This document shows, piece by piece, positions 1-64,000 of a stretch of DNA of 64,000 bases (position 1 is its first letter; every line of letters begins with the position of its first letter). The stretch comes from an uncultured Patescibacteria group bacterium (lineage in GTDB: Bacteria > Patescibacteriota > Minisyncoccia > Phycocordibacterales > UBA918). The position numbers and the translations under genes were made by a program. Location: assembly GCA_934699595.1 (NCBI GenBank), contig CAKUWT010000002.1, positions 37,065 through 101,064 on the forward strand. Reading direction: 5' to 3'. The notes under the pieces were generated by a model. The model saw only the letters and a program-made list of their open reading frames with translations. It searched no databases and was not told the DNA's origin.

Positions 1-1340
1 AGTTACTCGACTGTCAGTTACTGCTGCCGGTCCAGTAGCCGATGACAACCACGATATTGAAATAACTTTGGTGACCACGTAGCCAAGTGCTAATAAAACA
101 ATCACACTAGCCACTGCCATTGTTAAGGTGTTGGTGCTATAAAGTTGACGGCTCACAGGTTGTGACTTAGGTTCGTCAAGACTGCGAACCGGTACGCGCA
201 ACTCTCGTTCGGCGCGGACACTTTCAGCTCGTTGCTCAAGCAGGGTCGGTTGTGCAGCCACTGTGGTAGGTGGTTGCGGCACCACTACCTGGGGCAAGTC
301 GTCTTCTCTTGGTAGGGTTTCTTTCTGTAGAGTTTGAGGTCTTACGGGAATTACTGGGGCGGGTTCTTCGGTTGGAGTAGTCTGTGCTGGTAGGGTTTGT
401 GCCGCGGCGGGAACCAGTGCTTCAGTTTTAGGACTTCGATAAAGGGTCGGGGCAATCACCTTTGCCTGTGCCGGTGTGTTGCTTTTGAGAGCGGTTCGCG
501 TCATCACAGATGCAGTCCTTAGCTTTTCATCGGCCGGCACAGAAACACTCCGACGGTTCTCGAGACTCACGTTACTGATAGTTTGTATGGTGCTTGGTTC
601 AGTAGTGACAAAGTGGCTCCAGGCATTAGTTTCTTGCTTAGGAGAAGGCTCTTTGGTTTTAGTTTTTTTGGCCGTTGCGATTTTCTGGTTACGCTCTTGA
701 ATATTTCGGATTAGGTTTTGGTGTTCAGCGGTAGTAGCCTTGGCCGTTAAGGAAGTGGCTTGTTGCACTACTCCTTTTCGTAACTCGGATTGTTGTACAG
801 TGTATTTTGGTTGCTCTTGTAATTCCCGTTGACGTTTTTTGGCAGCCAGCCAAGACTTAAAACTGTCAACGAGAGCGCTGCCTAAATGAAAGCGGTTTCT
901 TTTAGTATCAGTAATGATATTGGCGGAGAAATCATCCGTTTCGTCTTCTTGCAGAGAAATAATTTTAGTTTTATCTGAATGTAAAACGGACTCAACTTTT
1001 TGACTAGTCTCCCGCTTATCTACGGTTCGCAGTTCGTCAGAAAGTTTTTGGGAAAGGTTGCTTTTTTGAAGTGAGTGAAAGGGAGGGTTAACAGTCACGT
1101 TGCTAGATCCGAGGTTATTATTATCTGAAGCGAGAGTTGCTTCTGGAGCGGGCGTGACCTCCGTCGCAGAATCGTCTTTAATCACTGTCTCGTCAAGGGT
1201 TCTTGTTCGAGATGAGGATTCTTGACTGGTCACCTCCAACTGTTCCTTATGGTCGGGATGGGACTGGTTAGTTTTTTCAGTAGCTAAATCAGAAGCAAAA
1301 GTCCTGATGGTAGGCAAGTCTTTTGGGCTGCTATTGTTCA
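1..1340 (-). CDS. Partial hypothetical protein; its N-terminus is in the window and its C-terminus runs off the window start. It is Q/T/P/S-rich, low-complexity, and has a hydrophobic segment near the window edge.
   Basis: Hand translation of the minus strand starts at an ATG at 1338-1340 and runs without a stop to position 1, missed by the track because no stop lies in the window. About 446 aa were translated, ending in a TM-like LTMAVASVIVLLALGYVV stretch. No family recognised. Confidence 0.4.
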
Positions 1341-1394
1341 TTAGTTACTAGTATGACACAAAATAATCAGTTTGGCATAGGGCGTTGTGAGAAT

Positions 1395-1430
1395 AAAGGT
1401 CAGCGCCCCCAAATGGGGGCGCTGACCTTT
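1395..1430 (-). terminator. Rho-independent terminator hairpin downstream of pnp
   Basis: 16-bp perfect inverted repeat AAAGGTCAGCGCCCCC-AAAT-GGGGGCGCTGACCTTT between the pnp stop and the next minus-strand start. Confidence 0.6.
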
Positions 1431-1456
1431 AATCCTAATTAAATAATCCCACTACC

Positions 1457-3556
1457 CTACTTAATGAAGTCTGGATCAGCTTGTTTTAACGACAGGCCGA
1501 TTTTTTCGCCCTCAATCTTAATCACCACAGCGGGCACCACCTGTCCTGCGGCTAATACCTCAGACGCGCTGTCGAGTCGTCGGTTGGTAATTTCAGAAAT
1601 ATGAATCAAGCCTTCATGGTAATCGTCGAGACGGACGAAAGCGCCAAAATCGGTTAACTTAGTGACTGTCACCGACAGTTTATCTCCCACTAAATATTCT
1701 TTGGTCATGGCGGCAATCAGATCTCGGGCCTTTGCGGCACTGTCCCCTAGACCAGTAATAAACACCTGACCGTCTTCTTCGATAGTGATTTCTGTAGCGC
1801 CACTCTCACCCTTAATTTTGTTAATAGTTTTACCACCACCACCGATGACTAGGCCGATTTGCTCTGGTTTGATGCTGAGAGTGAGAATCTGCGGGGCACG
1901 TGCAGAGATTTTTTCTCTCGGAGTGGCAATGGCAGCAGTTAAGGTTTTGATTATTTGCTCGCGAGCAGTTTTAGCGTCAGCCAAAGCACCGGCTAAAATT
2001 TCCAACTTAATACCGTCCACTTTGACGTCCATCTGAATGGCGGTAATGCCGTCGATTGTTCCTGCTACTTTAAAATCCATATCACCATACTCGTCTTCGG
2101 GTCCCTGGATATCAGTTAGTAGTACATATTCCTCACCTTTAATCATTACTCCTGAGGCGATACCCGCTACGTGTTTCTTTAGGGGTACACCACCATCAAA
2201 CAAGGCTAGTGAGCTGGCACACACTGACCCCATGGAACTAGAGCCGTTACTAGACAGGGTTTCAGAAACCAGACGAATAGTGTACGGAAAAGTGGCGGCA
2301 TCAGGGATGAGTGGTCGCAAGGCTTTTTCTGCCAAAGCACCATGACCAATCATGCGTCGGTTAGTGCCACCGAATCGTCCAGTTTCTCCAACTGAAAATG
2401 GTGGAAAGTTATAGTGGTGCATAAAAGTTTTTTTGCCATCCTGAGTTTCCATAGTGTCAATTAGTTGCGCTGTCTCTGGGCCGCCGAGAGTGAGAGCAGT
2501 GAGGACGTGAGTTTCACCACGATAGAAAAGGCCACTTCCATGAAGGACCGGGGATACTCCCCCAGCCGTTGCTGTCAGGCTCCGCACTTCAGTAAAGGCA
2601 CGACCGTCAGCGCGCTTTTTGTCTATCACAACACCACGATGGAGAGTTTCGTCAAGTTTCTGATCGAAGAAATCTCGGCAGTGGCCAAGGTTTGCTTCTG
2701 GCTCGATGGCTTGTACTCTTTCCAGAAACTCATCAGTCAGCACATTGAGATGAGATTTGCCAGTTCGGTTTGAGAAGATCGTCTGGTACAAAGTTTCCGC
2801 AAATTCATCTTCATAAAGTTGATGTACAGATTCAGAAATTTCTGGAGTTGCAAAAATAATTTTCTTTTTGCCTAGATTAGAAGTGATTTCTTTTTGCCAC
2901 TGCTCAAGCTCGCTGTTGATTACGGTGGCCGCCTCAAGCAGGGCGAGAGTATCAGCTTCTTGAATCTCGTTAGCGTTCGCTTCAATCATATTGATAGTGT
3001 TACTTTGGCCACAAGCGGTGATTTCAAAATCGGTTTCCGCTTGCCTGGTCTCAGTTCGGGTTGGATTAAGGAAGAGTTCTCCGTGGGTATTTCGTAAGAA
3101 CCGTACAACACCAATTGGGCCGGCCCAGGGAATATCCGAAACCGCTAAGACTAACGAAGCCCCTAAAACACCGAGGATGTCCGGAGCTTCTTCCCCTCGA
3201 GCTAGGACTGTTACCGCAACCTGAATCTCTCGTCTCAGACTTTGATTGAAAAGTGGCCGAATCGTGCGATCAATTAGTCTAGCTGCAAGGATGGCCTCAT
3301 CACTGGGGCGACCTTCGCGACGCTGGTAACGACTGCCCAGAATTGCACCAGCGGCGTAGTAGCGTTCCTCGAACTCTACTGTCAGCGGAAAATAATTTAA
3401 ACCAAGATTATCTTTTTTACTCATCACCGCTGTTACAAGGATGACAGTTTCGCCATAAGTGAGAACGACCGAGCCGTTCGCTTGACCAGCCCAGCTGTTG
3501 AAATCTGCTACTAATTTTTTACCGGCCCACTCGGTAGTGTAGATTTTACTTGACAT
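1457..3556 (-). CDS. pnp: Polynucleotide phosphorylase (PNPase)
   Basis: 699-aa ORF with two RNase PH-like domains and KH and S1 domains at the C-terminus. The characteristic rpsO-pnp neighbourhood is present. Confidence 0.95.
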   Translation of the reverse strand: MSSKIYTTEWAGKKLVADFNSWAGQANGSVVLTYGETVILVTAVMSKKDNLGLNYFPLTVEFEERYYAAGAILGSRYQRREGRPSDEAILAARLIDRTIRPLFNQSLRREIQVAVTVLARGEEAPDILGVLGASLVLAVSDIPWAGPIGVVRFLRNTHGELFLNPTRTETRQAETDFEITACGQSNTINMIEANANEIQEADTLALLEAATVINSELEQWQKEITSNLGKKKIIFATPEISESVHQLYEDEFAETLYQTIFSNRTGKSHLNVLTDEFLERVQAIEPEANLGHCRDFFDQKLDETLHRGVVIDKKRADGRAFTEVRSLTATAGGVSPVLHGSGLFYRGETHVLTALTLGGPETAQLIDTMETQDGKKTFMHHYNFPPFSVGETGRFGGTNRRMIGHGALAEKALRPLIPDAATFPYTIRLVSETLSSNGSSSMGSVCASSLALFDGGVPLKKHVAGIASGVMIKGEEYVLLTDIQGPEDEYGDMDFKVAGTIDGITAIQMDVKVDGIKLEILAGALADAKTAREQIIKTLTAAIATPREKISARAPQILTLSIKPEQIGLVIGGGGKTINKIKGESGATEITIEEDGQVFITGLGDSAAKARDLIAAMTKEYLVGDKLSVTVTKLTDFGAFVRLDDYHEGLIHISEITNRRLDSASEVLAAGQVVPAVVIKIEGEKIGLSLKQADPDFIK

Positions 3557-3753
3557 TTTTAAGAAGTGTTTTATTTAATTTTATTAATATAGAGATAAGC
3601 ACACTTTAGATTTCAATAATTTGAAACCTACTTGTGCTCACCTCATCTATGAGGATAACAAAACCACCGCCCGGCACAAGTACCAGGCGGTGGTTTTACT
3701 TTTGTTTAGGTTGAAAAAATTATTTGGTATGACTTATAAAAAATATTTTACTT

Positions 3754-4386
3754 CTATAAGTCATCGGTGTCTGTACCTACTACTTGAGAAAATATTCCTG
3801 AGGTTTTTTTGGCCCCCGACTTTTTAGAGATGGTTTTTCTGAGACTCTGCTTTTTGGTTGCTGAGTAGGACTTACGTCGTTTGTAATTGATCAGGAAATC
3901 CTCAGGGTTTTCATCCAGATTGATAAAGTCATCAACGGCTTCAATTAGCCTGGCCGAAGTGGAGCGACCAAAAGTGATGGCTTCCACTTGACAGCCTTGA
4001 CCCTTGACGTACTCCACCAAGGGGACAAAATCCCCGTCGCCACTAGCGATGACGATGGCGTCAACTTTCTGAGCGAGTTTAATAGCGTCGACTGCGAGCC
4101 CAACATCCCAGTCAGCCTTTTTTGCTCCCCCGAAGAATACTTGTAGATCTTTAGTTTTAATCTCAATGCCACTTTTTTCCAAGGCTTCAAAAAAAGATTC
4201 CTCTTCCCCACTCTCAGTATTCACCACGTAGGCCAAGGCACGCACCAGCCGGCGGTCTCCAAGGGCCACGTCAACCAGATGTTTAAAGTTTACTCGAGCG
4301 TGATAAAGATTTTTTGCACTGTGATAAAGATTTTGGGTATCGATAAGGACAGCGACGCGTTGTTCCTTATGTTTGATTACACTCAT
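3754..4386 (-). CDS. NYN/LabA-like (PIN-like) domain protein with a basic C-terminal tail
   Basis: 210 aa with an N-terminal VAVLIDTQNLYHSA motif typical of NYN/LabA domains. It lies between rpsO and pnp. Confidence 0.65.
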   Translation of the reverse strand: MSVIKHKEQRVAVLIDTQNLYHSAKNLYHARVNFKHLVDVALGDRRLVRALAYVVNTESGEEESFFEALEKSGIEIKTKDLQVFFGGAKKADWDVGLAVDAIKLAQKVDAIVIASGDGDFVPLVEYVKGQGCQVEAITFGRSTSARLIEAVDDFINLDENPEDFLINYKRRKSYSATKKQSLRKTISKKSGAKKTSGIFSQVVGTDTDDL

Positions 4387-4479
4387 GATATTTTGTATTA
4401 AAAAGTTCAGATAATTAATTGATAAAAGTTTATAAAAATAAAATGTAAAAAGTGTTCTCGACAGAGAACACTTTTTAGC

Positions 4480-4746
4480 TTAACGTCTAAGACCGAGTTT
4501 TTCAAGCAGGGTCTGGTAGGTTTTTTCGTCAGTTCGCTCTAAGTATTTTAGGTGGCGTCGGCGGTTAGCTACCATCTGTAGCAAGCCTCGACGAGAGTGG
4601 AAGTCCTTTTTGTGGCTGCGGAGGTGGGTTGATAGTTCCTCAATTTGACGAGTCAACAGAGCTACTTGAGCTTCTGGTGATCCGGTGTCCCTCTCGTGAC
4701 GCTGAGTCTTTTTTAAAGTATTTTCTTTAACGCGTTTACTTAACAT
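4480..4746 (-). CDS. rpsO: 30S ribosomal protein S15
   Basis: 88 aa with an S15-typical sequence ([27 protein letters not shown]). Confidence 0.9.
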
Positions 4747-5298
4747 AAATATAATTTTTTGTTACACCGTTTGGATAGATACGTGCTTGGCAAAAGTAAT
4801 TAGGCCGCCCACTCCGTGGAGTAACTCCAGTAACCTGCGAAGGTCGCTGATTACTATAGCACAATCAGGTTAATATTTCAAGCTTCAGCCATAAATCCTA
4901 GTCTGTGAAACTGACGAAAATAAGCTTGTAGAACTTAGGTTTCTCAAGGAAGTGTTTTAGGTAATTGAGTATCCTCCTCACGACGTGATAACCCATCACT
5001 GGAGAGATGCCAAAGTTTCCCTGCTCACGGGTAGTTAAACAGAAAATGTAAAAAGTGGGTCGACAAGAAATTTCCTTCAGCGTGATTCACGTTGAACAAC
5101 AACTGACTGAGAAAAGAGTGACGGAAACGAGGGGACCATTTCTTTTTCAGAAGAGAGGCACGGTCAAGTGGAAGAGGTGGTGTCTAGAAACTATAAAAAA
5201 TGTGGGTCCCCTAGTGTATGGGGCAGGGAGTAGGTTTTGCTGGTCACCGATAAACTGGCCGATCGCTGAGAAATGTTGAGAGAGAAACTAACAGAGTA

Positions 5299-6240
5299 AT
5301 GTTAAAATGGATTGACATGGACTGGCAAACTTCATTGAAAGATTTTCAACAATATTTAGAAATTGAACGTGGTCGTAGTCAGGCGACGACTGAAAATTAT
5401 TTACGCTACTTGCGTAAGTATTTCCAGTTTGCCAAAATCAGTTCCCCGAGTGAGATTACTGAAGTTAGTGTTCGGGAGTGGCGGCTGCACTTAAACCGCT
5501 TACCAGGAACTAAAGTGGGTGGTCGTCAGGAACCGATGAAAAGACGAACTCAAAATTATTACTTGATAGCACTAAGAGCCTATTTAAAATTTTTACGAAT
5601 GCGCAATGTAGAGAGTTTGGCGCCAGAAAAAATCGAACTAGCCAAAGTGGCCTCGAGACAAATTGACATCATTACCGCTGCTGAGTTAGAGAGATTGTTG
5701 TTAGCTCCAGATCCGGCCACCCCGCAAGGCTTGCGTGATCGTGCTGTGCTACAGCTCCTCTTCTCGACGGGGCTTCGGGTATCTGAGTTGTGCTCTCTTA
5801 ACATTGACGATATTGATATGGAACGTGACGAGTTCTCGATTCGAGGTAAGGGAGAAAGGGTGCGGGTGGTGTTTTTGTCGGAGACTGCTAAGCGTATGAT
5901 TCGTGATTGGTTAGCGACGAGGGAAGATATTGAGGAGGCTCTTTTTATACAACTAGGAAAACGTAGCGCGGCCGATGGTAGTCGCCGGCTGCAGCCACGG
6001 GCAGTGCAGCGACTTTTGAAAAAGGCGGCAGTACTGGCTGGTATTACCCGTAAGGTGACACCACACACTATCCGTCACAGTTTCGCTACCGATTTGTTAA
6101 GAAACGGGGCCGACCTGCGAGCAGTTCAAAGCATGCTTGGACATGCTGACATCAGTACTACTCAGGTCTATACGCACGTGACTGATGCCCATTTACGAGA
6201 AGTTCATAAAAAATTTCATCACCGCAAAAATCAGGATTAG
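5299..6240 (+). CDS. Tyrosine site-specific recombinase, XerC/XerD family
   Basis: 313 aa with an N-terminal SAM-like domain and a C-terminal catalytic domain (RHSFAT..LLRNGADLRAVQSMLGHADISTTQVYTHV). Confidence 0.85.
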   Translation: MLKWIDMDWQTSLKDFQQYLEIERGRSQATTENYLRYLRKYFQFAKISSPSEITEVSVREWRLHLNRLPGTKVGGRQEPMKRRTQNYYLIALRAYLKFLRMRNVESLAPEKIELAKVASRQIDIITAAELERLLLAPDPATPQGLRDRAVLQLLFSTGLRVSELCSLNIDDIDMERDEFSIRGKGERVRVVFLSETAKRMIRDWLATREDIEEALFIQLGKRSAADGSRRLQPRAVQRLLKKAAVLAGITRKVTPHTIRHSFATDLLRNGADLRAVQSMLGHADISTTQVYTHVTDAHLREVHKKFHHRKNQD

Positions 6241-6303
6241 CAGAATAGAAATGCCCTCGCTAGTTAGCAAGGGCATTTTTAACAAATAGGGACTAGAGTT
6301 AAG

Positions 6304-6633
6304 TTAAAGTTTTTTTTCGAACTCAACCAAGAGAGCCAGCTTCCGTCTCAGTTCTCGTTTTGGATCTTGAGACCGTAGTAACCAAGCATGATTTTGCCAA
6401 GCGTGGCGGTAGCATTCACGGTTATGGAAAAAGAAGGGATGACCCCAGATAAACATCCGGAGGTGTTTCGGAGATTCTTCGCAGATAGCTCCGCGACAGC
6501 CGCAGATGCAAAGACCGTCCCTGTTGGTAAAGTTGAAAACGTGGTCGAGTACCGCAGCTCGATCTTCTCGATGGATAATCTTCCAGTACTGTTGATCTCC
6601 AGTCTGGTCAACCATCATGTTGCTGTAGTCCAT
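6304..6633 (-). CDS. Small Cys/His-rich protein; possible YHS/TRASH-like metal-binding fold; paralog 1
   Basis: 109 aa. It shares R.AVLDHVFNF..R...CICGC...H..M.IWG...FFH...C.R.A...DP..ELRR.LA with 6820..7131. An AGGAGG SD sits 8 nt upstream of the ATG. Confidence 0.45.
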   Translation of the reverse strand: MDYSNMMVDQTGDQQYWKIIHREDRAAVLDHVFNFTNRDGLCICGCRGAICEESPKHLRMFIWGHPFFFHNRECYRHAWQNHAWLLRSQDPKRELRRKLALLVEFEKKL

Positions 6634-6768
6634 TTTCCCCTACCTCCTGATTCTGATTCAGATCTGAAGAGAAGCTTACTGAATGTAGTAATTGGTGTCA
6701 ACTCATTGCCAAGTATCCCGCCCCGACTGTTTTGCTGGTCAGGGTTGTTTACGCTTTGGATTTAAAAA

Positions 6769-6793
6769 ACGGGTCCAGAATTTCTGGACCCGT
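6769..6793 (-). terminator. Hairpin terminator between the two paralogs
   Basis: ACGGGTCCAG-AATTT-CTGGACCCGT stem-loop flanked by an A/T run. Confidence 0.5.
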
Positions 6794-6819
6794 AATGGTG
6801 TCACTGTGGTCGGTACACA

Positions 6820-7131
6820 TTACATGATGACGTGTACCGCTAGGCGGCGCCTAAGCTCGTGCCGGGGATCTTTTCCTCGCTTCACAGTTTCGAGAACTTT
6901 TCTCGCGCGCCGGTGGCAGCGGAGCGAGTGAAAGAAATAGGCTCGTCCCCAGATACTCATTTTAGAGTGGTCTCCCAGACCACGATGGCGAATAGGTTGT
7001 CCGCAGCCGCAGATACAGACATCGCGCCTGTCTGCAAAATTGAAAACATGGTCAAGCACGGCCGTGCGGTTTTTTTCACGTATTATCACATCGCACTTGT
7101 TGCTGGTGTCGAACAGGTTGACAATATTCAT
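6820..7131 (-). CDS. Small Cys/His-rich protein; paralog 2 of 6304..6633
   Basis: 103 aa with the same conserved CICGC/FFH..C motif. A GAGGAGAGG SD lies upstream of the ATG. Confidence 0.45.
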   Translation of the reverse strand: MNIVNLFDTSNKCDVIIREKNRTAVLDHVFNFADRRDVCICGCGQPIRHRGLGDHSKMSIWGRAYFFHSLRCHRRARKVLETVKRGKDPRHELRRRLAVHVIM

Positions 7132-7260
7132 TCGTCCTCTCCTCTTGCTGAAACTTTCTTCTAGGTAAAATCATACTCAGCCGGAGCGCCAGTGTCAATT
7201 TTTGGTACTCATATATAGATGAGTACCAAAGTACATATTATCTTCTAACTAACAAAACAC

Positions 7261-7284
7261 GCCCCCGAGACTGGACTCGGGGGC
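7261..7284 (-). terminator. Rho-independent terminator
   Basis: GCCCCCGAG-ACTGGA-CTCGGGGGC stem, followed on the minus strand by a T-rich tract. Confidence 0.6.
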
Positions 7285-7303
7285 GCTATGGGTGGTGACA
7301 GCT

Positions 7304-7690
7304 TCAGTAAGCAAGATAGCCGATTCGCATACCGTTGCTCCAAGCCTCCACAATTTGAAAAGTGATTCCCCGGCGGCTGGTCCAGTGTCCAATAGGACGT
7401 TGGTAAATGGGGGTTGGCATCACCACGAAACCGCAGCCGGGACCACTGGGGCTGAGTGCCTGTCTCCGAACATGGACCTTGTTGAGAAATGAGTGTAAGT
7501 TTCTCTTTGAGGTACAGACAGACAGAGCATTCCTCAGAATGATACCTTGGGCTAGGTGAAGATCGGCCGCAGCTGCCTGGTTGGTAAATACCGCCGTGGT
7601 GACCTCGGCGGCGGCCCCGATTGAAGGGTTGCCAAGCAGTAAAGTCGCCGAAGTCAGTAATGTACTGATGACCTTTTTGAAAAAAGACAT
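7304..7690 (-). CDS. Hypothetical secreted protein with an N-terminal signal peptide
   Basis: 128 aa beginning MSFFKKVISTLLTSATLLLGNPSIGAAAE. An AAGGGAGG SD lies 7 nt upstream of the ATG. Preferred over the overlapping 189-aa R/S/P/G-rich ORF. Confidence 0.5.
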   Translation of the reverse strand: MSFFKKVISTLLTSATLLLGNPSIGAAAEVTTAVFTNQAAAADLHLAQGIILRNALSVCTSKRNLHSFLNKVHVRRQALSPSGPGCGFVVMPTPIYQRPIGHWTSRRGITFQIVEAWSNGMRIGYLAY

Positions 7691-7853
7691 GACGTGCCTC
7701 CCTTGTGTCTGATGTCTTCCGACTTTGATTAGACCATATTTTAATTAGAAAAACAATAAGTGCTGTTATTATGGTTAGGGAGTAAAAAGAACGGGAACGC
7801 GGATGCTTTTGCATCCGCGCCCTCGTTCCTTATTAGGGTCCATAGAGTAGCCT

Positions 7854-10268
7854 CTATAAATCATCGACCTCAAGCACAATCTCACCCCCCTTCTCTACTT
7901 GCCCGGCAATAATTTTGTTAGTCGCTGTATCCTCAATTTTTTCTGCAATCAAACGCTGTAAGGCACGTGCCCCAAAACGGTCGTCGTAACTGGCTGCAAT
8001 CAGAGTTTTAATAAACTCAGTACTCACGCGTAGTTTGTAGCCACGATCAGCCATCGACTTTTTAAGTTTATCAACCATTAGGTAAGCGATCTGAAAATAT
8101 TCGTCAGCATTCAAGGGTTCAAAAACCACCACATCGTCAAAGCGATTGATAAGCTCTCGTCGGAAGATACGGTTCTTGATCAGGTTGTCGACAACCGCAC
8201 TTTCAAGTGTGGGTGCGTCCATGCGGGCGGAGGTTGTATGAGCAATTAAATCCGCGGCCGCATTACTGGTTGCGATGATAATGGTGGTACGCAAATTGAC
8301 CCGCTCTCCGCGACCATCGGTGAAAAATCCCTCGTCAAGCATTTGTAGAAATAGATCATGGACGGACTGAGTAGCTTTTTCGAATTCATCAAACAGTAAA
8401 ACAGCATAAGGTTGCTGGCGAATTTTATCGGCCAAAGCTCCCGTCGCCCCTTTTTCACCAATCAGCTTTGCTAAACCGTCTGCCTGACTGTACTCCGACA
8501 TATCAAAACGAATCATGGCATTTTGATCTTTGAACAACACTCGCGATAGTGATTTGGCCGTTTCGGTTTTCCCTACCCCAGTTGGTCCCAGGAATAAGAA
8601 AGAGCCAATCGGTCGTTCAGTTTGACTCATTTGTAGACGAGCTCGGCGCAAGGCACGCGCGATACTGTTAATAGCGGCATCCTGCCCAATCACCTGGCAG
8701 TGCAGCTCGTCTTCCAGACCGAGCAATTGATCGCGTTCAGTATCGTCAATCGGTCCCATCGGTATGCCAGTTTTTTCACTAATATATGTATAGACAAAAT
8801 CTTCCTGCACCAAGTTAGTTTTTTGGCTCCTGACCACGCCGCTGATTTCAGCAAGAAAATCCAAAGCTCGGTCACTGAGGGTTTCCTGTTGTAGGCTGCG
8901 CTTACTTCCGGCCAGAATAGCCTCAAGAGCTGGGTAGGTAAAATAAACTCCCTGATAAGAAAGGTTCCTTGCGGCAGCTTCTAAAAGAGCAAGAACTTTT
9001 TCATCGCTGAGTTCCTCCACCAGGATTTGCTCAAAGCGCCGCACTACTCCACCGAGTGGGGAAATATGTCGATGGAAATTAGCGGGGGTGTCGGTGGCAA
9101 TAATATGTAAACCAGTCATGGCCAAATAATCATCAATCACAATTGGCAAACTCACTTGGTAACGAGCTGTCAAAGCCATCATGTCACTGAAGTTTTCAAT
9201 GATTATGGTGAGATTACCAGCTTCAGCCACCTGATCGAGAATGTCGTGAAAAGCAGCCTCGAGGTCAATCTGGTTTGGATAAGTTAGCACCAGCTTCTCT
9301 ATATCCAGAGGGATTAAGTGTTGTCCCGACAGAGCGTTGAGTGCACGTCCGGAACGAAGTCGCTGTTCAACCGCTAGCAAAATATCCATTTTACCTACCC
9401 CTTCATTACCTATGAGGAGGACATTACTGGCACGGCTATTAGCTAGGGCAACTTCAATTTTTTCAATCTCTGGCAAAAATTGCTTTTCAGCGGAAACTAA
9501 ATTAGCAAATGTGGCGTTAGCACGGAGAGGCTTAGAAAATTCTTCTAAGGCATAGGAATAACCGTAAACCAGTTCTCTTCCTAGGCCGCCGTGTCGTGAT
9601 AAATTATCTCGACTCCACCACCGTTCTCGCCGTAGCGATTCCTGGTGACCGCTGACCAACCAGCGAGCAGTTTTTAGAAAAGTAGCGGGAGTGACGCCTT
9701 CAGATTGAATAAAGTCACTAAAGCCAGTATCTTGCTTAAGGATAGTTTCAGCCAGGCTCCTTAGGGTGAAAGTTTTGGTGGGTAAAGGGATTTCAGTAGT
9801 TTGTAGACGGCGTCGTTCTGGCTGGTTTACCCAACTGTCAACCTTATCCAGATCAAGACCAGCTTGCCAAGCGATGCGTCTGCCCCAGAGAGATTCTAAA
9901 AATTGTCGAGTGAGGTCTCCTTGGTCGGGAATAAGAGTGTCGGCCACTGCAAAAGTAATCCCAGCCTGTGCTTTGTTGTGACTGGCAATAACTGAGTCTA
10001 GACCCCGAAAGTAGAAGCTGTTGCTGTAGGTGTAAACTAAGATTTGCTCTAACCATAAAGCGAAGAGGATCAGATTCAGTCCTAACCAGCGGGGATGATA
10101 CCAATCTGGATATATGGTTAGAGAAAGAATGAGGAAGATCAGTGAGAGGCAAAGTAGGTATAGCAAGGTTAGCCGCAGGCGACGTAGAAATGACCGTGTC
10201 GCTAAACGGTTTAGGATTACGAACGTGCGAAATTGGTTTAGAGTAGAGGTTAAATTTTTCTGATACAT
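7854..10268 (-). CDS. Clp/Hsp100-family AAA+ ATPase (ClpB/ClpC-like) with an N-terminal transmembrane region
   Basis: 804 aa with two AAA+ modules. NBD2 has a canonical Walker A (GPTGVGKT) and Walker B (LLFDEFE). NBD1 has GNEGVGKM and IIIENF. The N-terminal roughly 90 aa are strongly hydrophobic. Confidence 0.85.
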   Translation of the reverse strand: MYQKNLTSTLNQFRTFVILNRLATRSFLRRLRLTLLYLLCLSLIFLILSLTIYPDWYHPRWLGLNLILFALWLEQILVYTYSNSFYFRGLDSVIASHNKAQAGITFAVADTLIPDQGDLTRQFLESLWGRRIAWQAGLDLDKVDSWVNQPERRRLQTTEIPLPTKTFTLRSLAETILKQDTGFSDFIQSEGVTPATFLKTARWLVSGHQESLRRERWWSRDNLSRHGGLGRELVYGYSYALEEFSKPLRANATFANLVSAEKQFLPEIEKIEVALANSRASNVLLIGNEGVGKMDILLAVEQRLRSGRALNALSGQHLIPLDIEKLVLTYPNQIDLEAAFHDILDQVAEAGNLTIIIENFSDMMALTARYQVSLPIVIDDYLAMTGLHIIATDTPANFHRHISPLGGVVRRFEQILVEELSDEKVLALLEAAARNLSYQGVYFTYPALEAILAGSKRSLQQETLSDRALDFLAEISGVVRSQKTNLVQEDFVYTYISEKTGIPMGPIDDTERDQLLGLEDELHCQVIGQDAAINSIARALRRARLQMSQTERPIGSFLFLGPTGVGKTETAKSLSRVLFKDQNAMIRFDMSEYSQADGLAKLIGEKGATGALADKIRQQPYAVLLFDEFEKATQSVHDLFLQMLDEGFFTDGRGERVNLRTTIIIATSNAAADLIAHTTSARMDAPTLESAVVDNLIKNRIFRRELINRFDDVVVFEPLNADEYFQIAYLMVDKLKKSMADRGYKLRVSTEFIKTLIAASYDDRFGARALQRLIAEKIEDTATNKIIAGQVEKGGEIVLEVDDL

Positions 10269-10281
10269 ATATATGTATAAA

Positions 10282-10677
10282 TTAAAACATTAGCCAAAGT
10301 CCGTAAACTAAACAAAAGACAATCAGGGCTGGGGCAGCTAACCAGACAATATAAAAGCAGACACTCAAGATGGTGTAGAGCGTGAGCCCGACTAGTCCAG
10401 TAGTTAACACTGTGAGGCGAATAATCAGACCGAGTAATCTGCTGAGGGTATTAATTATTAGGCGTGTAAGGAATTCCTCTAAATTAAAACCGCGCGCTCT
10501 TGGCTCTGTCATCCGCTTGAAGGGGGCAAGTAAGGAGGCAGGCAGTTCTTTGATGGAAAAAAACTGTACGATAAACCACCAAAAATTACGAAAAACACGT
10601 AAATAAGAAGTGAGAGCTTCACTATAATGCCAACGCAAATAATCGTTAAGAAAGCCAAAAAATAACATAAGTGTCAT
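10282..10677 (-). CDS. Hypothetical integral membrane protein immediately upstream of the Clp-like ATPase
   Basis: 131 aa with several hydrophobic helices, separated by a 14-nt gap from the same-strand downstream gene. Confidence 0.45.
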   Translation of the reverse strand: MTLMLFFGFLNDYLRWHYSEALTSYLRVFRNFWWFIVQFFSIKELPASLLAPFKRMTEPRARGFNLEEFLTRLIINTLSRLLGLIIRLTVLTTGLVGLTLYTILSVCFYIVWLAAPALIVFCLVYGLWLMF

Positions 10678-10770
10678 TAATCCTATTGGTATTATAACCT
10701 AAACTAAATCTGGAGACCGGACTTGTCTGCAGGTAGTGATAAAAGTCTTTTGAGTAGTAGAGGCAAAACA

Positions 10771-10798
10771 AAAACTCCTGGCGTTTACCAGGAGTTTT
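10771..10798 (-). terminator. Rho-independent terminator of cspA
   Basis: AAAACTCCTGG-CGTTTA-CCAGGAGTTTT with flanking T-run. Confidence 0.6.
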
Positions 10799-10821
10799 TG
10801 TTAAGAAGTTACTTGTGCTAC

Positions 10822-11022
10822 CTAAGCACGAGCGACATTGGTGGCGGCAGGACCTTTTGGGCCTTCCTCAATGTCGAAAGAGACAGCATCCCCCTCGTTA
10901 AGGTCGTCGTAAGCAACGTCAACCACTGATTGGGCATGGAAGAAAACATCCTTGCTACCATCGTCAGGAGTGATAAAGCCGTAGCCGTTATCTTTTTTCA
11001 TGCGGGCAATTTTACCAGTCAT
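10822..11022 (-). CDS. cspA: Cold-shock protein (CspA family)
   Basis: 66 aa with KDNGYGFITPDDGSKDVFFH, characteristic of the cold-shock domain. Confidence 0.9.
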   Translation of the reverse strand: MTGKIARMKKDNGYGFITPDDGSKDVFFHAQSVVDVAYDDLNEGDAVSFDIEEGPKGPAATNVARA

Positions 11023-11205
11023 AATTAATTATTTATTTTTATCTATTAAAACAAAACTTCATCTCCTTAGGTGGTTCTTACATCCTTCCGAGTGAGCGTG
11101 GTTTCGCTGCTGCTATTAAAGCATATTTATAAGCAAAAACAAGTACTCGTGCTTACAAATACTGACTTTTGATGAAAGTTACAAAATAGCTTATATTAAG
11201 AAGTA

Positions 11206-11997
11206 ATGAAAATTTATTCTTGGAATGTGAACGGCATTCGCTCAGTGTACAGTAAAGGGCTGCTACAAAGCTTTATTAAGGAACACAATCCCGATATTCT
11301 TTGCTTACAAGAAACCAAAGCACAGCCAGAGCAGGTAGATTTTGTACTACCTGATTATAAGGAGTATTGGTGTTCAGCCACAAGGAAGGGCTACTCCGGT
11401 ACCGCTATTTATACCAAGGTTGCTCCGCGGCAGGTGTTATGCGGTTTTTCTAATGCGGTACAAAAGAAGCATCAGGTTGTTGATATTTACGGAGACGCTG
11501 CCACTGAAGGTCGGGTAACCACATTAGAGTTTGAGGATTACTACGTGGTCTCGGTCTATGTACCAAATGCTAAAGATGACCTGAGCCGTATCCCTCTCCG
11601 TGTACAGTGGGATGCTGCCCTGTTAGATTATTTGTTGGAATTGGAAAAAACCAAGCCCGTCCTTTGTGGTGGTGATTTTAACGTCGCTCATCAGGAGATT
11701 GACCTGGCTAGGCCAAAGCCGAATAGAGGCAAGAAGGGCTTCACTGATGAGGAGAGACAGGGTTTTACTAACTTCATTGAGAATGGTTTTTTTGATGCTT
11801 GGCGTACTTTGCATCCAGAGCAGACTGACGTCTACACCTGGTGGTCCCATTACGCCCAATCAAGAGCCCGGAATGTCGGTTGGCGGATAGACTATTGGTT
11901 AGTTTCCAACAAATTAAAGAAACAATTACTGCAAGCTGAAGTTCACGCCACTGTTATGGGTAGTGACCACTGCCCGGTTTCAATCACTCTTAAATGA
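11206..11997 (+). CDS. xth: Exodeoxyribonuclease III (AP endonuclease)
   Basis: 263 aa beginning MKIYSWNVNGIRS with the ExoIII/EEP-fold motifs. Confidence 0.9.
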   Translation: MKIYSWNVNGIRSVYSKGLLQSFIKEHNPDILCLQETKAQPEQVDFVLPDYKEYWCSATRKGYSGTAIYTKVAPRQVLCGFSNAVQKKHQVVDIYGDAATEGRVTTLEFEDYYVVSVYVPNAKDDLSRIPLRVQWDAALLDYLLELEKTKPVLCGGDFNVAHQEIDLARPKPNRGKKGFTDEERQGFTNFIENGFFDAWRTLHPEQTDVYTWWSHYAQSRARNVGWRIDYWLVSNKLKKQLLQAEVHATVMGSDHCPVSITLK

Positions 11998-12765
11998 ATA
12001 TAATTAAAGAGTTGAGAATTAGCCTTTGTTTACAAAGCAAAATTAAGTAACGGGTAAAGTGAACAGGTCTTGTCCTTTATAAAAGACAGAGTTTGCTCAC
12101 TTATCCCCACTTATACACATACTGTCCTTTACACTAACCTATAAAAGACATAATATACATGTAGGCCCAAAGAGGGCGCGCAGGAACTTTTCCTCGAGTT
12201 CTCCACAGAATCTTTCTGTTGAGAGTTCGGGGCTAAGCTCCCCGTAAAGAGTCCTTTATAAAAATAATAAGAGTTTTATCTCCAAAAATAACTCTAAAGT
12301 TCATAAGTAAAGAACAAACCCACCTTAATATAAGAAATCTGCTTACTAGTTCTCTAAAGACTAATAAGTGCAGTGATGTACGAGGTAGTGCTTGATAGAA
12401 TACGTAAGTAATCTTGATTTCTTCTCAAAGAGAGCAAAAAAAGGTTAACCACATTGTAATAGTGGATACCAATAGAGGAAAAACCTCCAATAATAAAGCT
12501 CTAAATCAAAAGGCCTGCGGGAGTTGCTAGTTAATGACAGTTTGACTACCAACTTCCCCAGGCCTTTTTCTATGGTTGAACATGGATCGTTTTAAATCTA
12601 ATCTGCAGATAAAATATCGCTGGTAACACCTTAGGGTGCTATCGATATTACGGACAGTTAGTTACGAGTAATTAGCTGAAACTGGATGAGGTCTAATATT
12701 TCTCTTATTTGGAGCAAAAAAGACATGATGAAAGGCCGGGACTATAAAACGGCTGTTTATTAAAG

Positions 12766-14235
12766 CTAAGTCACCTTGTGATTTCGAGCAATCGCTTGCA
12801 GGGCTTTAGCTTCCTCGTCAGCTAACAGCTTTTTGCCAGCAGCGGCAAGCTCTTCCAGCTCATCATCAGGGAGTAAGACTAACTCTTGCACCCGTTTCTC
12901 CAGATAATCGGCGGTATTCTTCTGTGGATCACTCAAGACTTCTTCCAAAAGGCTGTTTAATAATAAACCAAGCTTTTTACCAGGTTTTTCGTTGGTAACA
13001 CTCATGATTTTGCTGCCATCAATTTTCAATAAAGCGACAGAAATAGGGTCTCGGCGGGCTTCATCCACCATCGCTTGGTATTTTCGTAAGCGAAATGGCA
13101 GCGCTTTCGGTCTACCGGTGCCGATACGGTCACAAATACGCAGTTTTAACAAGTCGTCGATGTTCTCCTCCCCTACCCGCACAATCGTACGACGCACTGC
13201 CGCCAAGGTAATTTCATCTGGATCTGAGAAAAACATATGCCAGCGCACCAAAGTCACTACTTTGTCACTAATTTCTTTAGGAATACGCAATGAAGCCAAG
13301 ATTTCCTTAGTCATCTTCGCCCCCACTACTTCGTGACCGAAGAAGGTGTAGTGTTTGTTTTTACCTCCCGTACGTCTGGTGGCCGGTTTACCAATGTCGT
13401 GGAATAGAGCGGCTAATTTGAGGGTGTAACTGTAGTTCTTGTCACTGGCGGCCTGCAGTGAGCGTAACAAGTGCTCATAAACATCGTATTTATGCACCCC
13501 GCCCTGCTCACAGCCGATAGTGGGCAGTAATTCTGGTACCACGTACTGCAGAAGACCAAATTTTTCCAATAGAATAATGCCATACATTGGTTTATCAGAA
13601 GCGATAATCTTAGAAAACTCACTACCGATCCGTTCTCGGGAGATTTGCTTAAGCTTAGCTGCTTGGTCGCAAATGCCGGCAATGGTGTCTGGCTCTATTA
13701 GGAAATCTAGTTGAGCTGCCAACCGTACCGCGCGGAGCATGCGGAGCGCGTCTTCAGCGAAACGTTCCCCAGGGTCACGAACAGCTCGTAAACGTCCCTC
13801 TCGTAGATCTCGCAGACCATTAAAGGGGTCAATAATCTGTAAATCAGTTACTCGAATAGCGATAGCGTTAACGGTAAAGTCACGCCTAGCCAAGTCTTCC
13901 TCTAAAGAGACCCCAAAAACAACAGAATCCGGCCGTCTGGCGTCACTGTAAGTGCCTTCTGCTCGATAGGGAGTTATTTCAATCACTTGGAGAGTGGGGT
14001 CTGGGTCCTCAGTTTTTACACCAACAGTACCGTAGTCGTTATTGCAAAAACTATCTGGAAAAATTGTCTGAATTTGCTCAGGAGTGGCGTTGGTGGTTAA
14101 ATCCCAGTCGTTTGGTTGGCGTTTGGTCAATAAATCGCGCACACAACCACCAATTAGGTAGGCGGTAAAACCAGCTTTTTCTAAATCATCGGCTAGGCTA
14201 TGAATGATCGCCGGGATATTTGTTTGAGAAACCAT
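12766..14235 (-). CDS. cca: CCA-adding tRNA nucleotidyltransferase, polymerase-beta head plus HD domain
   Basis: 489 aa with GGCVRDLLL..DWDL at the N-terminus and an HD motif (LFHDIGKP). Confidence 0.85.
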   Translation of the reverse strand: MVSQTNIPAIIHSLADDLEKAGFTAYLIGGCVRDLLTKRQPNDWDLTTNATPEQIQTIFPDSFCNNDYGTVGVKTEDPDPTLQVIEITPYRAEGTYSDARRPDSVVFGVSLEEDLARRDFTVNAIAIRVTDLQIIDPFNGLRDLREGRLRAVRDPGERFAEDALRMLRAVRLAAQLDFLIEPDTIAGICDQAAKLKQISRERIGSEFSKIIASDKPMYGIILLEKFGLLQYVVPELLPTIGCEQGGVHKYDVYEHLLRSLQAASDKNYSYTLKLAALFHDIGKPATRRTGGKNKHYTFFGHEVVGAKMTKEILASLRIPKEISDKVVTLVRWHMFFSDPDEITLAAVRRTIVRVGEENIDDLLKLRICDRIGTGRPKALPFRLRKYQAMVDEARRDPISVALLKIDGSKIMSVTNEKPGKKLGLLLNSLLEEVLSDPQKNTADYLEKRVQELVLLPDDELEELAAAGKKLLADEEAKALQAIARNHKVT

Positions 14236-14316
14236 AATCGACGATATTATAACAAATATTATTGCTTTTTCCCTATTTTAGACGTATGATGGCTGACGAA
14301 AGCGAATACGCTAACT

Positions 14317-14388
14317 GCACCCATGGTGAAATGGATATCACAACTGACTTCGGATCAGTCGTTCTGGGTTCGAGTCCTGGTGGGTGCA
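14317..14388 (+). tRNA. tRNA-Arg(TCG)
   Basis: Folded by hand. The acceptor is GCACCCA/TGGGTGC, the D stem GTGA/TCAC, and the anticodon stem ACTGA/TCAGT with loop CTTCGGA. The T arm is CTGGG-TTCGAGT-CCTGG. No CCA is encoded. Confidence 0.75.
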
Positions 14389-14440
14389 CAATCGTTACTT
14401 AATTTTATTACGTAACAAAACTTCCTAGAGATAATAAAAC

Positions 14441-14635
14441 ATTATTTGGGCAGAAACAGTGTAAAGACACTGTTTCTGAGACTAGTACCACCAGGGCATT
14501 TCTATTTTTATAGTCGGACTATCGTCCTTCTTAAAAATAAGTCAAGCCCGATTGAGATATTTCTAAGGCGACAGCCGAAAGAAATATCCAATTGGGGTAC
14601 TGAACCTGTAAGGTTCGAGTCCTGGTTGGGGTAAA
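14441..14635 (+). repeat. tRNA-associated modular repeat element, copy A, ending in a degenerate copy of the tRNA-Arg 3' half
   Basis: tttgggCAGAAACAGTG-taaaga-CACTGTTTCTG hairpin at 14451-14478. A GATATTT...AAATATC stem-loop at 14556-14588. The end is GGTTCGAGTCCTGGTTGGGG, compared with the tRNA's GGTTCGAGTCCTGGTGGGTGC. Confidence 0.6.
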
Positions 14636-14771
14636 AGCCATTTACCTGGTTCGACTATGGAGGAAGGTCACTTAGTAGATTTGAAATCTCTCAGACGAAC
14701 AAAATATCCACTAGAATGACCGAAGTGGGTGGCTGTGTCCAATTTTTAAAAAATCACTATACTAAAGTATT

Positions 14772-15146
14772 ATGAAACTATACATTATTCCTGGTTTAGG
14801 TGAAAGCCTTGATGATTATCAATGGTTGGTTCTGTCGGGTGAACAACGTGGTTACGAGGTCGAGTTTCTTCCTTGGCAATTACCGGGGAACCTTTTGACC
14901 GAAATTATCAACCGTCCTCTGGTGCCTGGCTCAACAGTTTTTGGCTTCTCCGTCGGGGCTTTGATAGCCTATAAGCTAACAACACCGATGTAAAAAGGTA
15001 TCTATGCATCAATGTCGGAGATCCTTGAGGGCGATATTGAGCCAGTTTTAGATGAGGCGGTAAAGATCTTTGAATTTAAAACAGTTCAAGACTTTCGCTA
15101 CTTAACATATGGTGTACCAAAAGCGACTGAGTGGGTGCAGTTTTAA
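14772..15146 (+). pseudogene. Decayed alpha/beta serine hydrolase paralog of 18726..19334, interrupted by an in-frame TAA
   Basis: The 73-aa ORF has a GFSVGA nucleophile elbow and ends at the TAA at 14991. The same frame continues with ...FEFKTVQDFRYLTY, resembling the C-terminus of the intact hydrolase (KLVTFQDRNHFLL). The total is still too short for the fold. Confidence 0.4.
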
Positions 15147-15400
15147 GGTGAATTAGAACCTAGTTCCCGAGTGCATCAATTAGGGTCAGTACAGATAGTT
15201 CCCCAAACTGGTCACGAGCTAACTCCCGCTTATCAGGAATTGATACTTAGCGAGCTCTAGCTCTAAAGCTGGTATCAGAACCTCTTCTTATTAACAACCT
15301 GCTACTCTTCCCCTCACCCAGAGCTGCCTAATACCCCTCCCCAAAAAATGAACACTGGTGACTATCTTTGTAATAAAGATATTGTTATACTAAGTTACGA

Positions 15401-16090
15401 ATGACCGTAAAAAAACCCTATAAACAAAAGCTATATCAGGAAGCGCTTACTTTGAGGCAGCGTGGCTTTACCTATACTCAGATTGCAGAAATCTGTGGTA
15501 TTTCACGTGGAACCGTCAGTAATTGGCTAAAAGACCACTCTTTTTCCCAGCGAGTAGCTTTAGATAATCAAAAAAGAGCTGTCAGGCAGAATAAGGAGCG
15601 TCTAAAACTAGTTAACAAAACTAGAGCTAATGAACGCCAACGACAGCTGGCTGAAATGGTTCGTCACGCCACTGTGGAGTTTAAGAATTATCAGTCCTCT
15701 CCCCTGTTTATGAGCGCTTTAGCGCTTTATGCCGGTCACGCTGATCATAAAGCAACTAATCAGGTGCGCTTTAGTAGCAATCAAGTCGAGCTTCATTTAA
15801 TCTTTAAACGGTTCCTGCTCAAATACGCTGGCGTTACCAACGAACGTTTACGTCTCGCTCTGCAAATACCAGAAACAGCTAACCAAGAACGGTGCCGAAA
15901 ATATTGGGCGCAGAAACTAGGACTAAAAGCTAATCAGTTCTACAAAATCCAGCTTATCCCTAGGGGTCACACCAGTAGACCGTTGCATTTTGGGACCGGA
16001 AACACTATAATCAATGATACTTTACTTCAAGCTAAGTTGCAGACCTGGGCAAAGCTCACTTTGCAGCAGCTGAGTAAAAAGAGTTCTTGA
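15401..16090 (+). CDS. Hypothetical protein with an N-terminal helix-turn-helix domain
   Basis: 229 aa. LRQRGFTYTQIAEICGISRGTVSNWLK resembles resolvase/terminase-small-subunit-type HTH. The C-terminal half is unassigned, with only a weak LAGLIDADG-like stretch (LYAGHADH). Confidence 0.45.
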   Translation: MTVKKPYKQKLYQEALTLRQRGFTYTQIAEICGISRGTVSNWLKDHSFSQRVALDNQKRAVRQNKERLKLVNKTRANERQRQLAEMVRHATVEFKNYQSSPLFMSALALYAGHADHKATNQVRFSSNQVELHLIFKRFLLKYAGVTNERLRLALQIPETANQERCRKYWAQKLGLKANQFYKIQLIPRGHTSRPLHFGTGNTIINDTLLQAKLQTWAKLTLQQLSKKSS

Positions 16091-16106
16091 TTAAGTTCAA
16101 TACATT

Positions 16107-16180
16107 GCGGCCATGGTTAAGTGGTATAACATGTCGTTGCCAACGATAAGTCGAGAGTTCGATTCTCTCTGGCCGCACCA
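16107..16180 (+). tRNA. tRNA-Gly(GCC) with genomically encoded CCA
   Basis: Hand fold. The acceptor is GCGGCCA/TGGCCGC, the D stem GTTA/TAAC, the anticodon loop TTGCCAA, and the T arm GAGAG-TTCGATT-CTCTC. The discriminator A is followed by CCA. Confidence 0.85.
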
Positions 16181-16231
16181 AAAGTGACCTAATCTTATTA
16201 CGTTAGGTATTCTCTATATTAAACAAACTTT

Positions 16232-16368
16232 ATTTGGGCAGAAACAGTCCGGGGGACTGTTTCTGAGAATCGAAGGGTTAGTCAGATATTTTAAGGTCTG
16301 ATAGGTGAACTAAAATATCGATAACCAGCACTGAACCCGTAGAGTCCGATTCCCTCTAGTCGCACCAA
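16232..16368 (+). repeat. tRNA-associated modular repeat element, copy B, ending in a degenerate copy of the tRNA-Gly(GCC) 3' half
   Basis: tttgggCAGAAACAGTC-cggggg-GACTGTTTCTG hairpin at 16239-16265. The 9-bp stem GATATTTTA...TAAAATATC covaries with copy A. The end is GAGTCCGATTCCCTCTAGTCGCACCA, compared with the tRNA's GAGTTCGATTCTCTCTGGCCGCACCA. Confidence 0.6.
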
Positions 16369-16768
16369 AGGGTAGTGTAATCCTGTTATAGTACACACTG
16401 TCTATTTATTGAAACTGGATGAATCTGTTGATCAAGGTCAGCCCCCACGTCGCTTACAGAGTATTAGTCATTAAATAGACAGGGTCCTCATAAACTCAGT
16501 ATTTGGACCCAGATCAGACCTATAGGCCTATAAGGGAAAAAGATAATAGACAAAAGTCGCCTCTGGGGACAAACCTGTGTATTTGTGGATAAGAGACAAT
16601 CGTCTTTTATGGATTATCTTATTTAGAGCCATATATTAAAAGACATAGTCAAAATATGGTCTTATTTAATGTTTCACGTGAAACAAGTTACACGAGAAAC
16701 AGTCTTTAGCTAGAACGATAACCAAGTATCATTTTAATTAGACCAGGCTGTGTGTTAAACTAGCCTCA

Positions 16769-17170
16769 GTGTCAAGGCTAAAAAATAAGCAAATTGGCAA
16801 TCTAGGAGAATCTGTTGTTGCAAATCACTTAGTGAGACATGGGTTCACTATTTTAGAACGAAATTACCTTAAAAAGTGGGGTGAAATTGACATTATTGCA
16901 GTCAAAAGCGATAAAGTGCATTTTATCGAAGTAAAAACTGTTTCATATGAAACAAAATCTCTATTAAAGTATGCTGTTACACATGAAACTTGGCGACCTG
17001 AAGAAATGGTGCATAAGCATAAACAAGAACGGTTTAAGCGAGTAATCGACACTTGGTTAAGCGCCACTAGTTATCAAGGAGATTGGCAAATTGATGTTAT
17101 CACCTTAAGAATTGTGCCACGTGAAACATACGCTGTTATAAAAGTCTTTGATAATTTAATCTTTGAGTGA
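16769..17170 (+). CDS. YraN/UPF0102-family putative endonuclease
   Basis: 133 aa with G..GE..A..HL...G..ILERNY....GEIDIIA....V.FIEVKT, the UPF0102 signature. Confidence 0.7.
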   Translation: MSRLKNKQIGNLGESVVANHLVRHGFTILERNYLKKWGEIDIIAVKSDKVHFIEVKTVSYETKSLLKYAVTHETWRPEEMVHKHKQERFKRVIDTWLSATSYQGDWQIDVITLRIVPRETYAVIKVFDNLIFE

Positions 17171-18117
17171 ACGCAGACATGTTACACGTGTAACTAAAAT
17201 GTCCGAATATTGAGATTTAGGACCAAAATTACGTTTTTATAAAAAACAAACATAAAATAAATGAGGACAGTCCTGCTGATAGTAGATAATTTTGTAATCT
17301 AGTTAAGAGCCAGTCATCTTTTGGGAGTAGAGGCGAGGGTTACACGTGTAACTGAATTCGCAGAAACGTAGGCTAGATTGAGCCGTCTTTGATCAGCACG
17401 CTAGAATAATGGACGTATTTATACCTGCTGGCACTACCTTCTTTAGGTAATTCTCAAAAAAAGAGAAGAAAAGGTTACCGACTGATTGGTCCAGGGCTGC
17501 CGGACTTACTGACTTGGTTAAAAAACTTCGAAATTCTTCTTGATAAACACTGCCTTGGTGCATTGGTTGAGATTACCGCTTAATTATAAGGTGATTTATG
17601 TAGAATTTACCGTTTTAGAAGTAAAAATGTTTCCCATGAAACGGCTTTTAAAAAAATAATACTTATAAATCGATCTTTGGGCAAAGACCTTAAGTCTTTG
17701 TTGGTACAACTTACTCGTTGGAATCAACTTTGGGTCATATTTTTCTAAAAAAGAGGATATAATACTTATTATACGCTGGAGTGCATCAGAAGTTTGGACT
17801 TAAATGCTATTCAGGTGTTACACGTGTAACTGGTTAGATTACAAAAATTCCAGAAACTAGTAGAATCGATATGAAATTTGGCAGAAACCGGTAAAAAACT
17901 GGCAATAACTTCTAATTATCTGTCATGGGGTTAGTTTCACGTGAAATATTTGTCTTGTGAGCTTCAGTTTAAATCTATGAGGGTTTTTGACTGGCGCAAA
18001 AGGTTAAGCAAATGGTGGAGGATTAACTGTTGTTGTATACATAGCGATATGTAATCGAACTGTGCGGTTTCAGCATGGATTGTCGATTTTTTACTTGCTA
18101 TTAAGTGGGTACTAGCC
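17171..18117. repeat. Roughly 950-bp noncoding stretch with no ORF of 60 aa or more, containing repeated 14-bp CACGTG-core palindromes and hairpin repeats
   Basis: GTTACACGTGTAAC occurs at 17181-17194, 17339-17352 and 17817-17830. GTTTCACGTGAAA(t) occurs at 17934-17946, and GTTTCACGTGAAAC lies upstream at 16671-16684. A tttgggCAAAGAC-cttaag-GTCTTTG hairpin sits near 17672-17700. Confidence 0.55.
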
Positions 18118-18390
18118 TGACTATAAAAATAGAAATGTCCTGGCGGTACTGTTCACAGAAACAGTCTCCCAGACTGTTTCTGCCCAGACAGAGTTGCTTC
18201 GCCTCTTAGCGTTAAATTGCTCACTAATATTCAGTAACCTAGATGTCGGGGAGCCGGGAATCGAACTCTACGAGTTCAGTATCCCAATTGGATATTTCCT
18301 TCGGCTGGCGCCTTAGAAATATCTCAATCGGGCTTCGATTCCTCAAGAATAGTCCCCCAGACTATTCTTGCCCAAACAACGTTAGGTTTT
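18118..18390 (-). repeat. tRNA-associated modular repeat element, copy C (minus orientation, split architecture), containing a copy of the tRNA-Pro 3' half
   Basis: On the minus strand, a tttgggCAAGAATAGTC-tgggg-GACTATTCTTG hairpin at 18345-18371 is followed by aatcgaagcccgattgagatatttctaagg and a tRNA-like end GTTCGATTCCCGGCTCCCCGACA at about 18245-18268. That end is identical to the tRNA-Pro 3' end. A second hairpin unit, CAGAAACAGTC-tgggag-GACTGTTTCTG with its agtaccgccaggacatttctatttttatag tail, lies at 18118-18185. Confidence 0.6.
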
Positions 18391-18436
18391 GTATCTGTAG
18401 TTATATGTTACTCACTAATATCCAGTAAGTCACTTG

Positions 18437-18507
18437 TCGGGGAGCCGGGAATCGAACCCGGGCCGCACGGTCCCAAACCGCGTACACTACCATTATGCTA
18501 CACCCCG
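18437..18507 (-). tRNA. tRNA-Pro(TGG)
   Basis: Hand fold of the minus strand. The acceptor is CGGGGTG/CTCCCCG with one T-T mismatch at 6:67. The anticodon loop is TTTGGGA and the T arm CCGGG-TTCGATT-CCCGG. No CCA is encoded. Confidence 0.7.
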
Positions 18508-18725
18508 AAATTGGCGTCGCTGTGCCAAAAATATATCACCTTTACGGTGAAAAAGCCAATCGGGACTGGAGAATAAGTAGAGTCAAAATTTAAGTTCAGT
18601 GCAGTTGCATAAGGTCTCTAGCAGATAAGTCAATAAATAGTGGTTCCAGCAGTCAATATTTAGTGAGTTGAATTAAGAAGTTTGTTATTAATCCCCAAAA
18701 TAGCTAAACTAACCAGACATAACAA

Positions 18726-19334
18726 ATGAAACAGGTATTTTTTATTCATGGCGGTAGCGCTTATTCCCGTTATGATGATTTCTTAGAAGCCTTAAAAACT
18801 AAGGAGTTGCGCTCAGTTACTGGAGAGTCCAGTGAGCGCTGGTCGGACAATTTGCGGCGAGATCTGGGTGGGCAGACGGAACTTTTTCAGCCCCGAATGC
18901 CTAATGCTGATAATGCGCAATATCAAGAGTGGCAAATTTGGTTTGAACGACATTTTTCTTATTTACTAGACGGAGTGATCTTGGTCGGCTGGTCTTTGGG
19001 AGGGATGTTCCTTGCTAAGTATTTGTTAGAGAATGATTTGCCGTTCCGTCCGAGCGCGTTGCTGCTCTTGGCGGCTCCTGCCGGAAGTTGTGCAAGCGAA
19101 GTTGGGGAAGATTGTGGCACTTTTCAATTTGATCCAGGCAGAATCGAGGAGTTGGCAACTAAAATGTCCAATATTCAGATTTGGCACTCGGAAGACGATT
19201 TTGTGGTACCTTACGCAGATGCTTTAGTCTATCAGGCGGCACTACCGCAGGCTAAACTGGTGACTTTCCAGGACCGAAACCACTTCTTGCTACCGCAGTT
19301 TCCAGAATTTATTGAAGCTATCCATAGTCTTTAA
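18726..19334 (+). CDS. Alpha/beta-fold serine hydrolase (YdeN/RBBP9-like)
   Basis: 202 aa with a GWSLGG nucleophile elbow and later Asp/His candidates (SEDDFVV, RNHF). Confidence 0.65.
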   Translation: MKQVFFIHGGSAYSRYDDFLEALKTKELRSVTGESSERWSDNLRRDLGGQTELFQPRMPNADNAQYQEWQIWFERHFSYLLDGVILVGWSLGGMFLAKYLLENDLPFRPSALLLLAAPAGSCASEVGEDCGTFQFDPGRIEELATKMSNIQIWHSEDDFVVPYADALVYQAALPQAKLVTFQDRNHFLLPQFPEFIEAIHSL

Positions 19335-19412
19335 GGTGTGCTCGGGTAACTTTTCCCGAAAAACAGCGTAAGAGTTCGGATTAACTAGCGTCTACGTATA
19401 TAATGGTTCCAT

Positions 19413-20018
19413 ATGAGAGAACAGCTGTCAGAACCCGGAAACCAGGAGAAAGACTTTCTAGAGGCCTTTCATCAGTACAACGATGCTCTTTTTAGGCACG
19501 CTTGGATGCGTATCAGTGATCGAGAGAAGGCGATTGACTTAGTGCATGACACCTTCACTAAGGTTTGGGGGTATATTCGTAACGGTAAGGAAGTAGAGCA
19601 GTACCGCCCTTTTCTTTATAAGGTCTTGAATAACCTTATTATTGATGAGTACCGGCGTAAGCGCGAAACCTCCTTAGATGCCCTCTTTGAGAAAGAGGGG
19701 GTAGATGAGGGAACTTTTCCTGAGTTATCAGAAAGTACTGCTGAAACCCTCGCGGCCACTATGGATGGGCAACAGGCCTTTGATTTGGTGGGAGAACTAC
19801 CAGATACTTACAAAGAAATTCTCATTTTACGGTTTGTTGATGGTTTGGGGCCAAAAGAGATCGGTGAGCTGGTGGAGGTGAGTGAAAACGTGGTCTCGGT
19901 GCGTTTGCATCGTGGTCTGAAGATGCTCCGAGAGAAGATTGAGTCTGAGAGTTTGGCGGCTGATGAGCGACGAGAGATCAAGAAAACCCGAGAAAAAAAT
20001 AAACATGCGAAGATTTAG
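19413..20018 (+). CDS. RNA polymerase sigma-70 factor, ECF subfamily
   Basis: 201 aa with a region-2 motif (FRHAWMRISDREKAIDLVHDTFTKVW) and region 4 (LILRFVDGLGPKEIGELVEVSENVVSVRLHRGLKMLR). Confidence 0.85.
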   Translation: MREQLSEPGNQEKDFLEAFHQYNDALFRHAWMRISDREKAIDLVHDTFTKVWGYIRNGKEVEQYRPFLYKVLNNLIIDEYRRKRETSLDALFEKEGVDEGTFPELSESTAETLAATMDGQQAFDLVGELPDTYKEILILRFVDGLGPKEIGELVEVSENVVSVRLHRGLKMLREKIESESLAADERREIKKTREKNKHAKI

Positions 20019-21342
20019 CGAACAATTTTATAAAAAAGCTCAGAGTGTTAAGTTGAGCATAGCGGAAAAGTCTGAACTAGAGAGACAGCTGCTTACTTAT
20101 ATTGAGTATCACCCGCTGGCGGCTACTAGTGTAGTAGCGGGACAGGCTGGGCAGCGAGTGGCTAGTCCGTGGTATCGCTACCTACTTGATTACCGAGCCG
20201 TTGGCGCTATGGCGGTGATGTTTTTAATGATTGGTATTCCTTTGTGGGCAGAAAGAACTTTGCCTGGTGATGTTTTGTACCCCGTTAAAGTTAAGGTTAA
20301 TGAGGAAGTCTGGAGTTCTCTAGCTAGAACACCTTACGAAAAGGTTGAGTGGGAGGGTGAGCGACTGGAACGACGGTTGTCTGAGGCCCGCAAGTTAGCT
20401 GATAGCGGACGTTTGACTCCTGAGTTGGAGGCAGAAGTGTCGGCTAATGTTTTAGCGCATGCTAAAAGTGCTGATCAAAGTTTGGCAAAGTTGCGGACTG
20501 AGGACGAGGCGAACGCTGATGCGGCTACGATGGCTTGGAATTCCAGTTTAGAAGCACAGGTGGCGATGTTAAGTTTGAGTAATGAGATTGAGGGAGAGTC
20601 TGACACCGGTATAGAGGCAAAGCCTCTGGTGGCCCTGGCGAGAACTTTGGGTGAGAGTCTTCCTGCAACCGATGTCACTTTAAAAGCAACTTATAACGAC
20701 CTGGTTGCGCAGCTAGACAAAGACTTTAAGAAGAATGAAACAGCCTTAGCAAAATTAAGGAAAGATCCGACCGTGGAAGCTGACTTTACCGCAATTGAGA
20801 AAAGTCTGAATGATCTACAGCAAATCGCTTCGACTATTTATGAGCAGTATTCAGAAATTGAGTCTGGACAGCAATCTGTAGATGATAAAGAGGCTCTTCT
20901 TAAAGAAAAACGTGACGCTCTACGTAAAATTCTTCGTGACAGCAAGAAGTTAAATATTTTCTTGACAGAGTTGGAAGTACGTAAAAAGATCACTATCGAC
21001 CAGGTTTTTCTGGATAATCTCGATACTAAAGCAGCGGTTAAAACTTTGCAGGCGGAGATTAGTAAGGATCTAGAAATTTTAAGAAAATGGTTAAGTGAGG
21101 AAAGTCGGTTGACAGCGGTAGAGAAGCAGACTCTGACCAATGATTTGGATCGGGCTGATCAGGCGATTTTTGTTGAAGATGTTAGTCTTGAGGAGTTAAA
21201 AAAGATAAGATCTGCCCTAGAGATAGAATTGAAACGAAAAGAAGAATTATCGCTAGGAGCGACTGGGGGAGAGGCGACTAACCAAGGGGCAGCAACCGGA
21301 ACGAAGTCTTTAGAATCTCCAAGTTGGATGTTGCCGAGATAA
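20005..21342 (+). CDS. Putative membrane-anchored anti-sigma factor-like protein with a large coiled-coil extracytoplasmic domain
   Basis: The ATG at 20005 overlaps the sigma stop codon, implying translational coupling. One TM helix (AVGAMAVMFLMIGIPLWA) is followed by a long K/E/L-rich helical region. The track's earlier start at 19939 is out of frame with the sigma gene. Confidence 0.45.
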   Translation: MRRFSEQFYKKAQSVKLSIAEKSELERQLLTYIEYHPLAATSVVAGQAGQRVASPWYRYLLDYRAVGAMAVMFLMIGIPLWAERTLPGDVLYPVKVKVNEEVWSSLARTPYEKVEWEGERLERRLSEARKLADSGRLTPELEAEVSANVLAHAKSADQSLAKLRTEDEANADAATMAWNSSLEAQVAMLSLSNEIEGESDTGIEAKPLVALARTLGESLPATDVTLKATYNDLVAQLDKDFKKNETALAKLRKDPTVEADFTAIEKSLNDLQQIASTIYEQYSEIESGQQSVDDKEALLKEKRDALRKILRDSKKLNIFLTELEVRKKITIDQVFLDNLDTKAAVKTLQAEISKDLEILRKWLSEESRLTAVEKQTLTNDLDRADQAIFVEDVSLEELKKIRSALEIELKRKEELSLGATGGEATNQGAATGTKSLESPSWMLPR

Positions 21343-21389
21343 TTTACAAAACTTGTAGAAAAAGCCTTTCCGAAACGGAAAGGCTTTTT

Positions 21390-22493
21390 CTACAGGTTTT
21401 GCTCTAGGAGACTGGTTAAGAATGGACTCATGATTTCATTAAAAATGTTTGCGCGGGTGGTGATGTTGCCGCTGATGTTAGTTTTGAGATTCGCGCCGGT
21501 TTCTTCGGTGATTGTGCGATCGATATGGCTTAAGGTAATGGCCCGCAAGCTCCCCACGCCCTCGGTTGCGTCGTTGCCACGAGTAGTAATAACACCGATG
21601 ACAGAATTATGACTGTTGGCTACCGGGCCGCCAGAAGCGCCGTGGTTGCCGAGTTCGCTTCCAGAAAGAGCGATAACATCAGCATAGCCGGAGCTAAAAG
21701 TGTATAGATTGGTAATGTTAGCGCTAGCAATACTAGGAATGAATAACCCCGTGCGCCCGTCGGTGAAAAGGCTGGTGGCCGGATAACCGGCTGCCCGGAC
21801 AGTGCTACCTTTGATAGAAGTTGGAAGCAGGTCAGTAGTAATAGCTAGAGCTGGGAAAGTATCGGGCAGAGGAGTTACTTCGTCAATATTGGCGGAAATA
21901 TAAAGAAGAGCGTAATCGCGCTCGCCAGTGCCGAGAGGAAGGGTGTCGTTGATCGCTGCAGCATGCTCTTGAATCCAGGCGGGTGAGATATACAGCAAAT
22001 CAGCTATATAATGTGCCACTGCCGGTGATCCGGTGCGCACCACGCAGGACGCCGAGTCTAGATAATCAGTATTTTTCAGCAGTAGAAACTGTGCTACATG
22101 AGCGTTGGTGAGAATAACTCCTTGGTTGCTGATGAAAAAGCCTGTTCCGGTAGTGGTGCGGAGGCTGTCTTTGGTAGTAATGGTGCAAAAAATATTTACT
22201 AAAGCCTCTAAGGGGTTGTTGGTGTAGGTGGGTTGGGTGCCAGTACTGCCGACAAGGTTAGCTTGTTGATAGCGAAGACTGTTTAGGAGGATATCAGGAA
22301 TGGGCAGGGTTTTGTTGGAGAGCGACTGGTTAATGAGAAGGCTGTCGCGATGAGGTGGAAATAAAGCGGTAAGACTGTTGGTGTCATTGAAATACTGCCA
22401 CCCCCAAAGGCTGCCCAAGAGTGCGGTCAGTACCAGTAAAACCTTTAAACTAGTTGACATAGTTGTGCTAATTGTAGCATGGGTGGAGGCCAT
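21390..22493 (-). CDS. Secreted or membrane-anchored trypsin-like (S1/chymotrypsin-fold) serine protease
   Basis: 367 aa with an N-terminal hydrophobic signal/anchor. His is in TNAHV and Ser in GNHGASGGPV, a GDSGGP-like motif. Confidence 0.6.
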   Translation of the reverse strand: MASTHATISTTMSTSLKVLLVLTALLGSLWGWQYFNDTNSLTALFPPHRDSLLINQSLSNKTLPIPDILLNSLRYQQANLVGSTGTQPTYTNNPLEALVNIFCTITTKDSLRTTTGTGFFISNQGVILTNAHVAQFLLLKNTDYLDSASCVVRTGSPAVAHYIADLLYISPAWIQEHAAAINDTLPLGTGERDYALLYISANIDEVTPLPDTFPALAITTDLLPTSIKGSTVRAAGYPATSLFTDGRTGLFIPSIASANITNLYTFSSGYADVIALSGSELGNHGASGGPVANSHNSVIGVITTRGNDATEGVGSLRAITLSHIDRTITEETGANLKTNISGNITTRANIFNEIMSPFLTSLLEQNL

Positions 22494-22569
22494 TGGTGCT
22501 GGCGATAGTGAGGCGGCTGTGCTAGAATGCAGGGAACTTTTTATAAAGTTGTGCGAAAAAATAGGATTT

Positions 22570-22640
22570 GCGGGTGTAGTTTAGTGGTAAAACGACTGCC
22601 TTCCAAGCAGTAGTCGGGAGTTCGATTCTTCTCACCCGCA
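22570..22640 (+). tRNA. tRNA-Gly(TCC)
   Basis: Hand fold. The acceptor is GCGGGTG/CACCCGC, the D stem GTTT/AAAC, and the anticodon stem ACTGC/GCAGT with loop CTTCCAA. The T arm is GGGAG-TTCGATT-CTTCT. Confidence 0.8.
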
Positions 22641-22770
22641 CGAGTACAAAAATGAGCGTCCCGTCAGGGCGCCATTTTTGTTCGTGCGGGTGAAGGGAGT
22701 CAACTGCTTGGCTTCCGGGAAGAATCGAAAGGCGGAGCCATGTCGCCTTGCGACAAGTGAGCCGGGGTCG

Positions 22771-22952
22771 AGAACACTTAGTAGATTTGGAGGCGTCAGC
22801 CGAACAAATATACTTAGTGATTCGTGACCGATTCGTATCGCCCTCACTCGCACTAGATGATTTACTAGATATTAAGTAAGTCATAAAACTTTAAATAATT
22901 AACCAAGCACTGTCTGGGGTACTGAGCCCATAAGCTTCGATTCTTCTCAAAC
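22771..22952 (+). repeat. tRNA-associated repeat element, copy D, ending in a degenerate copy of the tRNA-Gly(TCC) 3' half
   Basis: cacttagtagatttgg...cagccgaacaaatatac is also present at 14679-14725. Then ctGGGGTACTGAgcccataaGCTTCGATTCTTCTCAaac ends it, compared with the tRNA's GAGTTCGATTCTTCTCACCCGC. A 5'-like fragment tgcgggtgaaggg lies at about 22684. Confidence 0.5.
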
Positions 22953-22979
22953 AAACCTTCTTACATTAAGATAACCACT

Positions 22980-24077
22980 ATGAATATCATTACTAATCTA
23001 CAGAAACTCGTTGCTTTTCCTACCGAGACGGGGCGGAAGACGGAGACTTTGTCACTGTTTTCCTTTGTGCGGTCGGAGCTGGCAGATTTGCCACTACATT
23101 TTACTGAGCGCGAGTATCAGAATTTTCCTGCCTTACTCATCACTACTCGCGATACTAAGACGCCGAAGATCTGGCTCTACTGTCATGTTGACGTGGTGCC
23201 GGCAACGACCGAGCAATATCAAGCGATTGAACAGAATGGTCGGCTTTATGGCCGGGGAGTCTTTGATATGAAATTTGCTCTGGCATCTTACCTCAGCCTC
23301 TTTCGTGAGTTAGGCGAGAGTCTGACTGATTTTGATTTGGGAATCATGCTGGTCAGTGATGAGGAGGTGGGCGGCTTTAACGGAGCTAATCGGTTACAGC
23401 AAGAAGGTTTTTTGTCGAAGGTAATTATTATCCCGGACGGTGGCGATGATTTGCGCGTAGAAACCAAAGCTAAAGGCATATGGCATTTAACCATTCGAGC
23501 GGAGGGTAGGGGTGCGCATGGTTCGCGTCCGTGGGAGGGGGAGAACGCGATTGAGCAGCTGAGTGATTATTTGACCGCTTTACGTCAAGCAGTGTGTCAT
23601 CAAGATAAAACTGAAAAGTGGTGTCGTACTCTCAGTACAGGCATGATCACGGGTGGACAAGCGGTCAACCAGGTACCAGATTATGCTGAGGCAAAGATTG
23701 ATATCCGACTTATTTCTAATGAGGAGAAAACGGAAATTGAGCACATCTTTACCAGTTTGCAGGCAGAGTATCCGCGGGTGACGGTGGAGACTGATATGTT
23801 GGGGAGTTGTGTAAATACCGACATTAATAATCACTATTACCAATCATTCGTGGAAATTACAGAAAGTATTACTGGAGTGGAGCACGTGCCTGTTTGTAGC
23901 TATGGCGCTAGCGATGCCCGGTTTTTTGTATCTGATATGCCCGCGATTATCACTAGACCGACTGGTGGCGGTATGCATGGAGCGGAGGAGTGGCTCGATT
24001 TGGCTAGCTTTGCCAAATTCCATCAGATCATCATGGCGTTTGTACAGCAGAACGGACAGATTGATGTTGGTGATTAG
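22980..24077 (+). CDS. M20-family metallopeptidase (ArgE/DapE-like deacylase)
   Basis: 365 aa with LYCHVDVVPA, GRGVFDMK and SDEEVGG motifs. Confidence 0.8.
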   Translation: MNIITNLQKLVAFPTETGRKTETLSLFSFVRSELADLPLHFTEREYQNFPALLITTRDTKTPKIWLYCHVDVVPATTEQYQAIEQNGRLYGRGVFDMKFALASYLSLFRELGESLTDFDLGIMLVSDEEVGGFNGANRLQQEGFLSKVIIIPDGGDDLRVETKAKGIWHLTIRAEGRGAHGSRPWEGENAIEQLSDYLTALRQAVCHQDKTEKWCRTLSTGMITGGQAVNQVPDYAEAKIDIRLISNEEKTEIEHIFTSLQAEYPRVTVETDMLGSCVNTDINNHYYQSFVEITESITGVEHVPVCSYGASDARFFVSDMPAIITRPTGGGMHGAEEWLDLASFAKFHQIIMAFVQQNGQIDVGD

Positions 24078-24095
24078 TTGGATGGGGAATAGAAA

Positions 24096-24130
24096 GCGAG
24101 GGCCGGCAAAGCCGGCCCTCGCTTTTTTAC
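24096..24130. terminator. Bidirectional rho-independent terminator between convergent genes
   Basis: GCGAGGGCCGGC-AAA-GCCGGCCCTCGC followed by TTTTTT. Confidence 0.65.
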
Positions 24131-24156
24131 CAGTCAGCTTGATACTGACTAGGGTT

Positions 24157-24429
24157 TTATTTCAATGAATCTTTGAGAGTTTTTGAGGCGCGGAATTTTG
24201 GCACTCGCATAGCGGCCACCTTAACGGTCTCACCAGTACGTGGATTACGAGCTTCTCTGGCAGCTCGCATTTTGGCTTCGAAGATACCAAAACCTGCTAC
24301 CGATACCTGGTCACCAGCTTTCATAGCTCCCTCAATACTAGAGAAGACAGTATCGACAGCACGCTCAGCATCAGCCTTGGTGCCACCAAGAACCTCATGT
24401 ACTTTATTGATGATATCAACTTTGTTCAT
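24157..24429 (-). CDS. hup: DNA-binding protein HU
   Basis: 90 aa; MNKVDIINKV...GFGIFEAKMRAAREARNPRTGETV is HU-typical. Confidence 0.9.
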   Translation of the reverse strand: MNKVDIINKVHEVLGGTKADAERAVDTVFSSIEGAMKAGDQVSVAGFGIFEAKMRAAREARNPRTGETVKVAAMRVPKFRASKTLKDSLK

Positions 24430-24643
24430 ATGTCAGTATTTAATTTAAGTGTGGTTAAACTTCCGCGTTAGAATTTTTCCGACGCCGCCGCTTACTGCGG
24501 ACTTGCCAGTATTATATAGCAACATATATGACGTGCAAGCTATTTACACTTTAAGTATCTGTGTTTTGCTGTTTAGGAGCGACAGTAGCCGCTGGTTGGA
24601 GATGGTGGTAAGATAAAAAATATTTTAATTTTTATCATAAATT

Positions 24644-25261
24644 ATGTCAGAAACTGTAGGAATAAAAGTGGGGGTGATGGGAGCGACCGGAAGCTTCTCC
24701 GAGCAGGCGGGAGAGCGCTATCTACGCGACAACGATTTGCAGGGAGAAATTTTACCGCTCGTTAGTGCTGAAGCGGTTTTGAGTGCTCTCACAAAGGGAG
24801 AAATTGATCGGGCGGTTTTTCCCATTGAGAATAGCAATGGTGGCATTGTGCTGGAGGCAGTGCACGCCATGTCTAAATATAACTTTGAGATTGAAGCTAT
24901 GTTTGAGCTGGACGTGCATCATATGTTGTTAGTAAGGCCCGGAGTGACTGCCGCTACTATTGATACTATTTGCTCACACGACCAAGCACTGCGACAATGC
25001 CGGATGTACTTGAAACGGGCGTGGGGTGAGGCTGAGGTTAAACCGTACAGCGATACTGCCGCCGCTGCTGCAGCGTTAGCGATAGGTGAGCTACCGGTCA
25101 CTACGGCTGTCATCGCTCCCAAACGGGCGGCGACGCAGTACGGCTTAGAAATTCTCGAAGCATCCATTCAGGATTTGAAATACAACTACACTACTTTTAT
25201 CGTGGCTAAGCAGCGAACGGTGACAGGTGAACGCGAGTTATCAACAGCTGGAGTAAAATGA
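24644..25261 (+). CDS. Prephenate dehydratase catalytic (PDT) domain protein without an ACT domain
   Basis: 205 aa with GATGSFSEQA...FPIENSNGG matching the PDT domain. No regulatory ACT domain follows. Confidence 0.7.
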   Translation: MSETVGIKVGVMGATGSFSEQAGERYLRDNDLQGEILPLVSAEAVLSALTKGEIDRAVFPIENSNGGIVLEAVHAMSKYNFEIEAMFELDVHHMLLVRPGVTAATIDTICSHDQALRQCRMYLKRAWGEAEVKPYSDTAAAAAALAIGELPVTTAVIAPKRAATQYGLEILEASIQDLKYNYTTFIVAKQRTVTGERELSTAGVK

Positions 25262-25385
25262 GATTCTCGATAATCAAAGTTGGTTATAATTAAAGCACCC
25301 GCGAGGGCTCATGAGATTAAGGTACACAGCTGTTACCTGAATCAAACTGATAACAAACCTTATCAATAAAAATTTAAGAATCAAT

Positions 25386-25832
25386 ATGATGAAATTAATG
25401 AAAGAACGTGGTTTCACCCTCATCGAACTCTTGGTGGTGATTGCCATTATTGGTATTCTCGCCGCTGTAGTCTTAGCTTCACTTAACGATGCACGTAAGT
25501 CTGGTAATGATGCTGCTCTAAAACAATCGATGGCGTCACTAAGATCACAGGCGGAGATTTTCTATAATGAAAATAGTTTTTCTTACAGCGGTTTCTGTGC
25601 CACCTTGGCTACCGGTCAGCCAAACGCAGCTCTAGCTGCCTCAATTCAGAACAATAGTAACGGGGCAGGTGCTCCTGTGTGTGTGCAAAATACCAGTGGC
25701 ACAGGTTGGGCAACCACAGCTATTATATCTTCAGGTAGAAAGTGGTGTGTAGATAGTACTGGAGTGGCTAGGGATATTGCTGCTGCGGCTACAACCCCTA
25801 CAAATGCGGACCCTACTTGTCCAGCTTCTTAA
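25386..25832 (+). CDS. Type IV major pilin, copy 1
   Basis: 148 aa with the prepilin leader MMKLMKERG followed by FTLIELLVVIAIIGILAAVVL, and C-terminal Cys pairs. Confidence 0.85.
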   Translation: MMKLMKERGFTLIELLVVIAIIGILAAVVLASLNDARKSGNDAALKQSMASLRSQAEIFYNENSFSYSGFCATLATGQPNAALAASIQNNSNGAGAPVCVQNTSGTGWATTAIISSGRKWCVDSTGVARDIAAAATTPTNADPTCPAS

Positions 25833-25854
25833 TTTAGTATAAAAACCAAATAAT

Positions 25855-25884
25855 AAAACAAGACCCGTATCCGGGTCTTGTTTT
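25855..25884 (+). terminator. Rho-independent terminator after pilin 1
   Basis: AAAACAAGACCCG-TAT-CCGGGTCTTGTTTT. Confidence 0.65.
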
Positions 25885-26053
25885 ATTATGATTAACTGTC
25901 CCAGTTATATATACCTAGGAGTTATGCACAGACAAAAATAATTACCATACTGGATATAGAGGTTTCTTGTATACTTAAAAAAGATTAAGGTATACAGCTG
26001 TTACCTGAATCAAACTGATAACAAACCTTATCAATAAAAATTTAAGAATCAAT

Positions 26054-26494
26054 ATGATGAAATTAATGAAAGAACGTGGTTTCACCCTCATCGAACTCTT
26101 GGTGGTGATCGCTATTATCGGTATTCTCGCCGCTGTAGTCTTAGCTTCACTTAATGACGCCCGTAAGTCTGGTAATGATGCCGCTTTGAAACAGTCGATG
26201 GCGTCGGTGCGGTCGCAAGCAGAAATTCATTATAATGAAAATGGCTTTTCTTATGCCACTTTCTGTGACAGTGGTACATTGGCTTCTGCCAATGCAGCCT
26301 TGCGTGATTCTATTAGGAATAATAGCAGCGACAACACTAATCCCGTTTGTACTTCGAGTGCAGATGCCTGGGCGGCCTCAGCTAGGATTTCTGACAATCC
26401 CGGTACTACCGCTCGCTATTGGTGTGTAGATAGTACGGGTGCGGCCAGAGAGGGGACGACTGCTCTAGGATCTAGCGCGACAGTTTGTCCGTAG
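26054..26494 (+). CDS. Type IV major pilin, copy 2
   Basis: 146 aa. The first roughly 60 codons and 71 nt of upstream sequence are near-identical at the nucleotide level to copy 1. The C-terminus is divergent. Confidence 0.85.
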   Translation: MMKLMKERGFTLIELLVVIAIIGILAAVVLASLNDARKSGNDAALKQSMASVRSQAEIHYNENGFSYATFCDSGTLASANAALRDSIRNNSSDNTNPVCTSSADAWAASARISDNPGTTARYWCVDSTGAAREGTTALGSSATVCP

Positions 26495-26510
26495 ACCGCT
26501 AGTCTTGAGG

Positions 26511-26549
26511 AAAACAAAAACCGCCATCTTTGATGGCGGTTTTTGTTTT
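26511..26549 (+). terminator. Rho-independent terminator after pilin 2
   Basis: AAAACAAAAACCGCCATC-TTTG-ATGGCGGTTTTTGTTTT. Confidence 0.65.
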
Positions 26550-26575
26550 CCTAAGTATGTTATTATTTGAGGACA

Positions 26576-27043
26576 ATGAGATTGTGCCAATTACAGCTAG
26601 GTAAACAGCGGGGTTTCACCCTCATCGAACTCTTGGTGGTGATTGCAATTATCGGTATTCTGGCTGCCGTAGTTTTAGCTTCATTAAATAGTGCCCGCAA
26701 ACAAGGGAATGATGCTGCTCTAAAACAATCGATGGCGTCACTAAGATCACAGGCGGAGATTTATTACCTAAGAAGTAATTTTACTTACGACGGTTTCTGC
26801 GACACGTTAACCTCCGGAAAAGTTAATGCGCACTTAGGAGATTCGATTAAGAAAAACAGCAACAACAACACTGCTCCAGTTTGTAATGATGAGGATCAGG
26901 TTTGGGCTGCCTCGGCACAGATATCTCCACAGGGTGTAGTGAGCCGCTATTGGTGTGTAGACAGCACGGGAGTCGCCAAGGAGCAGGCTTCTGCTTTGGC
27001 TGGCATGGCTGGCGCACCCGCGGTCGACACCCAGTGTTTGTAA
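26576..27043 (+). CDS. Type IV major pilin, copy 3 (longer leader peptide)
   Basis: The ATG at 26576 gives MRLCQLQLGKQRG|FTLIELLVVIAIIGILAAVVL. The track's TTG at 26567 is an alternative start. The C-terminal half is divergent. Confidence 0.8.
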   Translation: MRLCQLQLGKQRGFTLIELLVVIAIIGILAAVVLASLNSARKQGNDAALKQSMASLRSQAEIYYLRSNFTYDGFCDTLTSGKVNAHLGDSIKKNSNNNTAPVCNDEDQVWAASAQISPQGVVSRYWCVDSTGVAKEQASALAGMAGAPAVDTQCL

Positions 27044-27045
27044 GC

Positions 27046-27387
27046 CCGGCTTCTTCGGTGCGCTCACAGGCGGAGATTCATTATTTAAAAAATGGTTTCA
27101 CTTACACTAGTTTTTGTAACTCTTTTAACTCCGGCCAAGCAAATTTTCCCTTAGGGCAATCAATTAAGAAAAATAGTTATGCCAATGAAGGAATCGCTTG
27201 TATGGATAGAAATTCTAGCTGGGCTGTTGTTGCTCCGGTGTTACGAGAGGGGGGCGAAGTGAAGGCGTGGTGCGTAGACAGCACTGGCTGGGCGGGGATG
27301 CTGCAGGTTTCAGATAGTTTATATTACTATAATGCCAATATCTTAAAGCCAGACTCATGCCACTCCTTTACTCTTGTTGCCAGTTAG
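27046..27387 (+). pseudogene. 5'-truncated pilin copy lacking start codon, leader and N-terminal helix; a silent-cassette candidate
   Basis: Reading-frame homology begins at ...SVRSQAEIHYLKNGFTY..FC...GQSIKKNS...WCVDSTG, matching the pilin C-terminal domains (compare copy 2 ASVRSQAEIHYNENGFSY and copy 3 GDSIKKNS). It directly abuts the pilin 3 stop and is only read through from an out-of-frame overlap, 26902.. in the track. Confidence 0.6.
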
Positions 27388-27462
27388 GTGGTGTTATCGG
27401 TACCGATTTTGCGGTAATGCTAAGTTGCTTTTTCTTGATAACTAAGTAAACTAACCACTGTT

Positions 27463-28608
27463 ATGACGCATACACACGAACACAATTTAGATTATAAAAA
27501 ACTATTTACCGTTACTCCTAAAGAGGACTCAACTGTGGAAATTGTCGGAGAGTTACCCTACGAAGCTCTGTTAGAAGAGCGACCAGCCGCTATTAAACAG
27601 TTGGGTAAGCAGTTAAAAGTAGACGGTTTTCGCAAGGGGCACCTTCCGGAAGCTGTGATTATTAGTAAAGTCGGTGAGATGGCTATCTTGACCGAAATGG
27701 CGGAGCGTGCTGTGGCGCATCACTACGGACATATAGTAGAAGCGTTTGAGTTGGCTGCCCTCGGACGTCCGCAGATTGCACTTACCAAAATTGCCCCTGA
27801 GAACCCGCTTGGTTTTACCGCTACAACGGCAGTTTTCCCTGATTTTACTCTACCGAACTACAAGGAAATCGCACACGTGGCTAATCTAAAGAAGGTTACC
27901 GCGGTGGTGGAGGAGGCTGATGTTGATAAACAGATTAGTGATATTCTACGACAAAAGGTCGCATACGAACGTTTGCAAAAAAAAGCAGTTGCTAAATCTG
28001 CAAAAGATAAGTCAGAAGAAACAGCTAATAATAATAAGAACGAAGATGTGATTGAATCCCAGGAAGACTTGGATAAGTTACCTCTTCCCGAACTGACTGA
28101 TGAGTTGGTTAAAACGCTGGGACAACCGGGACAGTTTACTGATGTGACTGATTTTAAAGCTAAGATTAAAGAGCATCTGCAAATTGAAAAAGAACGTGAA
28201 GCAACAGCCAAGAACCGCACCAATGTTACCGAGGCAGTGATGGCGGAGACGAAATTGGTGGTGCCTCGAGTACTCCTAGATGCAGAACTTTCGCAAATGT
28301 GGGCAGAGATGCAAGACAATTTGTCACAAGCCAATCTACAGATGGGTGACTATTTAAAACATATTAAAAAAACTGAGACTGAGCTCAAGAAAGAATGGGA
28401 GGGCGACGCTAAAAAACGGGTGGAGTTGCAGTTGATTTTGAGCGCGATCGCGAAAGAAGAACAGCCAGAACTTGATCAGGAAGCTGTCACGGGTGAAGTG
28501 GAGGCAATTCTCAAGCAATACCCGGGAGCTGATGAAGAGCGAGTAAGGTCTTACGTTACTAATATGATGACCAATGAGGCGGTGATGAAAATGCTAACCG
28601 AGGCCTAG
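27463..28608 (+). CDS. tig: Trigger factor-like chaperone lacking the PPIase (FKBP) domain
   Basis: 381 aa with the ribosome-binding signature VDGFRKGHLP (E. coli IDGFRKGKVP) and N- and C-terminal domains alignable to TF. The FKBP region is replaced by a K/E/N-rich linker. Confidence 0.65.
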   Translation: MTHTHEHNLDYKKLFTVTPKEDSTVEIVGELPYEALLEERPAAIKQLGKQLKVDGFRKGHLPEAVIISKVGEMAILTEMAERAVAHHYGHIVEAFELAALGRPQIALTKIAPENPLGFTATTAVFPDFTLPNYKEIAHVANLKKVTAVVEEADVDKQISDILRQKVAYERLQKKAVAKSAKDKSEETANNNKNEDVIESQEDLDKLPLPELTDELVKTLGQPGQFTDVTDFKAKIKEHLQIEKEREATAKNRTNVTEAVMAETKLVVPRVLLDAELSQMWAEMQDNLSQANLQMGDYLKHIKKTETELKKEWEGDAKKRVELQLILSAIAKEEQPELDQEAVTGEVEAILKQYPGADEERVRSYVTNMMTNEAVMKMLTEA

Positions 28609-28656
28609 AGTCGTTCCTGACAGTTCGTATTTTTGTGGTATGCACAGGATTAACCT

Positions 28657-29232
28657 GTGCAGGAGGTAACAAGTAGACCGATAAAGGTTATACTAGTGGG
28701 GATGTTGATATGCTATCGAAGTTTGGCAGCGTTTTTAGTAGGGAGCAGCTTATGGCTGTGGCCCCTAGCTATTTTGGCTGAGGAGACGGTAATGGCAACG
28801 ACAACAGCTGAGGAAACGGTCGCTACCAGCACACCCTCTTTGATGGGAGCTTTGTCCTCGGTGGGGCAAACTCGATTACAGGTTTTATTTAATGCTCAAA
28901 ATCGCCGCCTGAGTTTGGCAGTACAACGTTTAGAAAATATTACCAAGCGTTTAGAGACGCATATTCCAGAAGATTTGGAAGAAGTTGAGAGTTATGAGCA
29001 ATTATCCTCTGAGACTAAAGCGGAACTAGCTATTTGGATGGCTAAAGAAACTTTGACCACGGCTAAGACAGCTCTTGGTCAGGCTGAAGGTCGTAACGCT
29101 ACCGTCCTTTTGAGTCCAGATCCAGAATTTGTTTGGCAGCAACTAAAAACTGAGTATTTGGCAGTTGAGCATGCTTTGAAAGCGACTCAAAATGCTCTTG
29201 AGCTAGCTTTGTATAATTTAATTATTAAATAA
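28657..29232 (+). CDS. Hypothetical protein with an N-terminal hydrophobic segment
   Basis: 191-aa ORF with no recognisable motif; the start codon is uncertain. Confidence 0.3.
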   Translation: MQEVTSRPIKVILVGMLICYRSLAAFLVGSSLWLWPLAILAEETVMATTTAEETVATSTPSLMGALSSVGQTRLQVLFNAQNRRLSLAVQRLENITKRLETHIPEDLEEVESYEQLSSETKAELAIWMAKETLTTAKTALGQAEGRNATVLLSPDPEFVWQQLKTEYLAVEHALKATQNALELALYNLIIK

Positions 29233-29234
29233 CC

Positions 29235-29732
29235 ATGCCTGATCCGACCAAAACACAGCCTGATTTTTCTCGAGAAGAGATGATTATGCCTAAAGACGAT
29301 AGTGGAATACGACTAGTTCCTGCGGCCAAGGTGAGTAAATCAGTTAGCAAGGTTTTTGTGGTGACAGCGCTTGGTCTATTGTTGGTAACAGCGCTAATCA
29401 TCCTGGGCGCACTGTTTCTACCCAAGGTTGATTGGCGGCAATGGCTTGCGGGGTCGTCGGCAGATTTTGTTGTTGAAGAAAAAGTGCCTCCATTTATGGT
29501 CAAAACAGAAGCACCTGAAAAAAATCAGGATTTGGAAGATTTGATGAAATATAGTGAATCAACAGATTTGGAAGCAATCGCTACCGATTTGGCCGCAACT
29601 GATTTTAGAAATATTTTACTGGAGGTGAACCAGATCGAGCGTGAGATCAAGGCTGATCTAGCTACTAGCGCTAGCAGTAGCGACCCTGCTCTCCATGTTG
29701 GTGATGAGGATGAAGCGGAAGAAGAGAGATAG
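29235..29732 (+). CDS. Hypothetical single-pass membrane protein with an acidic C-terminus
   Basis: 165 aa with TM VFVVTALGLLLVTALIILGALFL and a D/E-rich tail. Confidence 0.35.
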   Translation: MPDPTKTQPDFSREEMIMPKDDSGIRLVPAAKVSKSVSKVFVVTALGLLLVTALIILGALFLPKVDWRQWLAGSSADFVVEEKVPPFMVKTEAPEKNQDLEDLMKYSESTDLEAIATDLAATDFRNILLEVNQIEREIKADLATSASSSDPALHVGDEDEAEEER

Positions 29733-29800
29733 GACAAGTTAGTAAATAATAAAACCGTCTAGCATGAGACGGTTTTATTATATTGGTTGTCAATTTGTCT

Positions 29801-30319
29801 CTAATCTTGTTGTTGGTACATCTCTACACTTTTAGTAAAAGCGTCCTTGGCGGCAGTGGCGCCAGACCATTCGCCCACACTTACCTCTTTATGTTGGACT
29901 TTTTTATAGGTTTCAAAGAAATGCGTCATCTCTTTGATAAAGTGCTTGTTGAGGTCAGCTAAGTCTTGCACATCGTCGAAACGAGGATCGTCAATCGGAA
30001 CCGCCACCACTTTATCGTCACGGTCGCCGCCATCAATCATTTCCATGATAGCCACCGGACGCGCTCGCACGAGAATACCTGGAGCGAGTGGGTAAGTGGT
30101 AAGCAGCACCACATCTAGAGCGTCGCCATCATCAAATAGTGTCTGCGGTACAAAGCCATAATCGAAAGGATAGTCTTGAGCGGTATGCATCACTCGGTCA
30201 AGAGCAATAATGCCGGTTTCTTTATCAATCTCGTACTTATTCTTAGAGAACTTTGGAATTTCAATAATCACATTCATTGCCTCAGTAGTACCGGCAGGAA
30301 TATCATGTAGTAGGTTCAT
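29801..30319 (-). CDS. ppa: Inorganic pyrophosphatase (family I)
   Basis: 172 aa with the DGDALDVVLL motif and overall PPase pattern. Confidence 0.9.
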   Translation of the reverse strand: MNLLHDIPAGTTEAMNVIIEIPKFSKNKYEIDKETGIIALDRVMHTAQDYPFDYGFVPQTLFDDGDALDVVLLTTYPLAPGILVRARPVAIMEMIDGGDRDDKVVAVPIDDPRFDDVQDLADLNKHFIKEMTHFFETYKKVQHKEVSVGEWSGATAAKDAFTKSVEMYQQQD

Positions 30320-30349
30320 ATTATTGTTTAATTAAGAAATAGTAAAACC

Positions 30350-31732
30350 TTAGACGGTCTCATCAGTTTTATTTGCTTCGGTGACCTCCGGCTCTCCTTC
30401 AGCTGCTTCTACAGCATCAATAGCTGCTTCCGCCTCCTCAGGAGTGTCGACTGGGTCTTCTTCGTCACGATCAGGATTAAGGCCACGGTCTTCTGTGCGC
30501 TCATCGCCAGGATCATTAGCTGGAACAGAGTCGATGATATCAGTAGTGACTTCTTCGGGAGCTTCTTCTCCCGCTTCCGGAGTACTGGAAACAATGTCAA
30601 TTTTCCAACCAGTCAACTTGGCAGCTAAGCGCACATTTTGTCCGCCACGACCAATGGCTAGTGACTGTTGATCGGTCTGGACCACAGCTTCAGCATGGCC
30701 ACGTTCGTTGCTTTCCTCATTAGGTTCGCTAAGAATATTTACTTGCAAGACTCGCGCAGGTAGTAAAGCGTCCTCGACGAACTCCTCATTGACTGGGGAC
30801 CATTCGATAATATCAATTTTTTCTCCACCCAGCTCACTCATTACGGTGCTAACGCGCACTCCGTGCTGTCCAACCAAAGAGCCGACGGGATCAACATATT
30901 CGTCATGAGAAAAGACAGCAATTTTAGACCGAGCACCGGCTTCACGAGCTACTGCTTTTACTTCCACGGTGCCGTTTTGTAGCTCAGGAGTCTCTTGGGC
31001 GAACAGTTCCACCAAGAAATCAGGATGTGCCCGAGAGAGTTTTAAGAATACGCCGCGAGAGCTTTCCTCCACGGCCAACAGTAGTGCCCGAATACGATCG
31101 CCAGGTTTGTAGCGCTCACCAGGAATCTGTTCTTCGTAAGGCATCATGGCAGTGACGCGACCAAGGTCGACGTACAAGAAGCCCCGTTCAAAACGTTGCA
31201 CCTGTCCGACCACAATTTGTCCAGCTTTTTGGCCAAAGTCTGCCATGGCCGCGTCTTTTTCAGCTTCCCGGAATTTTTGCATAATCACCTGCTTGGCAGT
31301 CTGGGCAGCAATCCGACCAAAGTCTGACTTACTCTCGAGTGAAAAGGCCAATTCCTCACCCGGCTCCACATCACGCTTAATCATGCGGGCAGTATCAATC
31401 ATGATGTGCTTCTCCTCATCGAAACGAACTTTCTGGTCGGTGTCCTCGCTGATCTCCTCAGTTTCAGTAGTATTTTCTCCAGTTTCATCCTCGTCTTCCT
31501 CACTTACTTCACGAATCATCTCGGGACTAACCGCGATTTTAATTTGTTCAAACACGACGTTACCCGTCGCTAGGTCAAAATGCGCCTTAATCACTTGGCC
31601 GCGCTGCCCGTATTCCTTTTTGTAAGCGGTTGCGAGTGACTGCTCAATCGCTTCAATAATCCGTTCGCGGGAAATACCGCGCTCGGTCTCCATTTCTTCC
31701 AGGACGGAGTTGATGGCTTTTAAATCAAACAT
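30350..31732 (-). CDS. nusA: Transcription termination/antitermination factor NusA
   Basis: N-terminal domain, S1 and two KH domains, and an acidic C-terminal tail. The start at 31732 (MFDLKAINSV...) is preferred over the upstream in-frame ATG at 31810. Confidence 0.9.
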   Translation of the reverse strand: MFDLKAINSVLEEMETERGISRERIIEAIEQSLATAYKKEYGQRGQVIKAHFDLATGNVVFEQIKIAVSPEMIREVSEEDEDETGENTTETEEISEDTDQKVRFDEEKHIMIDTARMIKRDVEPGEELAFSLESKSDFGRIAAQTAKQVIMQKFREAEKDAAMADFGQKAGQIVVGQVQRFERGFLYVDLGRVTAMMPYEEQIPGERYKPGDRIRALLLAVEESSRGVFLKLSRAHPDFLVELFAQETPELQNGTVEVKAVAREAGARSKIAVFSHDEYVDPVGSLVGQHGVRVSTVMSELGGEKIDIIEWSPVNEEFVEDALLPARVLQVNILSEPNEESNERGHAEAVVQTDQQSLAIGRGGQNVRLAAKLTGWKIDIVSSTPEAGEEAPEEVTTDIIDSVPANDPGDERTEDRGLNPDRDEEDPVDTPEEAEAAIDAVEAAEGEPEVTEANKTDETV

Positions 31733-32067
31733 AAATAAATAATGGTGGGGTATACCCCTTAATATGTAATCTTGGTTTAGTTGCTGGGCGAGCCAGGCAT
31801 GAGAAACCAAGATATTTTAATAATTTGGCAGAATTTAAGAGGGCTCTAGCTCTTGTTTGCTCTCTAGTTTAGACCAGAGGCGGCACCGCTAAACTCTACC
31901 GATAACAAGTTGCGCGGGCCCAAGGCCCGCGCAACAGTTACAGATCACTGTACCACAATTTGATTCTTTTTACAAAATTTTTTTGGGCGGCTACCTGTGT
32001 AAAGTGGCGGGCGTAGTTACTCTACTATCGTGTATAATTGAATCAGTTAAATAGGTGACTAGTTTTT

Positions 32068-33822
32068 ATGGACATTAAGGATAAGCAACTAAAAGAATTT
32101 ATTCTCGACTCTGGGTTGATTACTAAGGGGGAACTGGTCGAGGCTGAGAAAGTGGCGGCTGAGGAAGGGCGGACTTTGGCGGAGGCTTTGGTAACTAGTG
32201 GGCAGATTACCGAGGACGATATGCGTCGGGTGAATTCTTATATCACTGGTATCCCCTACATCTCTCTGAAAGATTTACAGAACATTGATTTTGAAGTGCT
32301 ATCTCTTATTCCAGAACCAGTCGCCCGTACTCATAATATCGTCGCATACAAAAGAACCGATCGTGAGCTTGAGGTGGCCATGCTGGACGTGGCTGATTTG
32401 GCAGCGATTGATTTTGTTAAGAAGAAAGTGGGTTTAAAAATCCTTCCTAGGCTGACAGACAGCGAATCAATGCGTCGGGCTTTACAGCGCTATCAGAAAA
32501 CTCTTAAGGATGAGTTTGGCGACTTTATTGCTGAGGATGCCAAAGCTTTAAAAACTATTAAAACAGAAGATGGTAGCGAAGTATCAGAGACTGATTTAAA
32601 AAAGATGGCCGAGGATTTGCCAGTGGTGCGGATCGTAGACACGCTTTTGCGGCACGCGGTTATTCAGAATGCTTCCGATGTGCACATTGAGCCGATGGAA
32701 GAGGAGGTTTTGGTCCGGTACCGGATTGACGGTATTTTGAGTGATGCCATGAAGCTGCCCAAAAGTGCGGCTGATATGATTGTGGCGAGAATCAAAGTGT
32801 TGTCTAATTTGAAGCTTGACCAAAAACGTCTTCCGCAAGACGGGCGGTTTAAGATTGAGATGGATGGGCAGAAAGTCTCTCTCCGTGTTTCAGTGTTACC
32901 AATTTATTTTGGAGAAAAGGTGGTGATGCGCTTGTTGCGGGAGAATCGCTCGGGGTATTCCTTGGAGGGTATCGGTTTTCATGGTCAGTCTTTGGAAAGA
33001 ATTCATCGGGCTATGCGCACCACGACAGGAATTATCCTTATTACCGGACCGACCGGATCTGGTAAGTCCACCACTTTATATACTATTTTGGATTTACTCA
33101 ATACTCCGGAGGTAAATATTTCTACGATTGAAGACCCAATTGAGTACCAGATGCCGCGGATTAACCAGACTCAGGTGAAGCCAGACATTGGTTTTACTTT
33201 TGCCAACGGTTTGCGTACGCTCATGCGACAAGATCCGGACATCATTATGGTGGGTGAGATCCGCGATCAAGAGACAGCTAGCTTGGCGATCAACGCTGCT
33301 CTCACAGGTCACTTAGTTTTAGCCACAGTACACACTAACTCCGCCGCTGGGACAGTAGCCCGCTTGACCGATATGGGCGTGGAGCCGTTTCTCTTGGTCT
33401 CTACTTTGCGAGTGGCGGTGGGACAACGTCTGGTGCGTAAGCTCACTGATGATAAAATTCCTTATATACTTAGCAAAGCCGAACGAGAAGAGTTGGCGCG
33501 ACATGCCAATATGGATTTGGTCTTGGCAGCCTTGAAGGAAGAAGGGGTGGTCAAAGGTAGTGCTACCTGGAATGATGTGGAGTTTTATCACCCCAAGGAA
33601 AACGGACTAACAGCCGATGGTTACCAAGGGCGGATGGGTATTCATGAGGTGTTTGAGGTGTCTGCGGCTATTAAAGAGTTGGTGATTGGACACAGGACAG
33701 GTGATGAGATTGAGGCTGAGGCCAGAAAAACTGGTATGCTCACGATGATGGAGGACGGTATTTTTAAAGCTGCCCGCGGACTTACGACTGTAGAAGAGGT
33801 CTTACGTGTAATTAATGAATAA
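32068..33822 (+). CDS. pilB: Type IV pilus assembly ATPase PilB (GspE family)
   Basis: 584 aa with N-terminal GSPII domains and Walker A GPTGSGKSTTLY. Confidence 0.9.
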   Translation: MDIKDKQLKEFILDSGLITKGELVEAEKVAAEEGRTLAEALVTSGQITEDDMRRVNSYITGIPYISLKDLQNIDFEVLSLIPEPVARTHNIVAYKRTDRELEVAMLDVADLAAIDFVKKKVGLKILPRLTDSESMRRALQRYQKTLKDEFGDFIAEDAKALKTIKTEDGSEVSETDLKKMAEDLPVVRIVDTLLRHAVIQNASDVHIEPMEEEVLVRYRIDGILSDAMKLPKSAADMIVARIKVLSNLKLDQKRLPQDGRFKIEMDGQKVSLRVSVLPIYFGEKVVMRLLRENRSGYSLEGIGFHGQSLERIHRAMRTTTGIILITGPTGSGKSTTLYTILDLLNTPEVNISTIEDPIEYQMPRINQTQVKPDIGFTFANGLRTLMRQDPDIIMVGEIRDQETASLAINAALTGHLVLATVHTNSAAGTVARLTDMGVEPFLLVSTLRVAVGQRLVRKLTDDKIPYILSKAEREELARHANMDLVLAALKEEGVVKGSATWNDVEFYHPKENGLTADGYQGRMGIHEVFEVSAAIKELVIGHRTGDEIEAEARKTGMLTMMEDGIFKAARGLTTVEEVLRVINE

Positions 33823-33830
33823 GTGGTCCT

Positions 33831-35060
33831 ATGAAAAAGTTTACCTACGAAGGCGAAGACGCAAGTGGTAAAAGAATCAAGGAGACTATTACTGCCAAAG
33901 ATCGTTACGCGGTATACGATATTGCTCGTGCCGAGGGACATCGAGTGACGGCTGTTAGCGAGTACAAGAATTTTTCTCTAGAGTCGCTAATTAATGTTGA
34001 GAAAATTAATCAAAAGCTCAGTCGTGTCAAACAGGATGAGTTAGTAATGATGACTCGGAACCTTGGTTCAATGTTGACAGCTGGTTTGACGGTAACCAGG
34101 GCGTTGTCAGTTATCGAAAGGCAAAGTAGTAACCCTAAACTAAAGGGGGTGATTAACCAGGTAGTAGAAGATGTTAACAAAGGAGGTCAGTTTTATGATG
34201 CTCTGAAAAAGTCTCCTAAAATTTTTGATAATTTATATGTAGCCATGGTGCGGGCGGGAGAAGAGAGTGGTAACTTAGCGGAATCGCTCAAAACCCTATC
34301 TTTGCAAATGGAGCGTTCTAGTAATCTAAAGAAAAAAATCAAGGGAGCCATGATTTATCCCTCGATCGTAATTGCGGTGATGGTGGTTATTGGTATTCTG
34401 ATGATGATCTTTGTGATGCCGGCTATCACTGGTATCTTCAAAGATATGGGTAACGAACTACCTGGGACGACCAAAGTTTTAATTGCAACCAGCGACTTTT
34501 TGGTAGCTAATACTATTTTGTCGTTAGTGACATTAGTTGGGGTGATTGTCGGCTTTATCTATTTCTTAGGTACTAAAATCGGCAAGCACTTCACTTCATG
34601 GCTGGTGGTACGGTTGCCAGTTATTGGTACCATGGCCAAAGAGACCAATGCAGCTCGAACGGCTCGAACACTATCGTCCTTATTAAATTCTGGGGTTGAT
34701 GTGTTGCAGTCTTTAGAGATTACTGAGGAAGTGGTACAGAATATTTACTACAAGCGGATTTTGCACGAAGCCGGTGAGAGGGTGGAAAAGGGTACTCCTC
34801 TCTCGACGACCTTTATTGCTCACAACCAACTTTACCCTATTCTGGTGGGAGAAATGATTCTGGTGGGAGAGGAAACTGGACAAATCGCCGGTATGTTGGG
34901 TGAGCTGGCAATTTTTTATGAGAACGAAGTAGAGAGAAAAACTAAAGATCTCTCCACCATTGTGGAACCATTATTAATGGTTGTAATCGGCGCCTCGGTT
35001 GGTTTCTTTGCCTTGGCTCTGATTGCGCCAATTTATTCTATTTCCGATGGCTTGTCTTAG
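33831..35060 (+). CDS. pilC: Type IV pilus inner-membrane platform protein PilC (GspF family)
   Basis: 409 aa with duplicated GspF domains and TM helices. Confidence 0.9.
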   Translation: MKKFTYEGEDASGKRIKETITAKDRYAVYDIARAEGHRVTAVSEYKNFSLESLINVEKINQKLSRVKQDELVMMTRNLGSMLTAGLTVTRALSVIERQSSNPKLKGVINQVVEDVNKGGQFYDALKKSPKIFDNLYVAMVRAGEESGNLAESLKTLSLQMERSSNLKKKIKGAMIYPSIVIAVMVVIGILMMIFVMPAITGIFKDMGNELPGTTKVLIATSDFLVANTILSLVTLVGVIVGFIYFLGTKIGKHFTSWLVVRLPVIGTMAKETNAARTARTLSSLLNSGVDVLQSLEITEEVVQNIYYKRILHEAGERVEKGTPLSTTFIAHNQLYPILVGEMILVGEETGQIAGMLGELAIFYENEVERKTKDLSTIVEPLLMVVIGASVGFFALALIAPIYSISDGLS

Positions 35061-36771
35061 AAACAAACTTACCGGACGCGGCTTCTCATTGGTGGAGACA
35101 CTGGTGGTCTCGGCATTGATACTGGTGGTTTTTAGCGGTTTGATTTTAGGCTTCAAGTATTCTCTCGAGTTAATTCTGACTAGTCGGGCCCGGTTATCGG
35201 CGCTATCTGTAGCTACAGATCGGATGGAGTACATTCGCTCGCTATCGTATGATGACGCTGGCACAGTGGGAGGGATCCCAGCCGGGTCTATCCCACAAAC
35301 TCAAGTTATCAGCCTGAACGGTATTGATTTTACTGAGCGAATACTGATTGAATATCAGGACGACCCGGCTGATGATCTGGCCCCAACCGATTTAATCCCC
35401 ACCGATTATAAAGCGATACAAATCAGTTACGAGTGGACGGTAAATGGTAAGACCTACTCCACCTCACTGAGCAGCAATATCGTTCCCCGGTCTCTTGAGA
35501 CTAGCGCGGGCGGTGGATCCATTAGGGTGCGGGTTTATGATGCGGGAGCCAACCCGATAGCCGGGGCGGAGGTGAGACTAGTCAATAATTACGCCACCAC
35601 AACCGTCGACACTGTCAGAACTACCAACAGCAATGGGGAGGCTTTGTTTTTGGGAGCAGCGGCCGGTTCAGAGTATGAATTATCTGTGACCAAAGCCGGG
35701 TACTCCACAGATGGTACTTATCGGGCTGATGCCAAAGTGGTCACCCCTTACTCCGCTCCCTTTCCGGTGCTGGAAGGAGATGTGGTGGCGCTTAACTACT
35801 TTATAGATAAATTAAGCGATTTACACGTCGCTACTTATAGCAGTATTACTGACGCTAGTGTGGCTGTCGATATGAATGATAGCAGTCAGGTAGTAGCTAG
35901 TGATCAGGTAGTATTAAATGGCGGGCAGTGGCAATTGGCAGAGATTTCTCCCGGAGTTTTTGCAGACAGTGGACAAATTATGTACCAATTGCCGACCCCT
36001 GCACCACTAGCCGCTTGGCAGAACTTGACGCTTAGTAAGAACTTAATTCCCGGGACAAACCTACGTTACCGAATTTACCAAGGATACGCCTCTCCCGTAC
36101 TGGTCCCAGATACTGACTTACCCGGTAATAGTTTAGGATATGTAAGCGACGCCATTGATATTTCTGGACTTAATCCCGTCACTTATAACGAGCTGGTTTT
36201 GGGAGTTGATTTTGAAACTAGTGACTCAACAATCACCCCACAACTGTTGGGTGTAAAAAATAATTACTGGTCTGAGGCCACAGTTTTGCCTAATGTCAGC
36301 TTTGCTCTTGATAGTATGAAAATTATCGGACAAGATGGTGACGGAGCGGATGTCAGTAAGAATAGCTATGCGATGAATACGGCGGGTAATGGCAAGGCAC
36401 TATTAAGTGATATTGAGTGGGACTCGTATAATTTCGTCAATGCTGGTTACGATGTGATCAGTGCCTGTACCGGCGATCCGGTATCGGTAGCGCCTGGCAC
36501 CGAAGATAATCTGACATTAGTCCTCCAGCCCAAAATACCTAATAGTTTAAGAGTGGTGGTAAAAAATAATGAGCAGCAACCAATAGCTGGAGTGGCGGTT
36601 TCTTTGTCAGGTAGTGGGGTGACTAAAAATTTGGAGAGTGATTTTTGTGGACAGGCTTTCTTCCCCGGCCTGACCAAGGACGGTAACTACACGGTGACGG
36701 TTGATTATGAGGGGGTAACCCAGACCGTGGATGTGATTGGGGGACAGACAGCGGCGACGGTAATCTTTTAG
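35047..36771 (+). CDS. Large pseudopilin / minor pilin-like protein with a prepilin-type N-terminus and beta-rich C-terminal domains
   Basis: The ATG at 35047 overlaps the pilC stop. The leader MACLRNKLTGRG|FSLVETLVVSALILVV matches the prepilin cleavage/methylation motif. About 575 aa. Confidence 0.7.
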   Translation: MACLRNKLTGRGFSLVETLVVSALILVVFSGLILGFKYSLELILTSRARLSALSVATDRMEYIRSLSYDDAGTVGGIPAGSIPQTQVISLNGIDFTERILIEYQDDPADDLAPTDLIPTDYKAIQISYEWTVNGKTYSTSLSSNIVPRSLETSAGGGSIRVRVYDAGANPIAGAEVRLVNNYATTTVDTVRTTNSNGEALFLGAAAGSEYELSVTKAGYSTDGTYRADAKVVTPYSAPFPVLEGDVVALNYFIDKLSDLHVATYSSITDASVAVDMNDSSQVVASDQVVLNGGQWQLAEISPGVFADSGQIMYQLPTPAPLAAWQNLTLSKNLIPGTNLRYRIYQGYASPVLVPDTDLPGNSLGYVSDAIDISGLNPVTYNELVLGVDFETSDSTITPQLLGVKNNYWSEATVLPNVSFALDSMKIIGQDGDGADVSKNSYAMNTAGNGKALLSDIEWDSYNFVNAGYDVISACTGDPVSVAPGTEDNLTLVLQPKIPNSLRVVVKNNEQQPIAGVAVSLSGSGVTKNLESDFCGQAFFPGLTKDGNYTVTVDYEGVTQTVDVIGGQTAATVIF

Positions 36772-36785
36772 CAGCTGGTATAACT

Positions 36786-37397
36786 ATGAATAAACTATAC
36801 TTACAAAAGGGTTTTACGTTAGCTGAAGTGGTCGTGGTGGCGACGATCAATACCGTGCTGATGCTGGCGGTGTCGCTAACTGTTATGTATATTTATCAAC
36901 AAAACAGCTACACCTTCTCACAGAGTCAAGAAATCGATCATGCTCGTCGGGGATTGTTAACTTGGGAACAAGACGCCCGGTCCATGAGTACTGGAGCGGA
37001 CGGTTCTTACGCGGTAGAAAAGGCTCAGTCTAGTAGTTTTGAATTTTATACAAATATTGACCACGACAAAGATATTGAATTTGTCCGGTATGTCGTGGAC
37101 GACCATACTTTATACCGGTACATATATAAAGCTACTGGTTTACCGGTGAAGTACGAGCGAGCGACACCCACTTCAATAGAAATCTTATCAGAGTATGTGC
37201 AAAATATAGACTTAGGGGTACCTCTGTTTACTTACTACGGTGGCAACGGGGCAGAGTTGTTGTCTCCTGAGGCGATGATCACTGATATTAGGTATGTGGA
37301 TATGGAGATTGTTATCAATGTTGACCCCCTCCGTTCGCCAGACGGCTACACCCTTAAGGGGAGTGTTACACCCCGGAACCTTAAAGATAACTTATAA
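36786..37397 (+). CDS. Minor pilin / pseudopilin
   Basis: 203 aa with MNKLYLQKG|FTLAEVVVVATI, a prepilin-type N-terminus. Confidence 0.7.
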   Translation: MNKLYLQKGFTLAEVVVVATINTVLMLAVSLTVMYIYQQNSYTFSQSQEIDHARRGLLTWEQDARSMSTGADGSYAVEKAQSSSFEFYTNIDHDKDIEFVRYVVDDHTLYRYIYKATGLPVKYERATPTSIEILSEYVQNIDLGVPLFTYYGGNGAELLSPEAMITDIRYVDMEIVINVDPLRSPDGYTLKGSVTPRNLKDNL

Positions 37398-38834
37398 TTG
37401 CTTAGTATGAACGTCTCACTAAAAAATAATTTGCAAAGTGGTTACTTGCTGGTATTGGTGCTGGTCTTTGGAGCCATCTTCCTGACTATTCTGATGGGCT
37501 TTATTAGTTTTATTTATTCTCAGAGTCGGGTGGTCACTCAACGAGTGCAGTTAGAACAGGCGGGGAATATTGCCGAGGCTGGCCTCAATTATTACCGCTG
37601 GTTTTTGGCGCATTATCCTGATGATGTTACTAATGGCACCGGTGCTCCGGGGCCGTACGTTGAGGTCTATACCGATCCGGCTGGTAACGCTATTGGTGAG
37701 TACTCTTTGGATATTGAAAGTACTGAGTTTTGTGGAGATGTCTCAACCATCACCGTGCACTCAACGGGATATACTTACGAAAACCCGAGCGTGAAGCGTA
37801 CCATTAGTGCTAGTTACCGGCGCCCAACAGTGGCGGACTATTCTTTTATTATCAACCAAAATGTCTGGGCGGGTGATTCTCGGGTGATCACCGGCCCTTA
37901 TCACAGCAATGGCGGTATTCGCATGGACGGGCAGAATAATTCTCAGGTGACTAGTATGCTGGGAACCTGGACTTGTACCGACAGTTTCGGCTGCAGCCCA
38001 GCCACTACCAAGCCGGGAGTTTTTAGTACCGAGAGCCATTCCCGTCCAGAGTTATTTTCTTATCCGGTACCACAAATCAACTTTGGTAATTTTAAATATG
38101 ATTTGTTGAGTATGAAAGAGAAGGCGATCAATAATGGCGGGCTTTTTCTTCCAGCTTCAAATAAAGAGGGTTACGAAATCACTATCAATGGTGACGATAT
38201 TGAAGTCTACCGGGTTGTCAAAACCCACAGCTATTACGGTCTGAGTGTTAATGACTTAAAAAACTATCAGCTGGAGGACAATGTGATTAAGAACAAGAAC
38301 GTGGTGCCGAATAAGGACTTTGATCCCAGCTGTCCAATTATTTTTGTCGAAGACCGAGTCTGGCTGAAAGGTAATTTGAATGACCGAGTGACCCTGATCG
38401 CCAGTAACCAAAGTGATACCAGTAAAAAACCGTCGATTATTCTGCAGGGCAACATCACTTACAACAACCCTGATGCCGGTTTGCTGGCTCTCGCGGAATC
38501 CAATGTGTTGATTGGGGTGAATGTACCTAATAATCTGTACCTGAACGGGATCTTTATTGCTAAGGAGGGGTACTACGGGCGTAACCACTACACCGCTTCA
38601 CACTTAAGCTCTATCGGTATGTCCGCTTACGTTTTCCGTAATTCTGAGAACCTTAACGGAACCGTGGTTTCTAACGGCCAGGTGGGGACGCAGTGGACGA
38701 GTTCGGGAGTGCCAGTTTCAGGTTTCTACAATCGTTACAACACCTTCGACCGTAACTTGGCGGAGAACCCGCCAGCTCTCACCCCCCGGATTTCTGAAGT
38801 CTACCAGTTTCTGGATTGGCGGGACGCGCGGTAG
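37398..38834 (+). CDS. PilX-like minor pilin / pilus-associated protein
   Basis: 478 aa. The N-terminal TM plus QLEQAGNIAEAGLNYYRW resembles the PilX N-terminal domain. Confidence 0.55.
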   Translation: MLSMNVSLKNNLQSGYLLVLVLVFGAIFLTILMGFISFIYSQSRVVTQRVQLEQAGNIAEAGLNYYRWFLAHYPDDVTNGTGAPGPYVEVYTDPAGNAIGEYSLDIESTEFCGDVSTITVHSTGYTYENPSVKRTISASYRRPTVADYSFIINQNVWAGDSRVITGPYHSNGGIRMDGQNNSQVTSMLGTWTCTDSFGCSPATTKPGVFSTESHSRPELFSYPVPQINFGNFKYDLLSMKEKAINNGGLFLPASNKEGYEITINGDDIEVYRVVKTHSYYGLSVNDLKNYQLEDNVIKNKNVVPNKDFDPSCPIIFVEDRVWLKGNLNDRVTLIASNQSDTSKKPSIILQGNITYNNPDAGLLALAESNVLIGVNVPNNLYLNGIFIAKEGYYGRNHYTASHLSSIGMSAYVFRNSENLNGTVVSNGQVGTQWTSSGVPVSGFYNRYNTFDRNLAENPPALTPRISEVYQFLDWRDAR

Positions 38835-38869
38835 TGAGGTTCGGTTTACCTGTGGTAGAATGTGTCCAT

Positions 38870-39649
38870 ATGCAAACTACCGGAAAATGGGTGATTGGTA
38901 ATTGGAAAATGAACCCTGGGGAACTAGCGGAAGCCAAAAAATTATTCCTCGGGGCAAGACAGGCAGCCAAAAAATATCCGTCAGTTCAGGTAGGAGTGGC
39001 AGCACCGTTTGTCTTTCTTAGTGAGTTGCGGAAACTGTCGGTGGCCGGTCTCGTCTCTCTAGGGGCGCAGAATTTATTCCCCGAAGCTCTGGGTGCCCAC
39101 ACCGGCGAAATCTCACCCTTGATGTTGAAAGGTCTAAACGTGACTCAGGTTATCATTGGTCATAGTGAGCGCCGAGCGGCTGGAGAAACTAGTCAGGAAA
39201 TTGTCGCTAAAATCAAGAGTGCTTTGAAGTACAAGCTGACTCCAATTATTTGCTTTGGGGAAACGGAACGCGATGAGCAGGGCAGTTTTTTGGCGGTAGT
39301 GGAAGCGCAGCTAGAAGAGATTGTGGCAGAAATTCCGGCGACGCGACTGAAGGAGGTTATTTTTGCTTATGAGCCTGTCTGGGCGATTGGCAGTGGAGAG
39401 ACCCCCGCCCCGGATGAGGTGGAAGAAATGCGGCTATTTATTCACAAAGTCTTAGCTAAGAAGTATTCTCGACCAGTCGCGAGTAAGGCGACGATTATTT
39501 ATGGCGGTTCGGTTTCTAAAAATAACGCGGCATTGCTGTTGGCGGAAACGGAGATGGCTGGTTTTTTGGTCGGCGGTGCCAGTTTGAAGGTAGGTGATTT
39601 TGAGGGCATTATTGCAGCGGCCGCTAAGAGTGATAAAAAATCAAGATGA
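38870..39649 (+). CDS. tpiA: Triosephosphate isomerase
   Basis: The ATG at 38870 gives MQTTGKWVIGNWKMN...AYEPVWAIGSG. The track's earlier TTG start would overlap the upstream gene. Confidence 0.9.
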   Translation: MQTTGKWVIGNWKMNPGELAEAKKLFLGARQAAKKYPSVQVGVAAPFVFLSELRKLSVAGLVSLGAQNLFPEALGAHTGEISPLMLKGLNVTQVIIGHSERRAAGETSQEIVAKIKSALKYKLTPIICFGETERDEQGSFLAVVEAQLEEIVAEIPATRLKEVIFAYEPVWAIGSGETPAPDEVEEMRLFIHKVLAKKYSRPVASKATIIYGGSVSKNNAALLLAETEMAGFLVGGASLKVGDFEGIIAAAAKSDKKSR

Positions 39650-40770
39650 GATTACTAACCGATATCCCGGCTGCAGAACTGAAAGACCGTTACGTATTTT
39701 TACGTGGCTCGTTGAATGTGCCGGTGCGGGATGGGGTAGTGCTGGATGATTTTCGCTTGCAGCAATTATTGCCCACTATCAAGTATTTACAGGAGCGAGA
39801 GGCACGGATTATTTTAGCGGGACACATTGGTCGAGAAGCAAACGAAACCTTGCAACCAGTACAATTGGCTTTGGCGGAGCTGGGGATAGAAACTATCTGG
39901 GGTGGGCGAGTGGGAGAGGGAAGTTTTGCTACAGCGCGAGCTGATTTATTGTCAGGGCAAGTGCTGTTGTTAGAAAACCTGCGCCAAGATCCGCGGGAAG
40001 TGGTTAATGATTCTGGATTTGTTAGTGAGTTGGCAGCGACAGCCGATTTGTACATTAATGACGCTTTTGCCGATTCGCATCGAGAACACGCTTCTATTTT
40101 TGGTCTGCCACAGCGCCTACCGAGTTATGCGGGTTTAGGATTGGCGAAGGAAGTGACTGAGTTGTCTAAGGCCCTTAATCCAATCCGACCGTCTTTGCTG
40201 ATTTTAGGCGGAGCCAAGTTTGATACCAAGATCCCCCTGTTGGAAAAATTGCTACCAGTTTATGATTGTGTCTTTATTGGCGGCGCTTTACTAAATGACG
40301 TATTGTTGGCGACGGGTTATGAGGTCGGGCGGTCGTTGGTGTCTGAGGTGTCGTTAGTCGGACGTTCGTGGCTGAAAGATTCTAAAATTGTTCCGGTGAT
40401 AGATGTGGTGGTGCGTAGCGGAGAGCAGGAGCGAGTGTGTCTGATTAGTGAAGTGCAGCCAGCAGAAATGATTGTCGATATGGGACCAGAAACAGTCGCC
40501 AGTTTGCGAGGGCCGATTAGCGAGGCGAAAACTATTTTATGGAACGGTCCGCTAGGATTGTATGAATCCGGGGCTAAAGGCAGTACTCACGCAGTGGTGG
40601 AGCTAGCGGCGGCGAGCAAGGCTTTTTCAGTGGTGGGCGGAGGAGACACAATAGCAGCGATTGCCGACTTGGCGGTAGAGGAAAAGCTCGGTTTTGTTTC
40701 TACTGGAGGTGGAGCAATGCTGACTTTCTTGGAGCAGGGCACTTTGCCGGGGATTAGGGTGTTGGGGTAG
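39646..40770 (+). CDS. pgk: Phosphoglycerate kinase
   Basis: 374 aa with the PGK hinge/binding motifs; it overlaps the tpiA stop by 4 nt. Confidence 0.9.
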   Translation: MRLLTDIPAAELKDRYVFLRGSLNVPVRDGVVLDDFRLQQLLPTIKYLQEREARIILAGHIGREANETLQPVQLALAELGIETIWGGRVGEGSFATARADLLSGQVLLLENLRQDPREVVNDSGFVSELAATADLYINDAFADSHREHASIFGLPQRLPSYAGLGLAKEVTELSKALNPIRPSLLILGGAKFDTKIPLLEKLLPVYDCVFIGGALLNDVLLATGYEVGRSLVSEVSLVGRSWLKDSKIVPVIDVVVRSGEQERVCLISEVQPAEMIVDMGPETVASLRGPISEAKTILWNGPLGLYESGAKGSTHAVVELAAASKAFSVVGGGDTIAAIADLAVEEKLGFVSTGGGAMLTFLEQGTLPGIRVLG

Positions 40771-40900
40771 GTGATGAGTGAGGGCCCGGCCAGTGATTTT
40801 CCAAAGGAAAATCACGGGCCAGGTTTTGGTTATTTTATTTTTAGAACTACTCCTGGCGAGGAGTTGCTCCCGCTGAAAACAGAAAAGTTTTATGTGCTGG

Positions 40901-41326
40901 TTAATTAGCCAAAGCAGCACGTAGGCGAGCAGCAGTTTCCGCCTGAGCTTCTGGAGTAACTTCAGTATGGCCAAAGGGCAGCGCTTTTCCATCATCAGCC
41001 AAGCGGGGAATAACGTGCAGATGCGCGTGAGGTATCTCTTGTCCAGCTTCTTCACCACTATTCATCACGATATTAACGCCTGTCGCTAGACCAGTTTCTT
41101 TCAAACTGCGACTAATTTTCCTGGCTAGCAAAATCATTTCTTGTAAGTAGGTTGGTTCACTGTCAAAAATATTGACGAATACTTGTTTAGGAATAATCAG
41201 GGTGTGTCCGGGATTGACTGGCTGAATATCCAGAAAAGCCAGTAGCTGGTCGTCTTCGTAAATGATGTTAGCGGGGATTTCCCGAGCGATAATTTTAGTA
41301 AAGATGGTTTCCGGATGTTTGTCCAT
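40901..41326 (-). CDS. HIT-family (histidine triad) hydrolase
   Basis: 141 aa with the HAHLHVIPR histidine triad. Confidence 0.85.
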   Translation of the reverse strand: MDKHPETIFTKIIAREIPANIIYEDDQLLAFLDIQPVNPGHTLIIPKQVFVNIFDSEPTYLQEMILLARKISRSLKETGLATGVNIVMNSGEEAGQEIPHAHLHVIPRLADDGKALPFGHTEVTPEAQAETAARLRAALAN

Positions 41327-41356
41327 GGTAGTTTAATGTTACCATAGGAAGCACTT

Positions 41357-43084
41357 ATGAGTCACGAGCGTACCAGGTTAAAAATTCCTCAGCTGAGCGA
41401 TGTGCCGGTTTCAGTGCGTGCTGAGTTGGCGGAGTTTTCGCCCACCATGCAGCTCCTTCTCTGGCAAGCTGGTTTTGATGACAAAAAAGCTGTAGCCTCG
41501 TTTATTAATCCTAGCTATGAGGATAGTCTACATGATCCGCTATTGCTGCACGATATTGGTAAGGCCACTAAAGCCATTGTGCGGGCAGTTGATCATAGAC
41601 AGAAAATTGCTATTTTTAGTGACTATGATTGTGATGGTATTCCGGGGGCAGTGGTACTGCATGATTTCTTCACCGCCATCAAGCACGAGAACTTTATTAA
41701 TTACATCCCACACCGCCACTATGAGGGCTTTGGCTTGAGTATAGCGGCGGTAGAGAAATTAGCTAAAGATGGGGTGGAATTGATTATTACGATTGATTGT
41801 GGGGTAACCGACGTGGAGGCAGTGGCGCGTGCCAATGAGCTCGGTGTGGCGGTTATTATTACTGATCATCATGAGCCGGGCGAGACCTTACCAGATGCCC
41901 TGGCCATCGTTAATCCTAAATTAGGCAAATACCCGTTCCCTAATTTATGTGGAGCGGCAGTGGCTTTTAAGCTGGCAAAGGCGGTGATGCAGGTGAGTAG
42001 TTACCAAGTTACGCCCGGACAGGAAAAGTGGTGGCTTGATATGGTGGGGTTAGCTACTATTGCTGATATGGTGCCACTGGTGGACGAAAACCGCACTCTG
42101 GCACTTTATGGTTTGAAGGTGTTGCAAAAGTCTCGTCGCCCCGGCCTGCAGCATTTACTACGGTTAGCCAAGACTAGTCAACGCTTTATCACCGAGGACG
42201 ACATCGGCTTTACCGTTGGTCCACGTATTAACGCCGCTTCACGGATGGATGCTCCCGAGCAAGCCCTGAACTTACTTATTAATCAAGACGAGGTCGAAGC
42301 TGGGGTGCTCGCCCGTGATTTAGAAAAACTAAACAACGAACGAAAAGGATCAGTGGCCGCCCTCACAAGACAGCTGCATCAAAAAGTTTATGGTCTGGTG
42401 GAGGTGCCTCCCGTCTTGGTTTTTGGTGACAATACCTGGCGTCCGTCATTAGTGGGTTTGGTCGCTGGCAAGTTGGCAGAGGAATATCAGCGCCCGGCAT
42501 TTATCTGGGGTCGTGATGGTAATAACGTCATTAAAGGTTCGGCTCGCTCGGGTGGCGGTGTCAGTGTACTGGCACTGATGCAGCAGGTACCGGAGGCTTT
42601 TCTTGGTTTTGGTGGTCATCAGGAAGCGGGTGGATTTTCGGTGGCAGATGAGCAGGTGATTGCCCTTGCTGATAGTTTGGTAGCAGCCCATGGTCGTTTG
42701 GCGGGGGCGGAGGAACGAGTGGAGATAACGTCCCAGACTTGGGATATTAAAGCTGAATTGGAATGGTCTGATCTGTTCACTCAATTACCACAAGAACTAT
42801 TTCAACTAGCGCCGTTTGGAGTTGGTAATGAAAAGCCACTGTTTGTATTTCGTCCAGAGGCACCGTCAGCGGTAGTCAGTTTTGGTAAGCAGCAGGAGCA
42901 TACCCGCCTTACTTTTGTGACGCCCAAAGGCGCGATTGAGGCAATTGCTTTCTTTACTACCCCGGATCAGTTTCGAGTGACTCCGACCGTAGGGGTGGCC
43001 AATACTGTCTTGGGATACCTGGAGGTTAGCTACTGGCGGGGACGACGTGAGGTGCGAGTAAGGCTGGTGGAGATTTTGCCATAA
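41357..43084 (+). CDS. recJ: Single-stranded-DNA-specific exonuclease RecJ
   Basis: 575 aa with DHH motifs (FSDYDCDGIPGAV; ITDHH) and a DHHA1 region. Confidence 0.85.
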   Translation: MSHERTRLKIPQLSDVPVSVRAELAEFSPTMQLLLWQAGFDDKKAVASFINPSYEDSLHDPLLLHDIGKATKAIVRAVDHRQKIAIFSDYDCDGIPGAVVLHDFFTAIKHENFINYIPHRHYEGFGLSIAAVEKLAKDGVELIITIDCGVTDVEAVARANELGVAVIITDHHEPGETLPDALAIVNPKLGKYPFPNLCGAAVAFKLAKAVMQVSSYQVTPGQEKWWLDMVGLATIADMVPLVDENRTLALYGLKVLQKSRRPGLQHLLRLAKTSQRFITEDDIGFTVGPRINAASRMDAPEQALNLLINQDEVEAGVLARDLEKLNNERKGSVAALTRQLHQKVYGLVEVPPVLVFGDNTWRPSLVGLVAGKLAEEYQRPAFIWGRDGNNVIKGSARSGGGVSVLALMQQVPEAFLGFGGHQEAGGFSVADEQVIALADSLVAAHGRLAGAEERVEITSQTWDIKAELEWSDLFTQLPQELFQLAPFGVGNEKPLFVFRPEAPSAVVSFGKQQEHTRLTFVTPKGAIEAIAFFTTPDQFRVTPTVGVANTVLGYLEVSYWRGRREVRVRLVEILP

Positions 43085-43145
43085 CTAGAATCGGCAAATT
43101 GTATTAGGGACAGTTTTTCGCTATGATAGATACATTACGTAATAT

Positions 43146-43565
43146 ATGGAAAAAATTTTCGTCAATACGGATGGTGGCGCTCGAGGTAATCCGGGACCAG
43201 CAGCAGTGGGGGTGTTTGTGACGGATGCTGACGGGAAGATGCTGAAGGAGGTAAAACAGACTATCGGTAATAGCTCTAATAACTTTGCCGAGTATCAGGC
43301 GGTGCTGATCGGGCTTGAGACTCTTAAGCAAATGTATGGTAAGGCCACTAGGGATAAAGAGATTGTTTTGCGCTTAGATAGTGAGTTGGTAAAGAAGCAG
43401 CTGAACGCTGAGTACCAAATAAAGGAACCAGGCCTGGTACCCAATTTCATTGCCATTCATAACTTACGTGTGACGAATTTTCCACATCTTACTCTCCAAC
43501 ATGTACCGCGGGAGCAGAACAAAGAAGCTGATCGCCTGGTTAACGAAGCCTTGGATGGTCAGTAG
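43146..43565 (+). CDS. rnhA: Ribonuclease HI-like protein
   Basis: 139 aa with NTDGGARGNPGPAAVG...NNFAEYQAVLIGLETL matching the RNase H fold motifs. Confidence 0.75.
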   Translation: MEKIFVNTDGGARGNPGPAAVGVFVTDADGKMLKEVKQTIGNSSNNFAEYQAVLIGLETLKQMYGKATRDKEIVLRLDSELVKKQLNAEYQIKEPGLVPNFIAIHNLRVTNFPHLTLQHVPREQNKEADRLVNEALDGQ

Positions 43566-43584
43566 CAGCGCCGGTTAGTTACTT

Positions 43585-45261
43585 ATGGTGGCTACGAAGA
43601 AATTATTTTTCATCACCAGCTGCTTTGCTCTCGGTATTTTAGTCGCTAGTTTTTGGACAGTGTCACCCACGACGCTGTCTTTTTTATTACTGTTAGCTCT
43701 ATTGTTAGGTCTAATCTACGTCCGAGAGAAGCGGGGTGTTCACTCAGCTTGGGTGTTGATCGGGAGTATCGTGTTGGTTAGTTTTGTAGCTGGGGTTTTT
43801 CGCCTGCAGCTAGCAGATTTACATTGGGAACAAACTGGTCACGGCTTGGACAACTTAGTGGGTGAGACAGTTACTCTTGAAGGAGTGATTGCCGAGCCGC
43901 CGGAGTCGCGAGAAGCTACCCAGCGCTTGGTGATAACTACCTCAGAGGTAAGGGTGATAGTGTCGACGGAGCGTTACCAAGATTTAGCTTATGGCGACCA
44001 GGTCACCGTCATTGGAAAATTGAAAAAACCGGAAACTATTATTTCTGAAGACGGGCGGACTTTTGATTACGCTGGTTATTTAAAGGCTAAAAATATTGCT
44101 TACCAAATCTCTTTTGCTCAAGTAGAGGTCACCTCTTCTGGTCATGGCCAACCAGTCTTGGCTCTGATTTATCGACAGAAGTACGCTTTTATGAACGCTC
44201 TAGAATCAGTCTTAAGTGAGCCAGAGGCCGGGTTAGGAGAAGGATTGTTGCTCGGGGTGAAGCAGTCGCTCGGGGTTAAGTTGGAGGAGGATTTTCGCCG
44301 GACGGGGATTATCCATATCGTGGTTTTGTCTGGGTACAACGTGATGATTGTGGTGGCGTTCATGATGTTTATTTTGAGTTTATTTCTGGGTCAGCGGGGG
44401 CGGATTATTGGCGGAGTAATTGGCATTATGGGGTTTGCGCTGTTGGTGGGCTTGTCGGCCACGGTTCTTCGTGCCAGCATTATGGCGGTGCTGGGACTCC
44501 TAGCTTTATTCTGGGGGCGGAGCTATGACGTAATGAGGGCCTTATTTATCGCTGGGATGATTATGTTGCTTTTCAACCCTGATATTTTGGTGCATGATGT
44601 TGGTTTTCAGTTGTCTTTTATGGCTACTTTTGGATTGATTCTGTCTTTGCCTAACTTTGAGAATATCTTAGTGGCTTGGAGAGATCGGGTGGGTATAAAA
44701 GAAATTATCATGTCAACTGTGGCCACACAAATTGCCGTTTTACCACTCTTGCTTTACCAGATGGGACAGCTATCTTTTGTAGCGGTCGCCGTGAACGCTC
44801 TAGTCTTGCCGGTGGTGTCTTTTGCTATGCTGGGAACTTTTGTGACCGGACTGACTGCTGTGGCGTCACCTACTCTGGCCCTCGTCCCCGCTCTGCCCAC
44901 CAACTTCTTTTTAGGCTACATTATTATGATGGCCGAATGGTGGTCGGCACTTCCCTTTGCGACGGCAAACTTGCCGGTGTTTTCGGCGCTATGGTTGATG
45001 GTGGCCTATGGATTACTAACGGCTGTGTTCATTGTTGGACGTCGGATGTTAAAAAACTATCATACTAAAAAGATGGCTAGAGAAAAAAGTAAGATGAGCA
45101 CAATTTCTGTTGACAGTCAGGAGCAGGACTTGAGTCGGTGGCAGGTAGTGACTGAAGCGGAGTGGTTGGTGGGGGAAGCGGCCGAGCCGAGCGAAGACTT
45201 GCCTTCGCCCGGCTCGGCCGCGGCTTCTGTCCCAAAGACGTTGCCGGTCTTCTTTCAGTAG
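43585..45261 (+). CDS. comEC: ComEC/Rec2-like competence membrane protein; channel portion only, no MBL domain
   Basis: 558 aa, polytopic membrane protein with an N-terminal DUF4131-like region and competence domain. No C-terminal metallo-beta-lactamase module is present. Confidence 0.75.
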   Translation: MVATKKLFFITSCFALGILVASFWTVSPTTLSFLLLLALLLGLIYVREKRGVHSAWVLIGSIVLVSFVAGVFRLQLADLHWEQTGHGLDNLVGETVTLEGVIAEPPESREATQRLVITTSEVRVIVSTERYQDLAYGDQVTVIGKLKKPETIISEDGRTFDYAGYLKAKNIAYQISFAQVEVTSSGHGQPVLALIYRQKYAFMNALESVLSEPEAGLGEGLLLGVKQSLGVKLEEDFRRTGIIHIVVLSGYNVMIVVAFMMFILSLFLGQRGRIIGGVIGIMGFALLVGLSATVLRASIMAVLGLLALFWGRSYDVMRALFIAGMIMLLFNPDILVHDVGFQLSFMATFGLILSLPNFENILVAWRDRVGIKEIIMSTVATQIAVLPLLLYQMGQLSFVAVAVNALVLPVVSFAMLGTFVTGLTAVASPTLALVPALPTNFFLGYIIMMAEWWSALPFATANLPVFSALWLMVAYGLLTAVFIVGRRMLKNYHTKKMAREKSKMSTISVDSQEQDLSRWQVVTEAEWLVGEAAEPSEDLPSPGSAAASVPKTLPVFFQ

Positions 45262-45402
45262 TTTTAGAGTTCTCTGGTAGAGTATTTTTCCTAGAACTTG
45301 ATTGGGTACAGGAAAATAATTGGACCGCGGGCTTTGCCCGCGGTCCAATTATTTTAAATACACTCAGCTCTTATTATCGGCCAATTGTCGTGCCGATCAA
45401 CT

Positions 45403-45981
45403 CTAACTTAAACGCTCCGCCACTATTTCCCAGTTGAGGTTCTTAAAGAAGGCTTCTACGTACTGCCCCTTTTCGCTAGAGCGGTAGTCGCGCAGGTAGG
45501 AATGCTCCCACATATCAAGACCAAGTACCATTTGCAAATCGGGGAGTTGTCCCAAGTGCTGCTCGTCTACCCAGGTCTGCACTAGTTGCTCGGTGTGGCG
45601 ATCATAATAAAGCATGGCCCAGCCAATCCCGCGGGTACCGACAATGGTTTTAAAGCTCGTTAGCCAGGTATCAAAGCTACCCCATTGTTTTTCTATCAGG
45701 TCTTTTAGTTTACCCTTTGGTAAAGCTTTGGCCCCGCCTTCAAATTGTTTGAAGTAGTATTCATGGTTCCGCATCCCGCCAAACTCAAAGCCGAGTCGGC
45801 GCTGGAGTTCACTAATCGCTAATGTATTCGCTTCGCGGTCGGTGCTGTAGGCGGTAATTTTTTCCTGAATCGCATTAACATTTTTCACATAGCCTTCATA
45901 AAGCCCGATGTGGTCATTAATAGTTTCGTTACTAATTCCGTCTAGGTCGGGGACAGTAAAGGTCATCGGTTCATATTTCAT
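45403..45981 (-). CDS. Fe/Mn superoxide dismutase-like protein
   Basis: 192 aa. Metal-ligand positions are conserved (H in NDHIG, H in MRNHEYYF, DMWEH). The canonical N-terminal HHxKHH motif is not conserved. Confidence 0.6.
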   Translation of the reverse strand: MKYEPMTFTVPDLDGISNETINDHIGLYEGYVKNVNAIQEKITAYSTDREANTLAISELQRRLGFEFGGMRNHEYYFKQFEGGAKALPKGKLKDLIEKQWGSFDTWLTSFKTIVGTRGIGWAMLYYDRHTEQLVQTWVDEQHLGQLPDLQMVLGLDMWEHSYLRDYRSSEKGQYVEAFFKNLNWEIVAERLS

Positions 45982-46013
45982 AGTTTGTAAAAATTATTTT
46001 CTAGCAAGTTTCG

Positions 46014-46943
46014 GTGACGATTGTCATCAGGTACTGTCGCAGCCGTCGCCTTCTCCTCTATAATAGAACTATGCAGGCGGTTCTGTCCAATGGGCGGGTA
46101 GTGATAGTGGGTTTTTTGTTGCTGCTAAATGTCAGTGCCGGTGGTTTGTGGTTGATTGGTGCTAAGGGAAGTGCTGCTGGTACTGGTTTTTTAGAAGTGT
46201 ACTTTCTAGACATTGGTCAGGGTGATGCCATTTTTATCATTACTCCAGAAGGTGGACAAATTTTGATAGATGGCGGACCCAACAACACTGTTCTTCGCCA
46301 GCTACGTACCGCTATGCCGTGGTGGGATCGAAGTATTGATGTGGTGGTGGGGACGCATTTTGACAAAGATCATGTTGGCGGTCTGGTAGATGTGCTCTCG
46401 CGGTACCGGGTGGGGGAAGCGTTGATCACCATCAACGAAAGCGGCAGCGTCGTTAAAAAAACTTTTAAGAATCGTTTGGTAGACAACGGTATTAAAACCA
46501 CCTACGTACAGGCTGGCGAGCGGTACCAACTAGGGGAGGCAGTAGACTTGCTGGTTTTTTCTCCGACCGCCGCCGCTCGAGTAGCGGATACTAATACCAG
46601 TTCCATTGTGCTGCAACTCCGCTACCAAGACACCAGCTTCTTGCTGACTGGCGATGCCCCCTCAGAAATTGAGGACTACTTAGTACGACGCTTTGGCGAT
46701 CAGCTGCAAAGCCAAGTGCTAAAACTTGGACATCATGGTTCACGCACCTCCAGCTCTGCACTTTTCTTGGCCGCAGTTGCTCCCGAGTACGCGATTGTGT
46801 CTGCCGGACGAAATAATTCCTACGGTCACCCGCATCCAGAAGTCTTGGAACGAGCTGTTGCAGCGGAGATAAAGATACTGAGTACCACTGAACAGGGCAC
46901 TATTCACTTGGTGAGTGACGGACAAACAGTGATGGTTAAGTAG
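46014..46943 (+). CDS. Metallo-beta-lactamase-fold protein, ComEC C-terminal-domain-like, with an N-terminal membrane anchor
   Basis: VYFLDIGQGDAIFIITPEGGQILIDGG and HFDKDHVGG plus LKLGHHGSRTSS match the ComEC-type MBL domain. The likely start is the internal Met at about 46071. Confidence 0.7.
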   Translation: MTIVIRYCRSRRLLLYNRTMQAVLSNGRVVIVGFLLLLNVSAGGLWLIGAKGSAAGTGFLEVYFLDIGQGDAIFIITPEGGQILIDGGPNNTVLRQLRTAMPWWDRSIDVVVGTHFDKDHVGGLVDVLSRYRVGEALITINESGSVVKKTFKNRLVDNGIKTTYVQAGERYQLGEAVDLLVFSPTAAARVADTNTSSIVLQLRYQDTSFLLTGDAPSEIEDYLVRRFGDQLQSQVLKLGHHGSRTSSSALFLAAVAPEYAIVSAGRNNSYGHPHPEVLERAVAAEIKILSTTEQGTIHLVSDGQTVMVK

Positions 46944-46994
46944 TTGTGAGGAGCTGTCTGAATATCTCTTGTCATTAAATAATTTCATGGCAAA

Positions 46995-47036
46995 TAAAAA
47001 ATAACCCGCCGGCTAGGCGCCGGCGGGTTATTTTTT
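46995..47036. terminator. Bidirectional rho-independent terminator
   Basis: AACCCGCCGGC-TAGGC-GCCGGCGGGTT with T-runs on both strands, between the MBL gene (+) and rpmB (-). Confidence 0.65.
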
Positions 47037-47050
47037 GATTGTGAGCTAGC

Positions 47051-47293
47051 TTAGATAAGCTTAGCGTCTTTCAGAGTGGCGTAGGCGCCATTCTTGGTTA
47101 GGGTACGCAAACCTTTGGTGGAAACTTTAACCACTACGGTCTTTTCTAGTTCAGGCACGTAGATACGCTTCTTCTGAATATTTGGAGAGCGCTTAATCTT
47201 ACCGCCCGGATTAAACTGGGTGGCACGAGTACGGTTGCTGTAGCGTCCGCCAACTTGTGGGCCTTTGCCGGTGATTTCACATTTATTCGCCAT
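47051..47293 (-). CDS. rpmB: 50S ribosomal protein L28
   Basis: 80 aa; MANKCEITGKGPQVGGRYSNRTRAT... fits the L28 pattern. Confidence 0.8.
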   Translation of the reverse strand: MANKCEITGKGPQVGGRYSNRTRATQFNPGGKIKRSPNIQKKRIYVPELEKTVVVKVSTKGLRTLTKNGAYATLKDAKLI

Positions 47294-47426
47294 AGTTTTC
47301 TTAATTTAAGTGTCGGTATCTTACCATGGACGGGAATTATTGCAATAGTCTATTTATATGTTAACCTGTTTGTTCGTATCGAGAGATAACTACATCTCTC
47401 GAACGGCATGCAATAGGAGAGTACGC

Positions 47427-47657
47427 ATGAAAAAACTTCTTTTTATGGCGGCTGCCGCCGCTCTCGTGACTACCTCAACCCAAGCAGAGGTGAAAAGTCC
47501 AACATCTGCCCTGTCTCAGATTCAGTCGCAGAACACCTCTCTGTCCTTGGGGGAAATGGGGGAGGTGAGAGGTGAGGCAATTCCCTGGCCTCTATATTAC
47601 GCTGTTTTGCATGCGCCGTCGCTGGCTGCACTTCTCAGTTCGGCCATCCGATTTTAA
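47427..47657 (+). CDS. Small hypothetical secreted protein
   Basis: MKKLLFMAAAAALVTTSTQA signal peptide. AGGAGAG SD lies 5 nt upstream of the ATG at 47427. Confidence 0.35.
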   Translation: MKKLLFMAAAAALVTTSTQAEVKSPTSALSQIQSQNTSLSLGEMGEVRGEAIPWPLYYAVLHAPSLAALLSSAIRF

Positions 47658-47688
47658 ATACTGTGTTTAGTATATTCTTTGTTAGAAT

Positions 47689-48288
47689 ATGTTTATAATA
47701 GATATCTGTAAAAAGTATTTGTCGATCAGTCTGGAGCCGCCCATTGGTGAAGCTGTTCTTGTGTTGGGGGTTATTTGTATTCTAACAGCAATCGGATTCA
47801 TTGACGGTATAACAGCCTTAAGTTGGTTTATTCCAGGATCTTTATTCATTTCTTTCATTTTGGGGATATTTCTCTTGAGTAGATTGTGGCAATATAAAGC
47901 AGCTAGTGCGTATTGGTATTTCTATACAATATTTATAATTCTCAACATCATCATCAGTATTGGTGTTATTGTAAAATTGTTCACCTTGAACTTCTTAACT
48001 TTACTGGGCCTGCTTCTTTTTATAACAAGTATTTTTTCAGCTTTGTTTGCGGTAATGATTTTATTAGGGAAGAGTTATTTTACAAAAAAGTTTTGGCGGA
48101 TATTCTTTTTTTTGGAAATAATCCTTATTCCACTAGTCCTGTTGTATAGTTATAAGGTTAAATTCCTTACCAGTGCTGACACCCTCATAACTACTAAGGG
48201 AATGATTGTTACTAGTATTGTGTATATTGTTTTGGTCTTGCCATATTTTTACAAACTCTATAAGTACAGTTTTGATAAAACTAAATAA
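47689..48288 (+). CDS. Hypothetical polytopic membrane protein encoded in a markedly AT-rich segment
   Basis: 199 aa, I/L/F-rich with several predicted TM helices. The local base composition is visibly lower in GC than the flanks. Confidence 0.5.
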   Translation: MFIIDICKKYLSISLEPPIGEAVLVLGVICILTAIGFIDGITALSWFIPGSLFISFILGIFLLSRLWQYKAASAYWYFYTIFIILNIIISIGVIVKLFTLNFLTLLGLLLFITSIFSALFAVMILLGKSYFTKKFWRIFFFLEIILIPLVLLYSYKVKFLTSADTLITTKGMIVTSIVYIVLVLPYFYKLYKYSFDKTK

Positions 48289-48293
48289 AAACA

Positions 48294-48322
48294 AACCCCA
48301 GCATGTCAAACATGCTGGGGTT
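48294..48322. terminator. Hairpin terminator
   Basis: AACCCCAGCATG-TCAAA-CATGCTGGGGTT immediately after the membrane-protein stop. Confidence 0.5.
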
Positions 48323-48544
48323 CTCCTTAAATATATCACCGTAAAAGAACTTGAGAACGAAGACGCTGCAGAGTTAGTGGAGATTATTAAAAAGTTTTTT
48401 GATGTTAATCGGACACTTTGTGTAATTAGTGGAGATGTAGATTGGGTGGCGCAGGAAAAGATTAAGGACAAATTCCGCGCCGTACAGACGAGAGAATAGC
48501 TCCCTCTTTCTCCTCACCTTTCTCTGTGTTAGCATTAGAGCCAT

Positions 48545-49183
48545 ATGGATGAAACACAAATTGTGGCAATTATTATTGCCTTGGTGATGTCGGTTGTTAT
48601 TCACGAAATGGCGCATGGCTATATGGCTAACTGGCTGGGTGACCCGACCGCGCGTTTAGCCGGCCGTCTCTCTGGCAACCCCTTGGTGCACTTGGATCCG
48701 TTGATGTCGGTAATTATTCCGGGGTTGCTGGTGCTGTCCGGCTCACCGATTCTTTTTGGCGCGGCCAAGCCAGTGCCGTACAACCCCTTTAATTTACGAA
48801 ACCAAAAGTGGGGTGAGGCTTTGGTGGCTGCCGCTGGCCCAGCTTCTAATATTGCCCTCGCTATCATCTTTGCTCTCCTAGTGCGCTTTGCTGATGTGCT
48901 GAGTCTAAATGAAGCTTTTACTAGCCTGGCGGTACAGATTGTGATGCTAAACATCTTCTTAGCTCTGTTTAACTTAGTGCCAATCCCACCTCTTGACGGC
49001 TCCAAAATTCTCCCACGATTACTACCTTATAATTTGCGGATGAGCTACGACCAGCTCCGTCGTCGTATGGAAGGTAACTTCTTCCTTTCTTTTGCTATCA
49101 TTATTATTCTGTTTGTGTATGTCTTTAGTGCCCCGATTGTACAGTTTACGCTGTGGGTGACGAGGCTGATGATTGGTGCGTAA
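48545..49183 (+). CDS. M50-family membrane metalloprotease (site-2 protease-like)
   Basis: 212 aa with HEMAH zinc motif and NLVPIPPLDG second motif, multi-TM. Confidence 0.8.
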   Translation: MDETQIVAIIIALVMSVVIHEMAHGYMANWLGDPTARLAGRLSGNPLVHLDPLMSVIIPGLLVLSGSPILFGAAKPVPYNPFNLRNQKWGEALVAAAGPASNIALAIIFALLVRFADVLSLNEAFTSLAVQIVMLNIFLALFNLVPIPPLDGSKILPRLLPYNLRMSYDQLRRRMEGNFFLSFAIIIILFVYVFSAPIVQFTLWVTRLMIGA

Positions 49184-49272
49184 AGTTACCGTGACTGGTT
49201 TGACTATTGATGTCTTCTAATTTATGCTCCCTATTGGAACAGATTTGTTCCGTGTAACAAGAGGAGGATGAA

Positions 49273-49476
49273 ATGGGTTGGGGTTCTTGGTTCAAGAACA
49301 GTGACGGGACGTCTTCGAGTACAAAGACACGGAGTTCGGGTGGTGTGAAAGAAACGCACCATCTTGTCACCGACAAAGGTGGTTCCAAACGGAACCACAG
49401 TCACGTCATTGTGAGGGAGAGCGGTGGGCGGAAGTCTGCACATTGCGTTCCTCACAAAGACAATCGCAAGAAGTGA
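49273..49476 (+). CDS. Small basic hydrophilic protein (Gly/Ser/Lys-rich, KGG motif)
   Basis: 67 aa. AGGAGG SD lies 5 nt upstream of the ATG. It is followed by a GGCAGC-CA-GCTGCC hairpin plus T-run at 49477-49509. Confidence 0.45.
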   Translation: MGWGSWFKNSDGTSSSTKTRSSGGVKETHHLVTDKGGSKRNHSHVIVRESGGRKSAHCVPHKDNRKK

Positions 49477-49518
49477 GATCAAGACCGGCAGCCAGCTGCC
49501 GATCTTTTTAATAACCTA

Positions 49519-49746
49519 TTAATAAATGAACTCCTCAGGATTAAAATTGTATCCCCGAGATTCCTCATCGTCACCCAAGTATACTGACATATCCAAGACA
49601 AAATCCCTCTCTTTCTTAGAAATATCTTTTAATTCAGACAGCTTGAAGAAAGCATCTGATAATTCTAAATCTGTAGCAAAATCCTTACTTTTAGCCTGGT
49701 TGTATAATTTGGTGATCTGCTTGGCCAAAGAAACCTTGTTTTCCAT
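49519..49746 (-). CDS. Small hypothetical protein
   Basis: 75-aa ORF in an AT-rich segment; no motif recognised. Confidence 0.25.
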   Translation of the reverse strand: MENKVSLAKQITKLYNQAKSKDFATDLELSDAFFKLSELKDISKKERDFVLDMSVYLGDDEESRGYNFNPEEFIY

Positions 49747-49824
49747 ATAAAGCTATATTATAACTTTTACTAAAATAAATAAAGGGCAAATAATCCGACA
49801 TTAACATTAGTATAATATTAAGAT

Positions 49825-50127
49825 ATGGAAAAAGCAGTTTCATTTAGAGTGAAGGAAGGGCAGAGCGAGCCTTGGCGACAGTGGTGTGAGGAGTTGAGTA
49901 CCAGCTTGCGTGCCGCCGCAGTGGAGACTTTGGTGGAGGAAAAAGTTCGGCAGGAACTGACGCTCAGGTTTGAGATAGCTGGCCAAGCATACGTGATTGG
50001 CTTTATGGAAGGTGAGTGCTTGCCTGCTAATCTGGAAAGAGCCATTAATCGGCGACATCTGGCGATGCGCGAGCAGTGCTTGGAGCGGATGGGTGAAGTG
50101 ACGGTGTTGGCGAATATTCGGAGTTAG
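49825..50127 (+). CDS. Hypothetical small protein
   Basis: 100 aa, followed directly by a strong GC hairpin at 50135-50167. Confidence 0.4.
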   Translation: MEKAVSFRVKEGQSEPWRQWCEELSTSLRAAAVETLVEEKVRQELTLRFEIAGQAYVIGFMEGECLPANLERAINRRHLAMREQCLERMGEVTVLANIRS

Positions 50128-50212
50128 GGTAGCGCAGCCGGGCGGAAGCTACGCTTCCGCCCGGCTGTCTTGCTTACTTTATCGAATCGTTTTGAAAGTT
50201 TTTATAAAAATG

Positions 50213-50250
50213 AAAAAGGCCGGTGCTTTGTAAAAACAAAGCACCGGCCT
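50213..50250 (-). terminator. Rho-independent terminator for the minus-strand gene 50276..50647
   Basis: AGGCCGGTGCTTTG-TAAAAA-CAAAGCACCGGCCT with a U-run on the minus strand. Confidence 0.6.
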
Positions 50251-50275
50251 CGCCAAACGGCAGTCCTGTTCAACC

Positions 50276-50647
50276 CTACGGCCGCAGTCCGGATGATTCG
50301 TACGTGACTTTCCATCCCTGGTCGAGCATGGCTGCTCTGAACTCCGCGTAACAGCGATATCCAACAATAAGCCCGCCATGGTTCTGGTTTACCACAAGTT
50401 GCAGCACCATATACAGCGATCCTTGCTGAAGACTCTCGCTGCCCCATAGGCTTTTCAAGCGATGTTCGTAGCTGGAGACCTCGGCAATGATGGTCCCCCG
50501 ATCCAAGCTGTCCACATGACGAGCTATCTCGACCGTAGTGCCGAGTGGTGAAGGGAAGGGTAGGTTAGAAGCCCTCTCGAATATGACGTATTCTTTCTTT
50601 TCCCCTGCGATAGTGACAGCCACCTCGTACTTTAGTAAGTTGTCCAT
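50276..50647 (-). CDS. Hypothetical protein
   Basis: 123-aa ORF with its own terminator; no family recognised. Confidence 0.4.
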   Translation of the reverse strand: MDNLLKYEVAVTIAGEKKEYVIFERASNLPFPSPLGTTVEIARHVDSLDRGTIIAEVSSYEHRLKSLWGSESLQQGSLYMVLQLVVNQNHGGLIVGYRCYAEFRAAMLDQGWKVTYESSGLRP

Positions 50648-50814
50648 CAGCCCGCTCCTTTACTGTGGCGAAACAAGTCTTTCAGCATAATGCCTTATCT
50701 ACCAATAAAGTCAAGAGCAAATCATCTTCTCAATTATGGAGTTGTCACACAGCAAACCCTCGCAAACCTTGCAAAAAAACCTAAATATAGTATTCTGACC
50801 TCGCTAGATATTTT

Positions 50815-51222
50815 ATGGCAACAATCAATCAATTAACCAAAAAGAAACGGGTTGACCCAGCTCGCAAACGCAAGACGGGTGCTTTGTACATGGGCTTTGA
50901 CTCAGTAGAGAACAAGCCTAACTACTACAATTCACCTTTCAAGCGTGGCGTCTGTACGCGTGTGACCACCAAGACTCCACGTAAGCCGAACTCAGCGATT
51001 CGTAAAATCGCTCGTGTCCGTCTTTCTAACGGCTTGGAAATTACCGCCTACATTCCTGGTATTAAGCACACTCTGCAAGAACACTCCGTAGTGTTGGTGC
51101 GAGGAGGACGTGTGAAGGATATTGGTGTGAACTACACCATTGTCCGCGGAAAATACGATGCGACTGGTGTTAGCGAGCGCCGACGAGGACGCTCAAGATA
51201 TGGTGCAAAGAAACCTAAATAA
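50815..51222 (+). CDS. rpsL: 30S ribosomal protein S12
   Basis: 135 aa with [52 protein letters not shown]. Confidence 0.95.
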
Positions 51223-51421
51223 ACTTTAATCATAAAAAGTTTAGGGATCCGTACACCAAAATAGTTTATATTCGCTACAGATAAACGACTGCGATACAGA
51301 GGTAGGACCTTTGGTATCAAGAATATGCGAAGAATGAAAAAGTCAGCTTTTAAAATAATAAGTTTGCCTCTCTCATTCTTAATTACTTACTAAATTAAGA
51401 ACTTAAGTTTACTAAAACTAT

Positions 51422-51895
51422 ATGCGACGACCAGTAAAAAAGAAGCCAGTCGTAAAGCCAGACGTTAAGTATGGCTCTATCGATGTGGAGCGCTTGATCA
51501 ATTACATCATGCTCCATGGTCAGAAGGAAACCGCCCGCAAAATCGTTTATGGTGCTTTCGCTGAAATCGAAAGTCGTAAAGATGGCGGCGGTGATCCGGT
51601 GGAAATGTTTAATACTGCGCTGCGGAACGCCGGTCCGTTGATGGAGGTGCGCTCTCGTCGAGTGGGTGGAGCCAACTACCAAGTGCCGCGAGAAGTGCGG
51701 CCAGAGCGTCGGGTATCTCTCGCTTTGCGTTGGATTATCAACGCGGCCCGCGGACAAAAAGGTGTCCCGATGTACAAAGCCTTGGCAAGTGAAATCCTGC
51801 TGGCTGCTAAAGAAGAGGGAACTGCTGTGAAGCGACGCGATGATATGCACAAGATGGCAGAAGCCAACCGAGCCTTTGCTCACTTTGCTTGGTAG
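51422..51895 (+). CDS. rpsG: 30S ribosomal protein S7
   Basis: 157 aa with an S7-typical sequence. Confidence 0.95.
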   Translation: MRRPVKKKPVVKPDVKYGSIDVERLINYIMLHGQKETARKIVYGAFAEIESRKDGGGDPVEMFNTALRNAGPLMEVRSRRVGGANYQVPREVRPERRVSLALRWIINAARGQKGVPMYKALASEILLAAKEEGTAVKRRDDMHKMAEANRAFAHFAW

Positions 51896-52010
51896 TAATC
51901 CTGTCAACTGCTTTAAAGTCAAAGCCCCGTTCTCATGAACGGGGCTTTGACTTTATCCCTATCATAATTACCAAAAATGGTGTAGGGTAAGCTTTCATTC
52001 AACCTATGAT

Positions 52011-53492
52011 ATGTCACGACCAGAAGGCGTAATTGTTTTTAAAGAAGTGGGTTTTGAGTACGACTCTACCCGACCGATTCTCCGCGAGGCGAGTTTTGTG
52101 GTGCGCCGTGGCGCCAAACTGACGCTAATGGGACAAAACGGGGCTGGAAAGAGTACTATTTTCTCCCTCATTACCGGAAAATTAGCCACTGATGAGGGTA
52201 GTATTAACTTGCCGCCTCGTACCACCATTGCCATTGCGCGCCAGATTATTCCTCGGGAAGAATTGCTGCTGACGGTGCGTGATTTTTTCCTGGAGAGTTT
52301 TAGCGAAAAGGTTTATGATATAGACCCACGGATTGATGCAGTCTTGGAAATCGTCAACCTGACTCCAACTGAGAAGCAACGTAGTACTTTTAAGGATAGG
52401 ATTGTTGGCACTTTTTCTGGCGGACAACAGGCCCGGCTGTTGTTGGCGCAGGCTTTAATTCAGAACCCAGATATTTTATTACTTGATGAACCGACTAATA
52501 ACTTAGATCGGAGCGGTATTGAGCAACTGACTACTTTTTTGAAAGAGTACCGCAAGACGGTGCTGGTTATTTCTCACGACGCTGACTTTTTAAACGCTTT
52601 TACCGAAGGAATTCTTTATTTAAATACCCAAACCAGAACGGTGGAGCAGTACGTGGGTAATTATCACGCCGCTCTGAAACTAATCGCCGCCCAAGTCGAG
52701 CGTGAGCAAAGACAGAATACTTTACTGGAAAAAGAAATTAGAGACAAGAAAGACAAGGTCAACTACTTCGCCAATAAGGGCGGTAAGATGCGCCTATTAG
52801 CCAAACGGATGCGGGAGGATATTGCCGAGGCAGAGGAAGATAAGGTGGAGGTGCGTCGCGAGGACCGCACTATTCGTGACTTCACCATCCCGAAACAGGA
52901 TAACTTACCCACCACGGTGCTAACTTTAGATAATTACCAGGTGATTAAAAACCACGAACCAAAAGTAGTAACTTGCGACCTGGTGCTGAAAAAAGGGGAG
53001 CATCTGCAGATTATTGGCCCCAACGGGATTGGTAAGACCACTTTGTTGGAGCGCTTAGCTAATGATGAGACTAATGAGTACGTGGCCGCTGGCGTTAAAG
53101 TCGGTTATTATCGCCAGGATTTTTCTAACTTAAATTTTGAGAAAACTGTCCTACAAATTCTCGAAGAGGCCTTGAGTAGTCGCAATGAAGAGGCTGTTAG
53201 GTCGCGAGCGTCCGGATTTTTGCTGACCGCGGAAATTATGAAGACCAAAGTTGGCCATTTATCAGAAGGACAGAAGGGTTTGGTGGCGTTTGCTAAGCTG
53301 GTTTTGGAAGCTCCTGGCTTGCTGATTCTGGACGAGCCCACCAACCATATCAATTATCGGCACTTGCCAGTGATTGCCAAAGCTTTGGATCAGTACGAAG
53401 GGGCGCTGATTTTGGTCTCGCACGTGCCGGAGTTTGTGGCCAAAGTACGGATTGATACGGTTCTGGATTTAGGAAAGAAAATCCGTAAGTAA
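52011..53492 (+). CDS. ABC-F family ATPase (tandem ABC domains, no TM domain)
   Basis: 493 aa with two Walker A motifs (GQNGAGKST; GPNGIGKTT), two LSGGQ/LSEGQ signatures and a charged inter-domain linker. Confidence 0.8.
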   Translation: MSRPEGVIVFKEVGFEYDSTRPILREASFVVRRGAKLTLMGQNGAGKSTIFSLITGKLATDEGSINLPPRTTIAIARQIIPREELLLTVRDFFLESFSEKVYDIDPRIDAVLEIVNLTPTEKQRSTFKDRIVGTFSGGQQARLLLAQALIQNPDILLLDEPTNNLDRSGIEQLTTFLKEYRKTVLVISHDADFLNAFTEGILYLNTQTRTVEQYVGNYHAALKLIAAQVEREQRQNTLLEKEIRDKKDKVNYFANKGGKMRLLAKRMREDIAEAEEDKVEVRREDRTIRDFTIPKQDNLPTTVLTLDNYQVIKNHEPKVVTCDLVLKKGEHLQIIGPNGIGKTTLLERLANDETNEYVAAGVKVGYYRQDFSNLNFEKTVLQILEEALSSRNEEAVRSRASGFLLTAEIMKTKVGHLSEGQKGLVAFAKLVLEAPGLLILDEPTNHINYRHLPVIAKALDQYEGALILVSHVPEFVAKVRIDTVLDLGKKIRK

Positions 53493-53551
53493 TGACTATT
53501 TAGTGTTTCTGATAAATTAGGTACTTGCCCGGCAGAATTGGGAGTAGGTTA

Positions 53552-53580
53552 TTGACATCCGTACTTAAATATGCTATATT
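53552..53580 (+). promoter_or_regulatory. Canonical sigma-70-type promoter for the GC-rich minigene
   Basis: TTGACA (53552-57), 17-nt spacer, TATATT (53575-80). A GGGAGG SD at 53607-12 lies 7 nt before the ATG. Confidence 0.55.
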
Positions 53581-53619
53581 AGAAGGAGTAAAGGATTGTT
53601 ATTTCTGGGAGGAATATCG

Positions 53620-53946
53620 ATGTGTAAGATCGAGCGGCGTGAAATTGCGCTGGAGACCAGCACGGTCTTCGTCTCCGACAGGCATGACTGCCCGTACTCG
53701 GAGCGGTATTGTACCGCTCTCCCCGAGTACGGGGAAAGTGATCAGGTCTCTGACCTGATCGCCGCCGCTTTCGACCGCCGGGCCGAGCGGGAACGCTTGG
53801 CCGCTCTGAAGAGGTGCCGCGGTCGCGGCCGCTCCGGGTGGAGGCCGCTGCGCATCCACGATTACCGTAGCGGACAGCCGACCATTTCGGTTGAGGCCGA
53901 GGCTGATGCTGAAGAGTTCGCCAGCTATGCTGACTTCGACGTGTAG
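53620..53946 (+). CDS. Small hypothetical protein encoded by a visibly GC-rich, compositionally foreign segment
   Basis: 108 aa (MCKIERREIALETST...). It has a strong promoter, an SD and a downstream terminator. GC content by eye is well above that of the flanks. Confidence 0.5.
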   Translation: MCKIERREIALETSTVFVSDRHDCPYSERYCTALPEYGESDQVSDLIAAAFDRRAERERLAALKRCRGRGRSGWRPLRIHDYRSGQPTISVEAEADAEEFASYADFDV

Positions 53947-54049
53947 GATCTTTTGCTTGACGAAGCTGGGTGGCTGGCGGAGATGATTCTCCCCCAGAGA
54001 CCCGGCGCCAGTCTTGATCTGAGGTAACACCTCCGATCGTTCAAATTAA

Positions 54050-54077
54050 GGCCGCCAGCTCGCTGGCGGCTTTTTTC
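54050..54077 (+). terminator. Rho-independent terminator of the GC-rich minigene
   Basis: GCCGCCAGC-TCG-CTGGCGGC followed by TTTTTT. Confidence 0.65.
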
Positions 54078-54122
54078 TGTGTCAGGTAGTTTCTAGAGAT
54101 ATTTTTGCTATAATGCACCTAT

Positions 54123-54689
54123 ATGAAAAATATTATTATTGTCGGATTGGGGTTGGTGGTCGTAGTCTTGTTAGTCTGGGCTTTTATGACGGGTAAGCTT
54201 GGATTTGGCACACCGGTAGCGACCGTGCCGGGAGAAGAAACAAGTACCACTACCGACAATCCCGCGACTGAGACTGGTGAAGCTGAAGACAGTGATGCCG
54301 ACGAGCAGTGGGTGGCCAGTTACTTGCCCGCCATTGACGCTTTGGCTGATAAGATTACCGTTAGTTCGGTTACTCCGGGCACGGTAATAACTTCGCCAGT
54401 AACCATCGCAGGAGAGGCTCGAGGTCCTTGGTATTTTGAAGCTAGTTTTCCAGTTTTCCTCAATAATTGGGATGGTCTGACGATCGCCACTGGTGTCGCA
54501 ACCGCCCAAAGTGATTGGATGACTGAAGACTTTGTCCCATTCACACTATCCTTAAGTTTTGTTAATCCGTACCAGGTTGGTGACCCTGATTTTATGAAAA
54601 AGGGCACGCTGATACTTAAGAAAGACAATCCTTCTGGCTTACCCGCCAATGACGCCAGTTTAGAGGTGCCGATTTTCTTCGCCAACTAG
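54123..54689 (+). CDS. Membrane-anchored secreted protein with a Gmad2-like immunoglobulin-like domain
   Basis: 188 aa with an N-terminal anchor, an acidic T/E/D-rich linker and a beta-rich C-terminal domain. Confidence 0.45.
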   Translation: MKNIIIVGLGLVVVVLLVWAFMTGKLGFGTPVATVPGEETSTTTDNPATETGEAEDSDADEQWVASYLPAIDALADKITVSSVTPGTVITSPVTIAGEARGPWYFEASFPVFLNNWDGLTIATGVATAQSDWMTEDFVPFTLSLSFVNPYQVGDPDFMKKGTLILKKDNPSGLPANDASLEVPIFFAN

Positions 54690-54867
54690 TTTGGTGACTG
54701 CCGCGGACGGGTGACGTGCCGTTGCCGTTTCGTCATTAATGCGTTATAGTACCTCCGTCTTGTCATTTTATGACGGTACTCTTTTCTATCAGCCGTGCGC
54801 AATTTTGTGAACAAAGAGACGGAAGGAGGTTTAGCAACAATCAATTAAATTTTAATAACTTTATTTT

Positions 54868-57039
54868 ATGGCCCGAGAGTTTCCTATTGAGCGCACCCGC
54901 AACTTTGGAATTGTAGCGCACGTTGATGCTGGAAAGACCACGACCTCTGAGCGTGTACTTTTCTTTACTGGTATGACCCATAAATTGGGTGAAACCCATG
55001 ATGGCGCATCTGTGACCGACTGGATGGAGCAAGAACGCGAGCGTGGTATCACGATTACGGCGGCGGCAATTTCTTGTAACTGGTCCAAGTCTGACGTGGT
55101 GGATCGTACCGATAAATCACAAATGTATACCTTCAATGTTATCGACACCCCGGGCCACATCGACTTTACCGCTGAGGTGAAGCGGTCAATGCGCGTTTTG
55201 GACGGCGCCGTGACCGTCTTTGACTCGGTGGCAGGAGTGGAGCCGCAATCAGAGACCAACTGGGCTTATGCTGATGAGGCGGGAGTACCACGATTGTGCT
55301 ACATCAATAAGATGGACAAACTCGGCGCTGACTTCAATAAGGCCTACCAAACCATTGTCAGTCGCTTGTCTAGCAAAGCTGTGCGCGCCCAAATACCGTG
55401 GGGCAAGGAGGATAGTCTCAAGGGAGTGATTGATTTACTGACTCGAAAAGCCTACACCTTCGAAGGTAATATGGGCATGGAAATTAAGGAGCATGAGGTG
55501 CCTGAGGAATATCGCGAGGAAATGGAAGAGTTACGTGCCGAATTGATTGAGCGCATTGTGGAGCATGATGACGCTGCTATGGAAGCTTTTTTGGAAGGCG
55601 AAGAGCCGAGCTTGGAAGATCTGAAGAAGATCATGCGTAAAGCGGTGTTGGCTAATGAAATCTTCCCGGTTTATACTGGTTCCTCATTGAAAAATATCGG
55701 CGTACAGCTAATCCTTGATGCTGTGGTGGACTACCTGCCGTCACCAGTTGATTTGCCGCCAGTGCACGGTATCAATCCTAAAGATGATAGTGAAATTGAG
55801 CGTAAGCCAAGCGACGCTGAGCCATTTGCCGCCCTGTCTTTCAAATTGCAAACTGACCCGTTTGTGGGGCAGCTTACCTTTTTCCGAGTTTATTCGGGTG
55901 TGATTAAAGCTGGTAGTTATATTTATAACGCCAATACTGGTAAAAAGGAGCGACTCGGACGGATCGTACGTCTTCAGGCTGACAAGCGTACTGAAATTGA
56001 GGAAGTTTACGCTGGTGAAATTGCTGCTGGAGTTGGGTTGAAAGATATTAAGACGTCACATACTCTTTGTGACGAGAATAACCCGATTATTCTAGAGCAG
56101 ATCACTTTCCCAGAACCGGTGATCGCCCTTCGAGTGGAGCCGAAAACTAAGAACGACCAGGAGAAAATGGGTGTCGCTCTTAAAAAGTTGGCTGATGAAG
56201 ACCCGACTTTTAAAGTATCTACTGACCCAGAAACGATGGAAACAATTATTGCGGGTATGGGCGAGCTACACCTTGAGGTGTTGGTGGACCGGATGAAGCG
56301 TGAGTTTAACGTGGAGGCTAATGTGGGTACGCCACAAGTAGCTTATCGTGAGACCATTCAACGGGAAGCGGAAGCCGATTATAAGTACGTTAAGCAGTCT
56401 GGCGGTCGGGGGCAATATGGACATGTCAAGATTCGTATTAAACCAATGGAGCCGCTGGCTGAGGGTGAAACTGTGGCCAAGAACGTTACTCGTGAAGATC
56501 ACTTTGAGTTCATCAACAGTATCAAGGGAGGGGTGGTGCCACAGGAGTACATTCCAGCTGTGGTAAAAGGTGCGCGCGAAGCGATGGCCCGTGGACAGGT
56601 GGCAGGATACAAAATGGAGGATGTCTCAGTTGAGCTTTACGACGGTAGCTACCATGATGTTGACTCCTCAGAAATTGCCTTTAAGTTAGCCAGTATTTAT
56701 GCTTTCCGGGACGCGGCTAAGAAAGCTAACGCCGTCTTGCTAGAGCCAGTGATGAAGGTAGAAATCCGCACCCCAGAAGAATACCTTGGTGATATTAACG
56801 GTAATATTTCTAGTAAGCGAGGTCACGTGGAGAGTATGGGAGAGATTGGCGACAAGCGCGTCATTACTGCCAAAGTACCACTATCAGAAATGTTTGGTTA
56901 TACCAATACCTTGCGCTCAATGACTCAAGGGCGAGCTACTAACATGATGGAGTTTGATCACTACGCCGTGGTGCCACCAAATATTGCTGATGAGATTAAG
57001 AAAGTGCGTGGGGTCAAGGACGTGGTCGACGAAGATTAG
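54868..57039 (+). CDS. fusA: Elongation factor G
   Basis: 723 aa with G-domain motifs AHVDAGKTT and DTPGH, and full five-domain length. Confidence 0.95.
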   Translation: MAREFPIERTRNFGIVAHVDAGKTTTSERVLFFTGMTHKLGETHDGASVTDWMEQERERGITITAAAISCNWSKSDVVDRTDKSQMYTFNVIDTPGHIDFTAEVKRSMRVLDGAVTVFDSVAGVEPQSETNWAYADEAGVPRLCYINKMDKLGADFNKAYQTIVSRLSSKAVRAQIPWGKEDSLKGVIDLLTRKAYTFEGNMGMEIKEHEVPEEYREEMEELRAELIERIVEHDDAAMEAFLEGEEPSLEDLKKIMRKAVLANEIFPVYTGSSLKNIGVQLILDAVVDYLPSPVDLPPVHGINPKDDSEIERKPSDAEPFAALSFKLQTDPFVGQLTFFRVYSGVIKAGSYIYNANTGKKERLGRIVRLQADKRTEIEEVYAGEIAAGVGLKDIKTSHTLCDENNPIILEQITFPEPVIALRVEPKTKNDQEKMGVALKKLADEDPTFKVSTDPETMETIIAGMGELHLEVLVDRMKREFNVEANVGTPQVAYRETIQREAEADYKYVKQSGGRGQYGHVKIRIKPMEPLAEGETVAKNVTREDHFEFINSIKGGVVPQEYIPAVVKGAREAMARGQVAGYKMEDVSVELYDGSYHDVDSSEIAFKLASIYAFRDAAKKANAVLLEPVMKVEIRTPEEYLGDINGNISSKRGHVESMGEIGDKRVITAKVPLSEMFGYTNTLRSMTQGRATNMMEFDHYAVVPPNIADEIKKVRGVKDVVDED

Positions 57040-57090
57040 GCGCGCCAATTCTAAAGAAAGCACCTAATCGTCGCTTAATAAAAAATAATT

Positions 57091-57130
57091 AAAATCCCTC
57101 TCACCCGAGAGGGATTTTAATTATTTTTTA
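57091..57130 (+). terminator. Rho-independent terminator after fusA
   Basis: AAAATCCCTCTC-ACCC-GAGAGGGATTTT followed by a T-run. Confidence 0.65.
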
Positions 57131-57225
57131 TCAACAACTTTACGTTGCCTATGTCAACAGAGGAGGGAAGTGTGACATAATAAACTGAACTTAATAGTTA
57201 GTTAAATTAAAATATTATTATTGGT

Positions 57226-57846
57226 ATGACCGTCTCATCTTTCTTCAAAAGCACCGCCCTCCTCGGAATGGTTGCCTTTGGCCTATTAGCCTACAACTTT
57301 ATCCAAGCTTCTTGGACAGCGCCTACAGCGACTCCTCCTGGGGGCAACACTGATAGACCGATTAACGTTGGTAGTATTTATCAAGCTAAGTCTGGTGACC
57401 TTGGTGCTATCCGCATGCGGGCAGGACAGTATTGTAATGCGGCGGGGACGAAGTGTTTTACAGCTGATCAGGTGGAGGGGCTAGTTAAAGCTGGCGGTAC
57501 GGTGACTCCTCCAGGTGGTACACCGACTGACATTTTGCGAAGGGAGAGTGGGCGAGCAACTATTGCTACCGAGTCATACGGTTTTGGGTCACGCAATTCT
57601 GGTACTAGAGCTAAGCCTGTTTCCGTCAGTTTTGGTAAATCATTTACTAGCGTTCCGATGGTGCAAGTCACAACTGCAGATGGTCGCAACCTTGTTGATG
57701 CTCCAGTAGCTGTTTCCCGAACTGGCTTTATAGTGACAATTCCGCAAGACTGCAGCACTTCCACTCACGGCTCGGGTGAGGCCGAGACTACCCGATGTAA
57801 TCCTCGCTACACCGGATCGCTAAACTGGAATGTTATTGGCAATTAA
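57226..57846 (+). CDS. Secreted or anchored protein with an H-type-lectin-like C-terminal domain; paralog 1
   Basis: 206 aa. The first roughly 78 codons are nucleotide-identical to 62505... The C-terminus (VSFGKSFTSVPMVQVTTADG...VSRTGFIVT) resembles the H-type lectin beta-sandwich. Confidence 0.5.
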   Translation: MTVSSFFKSTALLGMVAFGLLAYNFIQASWTAPTATPPGGNTDRPINVGSIYQAKSGDLGAIRMRAGQYCNAAGTKCFTADQVEGLVKAGGTVTPPGGTPTDILRRESGRATIATESYGFGSRNSGTRAKPVSVSFGKSFTSVPMVQVTTADGRNLVDAPVAVSRTGFIVTIPQDCSTSTHGSGEAETTRCNPRYTGSLNWNVIGN

Positions 57847-57854
57847 TAAAAAAT

Positions 57855-59081
57855 ATGCAAGATTCACCTTTAAATCATCTGAGAAACACCTCGCTTATTG
57901 TCGCCACCTTTTTACTAGGTGCTTTTCTCGCTACGTTATTTTTGTTACCGGTGGCAGTTACTGCAGCAGAGTCACCTTTTGATAGTAATGTGCCTCTGAC
58001 TGGATACGCATGGAGTAGTAACATCGGTTGGATTTCTTTTAACTGCCAAACAGGCGGTAACTCGGGAGGTAATATTTGTGCTACTAGTAATTATAAAGTG
58101 GAGATTAAAACTGACGGTACGCTCTCAGGCTACGCTTGGAGTAGTAACATTGGTTGGATTAAGTTTGGCGGGCTGAGCGCCATTCCTAGTGGTCCTGGTA
58201 ATGCGGCTAATAATGCCCAACTAGTTAGTGTTGGCAGTGATAAGTATGAGTTACAGGGTTGGGTTCGAGTCTGTTCCTCAAACTCAGCCGCTGGGTCTTG
58301 TAATTTTGGAGTGACTCGTAACGAAGGCTGGGATGGTTGGATTTCTCTAAAGGGGACCAGTCCTAACTACACCACTGAGTTTACCAGCGCTGGCGTAGTT
58401 AAAACTCCGGTCGGTTACGCTTGGGGCAGTAGTGTAGTGGGTTGGATTGGTATGACTCATCTCGATATTGAGGCTCCTGAGGCTATTAAAATTACTAGTT
58501 TCAAAAAAGGCGCTGGTGAAACATTGGCGACAGATGGTTCAGAGACTTATGACAATGTTACGTTAGTTGCCACGGTTACTGGAGTTGATACGGGTAAGAG
58601 CGTGCCGTATACCGTTACTGTTAATGGGGTGACAAAAACTGGTACTTATAAAGCCGATAGTCCAACAACTGGTACCTTTACCCCAGCGCTGAAGTTTGAC
58701 GGCGTACCCGCTAATGTGCCCGTGACGGCTATCTTGAGAGTGGGTACTGCAAAGAATTATGACGAAAAAACCATCACCCTCAATCTTGTGGCGGCTGCTG
58801 CTACCGTGAGTCTGAAAGCTCAGCCAGATCTCGTCCGCCCTGGCTCGACCTCAAACCTAAGGTGGACAGTTTCTAGTCCGCAGGATGTTTCTTGTCAGAT
58901 TACTGGTGGGGGAATGGATAAGACTGTTAACATAGCCGGTGGAACCCCGGACACTGGTAGCGTTGACACCAATGTGATAAATAACCTTACCCGGTTCACG
59001 ATCACGTGTTCTGGAGCAGGAGTAATCACAACTAGCGAGTCGACAACAGTAAGTGTGGTACCTTACGTAATGGAGAGATAA
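57855..59081 (+). CDS. Secreted repeat-containing surface protein
   Basis: 408 aa with an N-terminal signal/anchor and three copies of a GYAWSSNIGWI(S/K)F-type motif. The C-terminal half is T/V/G-rich and beta-like. Confidence 0.5.
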   Translation: MQDSPLNHLRNTSLIVATFLLGAFLATLFLLPVAVTAAESPFDSNVPLTGYAWSSNIGWISFNCQTGGNSGGNICATSNYKVEIKTDGTLSGYAWSSNIGWIKFGGLSAIPSGPGNAANNAQLVSVGSDKYELQGWVRVCSSNSAAGSCNFGVTRNEGWDGWISLKGTSPNYTTEFTSAGVVKTPVGYAWGSSVVGWIGMTHLDIEAPEAIKITSFKKGAGETLATDGSETYDNVTLVATVTGVDTGKSVPYTVTVNGVTKTGTYKADSPTTGTFTPALKFDGVPANVPVTAILRVGTAKNYDEKTITLNLVAAAATVSLKAQPDLVRPGSTSNLRWTVSSPQDVSCQITGGGMDKTVNIAGGTPDTGSVDTNVINNLTRFTITCSGAGVITTSESTTVSVVPYVMER

Positions 59082-59110
59082 TTAATCAAAAAATATTATA
59101 AATTGTAGAT

Positions 59111-59443
59111 ATGGAACTAATTAGAGAGAAAAAAGTATTTTGGTTATCGGCGGCGATCCTCATCTTCATGCTGATGCTAATTGGCATCTATATAGTTATC
59201 GGTATCGAATCTGCTAAAAGACATTCTCAGCCTGACTTAGTAGATGATCAGTCTGGGGGCATGTTAGATGATAGCGCTGAGCGTCAAGCTATTTGGGAGG
59301 ATCTGAACCAGGAGGCGCCTGAGATGGCCCCGGAAGAAGTAGAGGAAATTATTTCTGATCTAGATAATCCTACTAGCGTTGACATGGAGGAGGCAGAGAG
59401 GCAGCAAATTGCGGAGGAATTATCGATTGGCTTGGGGGAATAA
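59111..59443 (+). CDS. Small membrane-anchored acidic protein
   Basis: 110 aa with one TM helix and a D/E-rich tail. A terminator at 59462-59500 follows. Confidence 0.4.
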   Translation: MELIREKKVFWLSAAILIFMLMLIGIYIVIGIESAKRHSQPDLVDDQSGGMLDDSAERQAIWEDLNQEAPEMAPEEVEEIISDLDNPTSVDMEEAERQQIAEELSIGLGE

Positions 59444-59810
59444 TCTTGGGTATTGTAGACAAAAAAATAAGCCGCGGGCAAAGCCCGCGGCTTATTTTTC
59501 ATCAGGCACCATCCCTAAAGCCGCTCTCACCCAGTAGAAAATCACTTGAGAAAGGAGGGTAATTTAGTCAATAGTAAGAGACGAGAGGGCTAGTAGGGTG
59601 GTCGTTGGTTGCGCCAGCATTATTCTCGTGCTACACTCCCTCTCAGCGTTTAAGACCTATGTTCGCTAATTGCTCCCTTGCGGAGCAAGAGAACCACTGG
59701 GCACAATTAACCGTGCCTAATGCTATGCCGACGAAAGTCTGTTAGCTGAGGACGGTTTTTGTTTTTAGGTTTCCGGTCTAGCGCTTTTATTAGCATAAGT
59801 GAAAATAACA

Positions 59811-60431
59811 ATGAAATTTATTGTTGGCACTAAGGAGCGCATGACGCAGATTTTTGACGCTGACGGCGTTTGTCATCCTGCCACCGTGCTCCGAGTGGAA
59901 TCGGCAGCCATCACTCGTATTAAAACCAAAGATTCCGATGGTTACGATGCGGTGCAGGTGGCGACTGGTGTAAAAAAAGACCACCGTGTACGTCGCGCCG
60001 ACAAAGGTCAGCACGAGACTGCTGAGACAGTGCGTGAGTGGCGACCAAAAAGTATTTATGGTGAGGATATTACCGGCTTGACGGTCGGGCAAACCTTGAA
60101 TGCTGAGACTTTTGCTGCTGGCGATAAGATTGCTGTGTCGGCTGTCTCTAAAGGTAAAGGTTTTCAGGGAGTGGTTAAGCGTCACAACTTTGCTGGTGGC
60201 CCACGAACGCACGGTCAGAAGCACTCTGAACGTCGCTCTGGTTCAATCGGTTCCACTGGTAATATGCGCGTGCTGAAGGGTACTCGCATGGCCGGTAGGA
60301 TGGGTGGCGACCGGATTACGGTCAAGAATCTCACTGTACTGCAGGTAGATGCTGCTAACAACTTATTACTGGTGAAGGGCGCTGTCCCTGGTCGAAAAGG
60401 AACTTTAGTAGAAGTGCGTGGCGCTAATTAA
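59811..60431 (+). CDS. rplC: 50S ribosomal protein L3
   Basis: MKFIVGTKERMTQIFD... is L3-typical. The start is taken at the ATG at 59811, not the upstream GTG at 59799. Confidence 0.9.
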   Translation: MKFIVGTKERMTQIFDADGVCHPATVLRVESAAITRIKTKDSDGYDAVQVATGVKKDHRVRRADKGQHETAETVREWRPKSIYGEDITGLTVGQTLNAETFAAGDKIAVSAVSKGKGFQGVVKRHNFAGGPRTHGQKHSERRSGSIGSTGNMRVLKGTRMAGRMGGDRITVKNLTVLQVDAANNLLLVKGAVPGRKGTLVEVRGAN

Positions 60432-60435
60432 ATAA

Positions 60436-61119
60436 ATGATTATGAAAATTAATGTTTATTCTAGTACAGGAACTACTAAAGGGGAGTTTAATCTTCCGGA
60501 GCAGGTTTTTGCTCTACCTTGGAATGGAGATTTGGTGCACGATGTGGTGACATCCATGCAAGCCAATGCTCGGGCTGGGACTGCTCACACTAAGGACCGT
60601 GGTGAGGTGCGTGGTGGTGGTAAAAAACCATGGCGTCAGAAAGGAACTGGTCGTGCCCGTCATGGTTCTCGTCGCAGCCCGATCTGGGTTGGTGGTGGAG
60701 TTACTCATGGACCACGTAACGAGCGTGATTACAAAGTCAAGATAAATAAGAAAGTGAAAGCGAAGGCTTTGGGGATTATTCTCAGCCGCAAATTAGCTGA
60801 TACCGAAATTATTGCTTTGGATAGTTTAGCACTATCGGAAATGAAAACTGCTAAAGCGGTAGAGGTGGTAACAGCGGTGGCCAAGGCTTCAGAGGCAAGC
60901 GCCTTAGCTACTAAGAAGCAGAATGCTGCCTTGGTAATCTTGCCAGAGCGTGATGAGGTTGCGGAAAAAAGCTTCCGCAACTTAGGACAATTCTCGGTAA
61001 TGCAAGCCAAGGACATTAGTCCAGTTGATTTACTAACCTATAAATACGCTGTGTTAGTCAACCCGGAAGCGACGGTAGAAATTCTTTCTGCGCGTGTGCT
61101 GCCGATGGTGACTAACTAG
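60436..61119 (+). CDS. rplD: 50S ribosomal protein L4
   Basis: 227 aa with L4-typical features (GGGKKPWRQKGTGRARHGS). Confidence 0.9.
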   Translation: MIMKINVYSSTGTTKGEFNLPEQVFALPWNGDLVHDVVTSMQANARAGTAHTKDRGEVRGGGKKPWRQKGTGRARHGSRRSPIWVGGGVTHGPRNERDYKVKINKKVKAKALGIILSRKLADTEIIALDSLALSEMKTAKAVEVVTAVAKASEASALATKKQNAALVILPERDEVAEKSFRNLGQFSVMQAKDISPVDLLTYKYAVLVNPEATVEILSARVLPMVTN

Positions 61120-61132
61120 CGAAGAAATTGTT

Positions 61133-61483
61133 ATGGCCCTCTTTAGTCGAAAAAAATCAGAATCTACAGCGGCAACCGTGACCACTAGTCAGGCAACTGA
61201 TCGTAATCTAGAGGCGGTGATTATCCGTCCATTGATTACTGAGAAGGCACTCGGACAGAGCGATCGTCGAGTCTATGCTTTTCTAGTTCGTCGGGATGCT
61301 AATAAATTTGCTGTATCCGCTGCAGTAGCTGCGGTCTATAAAGTGACGCCGGTAAGGGTGAATATCGTTAACAAAGCACCAAAGCAAGTCAAATCACGCA
61401 CCCGCGGTCGAATGGTGTCAGAACGTGGTTACAAGAAAGCTTACGTCTACTTAAAAGCAGGCGATAGCATTAACCTAATCTAA
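61133..61483 (+). CDS. rplW: 50S ribosomal protein L23
   Basis: 116 aa; the position and sequence (IIRPLITEKA...) fit L23. Confidence 0.85.
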   Translation: MALFSRKKSESTAATVTTSQATDRNLEAVIIRPLITEKALGQSDRRVYAFLVRRDANKFAVSAAVAAVYKVTPVRVNIVNKAPKQVKSRTRGRMVSERGYKKAYVYLKAGDSINLI

Positions 61484-61488
61484 AGCAG

Positions 61489-62349
61489 ATGAAAAAATAT
61501 AACCCTACATCTCCTGGTCGTCGTGATGGTTCAGTAATCGAGTATCGCAAGAAACTCACCTCTACCACCAATCGCCCGCTAAAAAGTTTGACGCGCGGTC
61601 GTAAAAGTACTGGTGGACGCAATAGCTACGGACGTACTACAGTAGTGAGTCGTGGTGGCGGTCACAAGCGTACTTATCGCCAGATTGACTTTAAGTATGA
61701 TAAGAAAGATATTGCTGCTCGAGTGGAAAGTATCGAATACGACCCATTTCGCACTGGTTTTATTGCCCTGGTACTATATCGAGACGGTGAACGACGCTAC
61801 ATTCTCGCCCCACAGAAACTGACTCAGGGTGATGAAATCTTGGTTTCCGAAAAGGCTAAGATCGCTGTCGGTAACCGTTTGCCGCTCAAAGAGATTCCGG
61901 TCGGAACTTACGTGTACGGGATTGAAATTAATCCTGGTGCTGGTGCTCGACTGGCGCGAAGTGCGGGAAACTTTGCTGAAGTGGTTGCTCACGACGCTGG
62001 TTACACTACCGTCAAGCTGCCGTCTTCAGAAATCCGTAAAATTCACGGTACGGCCTGGGCTTCTGTCGGTGAGGTGTCTAACGAAGAAAATCGCTTAGTC
62101 ACTCTCGGCAAGGCTGGGCGTGCCCGACACGTTGGAATTCGACCGAAGACTCGGGGAAGTGCCATGAACGCCGTCGATCACCCACACGGTGGTGGTGAAG
62201 GTCGTTCGCCTCGTGGTCATCGCCGCGCTCGCACCAAACAAGGTCGTCCGGTTGGTAAAGGTCAGAAGACCCGCTCACCGAAGAAGCACTCTAATAAGTT
62301 TATTGTGCAGCGTCGGAAGCCAGGTCGCTTGATGACGAGCAAGAAGTAG
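61489..62349 (+). CDS. rplB: 50S ribosomal protein L2
   Basis: 286 aa with GRNSYGRTT...VDHPHGGGEGR. Confidence 0.95.
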   Translation: MKKYNPTSPGRRDGSVIEYRKKLTSTTNRPLKSLTRGRKSTGGRNSYGRTTVVSRGGGHKRTYRQIDFKYDKKDIAARVESIEYDPFRTGFIALVLYRDGERRYILAPQKLTQGDEILVSEKAKIAVGNRLPLKEIPVGTYVYGIEINPGAGARLARSAGNFAEVVAHDAGYTTVKLPSSEIRKIHGTAWASVGEVSNEENRLVTLGKAGRARHVGIRPKTRGSAMNAVDHPHGGGEGRSPRGHRRARTKQGRPVGKGQKTRSPKKHSNKFIVQRRKPGRLMTSKK

Positions 62350-62370
62350 TGCACCCTGTTCAGGTAAGTA

Positions 62371-62407
62371 AAAATAAAACACCTCCCCTCAGGAGGTGTT
62401 TTATTTT
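62371..62407 (+). terminator. Rho-independent terminator after rplB
   Basis: ACACCTCC-CCTCA-GGAGGTGT flanked by A/T runs. Confidence 0.6.
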
Positions 62408-62504
62408 ACCTCGCTATCAACAACTCCTCACTTTAGCTTGTAAAACATTAGTATCAGTGTGACATAATGTACTCATATCCGTAATTAGTTTACCTAGTCA
62501 AATA

Positions 62505-63347
62505 TTGCGTATGACCGTCTCATCTTTCTTCAAAAGCACCGCCCTCCTCGGAATGGTTGCCTTTGGCCTATTAGCCTACAACTTTATCCAAGCTTCTTGG
62601 ACAGCGCCTACAGCGACTCCTCCTGGGGGCAACACTGATAGACCGATTAACGTTGGTAGTATTTATCAAGCTAAGTCTGGTGACCTTGGTGCTATCCGCA
62701 TGCGGGCAGGACAGTATTGTAATGCGGCGGGGACGAAGTGTGTGACTGCCGACGGATTAATTGGTGGTGGCTCAGGGCAGGCAATGGCGATTGGCCGAGT
62801 GGCGATGACTGTTAATGCGGCGGGGAACCTAACTGTTGGTACGGTAACTTTTGATAAACCTTTTGATAAGGTGCCAAAAGTAGTGGCGTCAGTGCAAGAC
62901 GCTTATTACAATGGACCTTGTCGGGGTGACGAAATTATTTTCCGAGTTAATGTCCGTAGTGTATCCAGAACCGGATTTGTAGTAGAGGCCCCGTATGCTA
63001 CTGGTGGTTGTGGAACACGGAGAGTGGTCGGAGCGAGTTGGATAGCTTTGGCAGATGGTGGCGCCAACACCCTTGTGCGCACTTTTAGTGAAAATCAGAT
63101 GAAAAATGCTGTTAAAAAAGAGAATCCATCGGTAGCAACTGCTGACGCCGTACATGACACTCCGGGAAACCGCGCGGCTCTTTGTGAGTCACTATTTCCT
63201 GGCAGTAGCCCTACCAGAGCCACGACAGGATCATTCACTTCCCCTAGTAACAACACAGTTTACACTTTATCGGGCTTTACAGTTTGGACACGGGCGGGTG
63301 CTAGTGGACGTAATGTGACTTTGACTAGTTTGGAGTGTACCAGGTAG
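62505..63347 (+). CDS. Secreted or anchored H-type-lectin-like protein; paralog 2 with a C-terminal extension
   Basis: 280 aa. The 5' about 235 nt and the 13-nt upstream motif agtgtgacataat are identical to paralog 1. A lectin-like core (VTFDKPFDKVPKVVASV...VSRTGFVVE...SWIALADGG) is followed by an extra roughly 90 aa. Confidence 0.5.
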   Translation: MRMTVSSFFKSTALLGMVAFGLLAYNFIQASWTAPTATPPGGNTDRPINVGSIYQAKSGDLGAIRMRAGQYCNAAGTKCVTADGLIGGGSGQAMAIGRVAMTVNAAGNLTVGTVTFDKPFDKVPKVVASVQDAYYNGPCRGDEIIFRVNVRSVSRTGFVVEAPYATGGCGTRRVVGASWIALADGGANTLVRTFSENQMKNAVKKENPSVATADAVHDTPGNRAALCESLFPGSSPTRATTGSFTSPSNNTVYTLSGFTVWTRAGASGRNVTLTSLECTR

Positions 63348-63645
63348 TTATAAGTCACTTTAGTAACTAAAATTACAAAACGGCCACATTTTCTGTGGCT
63401 GGTTTTGGTTAAAGTGGTAAGTCTATACTTGCAAAAAAATCCTTATTTGTTAACATAGACCACACCGTACAGCAGAGTCTACTTAGTAACTTTGCGTGTC
63501 GGAGCAGAAAATATTTGGCTCTTTCACACTTACCTTAAGTGTACAGTGGTAACGCGCCGTTCTCGCGCCGTTACCAATGTATATTTAGGCTGGCTTATTA
63601 AAGACAGCAGTGCGGTTTATTAATTATCTATAAATTAAATTTATT

Positions 63646-64000
63646 ATGGCTGAAAATTATGATCGTTCCAAGCCGCACGTAAACGTTGGTACTATTGGTC
63701 ACGTTGACCATGGTAAGACTACTACCACGGCTGCTATCCTTACTGTCCTTAAAGCTCATGAAGCTGAGGGTTATGGAGCCAACGTGAAAGATGTGGCGGC
63801 TATCGACAAAGCGCCAGAGGAGAAGGCTCGCGGAATTACTATTTCCTTGTCTCACTCTGAGTACGAAACTCCTAAGCGTCATTACGCACATATCGATGCT
63901 CCTGGTCACGCTGACTATATTAAAAATATGATCACCGGTGCCGCCCAGATGGACGGGGCTATTTTGGTAGTATCAGCTACCGACGGTGCTATGCCGCAGA
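63646..64000 (+). CDS. tuf: Elongation factor Tu; N-terminal part, running off the window end
   Basis: [31 protein letters not shown]...[26 protein letters not shown]. It is not in the ORF track because no stop lies within the window. Confidence 0.9.

Follow-up and report, generated by a model that had tools for sequence, protein, structure and literature searches.

Genomic context and layout of the GC-rich block

A self-contained, GC-rich block was delineated within a 64-kb window (i.e., the whole stretch of DNA that was analyzed). Its neighbors are rpsL, rpsG, an ABC-F gene, a Gmad2-domain gene, and fusA. The Gmad2-domain gene (54123 to 54689) lies between the block and fusA, which corrects the context described earlier. 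The relatives of the ABC-F and EF-G proteins are Paceibacterota or Kaiserbacteria-like metagenome-assembled genomes (MAGs), which identifies the organism as a bacterium of the candidate phyla radiation (CPR), to which the original prediction had assigned it. The block and its surroundings contain the following features.

53552 to 53580, plus strand: sigma-70-type promoter, with a -35 element TTGACA (53552 to 53557), a 17-nt spacer, and an extended -10 element TGcTATATT (53572 to 53580)
53607 to 53612, plus strand: Shine-Dalgarno (SD) sequence GGGAGG, read from the sequence; the ATG at 53620 lies 7 nt downstream
53620 to 53946, plus strand: 108-codon open reading frame (ORF108) with its TAG stop codon, recognized by its frame, three-base periodicity, and foreign codon usage; self-matches only
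53689 to 53735, plus strand: hairpin H1, inside ORF108, with 11 + 7 perfect base pairs and a 4-nt bulge (-31.5 kcal/mol)
53738 to 53762, plus strand: hairpin H2, inside ORF108, with 9 perfect base pairs (GATCAGGTC/GACCTGATC), extended to 11, and a 3-nt loop
53947 to 54047, plus strand: 3' untranslated region (UTR) of ~100 nt, GC content 0.55, holding hairpins H3 and H4
53965 to 54006, plus strand: hairpin H3, 3' UTR, 16 bp (-25 kcal/mol)
54016 to 54038, plus strand: hairpin H4, 3' UTR, 9 bp (-11 kcal/mol)
54048 to 54077, plus strand: intrinsic terminator with an 11-bp stem, a 4-nt loop, and a T-run
53599 to 54030, minus strand: shadow ORF of 143 aa, codon-aligned antisense of ORF108, judged not to be a gene

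The promoter (TTGACA-17-TATATT) agrees with the consensus at 11 of 12 positions and carries a TG extension. It is the sole plus-strand site in the 64-kb window that matches at 11 or more positions; one other such site lies on the minus strand and lacks the TG extension. The extended -10 sequence TGCTATA is common to this promoter and to that of the neighboring host gene at 54106. Transcription would start at about 53586 to 53588. A TTG codon at 53596 provides an alternative start, which yields a 116-aa form of ORF108. The terminator (54048 to 54073) has 7 G-C pairs in its 11-bp stem, followed by TTTTTT, and a predicted energy of -18.6 kcal/mol. The block is a monocistronic unit bounded by its own promoter and terminator. 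The promoter, SD sequence, ORF, terminator, and shadow ORF of the original prediction were all found at or near the places it gave them, and its description of the expression signals as self-contained (i.e., an 11/12 promoter, GGGAGG, and a strong terminator) proved accurate.

The original prediction had placed the block inside an otherwise conserved ribosomal region. The rpsG-fusA interval is instead a variable slot that carries unrelated cargo in this lineage. The interval is ~3 kb long here and 7.6 to 12 kb long in relatives with both genes in the fetched locus, and the nearest relatives in the data (79 to 80% ABC-F identity) have an unrelated 180-aa or 1,051-aa gene in the slot. A comparison with sister genomes, suggested at the outset, did not reveal the block at the equivalent position of any relative examined. 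Strong promoters downstream of ABC-F occur in several relatives as well, and in one relative, a promoter that matches the consensus at all 12 positions and a GC-rich ORF of 109 aa occupy the same place. The genes behind these promoters (e.g., a 454-aa ORF and two ORFs of ~145 aa) show no similarity to ORF108; a conserved element downstream of ABC-F was therefore rejected. Likewise, 41 GC-rich blocks were found in ~0.95 Mb of relatives' loci, and those inspected were ordinary higher-GC genes, not homologues.

Signatures of mobility were also sought. Direct or inverted repeats of at least 8 nt flanking the block were not found, nor were tRNA genes within 30 kb, an integrase nearby, or attC cores (RYYYAAC/GTTRRRY) on either strand between 53450 and 54200. 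Like the cassettes of integrons and other small mobile cassettes, the block combines a single short ORF with a 3' region rich in imperfect palindromes among unrelated genes. It differs from integron cassettes in having its own promoter and in lacking attC cores, an integrase, flanking repeats, and a second copy in the window. We rejected a repeated or mobile element on the basis of the missing second copy, attC cores, and flanking repeats.

Composition of the island

The block contains by far the strongest compositional island of the 64-kb window (53631 to 54070; 440 nt), with a GC content of 0.63 versus ~0.46. As the maximal-scoring GC-rich segment (GC 0.627), it scored 24.7 nats, compared with 10.6 nats for the runner-up in the window. 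In 330-nt sliding windows, the GC content peaked at 0.639 at the block (mean, 0.459; standard deviation [SD value], 0.046; z = 3.9) and reached at most 0.579 elsewhere. The 400-nt bin from 53601 to 54000 (GC 0.61) ranked first among 160 bins, followed by a bin with a GC content of 0.54. On both sides of the block, the sequence is AT rich (GC 0.36 at 53493 to 53619 and 0.33 at 54078 to 54122).

The codon usage of ORF108 departs from that of the host in the same direction. Its GC content at the third codon position (GC3) is 0.75, compared with 0.463 +/- 0.062 in host chunks (+0.29; 4.6 standard deviations above), of which the highest among 101 reached 0.66, and its codon-usage score is 2.6 standard deviations below that of host chunks. 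The windowed GC and codon-usage calculations thus bear out the GC-rich block and the foreign composition that were originally proposed: the GC content is clearly off the genome mean, and the block is not conserved across the lineage with matching codons.

ORF108 as a probable protein-coding gene

The ORF108 product has 108 aa, with cysteines at positions 2, 24, 31, and 65 and an Arg-rich stretch at its center (KRCRGRGRSGWRPLR). It is net acidic and has no signal peptide. An Arg-rich helix-and-loop center (DRRAERERLAALKRCRGRGRSGWRPLR) and an acidic, aromatic-tipped C terminus (EAEADAEEFASYADFDV) can be distinguished, and its tryptic peptides would include EIALETSTVFVSDR and IHDYR. A single-sequence AlphaFold2 model was uninformative (pLDDT, 35).

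The ORF shows clear three-base periodicity. The GC contents at codon positions 1, 2, and 3 (GC1/2/3) are 0.63/0.50/0.75, a pattern that holds for each half of the ORF (p = 0.00085 by phase permutation), and nucleotide frequencies depend on codon position (chi-square, p = 2.9e-5), with G at 0.41 in position 1 and A at 0.05 in position 3. GAN codons make up 19.4% of codons in frame versus 0.9% and 6.5% out of frame, a level that none of 5,000 dinucleotide shuffles reached. P was 0.026 for the open frame and 2e-4 for the difference between GC3 and GC2. Database records (ENA, NCBI, and Logan) contain ORF108 as a plus-strand call, in its 108-aa or 116-aa form. Under a codon model built from 29 high-GC genes of Patescibacteria relatives (mean GC, 0.59; GC3, 0.71), ORF108 received 0.051 bits per codon, which is the 2nd percentile among true in-frame chunks; ~14% of off-frame chunks do as well, and the score of the antisense frame is slightly above it.

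Search for homologues

ORF108 is a singleton: among ~15 billion genomic and metagenomic proteins, a single marginal match was its only candidate relative. A k-mer/HMMER search of 5.8 billion clusters recovered only ORF108 itself, in a two-member cluster made up of the 108-aa and 116-aa versions of one locus. When phmmer was run in full against 1.84 billion representatives, it returned only ORF108 and a helicase (P0002). No match was obtained in Pfam, PADLOC, or NCBIfam; the comparison with PHROGs gave one weak match (E = 0.022), and the best E value among PDB sequences was 0.26. Neither tblastn searches of phages and plasmids nor back-translated scans of IMG/VR and JGI metagenomes revealed relatives. 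An anti-phage defense or toxin-antitoxin component was considered and rejected, given the lack of PADLOC, Pfam, and NCBIfam matches and a monocistronic unit with no operon partner.

Results were similar at the DNA level. Searches of 80 ABC-F-syntenic loci (~1 Mb) with blastn and nhmmer identified no homologue of the block, the blastn matches in plasmids and phages were only 20 to 50 nt long and attributable to chance, and an exact 22-mer of the 3' UTR was not found in IMG/VR. An exact 20-mer of H1 matched one JGI metagenome sequence, in a high-GC ABC permease gene; nothing beyond the 20-mer matched, and this was dismissed as chance. Within the 64-kb window, the block has no similarity to any other part in any frame and no second copy.

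The marginal relative of ORF108 is the C-terminal region of P0002, an uncharacterized DEAD/ResIII helicase (phmmer E = 2.3e-4, summed over three repeats). Residues 28 to 81 of ORF108 align with each of three tandem repeats of ~75 aa, with 23 to 28% identity and with shared positions that can be written as YG-x-x-D-x-V ... DRRA ... K-x-x-x-GR-x-S-x-W-x-P. A profile alignment with hhalign gave a probability of 80% over 54 columns, and the ORF108 sequence scored 18.0 bits, ranking first against 20,000 shuffles, the best of which reached 14.9 bits. ORF108 differs from the repeats: it stands alone, in one copy and between other flanks, and is rich in Arg, whereas the P0002 repeats are Lys rich. We take the C-terminal repeats of P0002 to resemble the Pfam "helicase-associated" (HA) domain; they had no significant Pfam match, including to HA (PF03457), and a profile search with them yielded no further members. 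P0002 is encoded on a phage-like metagenomic contig (41 kb; 42% GC) with co-directional unknown genes, including one for an HNH endonuclease.

Folding of the transcript and a noncoding RNA alternative

The transcript itself may be the functional product, either as a novel, highly expressed structured noncoding RNA (ncRNA) of ~490 nt or as a dual-function RNA in which the ORF is secondary. It would then be conspicuous for the reason that makes structured RNAs conspicuous in GC-poor genomes. We consider this rather unlikely, although folding predictions speak for it. The plus strand from 53585 to 54077 had a minimum free energy of -239.8 kcal/mol (z = -6.8), and none of 100 shuffles was as stable. 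The z score of the ORF108 region was -4.7 against dinucleotide shuffles and -3.2 against synonymous-codon shuffles, and that of the 3' UTR without the terminator was -4.9. H1, a near-perfect hairpin of 18 bp that chance is very unlikely to have produced, includes an 11-nt inverted repeat with 100% complementarity; the predicted energy of H2 (53739 to 53761) is -14.1 kcal/mol. The stability of the ORF108 region relative to shuffles, together with H1, suggests that the RNA or the DNA itself is under constraint. However, the z score of the minus strand is nearly equal (-6.1), so the signal belongs in part to palindromic DNA and not to strand-specific RNA structure, and one ordinary ABC-F segment reached a z score of -3.7 in the same comparison.

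Other properties of the block fit an ncRNA as well. The combination of the window's best promoter with a strong terminator is frequent in abundant stable RNAs, a long GC-rich intergenic region is a recognized sign of a structured ncRNA (PMC6429828, PMC11109978), and the codon model does not clearly speak for coding. If the ORF is ignored, the locus looks like those from which GC-IGR/DIMPL structured ncRNAs were obtained (PMC6429828, PMC11109978), namely, a gap of ~630 nt with a stable GC-rich island and its own promoter and terminator. Unlike those ncRNAs, the block has strong codon periodicity and a well-placed SD sequence and ATG, which open a single long frame right behind the promoter; neither the periodicity nor the in-frame GAN enrichment would have a reason in an ncRNA. 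Matches to known RNA families are also missing. None of 4,227 Rfam families matched between 53300 and 54300 at an E value of 1 or less, ARAGORN detected no tmRNA, and at the gathering threshold Rfam 15 returned only four tRNAs in the 64-kb window and nothing beyond tRNAs in the loci of 12 relatives. The ~1 Mb of relatives' loci contained no homologue and thus offered no covariation.

Less likely alternatives: a decaying remnant, a native gene, or an artifact

ORF108 may alternatively be a nonfunctional or truncated piece of a decaying foreign coding sequence that came to lie between host-type signals, with its periodicity inherited. The frame stays open for 26 further codons past the TAG, until a TAA at 54024 to 54026 near the end of the GC island. 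In this continuation, GC1/2/3 are 0.65/0.38/0.61, GC2 being the lowest, and the frame is the best scoring of those available, as would fit a premature stop in an ancestor of ~135 codons. The weak codon-model score and the singleton status, with no detectable family, agree with decay. We nevertheless hold this explanation to be unlikely. The intact near-consensus promoter, SD sequence, ATG, and terminator precisely frame ORF108, and the 16-bp hairpin (H3) accounts better for the 3' UTR segment. A fragment of a real family should moreover have surfaced in the phmmer search of 1.84 billion representatives. Streamlined Patescibacteria genomes are also expected to purge junk.

A native origin of the block, through de novo emergence, rapid divergence, or overprinting, with GC richness arising from selection (e.g., on mRNA structure), appears very unlikely. 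Most species-specific orphans in a large survey appeared to be native and not viral (PMC11293555), the host shares the TGCTATA extended -10 element, and mobility signatures are missing, all of which would suit such an origin. The same survey, however, found the GC content of native and de novo orphans to be at or below that of their genomes (PMC11293555), whereas ORF108 exceeds its host by 0.17 overall and by 0.29 at GC3. The Arg-to-Lys ratio of its translation (14:2) is unlike that expected for a host with a GC content of 46%, and no frame of the window holds a similar sequence.

It is highly improbable that the real gene is the 143-aa minus-strand ORF or that the block is an assembly chimera. 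The shadow ORF noted in the original prediction does exist at 53599 to 54030, has no stop over 143 codons, and at 0.117 bits per codon slightly outscores the sense frame, but its GC1/2/3 would be an atypical 0.75/0.50/0.63, it has no promoter, a GGAGG abuts its GTG start with a hairpin upstream, no gene caller called it, and it had no match in Pfam, PHROGs, PADLOC, NCBIfam, plasmids, phages, or IMG/VR. All assemblies come from one sample or study, as a chimera would allow; yet the ENA k141 (75 kb), Logan (30 kb), and NCBI (141 kb) assemblies all carry the gene (for the 141-kb contig, the 116-aa product is on record), an 801-nt stretch that contains the block and spans its junctions (53400 to 54200) does not differ between the ENA and Logan contigs, and the island fits exactly between promoter and terminator.

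Origin and possible function of the block

Our preferred explanation, which we regard as somewhat probable, is that the block is a lineage-specific (so far singleton) small protein gene of foreign composition that carries its own expression signals and was acquired horizontally. Most likely, the block entered the variable slot between rpsG/ABC-F and fusA from outside, and its donor would be an unsampled organism with a GC content of ~60%. From the strong host-type sigma-70 promoter, a hairpin-rich mRNA is predicted to begin ~33 nt upstream of the SD-ATG unit, to be translated into the 108-aa product, and to end at the intrinsic terminator ~100 nt past the stop codon.

Patescibacteria commonly acquire genes horizontally, single genes among them, both through viruses and from one another (PMC12455944). 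Since neither a donor nor an integrase, a flanking repeat, or an attC site was detected, the case for transfer of the block derives from composition and patchy distribution. Of the recent acquisition that the original prediction proposed, the foreign composition and the absence from relatives were upheld; a donor homologue and mobility signatures were not found. Its companion suggestion of a host-derived, actinobacterial source is not supported. The searches of protein and DNA that it advised were run widely and gave no actinobacterial or other donor match: no homologue emerged from ~15 billion proteins, and the marginal relative lies on a phage-like contig with a GC content of 42%. A sampled high-GC host that had been a recent donor should have left a homologue. 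Relationships with high-GC actinobacterial hosts are documented for Saccharibacteria, not for Paceibacterota. Furthermore, a GC3 like that of ORF108 is also seen in higher-GC Patescibacteria relatives (0.71 in the genes behind the codon model), so a high-GC host need not be invoked. More plausible donors are a phage or a different Patescibacterium of higher GC content.

The function of the product is the weakest step of this explanation. The ORF108 product could be a small cytoplasmic protein that binds nucleic acids or competes for them and that is related to the C-terminal repeat of a phage-like helicase. A more elaborate reading, which we judge quite unlikely, is that the locus specifies something without a described counterpart, either a highly expressed, structured, lineage-unique RNA of ~490 nt or a dual-function unit whose small, phage-derived Arg-rich protein binds the very stable hairpins (H1 to H4) of its own transcript. 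Were this RNA-protein reading true, a self-contained module would have been captured in the str/S10 ribosomal neighborhood of a CPR bacterium.

Under the preferred reading (i.e., an acquired small protein gene), the block is a real oddity of a familiar kind. Like other orphan (ORFan) genes and acquired islets (PMC11293555, PMC12455944), ORF108 is short, belongs to no detectable family, uses atypical codons, and occurs patchily in a variable slot. It differs from the usual orphans, whose GC content equals or falls below that of the genome, in being far GC richer, in having the best promoter in 64 kb, and in its hairpin-rich mRNA.

The importance of ORF108 is limited, as it stands alone and without a family. 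Its locus nevertheless bears on how such islands are read. GC-rich "intergenic" islands, which serve as starting points in ncRNA screens, may in fact be small foreign genes that escaped annotation, and assigning a compositional island to a host calls for a donor match. GC-rich singletons may have functions of phage origin, e.g., in binding nucleic acids or in anti-defense. If our reading is right, streamlined Patescibacteria still take up and express foreign genes, here inside a cluster of ribosomal-protein and translation-factor genes.

Delimitation and organization of the block

The GC-rich block between rpsG/ABC-F and Gmad2/fusA is genuine and has clear boundaries, yet it is familiar in kind. 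GC content in the window averaged ~0.46 (400-nt bins, n = 160), and bin 53601-54000 ranked first of the 160 at 0.61 (runner-up, 0.54). With 330-nt windows, the maximum of 0.639 was centered on the block (mean, 0.459; SD, 0.046; z = 3.9); the highest value elsewhere in the whole window was 0.579. Maximal-scoring-segment analysis delimited a GC island at 53631-54070 (440 nt; GC, 0.627; 24.7 nats versus 10.6 nats for the next best segment) with AT-rich immediate flanks (GC, 0.36 and 0.33). The original prediction of a ~450-bp block much richer in GC than the window was thus borne out (0.63 over 440 nt versus ~0.46). Compositional outliers of the opposite kind were AT-rich islands at 47601-48400 and 16401-18000 (GC, 0.32 to 0.38 versus 0.46), the former overlapping a 199-aa ORF (47689-48288) without a Pfam match in the ENA record.

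An assembler-specific chimera is unlikely, because the 801-nt stretch 53400-54200, block included, is identical in a MEGAHIT-style ENA contig (75 kb) and a Logan contig (30 kb) and the ORF108 product is also recorded for a 141-kb NCBI contig, although all three assemblies derive from one sample or study.

The block is a monocistronic unit in which a strong promoter and a short leader with a Shine-Dalgarno sequence precede a 108-codon ORF (ORF108); the ORF is followed by ~100 nt of structured 3' UTR and then by an intrinsic terminator.

Features of the block
53552-53580, + strand: promoter TTGACA-17-(TG)cTATATT (consensus match)
7 nt upstream of the ATG at 53620, + strand: Shine-Dalgarno GGGAGG (sequence)
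53620-53946, + strand: ORF108, ATG at 53620, 108 aa, Cys at 2, 24, 31, and 65, containing KRCRGRGRSGWRPLR (translation)
53599-54030, - strand: shadow ORF, 143 aa, opposite ORF108 (ORF scan)
53689-53735, + strand: H1, near-perfect hairpin in ORF108, 11 + 7 bp, -31.5 kcal/mol
53738-53762, + strand: H2, near-perfect hairpin in ORF108, 9 perfect bp
53965-54006, + strand: H3, 3' UTR hairpin, 16 bp
54016-54038, + strand: H4, 3' UTR hairpin
54048-54073, + strand: terminator, 11 bp then a T-run, -18.6 kcal/mol (folding)

These parts match what had been read from the sequence, namely, a textbook promoter (here with a TG extension), a GGGAGG Shine-Dalgarno sequence, a 108-aa ORF with cysteines and an Arg-rich center, a strong terminator, and an opposite-strand ORF. 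In a promoter scan of the whole window, the block promoter was the sole + strand site scoring at least 11/12. The Shine-Dalgarno sequence and ATG begin the ORF108 frame ~33 nt past the inferred transcription start. Beyond its TAG, the frame runs on through another 26 codons (DLLLDEAGWLAEMILPQRPGASLDLR; 53947-54026) before it meets a TAA (54024-54026) near the 3' island boundary, and so the TAG could be a recent, premature stop in an ancestor of ~135 codons.

A variable slot in the str operon

The organism is a CPR bacterium and not a Saccharibacterium, because its nearest ABC-F and EF-G sequences come from Patescibacteria, Paceibacterota, or Kaiserbacteria-like MAGs; ABC-F identity peaked at 73% in the species representatives of GTDB and at 80% in metagenomes. 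The gene order is rpsL, rpsG, ABC-F ATPase, block, Gmad2, and fusA; the Gmad2-domain protein has a hydrophobic segment at its N terminus. Past fusA lies a 206-aa ORF and then a run of ORFs that, by sizes and order only, fits tuf and the S10 operon. The rpsL-rpsG spacer (51223-51421) is unusually long (~200 nt) and AT-rich (GC, ~0.32 to 0.36). In front of the Gmad2 gene (54123-54689), an extended -10 (TGCTATAAT, 54106-54114) ends 8 nt before the ATG with no Shine-Dalgarno sequence, and its mRNA looks leaderless.

The surroundings had been taken for an otherwise conserved ribosomal region, a description that does not hold. The rpsG-fusA interval spans ~3 kb here versus 7.6 to 12.3 kb in the four relatives with both genes inside the fetched locus (L004, L006, L007, and L008). 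Several relatives carry Gmad2 upstream of ABC-F, so that its side differs between genomes, and ABC-F is directly followed in the two nearest relatives by an unrelated ORF of 180 aa (L083) or 1,051 aa (L084), neither with a Pfam domain. Because length, Gmad2 position, and gene content all differ, the block occupies a variable slot.

In this Paceibacterota lineage, the str operon holds an ABC-F ATPase between rpsG and fusA (window 51895-54868; L002 to L009, L083, and L084), and this slot, of 3 to 12 kb, carries unrelated, mostly unannotated cargo genes. In one relative (UBA2103; L011, 7736-8128), a perfect 12/12 promoter (TTGACA-16-TGtTATAAT) and a 109-aa orphan ORF directly follow ABC-F and a small GIY-YIG gene. 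That ORF is richer in GC than its genome (0.54 versus 0.47; GC3, 0.66); the unit has the architecture of the block and an unrelated sequence.

Coding capacity and RNA structure

ORF108 has GC1/2/3 values of 0.63/0.50/0.75, alike in both halves (permutation P = 0.00085), and its position-by-nucleotide table is nonrandom (chi-square P = 2.9e-5), with G at 0.41 in position 1 and A at 0.05 in position 3. GAN (Asp/Glu) codons make up 19.4% of its frame versus 0.9% and 6.5% of the other frames; dinucleotide shuffles averaged 8.9%, and none of 5,000 equaled ORF108. The chance of a frame as open was 0.026. ORF108 is called on the + strand under ENA, NCBI, and Logan in a collection from which the 143-aa minus-strand ORF is absent. 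For a codon model, the training set comprised 29 high-GC genes (mean GC, 0.59; GC3, 0.71), most of them from higher-GC relatives. Under this model ORF108 scored just 0.051 bits per codon, which places it at the 2nd percentile of chunks read in the true frame; ~14% of off-frame chunks reached this score, and the antisense frame exceeded it (0.117). AlphaFold2 without an alignment was uninformative (pLDDT, 35). Because periodicity and correctly placed translation signals outweigh the ambiguous codon model, we consider ORF108 probably coding, or coding until very recently, with the larger share of that probability, a little over even, falling to an intact functional protein gene.

The predicted transcript (53585-54077) folds at -239.8 kcal/mol (z = -6.8). 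For the ORF108 region alone, z was -4.7 with dinucleotide shuffles as the reference and -3.2 with synonymous-codon shuffles; the 3' UTR without its terminator gave -4.9. Roughly estimated, chance would produce ~1e-5 or fewer hairpins of 18 bp in a 330-nt sequence. The hairpins are a genuine feature. Membership in an Rfam family was rejected (no match to the block at an E value of ≤1), which also speaks against a noncoding RNA, as do the nearly equal stability of the minus strand (z = -6.1) and the z of -3.7 reached by an ordinary ABC-F segment (52011-52337, the 327 nt at the 5' end of the gene); three other ABC-F segments lay between -0.5 and +0.7. A noncoding or dual-function RNA is nevertheless a minority reading that we hold improbable but alive, because the block is unlike orphan genes in its GC content, far above that of the genome, its promoter, the best consensus match in 64 kb, and its exceptional hairpin richness.

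Foreign composition and the search for a donor

The GC3 of ORF108 was 0.75, whereas host chunks of equal length (n = 101) gave 0.463 ± 0.062 and did not exceed 0.661; the synonymous-codon score of ORF108 was -0.027 versus 0.072 ± 0.038. Arg outnumbers Lys 14:2 by our count. Because third-position composition is largely independent of protein sequence, this is a foreign codon dialect, beyond an odd amino acid composition, in line with the predicted departure from genomic codon usage. No DNA similarity to the block was detected in 80 syntenic loci, as a recent arrival had been expected to show, and no second copy within the window. The GC content of native and de novo orphans is normally no higher than that of their own genomes (PMC11293555). 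Horizontal acquisition has ample precedent in Patescibacteria, where it makes up as much as 13% of genome length, chiefly through exchange among Patescibacteria themselves but also through viruses (PMC12455944).

Horizontal acquisition is the simplest account. The block resembles a species-specific orphan or a horizontally acquired islet of one gene: foreign composition, its own expression signals, and patchy distribution favor the recent acquisition originally proposed, but the donor homologue and mobility signatures of such an islet were not found, with neither attC cores at the block nor flanking repeats around it. An integron cassette was rejected (no attC site, own promoter present), as was a known defense or toxin-antitoxin component. 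The flanks share a single 7-mer, TGCTATA, the extended -10 of both the block promoter and the adjacent Gmad2 promoter, and the block promoter therefore follows local grammar.

No donor can be named. A k-mer/HMMER search of 5.8 billion clusters matched ORF108 to its own locus only, and phmmer, run exhaustively against 1.84 billion representatives, added one protein, P0002 (E = 2.3e-4). The suggested actinobacterial source, or any other sampled high-GC host as a recent donor, is therefore not supported. Among the fetched loci, Patescibacteria reach a GC content of 0.60, and so a donor with ~60% GC could itself belong to the phylum.

P0002 (821 aa; L087, 5001-7466) is a DEAD/ResIII helicase whose C terminus carries three repeats of ~75 aa each. 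ORF108 residues 28 to 81 align with each repeat at 23 to 28% identity, with the common motif YG..D.V ... DRRA ... K...GR.S.W.P. Comparison with the three-repeat profile by hhalign gave a probability of 80%, and a repeat HMM scored ORF108 at 18.0 bits, ahead of all 20,000 shuffles (best, 14.9). On the P0002 contig (41 kb, 42% GC), the genes run closely spaced in one direction; almost none has a Pfam domain, and they include one for an HNH endonuclease. The contig is phage-like, although a phage origin is not proven. A weak PHROG match to ORF108 (E = 0.022) points in the same direction. The tandem repeats are 68 to 78% identical to the first; they match no Pfam family, a profile search found them in no other proteins, and they may represent an undescribed helicase-associated repeat.

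Proposed function

The block would be strongly transcribed and translated into a protein that is cytoplasmic and acidic overall (net charge, about -5 by our count). In the predicted layout, a beta-hairpin at the N terminus is followed by an Arg-rich helix and loop in the center and by an acidic tail tipped with aromatic residues. This layout recalls small phage nucleic-acid-binding proteins in which a basic binding surface is modulated by an acidic tail; on this layout and the helicase-repeat similarity, we propose, with low confidence, that the ORF108 product binds nucleic acids or competes with them. The 3' hairpins would at least stabilize the mRNA, and, as speculation, the protein might bind these hairpins of its own message.

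Follow-up and report, generated by a model that had tools for sequence, protein, structure and literature searches.

Two genes encoding putative secreted or surface-exposed binding proteins in an uncultured, ultrasmall Patescibacteria group bacterium begin with 77 identical codons and then continue into different C-terminal domains. We consider it probable that these genes, termed A and B, are old paralogues whose first 77 codons were recently homogenized, with the conserved 5′ module serving as a passive site of recombination. As judged from the sequence, the identity most likely stems from recent nonreciprocal ectopic recombination, with gene conversion as the favored form. Positions refer to the window, i.e., the whole stretch of 64,000 nucleotides that was analyzed, and the features of the A/B locus described below lie on its plus strand.

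Extent and edges of the direct repeat

Sequence comparison within the window revealed an exact direct repeat of 233 nt, with copies at 57224 to 57456 and 62509 to 62741. Each copy consists of GT, the ATG, and 76 further codons, i.e., 2 nt followed by 231 coding nucleotides specifying 77 residues (MTVSS...AAGTKC). Identity thus begins 2 nt ahead of the ATG and ends with the codon for Cys77 (57456/62741). A search of the whole window found no third copy, and no other repeat involving gene A or gene B was found in it. The first-pass annotation had described an identical promoter-plus-5′ module of about 240 bp, including 235 nt of coding sequence reaching 57460/62745. The direct repeat itself stands, but its coding part is 4 nt shorter, and the promoters do not belong to it, since the 5′ UTRs upstream of the ATG are only about 50% alike.

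Just past the repeat, both genes encode (F/V)-T-A-D, with differences at all three synonymous sites (ACA/ACT, GCT/GCC, and GAT/GAC), and BLASTP aligned the C-terminal parts with 17 of 53 residues shared. Folding of the 233-nt repeat yielded a z-score of +0.47, which indicates no constraint at the RNA level. Among 52 within-locus paralogue pairs of the same family in other genomes, module nucleotide identity ranges from 43 to 83%, with most pairs at 55 to 68%; the tandem pair g1/g2 of the closest relatives (L001/L002) is ~68 to 72% identical, and here the value is 100%. It is because of this range elsewhere, together with codons that differ at every synonymous site right after the tract, that recent ectopic recombination, not selection, appears to account for the identity.

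Transcription units of genes A and B

Each gene forms a transcription unit of its own, with terminator, promoter, ATG, and a full ORF with stop codon. Upstream, the unit of gene A (57226 to 57846; 206 aa) is limited by an intrinsic terminator after fusA (57083 to 57126), supported by the terminator scan and the sequence, and that of gene B (62511 to 63347; 278 aa) is limited by a terminator hairpin after rplB (62376 to 62407), seen in the sequence in a layout that is alike in relatives. The terminator scan also placed a terminator after gene B (63381 to 63401), ahead of the tuf promoter and leader.

Directly past the fusA terminator lies the 10-nt motif TATCAACAAC (57129 to 57138), which recurs upstream of gene B, just past the rplB hairpin (62415 to 62424), and is replaced by GGGTACAAC or TTCAACAGC at the same position in relatives. 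The promoter-like site of gene A, TCAACA-16-CATAAT with the TG of an extended −10 (57154 to 57181), contains the 13-mer AGTGTGACATAAT. This element, which reads as an extended −10 (TGaCATAAT), is common to both upstream regions (57169 to 57181 and 62456 to 62468), and in gene B it closes the promoter region at 62415 to 62468. The 13-nt and 10-nt elements are the only motifs shared by the two promoter regions, and upstream comparison across relatives showed that the promoter layout is common to the whole family. One simple conversion tract does not explain the 13-nt identity in the −10 region.

A family defined by its N-terminal module

Alignment identifies genes A and B as paralogues that have the N-terminal module in common but not the C-terminal domain. 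They belong to a Patescibacteria-specific (Kaiserbacteria-like) multigene family that is unannotated and undescribed. Its members start with a Sec signal peptide and a conserved N-module of ~50 residues, which a short Gly-rich linker connects to a C-terminal domain that varies greatly. The signal-like helix at the very N terminus ends in ..YNF-x-x-A, and the N-module follows the pattern W-x-x-P..PP-x-x-N-x-x-x-P-I-N..Q-x-K-x-G-D-L-G-A-x-R-x-R-A-x-x-Y-C-x6-C, which ends in a C-x6-C loop; genes A and B carry all invariant columns of the alignment. The N-module profile matched 3337 representative proteins at an E value of ≤1e-3, and the best 150 of these 3337 matches all lie at or near the N terminus, within the first ~45 residues. 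In the model search, no Pfam or NCBIfam model covered the N-module, for which AlphaFold confidence is <50. The C termini of 144 representatives include matches to H_lectin (8), TSP1 (7), tail-fiber Gp53-like_C (2), Lcl_C (2), and Peptidase_S74 (1); the others had no match.

Alternative C termini, which the first-pass annotation had envisaged in sister genomes, were found there in the form of mosaic genes. Similar modules are joined to unrelated C termini (L003_14311/15172, 87% aa identity; L003_9992/L004_6635, 81%; L003_15963/L004_10792, 79%), and the reverse also occurs, with L004_10792 and L003_9992 combining a common C terminus with different modules. Domain shuffling therefore recurs in the family. 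As judged from the 55 to 68% identity of most paralogue pairs, conversion itself is sporadic, not pervasive.

C-terminal domains of genes A and B

Gene B, the orthologue of g1 (P0002) in L001/L002, encodes the same signal peptide and N-module as gene A, followed by an H-type lectin domain (aa 111 to 179; 62841 to 63047) and a C-terminal extension of ~90 aa. The match to Pfam PF09458 (E = 1.4e-7; 32 bits versus a cut-off of 24), which the orthologues P0002 and P0003 also pass, identifies this as a bona fide H-type lectin domain at the sequence level. Foldseek matched the low-confidence gene B model (mean pLDDT of only 60.6) to SLL-2, HAA, HPA, and discoidin I/II as the best first set (3wmp, 4q56, 2ce6, 2ccv, 6cxb, 2w94, and 2vm9), with an E value of 8e-4 and a target-normalized TM-score of 0.73 for SLL-2. 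The fold search is thus supportive, not conclusive, of a six-stranded beta-sandwich like that of HPA/discoidin. By analogy with other H-type lectins and fiber knobs, the gene B product is possibly trimeric.

The gene A product has a predicted signal peptide (~aa 1 to 28, cleavage after IQA) and the conserved N-module reaching Cys77, from which a linker leads to a C-terminal domain that is divergent and an orphan and for which the homology search found no other homologue. No Pfam model matched, even when the isolated C-terminal part was searched at E ≤ 10. Profile alignment with hhalign delineated a remote, shortened H-lectin-like core at aa 132 to 175 (VSVSFGKSFTSVP...VSRTGFIVTIP; 57619 to 57750), which matched the B/g1/g2 lectin core with a probability of 92% and an E value of 5e-7 over just 44 columns. 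The gene A version lacks the GPCRGD-containing loop, and the fold search returned HPA and a pyocin fiber at E values of 0.15 to 0.3 from a query model with a pLDDT of 56. Both proteins had been called H-type-lectin-like at first pass. This holds for gene B, which matches the H_lectin HMM above the gathering score, but extends only remotely to gene A, whose C-terminal domain does not match it. The gene A domain appears to be a remote, truncated version of the H-type lectin domain and may not be a functional lectin.

Locus layout in the window and in relatives

The gene order is gene A, genes for secreted/membrane proteins of 408 and 110 aa, rplC, rplD, rplW, rplB, gene B, and tuf. The secreted protein of 408 aa (57855 to 59081), in which GYAWSSNIGWI(S/K)F repeats occur, has an orthologue next after fusA throughout the clade. 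It is followed by a membrane-anchored acidic protein of 110 aa (59111 to 59443), with a terminator downstream (59467 to 59499). The essential genes rplC (59811 to 60431), rplD (60436 to 61119), rplW (61133 to 61483), and rplB (61489 to 62349), assigned by the Pfam labels of orthologues, lie between the repeats. That the repeats bracket these four genes plus two surface-protein genes was thus correctly noted at first pass, but the arrangement is neither unusual nor peculiar to this genome: in five of six genome loci and 14 of 26 metagenome loci, family genes flank rplCDWB on both sides.

Across the clade, family islands split the S10 operon (rpsJ, then rplCDWB, then rpsS). Relatives carry members ahead of rplC too, and the position of gene B after rplB is shared with L001 to L004, L006, L012, and L020; up to six family genes form a tandem array there in relatives. 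The closely related genomes L003 and L004 differ in gene content at these sites, and their orthologues are 88 to 98% identical at the amino acid level in the C-terminal parts and 85 to 99% in the modules.

Origin of the identity

The tract stops where preexisting similarity is lost, its 5′ edge lying at the start codon and its 3′ edge at the last Cys of the module. Both flanks are still recognizably homologous and anciently diverged, as reflected in the promoter layout and in the 92% hhalign match of the lectin core. The 5′ end of the tract falls almost exactly at the start codon, which is awkward for conversion. Of the "ongoing gene conversion or cassette swapping" initially proposed, recombination is retained as the best explanation of the identity, whereas cassette swapping does not fit complete genes with homology confined to the 5′ part.

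An unlikely, though the most serious, alternative is that gene A is a recent chimera, in which a copy of the 5′ end of gene B (start codon to module end) was fused, in frame, to a 3′ part that is older and divergent. To the same limited degree, gene A might be the relocated counterpart of g2, moved between fusA and the 408-aa gene, so that the identity would be the footprint of a rearrangement and not of conversion between stationary paralogues. In keeping with this, a gene between fusA and the 405/408-aa gene occurs in this genome only among the relatives compared, and g2, the second tandem gene after B in L001/L002, is missing here. Moreover, the first lectin strand of gene A, SVSFGKSFTSVP, is closest to that of g2, SVSFGKTFTSPP, and the gene A promoter TGTGACATAATAAAC resembles that of the 405-aa gene in L001 (TGTGGCATAATAAAC). 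The gene A stop codon lies just 8 nt ahead of the 408-aa gene, as if insertion of gene A had separated this promoter from the gene it serves; a comparable case is L003_14311, an additional gene whose promoter and 5′ end are borrowed. However, after a simple recent duplication, identity should extend into the 5′ UTR or the 3′ part, and it extends into neither, the 5′ UTR of gene A not being that of gene B. The insertion site showed neither mobile-element genes nor target duplications, and a homologous recombination step at the module would still be needed, which makes this scenario overlap with conversion. Because the position of gene A is unique to this genome, a chimeric duplicative or transpositional origin is hard to separate cleanly from conversion.

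We regard as quite improbable that assembly or consensus building produced the identity, either from modules that in the actual genome are alike without being identical or by misjoining one junction. The data come from a single metagenome assembly, NCBI/ENA records the proteins from one 141-kb contig only, and assembly or polishing could have raised the identity slightly, to exactly 100%. Assemblers do struggle with these paralogues, since in the related assembly L001 the second family gene includes a run of N and is chimeric between g1 and g2 over one stretch. Nonetheless, both copies are embedded in unique flanks with both ORFs intact and in frame, the gene B context is syntenic with relatives, the edges of identity are those of preexisting homology instead of arbitrary positions, and collapse would remove a copy, not create two. 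At most, a true identity of 95 to 99% now reads as 100%, and the interpretation would stay unchanged.

It is hardly credible that the 5′ module is a dedicated handle for high-frequency exchange of C-terminal binding cassettes in the style of pilins and surface antigens: mosaic genes in several genomes, arrays of up to six tandem genes after rplB, and the differing L003 and L004 gene content would suit such a program, but silent promoterless cassettes are lacking (nearly every member is a complete ORF, most are served by a terminator and promoter of their own, and a few closely spaced tandem genes are probably cotranscribed), conservation does not resume 3′ of the variable part, as completing a cassette exchange would require, no recombinase or reverse transcriptase gene came to light beside the genes in the general analysis of the locus, most modules (55 to 68% DNA identity) are too dissimilar for frequent homologous exchange, and L003/L004 orthologues are stable at the amino acid identities given above (88 to 98% in C-terminal parts, 85 to 99% in modules). 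With homology only 5′ of the variable part, a double crossover therefore cannot exchange the 3′ domains.

Under recent homogenization of old paralogues, the reading we favor, the conserved 5′ module would be the only stretch alike enough among family members for homologous recombination. It would thus act passively, as a site where members are homogenized or rejoined to new 3′ parts, yielding the mosaic genes of sister genomes. As the two copies are direct repeats flanking essential genes, a crossover joining one to the other would either duplicate the segment or delete rplCDWB, the latter with lethal effect; only conversion products would persist. The constant module may attach the proteins to the cell surface or a partner structure, and the variable domain may bind glycans or other ligands on host cells; genes A and B would accordingly encode secreted or surface-exposed binding proteins.

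Comparison with known systems

Neisseria pilE/pilS, Borrelia vlsE, and mycoplasma surface-protein families exemplify surface variation based on gene conversion. Like pilE/pilS-type systems, the A/B family is multigenic, with products predicted to be surface exposed or secreted, a constant N-terminal and a variable C-terminal part, nonreciprocal recombination, and mosaics. Unlike them, it has no single expression site with silent cassettes; A, B, and most members elsewhere are complete genes with their own promoters, the constant and not the variable part is converted, homology is one-sided, and events are rare. Cassette-based antigenic variation of this type was thus discarded for A and B, both complete with promoter and similar only 5′ of the variable part. 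A diversity-generating retroelement target, for which a template/variable repeat pair with differences at adenines would be expected in the C-terminal region, was also rejected, the repeat being 100% identical and N-terminal and no other repeat involving either gene.

Polymorphic toxins (Rhs/CDI/MafB style) combine a constant N terminus with a swapped C terminus and an immunity gene. The A/B family shares with them a constant N-terminal part, presumably for trafficking, variable C termini, tandem arrays, and recombination at the module boundary, but its C termini are of adhesion type (lectin, TSP1, tail-fiber-like, and Cys-rich), not toxins. No immunity-like gene comes next, since gene A is followed by the conserved 408-aa surface protein gene and gene B by a terminator.

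In Saccharibacteria, the minor type IV pilins PilX1 and PilX2 are lectin-like (L-type and PLL-type folds) and have been proposed to bind host cell-wall glycans (PMC11623550). Like the A/B products, they come from Patescibacteria and combine a conserved N-terminal part with a C-terminal domain of lectin-like character. A and B differ from them in having no N-methylation motif of prepilins and in resembling ordinary Sec substrates, and the lectin domain recognized in B is of the H type. Assignment of A and B as type IV pilins was rejected with Pfam, as they have neither an N_methyl match nor the G↓F-T-L-x-E prepilin motif. The true pilins of the window (at 25386, 26054, and 26567) match N_methyl with E values of ~1e-9. 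The type IV pilin genes of the window also share 5′ ends.

Gene B passes the cut-off of the model for H-type lectins (PF09458), which comprise the Helix pomatia/aspersa agglutinins, coral SLL-2, and the C-terminal domain of discoidin I/II. R-pyocin and phage tail-fiber knobs are related to these lectins, and some members of the family carry tail-fiber C-terminal domains. What sets the present proteins apart from H-type lectins is the attachment of the domain to a bacterial signal peptide and to an N-module specific to the family.

The repeated tract and its edges

Genes A and B, the paralogues flanking rplC-rplD-rplW-rplB, share a 233-nt direct repeat (57224-57456 and 62509-62741), 100% identical in a self-comparison of the sequence and the sole long direct repeat of this region of the window. 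It comprises two bases followed by the ATG and another 76 codons, and both genes start alike with MTVSSFFKSTALLGMVAFGLLAYNFIQASWTAPTATPPGGNTDRPINVGSIYQAKSGDLGAIRMRAGQYCNAAGTKC. A tblastn search of the whole window with the N-module, the conserved N-terminal region of ~50 aa that carries a C-x6-C loop, recovered two copies only, those of A and B. The first-pass annotation described 235 identical coding bases within an identical promoter-plus-5' module. The identity is real and amounts to 231 nt of coding sequence; the promoter lies outside the tract, the sequence 5' of the ATG being about half identical in A and B.

Immediately past the 3' edge, four codons specify (F/V)-T-A-D in both genes, with a difference at each of the three synonymous positions (ACA/ACT, GCT/GCC and GAT/GAC). 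Beyond them, A and B can be aligned in one 53-residue stretch only, with 17 identities. At the 5' edge, the untranslated regions (UTRs) have diverged yet keep a common layout of terminator, CAAC-motif, -10 element and 40- to 50-nt UTR. Both flanks thus read as homologous but old, and the tract between them is without any difference, a pattern that argues for a recent recombination tract rather than protein-level selection and sustains the earlier proposal of recombination between the loci. An RNA-level cause was ruled out, as RNA structure is not unusual (folding z = +0.47). Since module DNA also varies freely in other genomes, the tract is unlikely to have a function at the nucleotide level.

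The sequence AGTGTGACATAAT, common to both copies (57169 and 62456), can be read as an extended -10 element, TG-a-CATAAT, and a promoter scan called this site a promoter for copy A. Farther upstream, TATCAACAAC occurs at 57129 and 62415, immediately 3' of the fusA and rplB terminators. Elsewhere in the window, a 50-nt direct repeat with 86% identity (18217-18266 and 18408-18457) overlaps, in its second copy, the 3' part of tRNA-Pro (18436-18507, minus strand). Partial tRNA duplication often marks an integration site.

Proteins encoded by genes A and B

The lectin-like character assigned to both paralogues in the first-pass annotation holds at the level of Pfam for B alone. Residues 111-179 of gene B (62511-63347, 278 aa) match H_lectin (E 1.4e-7; 32 bits against a gathering score of 24). 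AlphaFold modeling of A and B drew on shallow alignments of 15 rows and gave pLDDT values of 56 and 61, respectively. The low-confidence B model (mean pLDDT 60.6) had as its best Foldseek matches in the PDB exclusively H-type lectins or related fibre knobs, i.e., SLL-2, the Helix aspersa and H. pomatia agglutinins, discoidin I/II, R-pyocin fibres and phage tailspike C-termini; by sequence, the C-terminal 201 aa had no match in the PDB. The public record for the B protein (P0001, 264 aa) begins with an internal Met (window 62553) and is devoid of the first 14 signal-peptide residues. Translation likely initiates at the homologous ATG (62511), and probably not at the TTG that an ORF tool offered (62505).

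Gene A (57226-57846, 206 aa) has no match in Pfam, NCBIfam or PHROGs. Its C-terminal 129 residues retrieved only themselves from an index of 5.8 billion proteins, and a fold search with its model (pLDDT 56) gave no significant match. Residues 132-175 nonetheless align with a lectin-core profile built from B and two relatives of its orthologue group (92% probability, E 5e-7), over 44 columns, which makes the A domain a probable remote, shortened relative of the B lectin domain. The GPCRGD loop is absent from it.

In the family alignment, the N-terminus of A and B resembles a Sec signal peptide, with a basic n-region, a hydrophobic core and predicted cleavage after the conserved Ala of ..YNF-x-x-A. 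The N-module region of the AlphaFold models has confidence below 50, and hence no fold is assignable to it. Type IV pilins were discarded as a reading, since A and B are devoid of the prepilin methylation motif carried by the true pilins of the window. These are three tandem genes (25386, 26054 and 26567; Pfam N_methyl) at 25314-27176, whose upstream and 5' sequences are shared (289 nt at 89% and 64%) and whose 3' parts diverge. This trio is the pilin arrangement to which the first-pass annotation likened A and B; its identity is below that of the A/B pair.

A large family with a constant head and variable tails

Word-indexed homologue searches returned 11, 9 and 1 matches, and the breadth of the family emerged when the N-terminal 87 columns served as query in an exhaustive profile search, which recovered 3337 representative proteins at E<=1e-3, 259 of them at E<=1e-10. 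In each of the best 150 of the 3337, the match falls at or near the N-terminus, in the first ~45 residues. These 150 proteins range from 68 to 520 aa; named records belong to Patescibacteria and Candidatus Kaiserbacteria metagenome-assembled genomes. Near-invariant N-module residues are W30, P38, N41, P45, N47, Q53, K55, G57, Y69, C70, G74 and C77 (A numbering). C77 leads into a short linker, often Gly-rich, and beyond it the C-terminal region is highly variable.

Pfam recognized few domains in these regions among 144 family representatives: H_lectin in eight, TSP1 in seven, the Gp53-like tail-fibre C-terminus and Lcl_C in two each, Peptidase_S74 in one and PCSK9_C3 in another (a weak match, E 5.5e-4). 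The other representatives have no recognized Pfam domain, and many are Cys-rich. The family is one of secreted proteins with a constant head and a variable tail, and the recognizable tails are binding or fibre-tip domains. The N-module has no model in Pfam, NCBIfam or PHROGs, and we found no description of the family in the literature on Kaiserbacteria or Patescibacteria lectins, surface proteins and gene conversion. Readings of A/B as a DGR target, a polymorphic toxin or silent cassettes were each tested and rejected: the repeat is N-terminal and free of mismatches, the C-termini are of lectin, TSP1, fibre-like or unannotated Cys-rich type and precede no immunity-like gene, and A and B are both complete ORFs with their own promoters.

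Genomic setting in relatives

The closest relatives, two nearly identical loci from two JGI samples (L001 and L002), have the order fusA, 405-aa gene, 118-aa gene, rplC-D-W-B, g1 (the B orthologue), g2 (a second, tandem family gene), tuf, rpsJ, DUF2103 (reverse strand) and rpsS, with rplV onwards. No gene lies between fusA and the 405-aa gene, and the g1 and g2 modules have ~68-72% DNA identity. By comparison with these loci, the order from the end of the window onwards, past base 64000, would be tuf-rpsJ-DUF2103-rpsS. At 10875-11558 in L001, the second tandem gene contains a run of N and a stretch that matches g1 rather than its L002 counterpart, a mixture reflecting either a paralogue assembly problem or population-level g1/g2 recombinants.

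The wider clade retains the classical order yet split by islands: fusA, 405-aa gene, tuf, rpsJ, a family-gene island, rplCDWB, one to six family genes, DUF2103 and rpsS (five of six GTDB loci). A family gene also lies between rpsJ and rplC, or directly after rplB, in 14 of 26 metagenome loci. The bracketing of rplCDWB, deemed unusual in the first-pass annotation, is therefore a clade-wide feature. What is peculiar to the window genome is the location of gene A directly after fusA, together with the perfect identity of the modules. The 52 within-locus paralogue pairs of other genomes have 43-83% module DNA identity, mostly 55-68%, which rules out pervasive concerted evolution of the family. Homogenization is thus sporadic rather than continuous, and the A/B pair is an outlier.

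Alternative C-termini in sister genomes, a check proposed in the first-pass annotation, were found as mosaics in L003 and L004. The N-module pairs L003_14311/L003_15172 (87% aa, with near-identical promoters), L003_9992/L004_6635 (81%) and L003_15963/L004_10792 (79%) all have unrelated C-termini, and L004_10792 and L003_9992 are 50% identical in both N-module and C-terminus. L003_14311 is an extra gene, missing in L004. Positional orthologues of the two genomes are stable (88-98% aa identity in C-terminal parts, 85-99% in modules). In L003 (10846-11650), the gene before rplC is an 89-aa truncated family member with module remnants (..QYCDAAGGNCF..) out of frame downstream, and L004 has an intact 152-aa gene (6635-7093) with a nearly identical promoter; this pair documents decay and turnover in the upstream island.

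Comparison with L001-L007 and L015-L034 shows the str/S10 region of the window (50815-64000) to be heavily broken up, in the order rpsL, rpsG, ABC-F ATPase, a secreted protein with a Gmad2 domain, fusA, A, two surface proteins, rplCDWB, B and tuf. The tuf-rpsJ pair lies 3' of rplCDWB in the window lineage and 5' of it in the wider clade, a block swap beside family genes. The gene following A (57855-59081), the orthologue of the 405-aa gene, encodes a 408-aa secreted protein with GYAWSSNIGWI(S/K)F repeats at 58002-58034 and 58128-58160, a degenerate third repeat and a stretch weakly resembling CshA repeats. The protein is matched by no family model, and throughout the clade its orthologue is found after fusA.

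A conserved leader of ~170 nt precedes rplC in the window (59630-59800), L001 (7100-7326) and L003 (11450-11652), with equivalents in L004, L006 and L007. It has its own promoter-like site, the conserved core TTTAAGACCTA..CAATGGGCACAA and, preceding a T-run, a long hairpin whose stem varies among genomes by paired changes. Rfam gave no match upstream of rplC at gathering score; sub-threshold matches fell on or around the terminator of the 110-aa gene that follows the 408-aa gene (59400-59567), with one of 12.5 bits at 59735-59824. As rplC is separated from rpsJ in this clade, the leader may be an undescribed ribosomal-protein leader (L4-type?) or attenuator.

Origin of the identical modules

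Most likely, A and B are old paralogues, and the module of one was copied onto the other by recent nonreciprocal homologous recombination. Such an event would have overwritten one module and halted where similarity became too low, i.e., in the AT-rich UTR upstream and in the linker downstream. Crossover between direct repeats around rplC-rplD-rplW-rplB would lead to the loss of essential genes or to a 5.3-kb duplication, and conversion is thus likely to be the only outcome that persists.

A close variant of this reading, in which the identity would be a trace left by the rearrangement that moved A to where it now lies, seems to us unlikely, though it accommodates several observations. Gene A is absent from the post-fusA site in all relatives, and the second tandem gene after B is absent in the window genome; the first lectin strand of A is most similar to that of g2. 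Furthermore, the -10 region of A, TGTGACATAATAAAC, matches the promoter of the L001 405-aa gene, TGTGGCATAATAAAC, and 8 nt separate the end of A from the 408-aa gene, as though A had been inserted between promoter and gene. An assembly or polishing artefact, quite improbable in our view, fits poorly with unique flanks, intact frames and homology-bounded edges. Least credible is a programmed cassette system, given that silent copies are absent, most family members have their own promoter and terminator, module identity is too low between most of them and no 3' homology could complete an exchange; the cassette swapping put forward in the first-pass annotation, which would call for such copies and 3' homology, was overstated.

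Functional implications

Signal peptides, many Cys-rich tails and lectin, TSP1 or fibre-tip domains point to a probable role of A/B-type proteins in binding, either as secreted proteins or displayed at the surface. Through the constant module they may be anchored to the envelope or some other structure, and the variable domain would bind ligands, e.g., host-surface glycans. Gene conversion among paralogous surface-protein genes is ordinary biology, and the A/B repeat itself is therefore unsurprising. Of more interest are an undescribed, large modular family and its conserved home in the S10 block, a gene block otherwise highly conserved, of a Kaiserbacteria-like clade. To our knowledge, almost nothing is known about host recognition or attachment in Patescibacteria other than Saccharibacteria, and the N-module family offers a concrete candidate set for binding studies. 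Its islands also break the ribosomal-protein block routinely concatenated for CPR phylogeny and used in contig-integrity checks; the str/S10 interruptions and the tuf-rpsJ swap are of relevance to analyses that assume a contiguous block.

More speculatively, and with considerable doubt, N-module genes might encode Patescibacteria-specific modular host-binding fibres or adhesins in hypervariable S10-operon islands, the 5' module serving as a handle that re-assorts heads (lectin, TSP1, tail-fibre-like or Cys-rich). If so, the A/B tract would be one re-assortment event caught almost in the act, and episymbiotic ultra-small bacteria would possess an undescribed route to change host or surface specificity. 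Such a handle may also account for the changed order of tuf-rpsJ and rplCDWB in the window lineage. The lectin-like minor pilins of Saccharibacteria (PMC11623550) provide a functional parallel, although A and B are not pilins.
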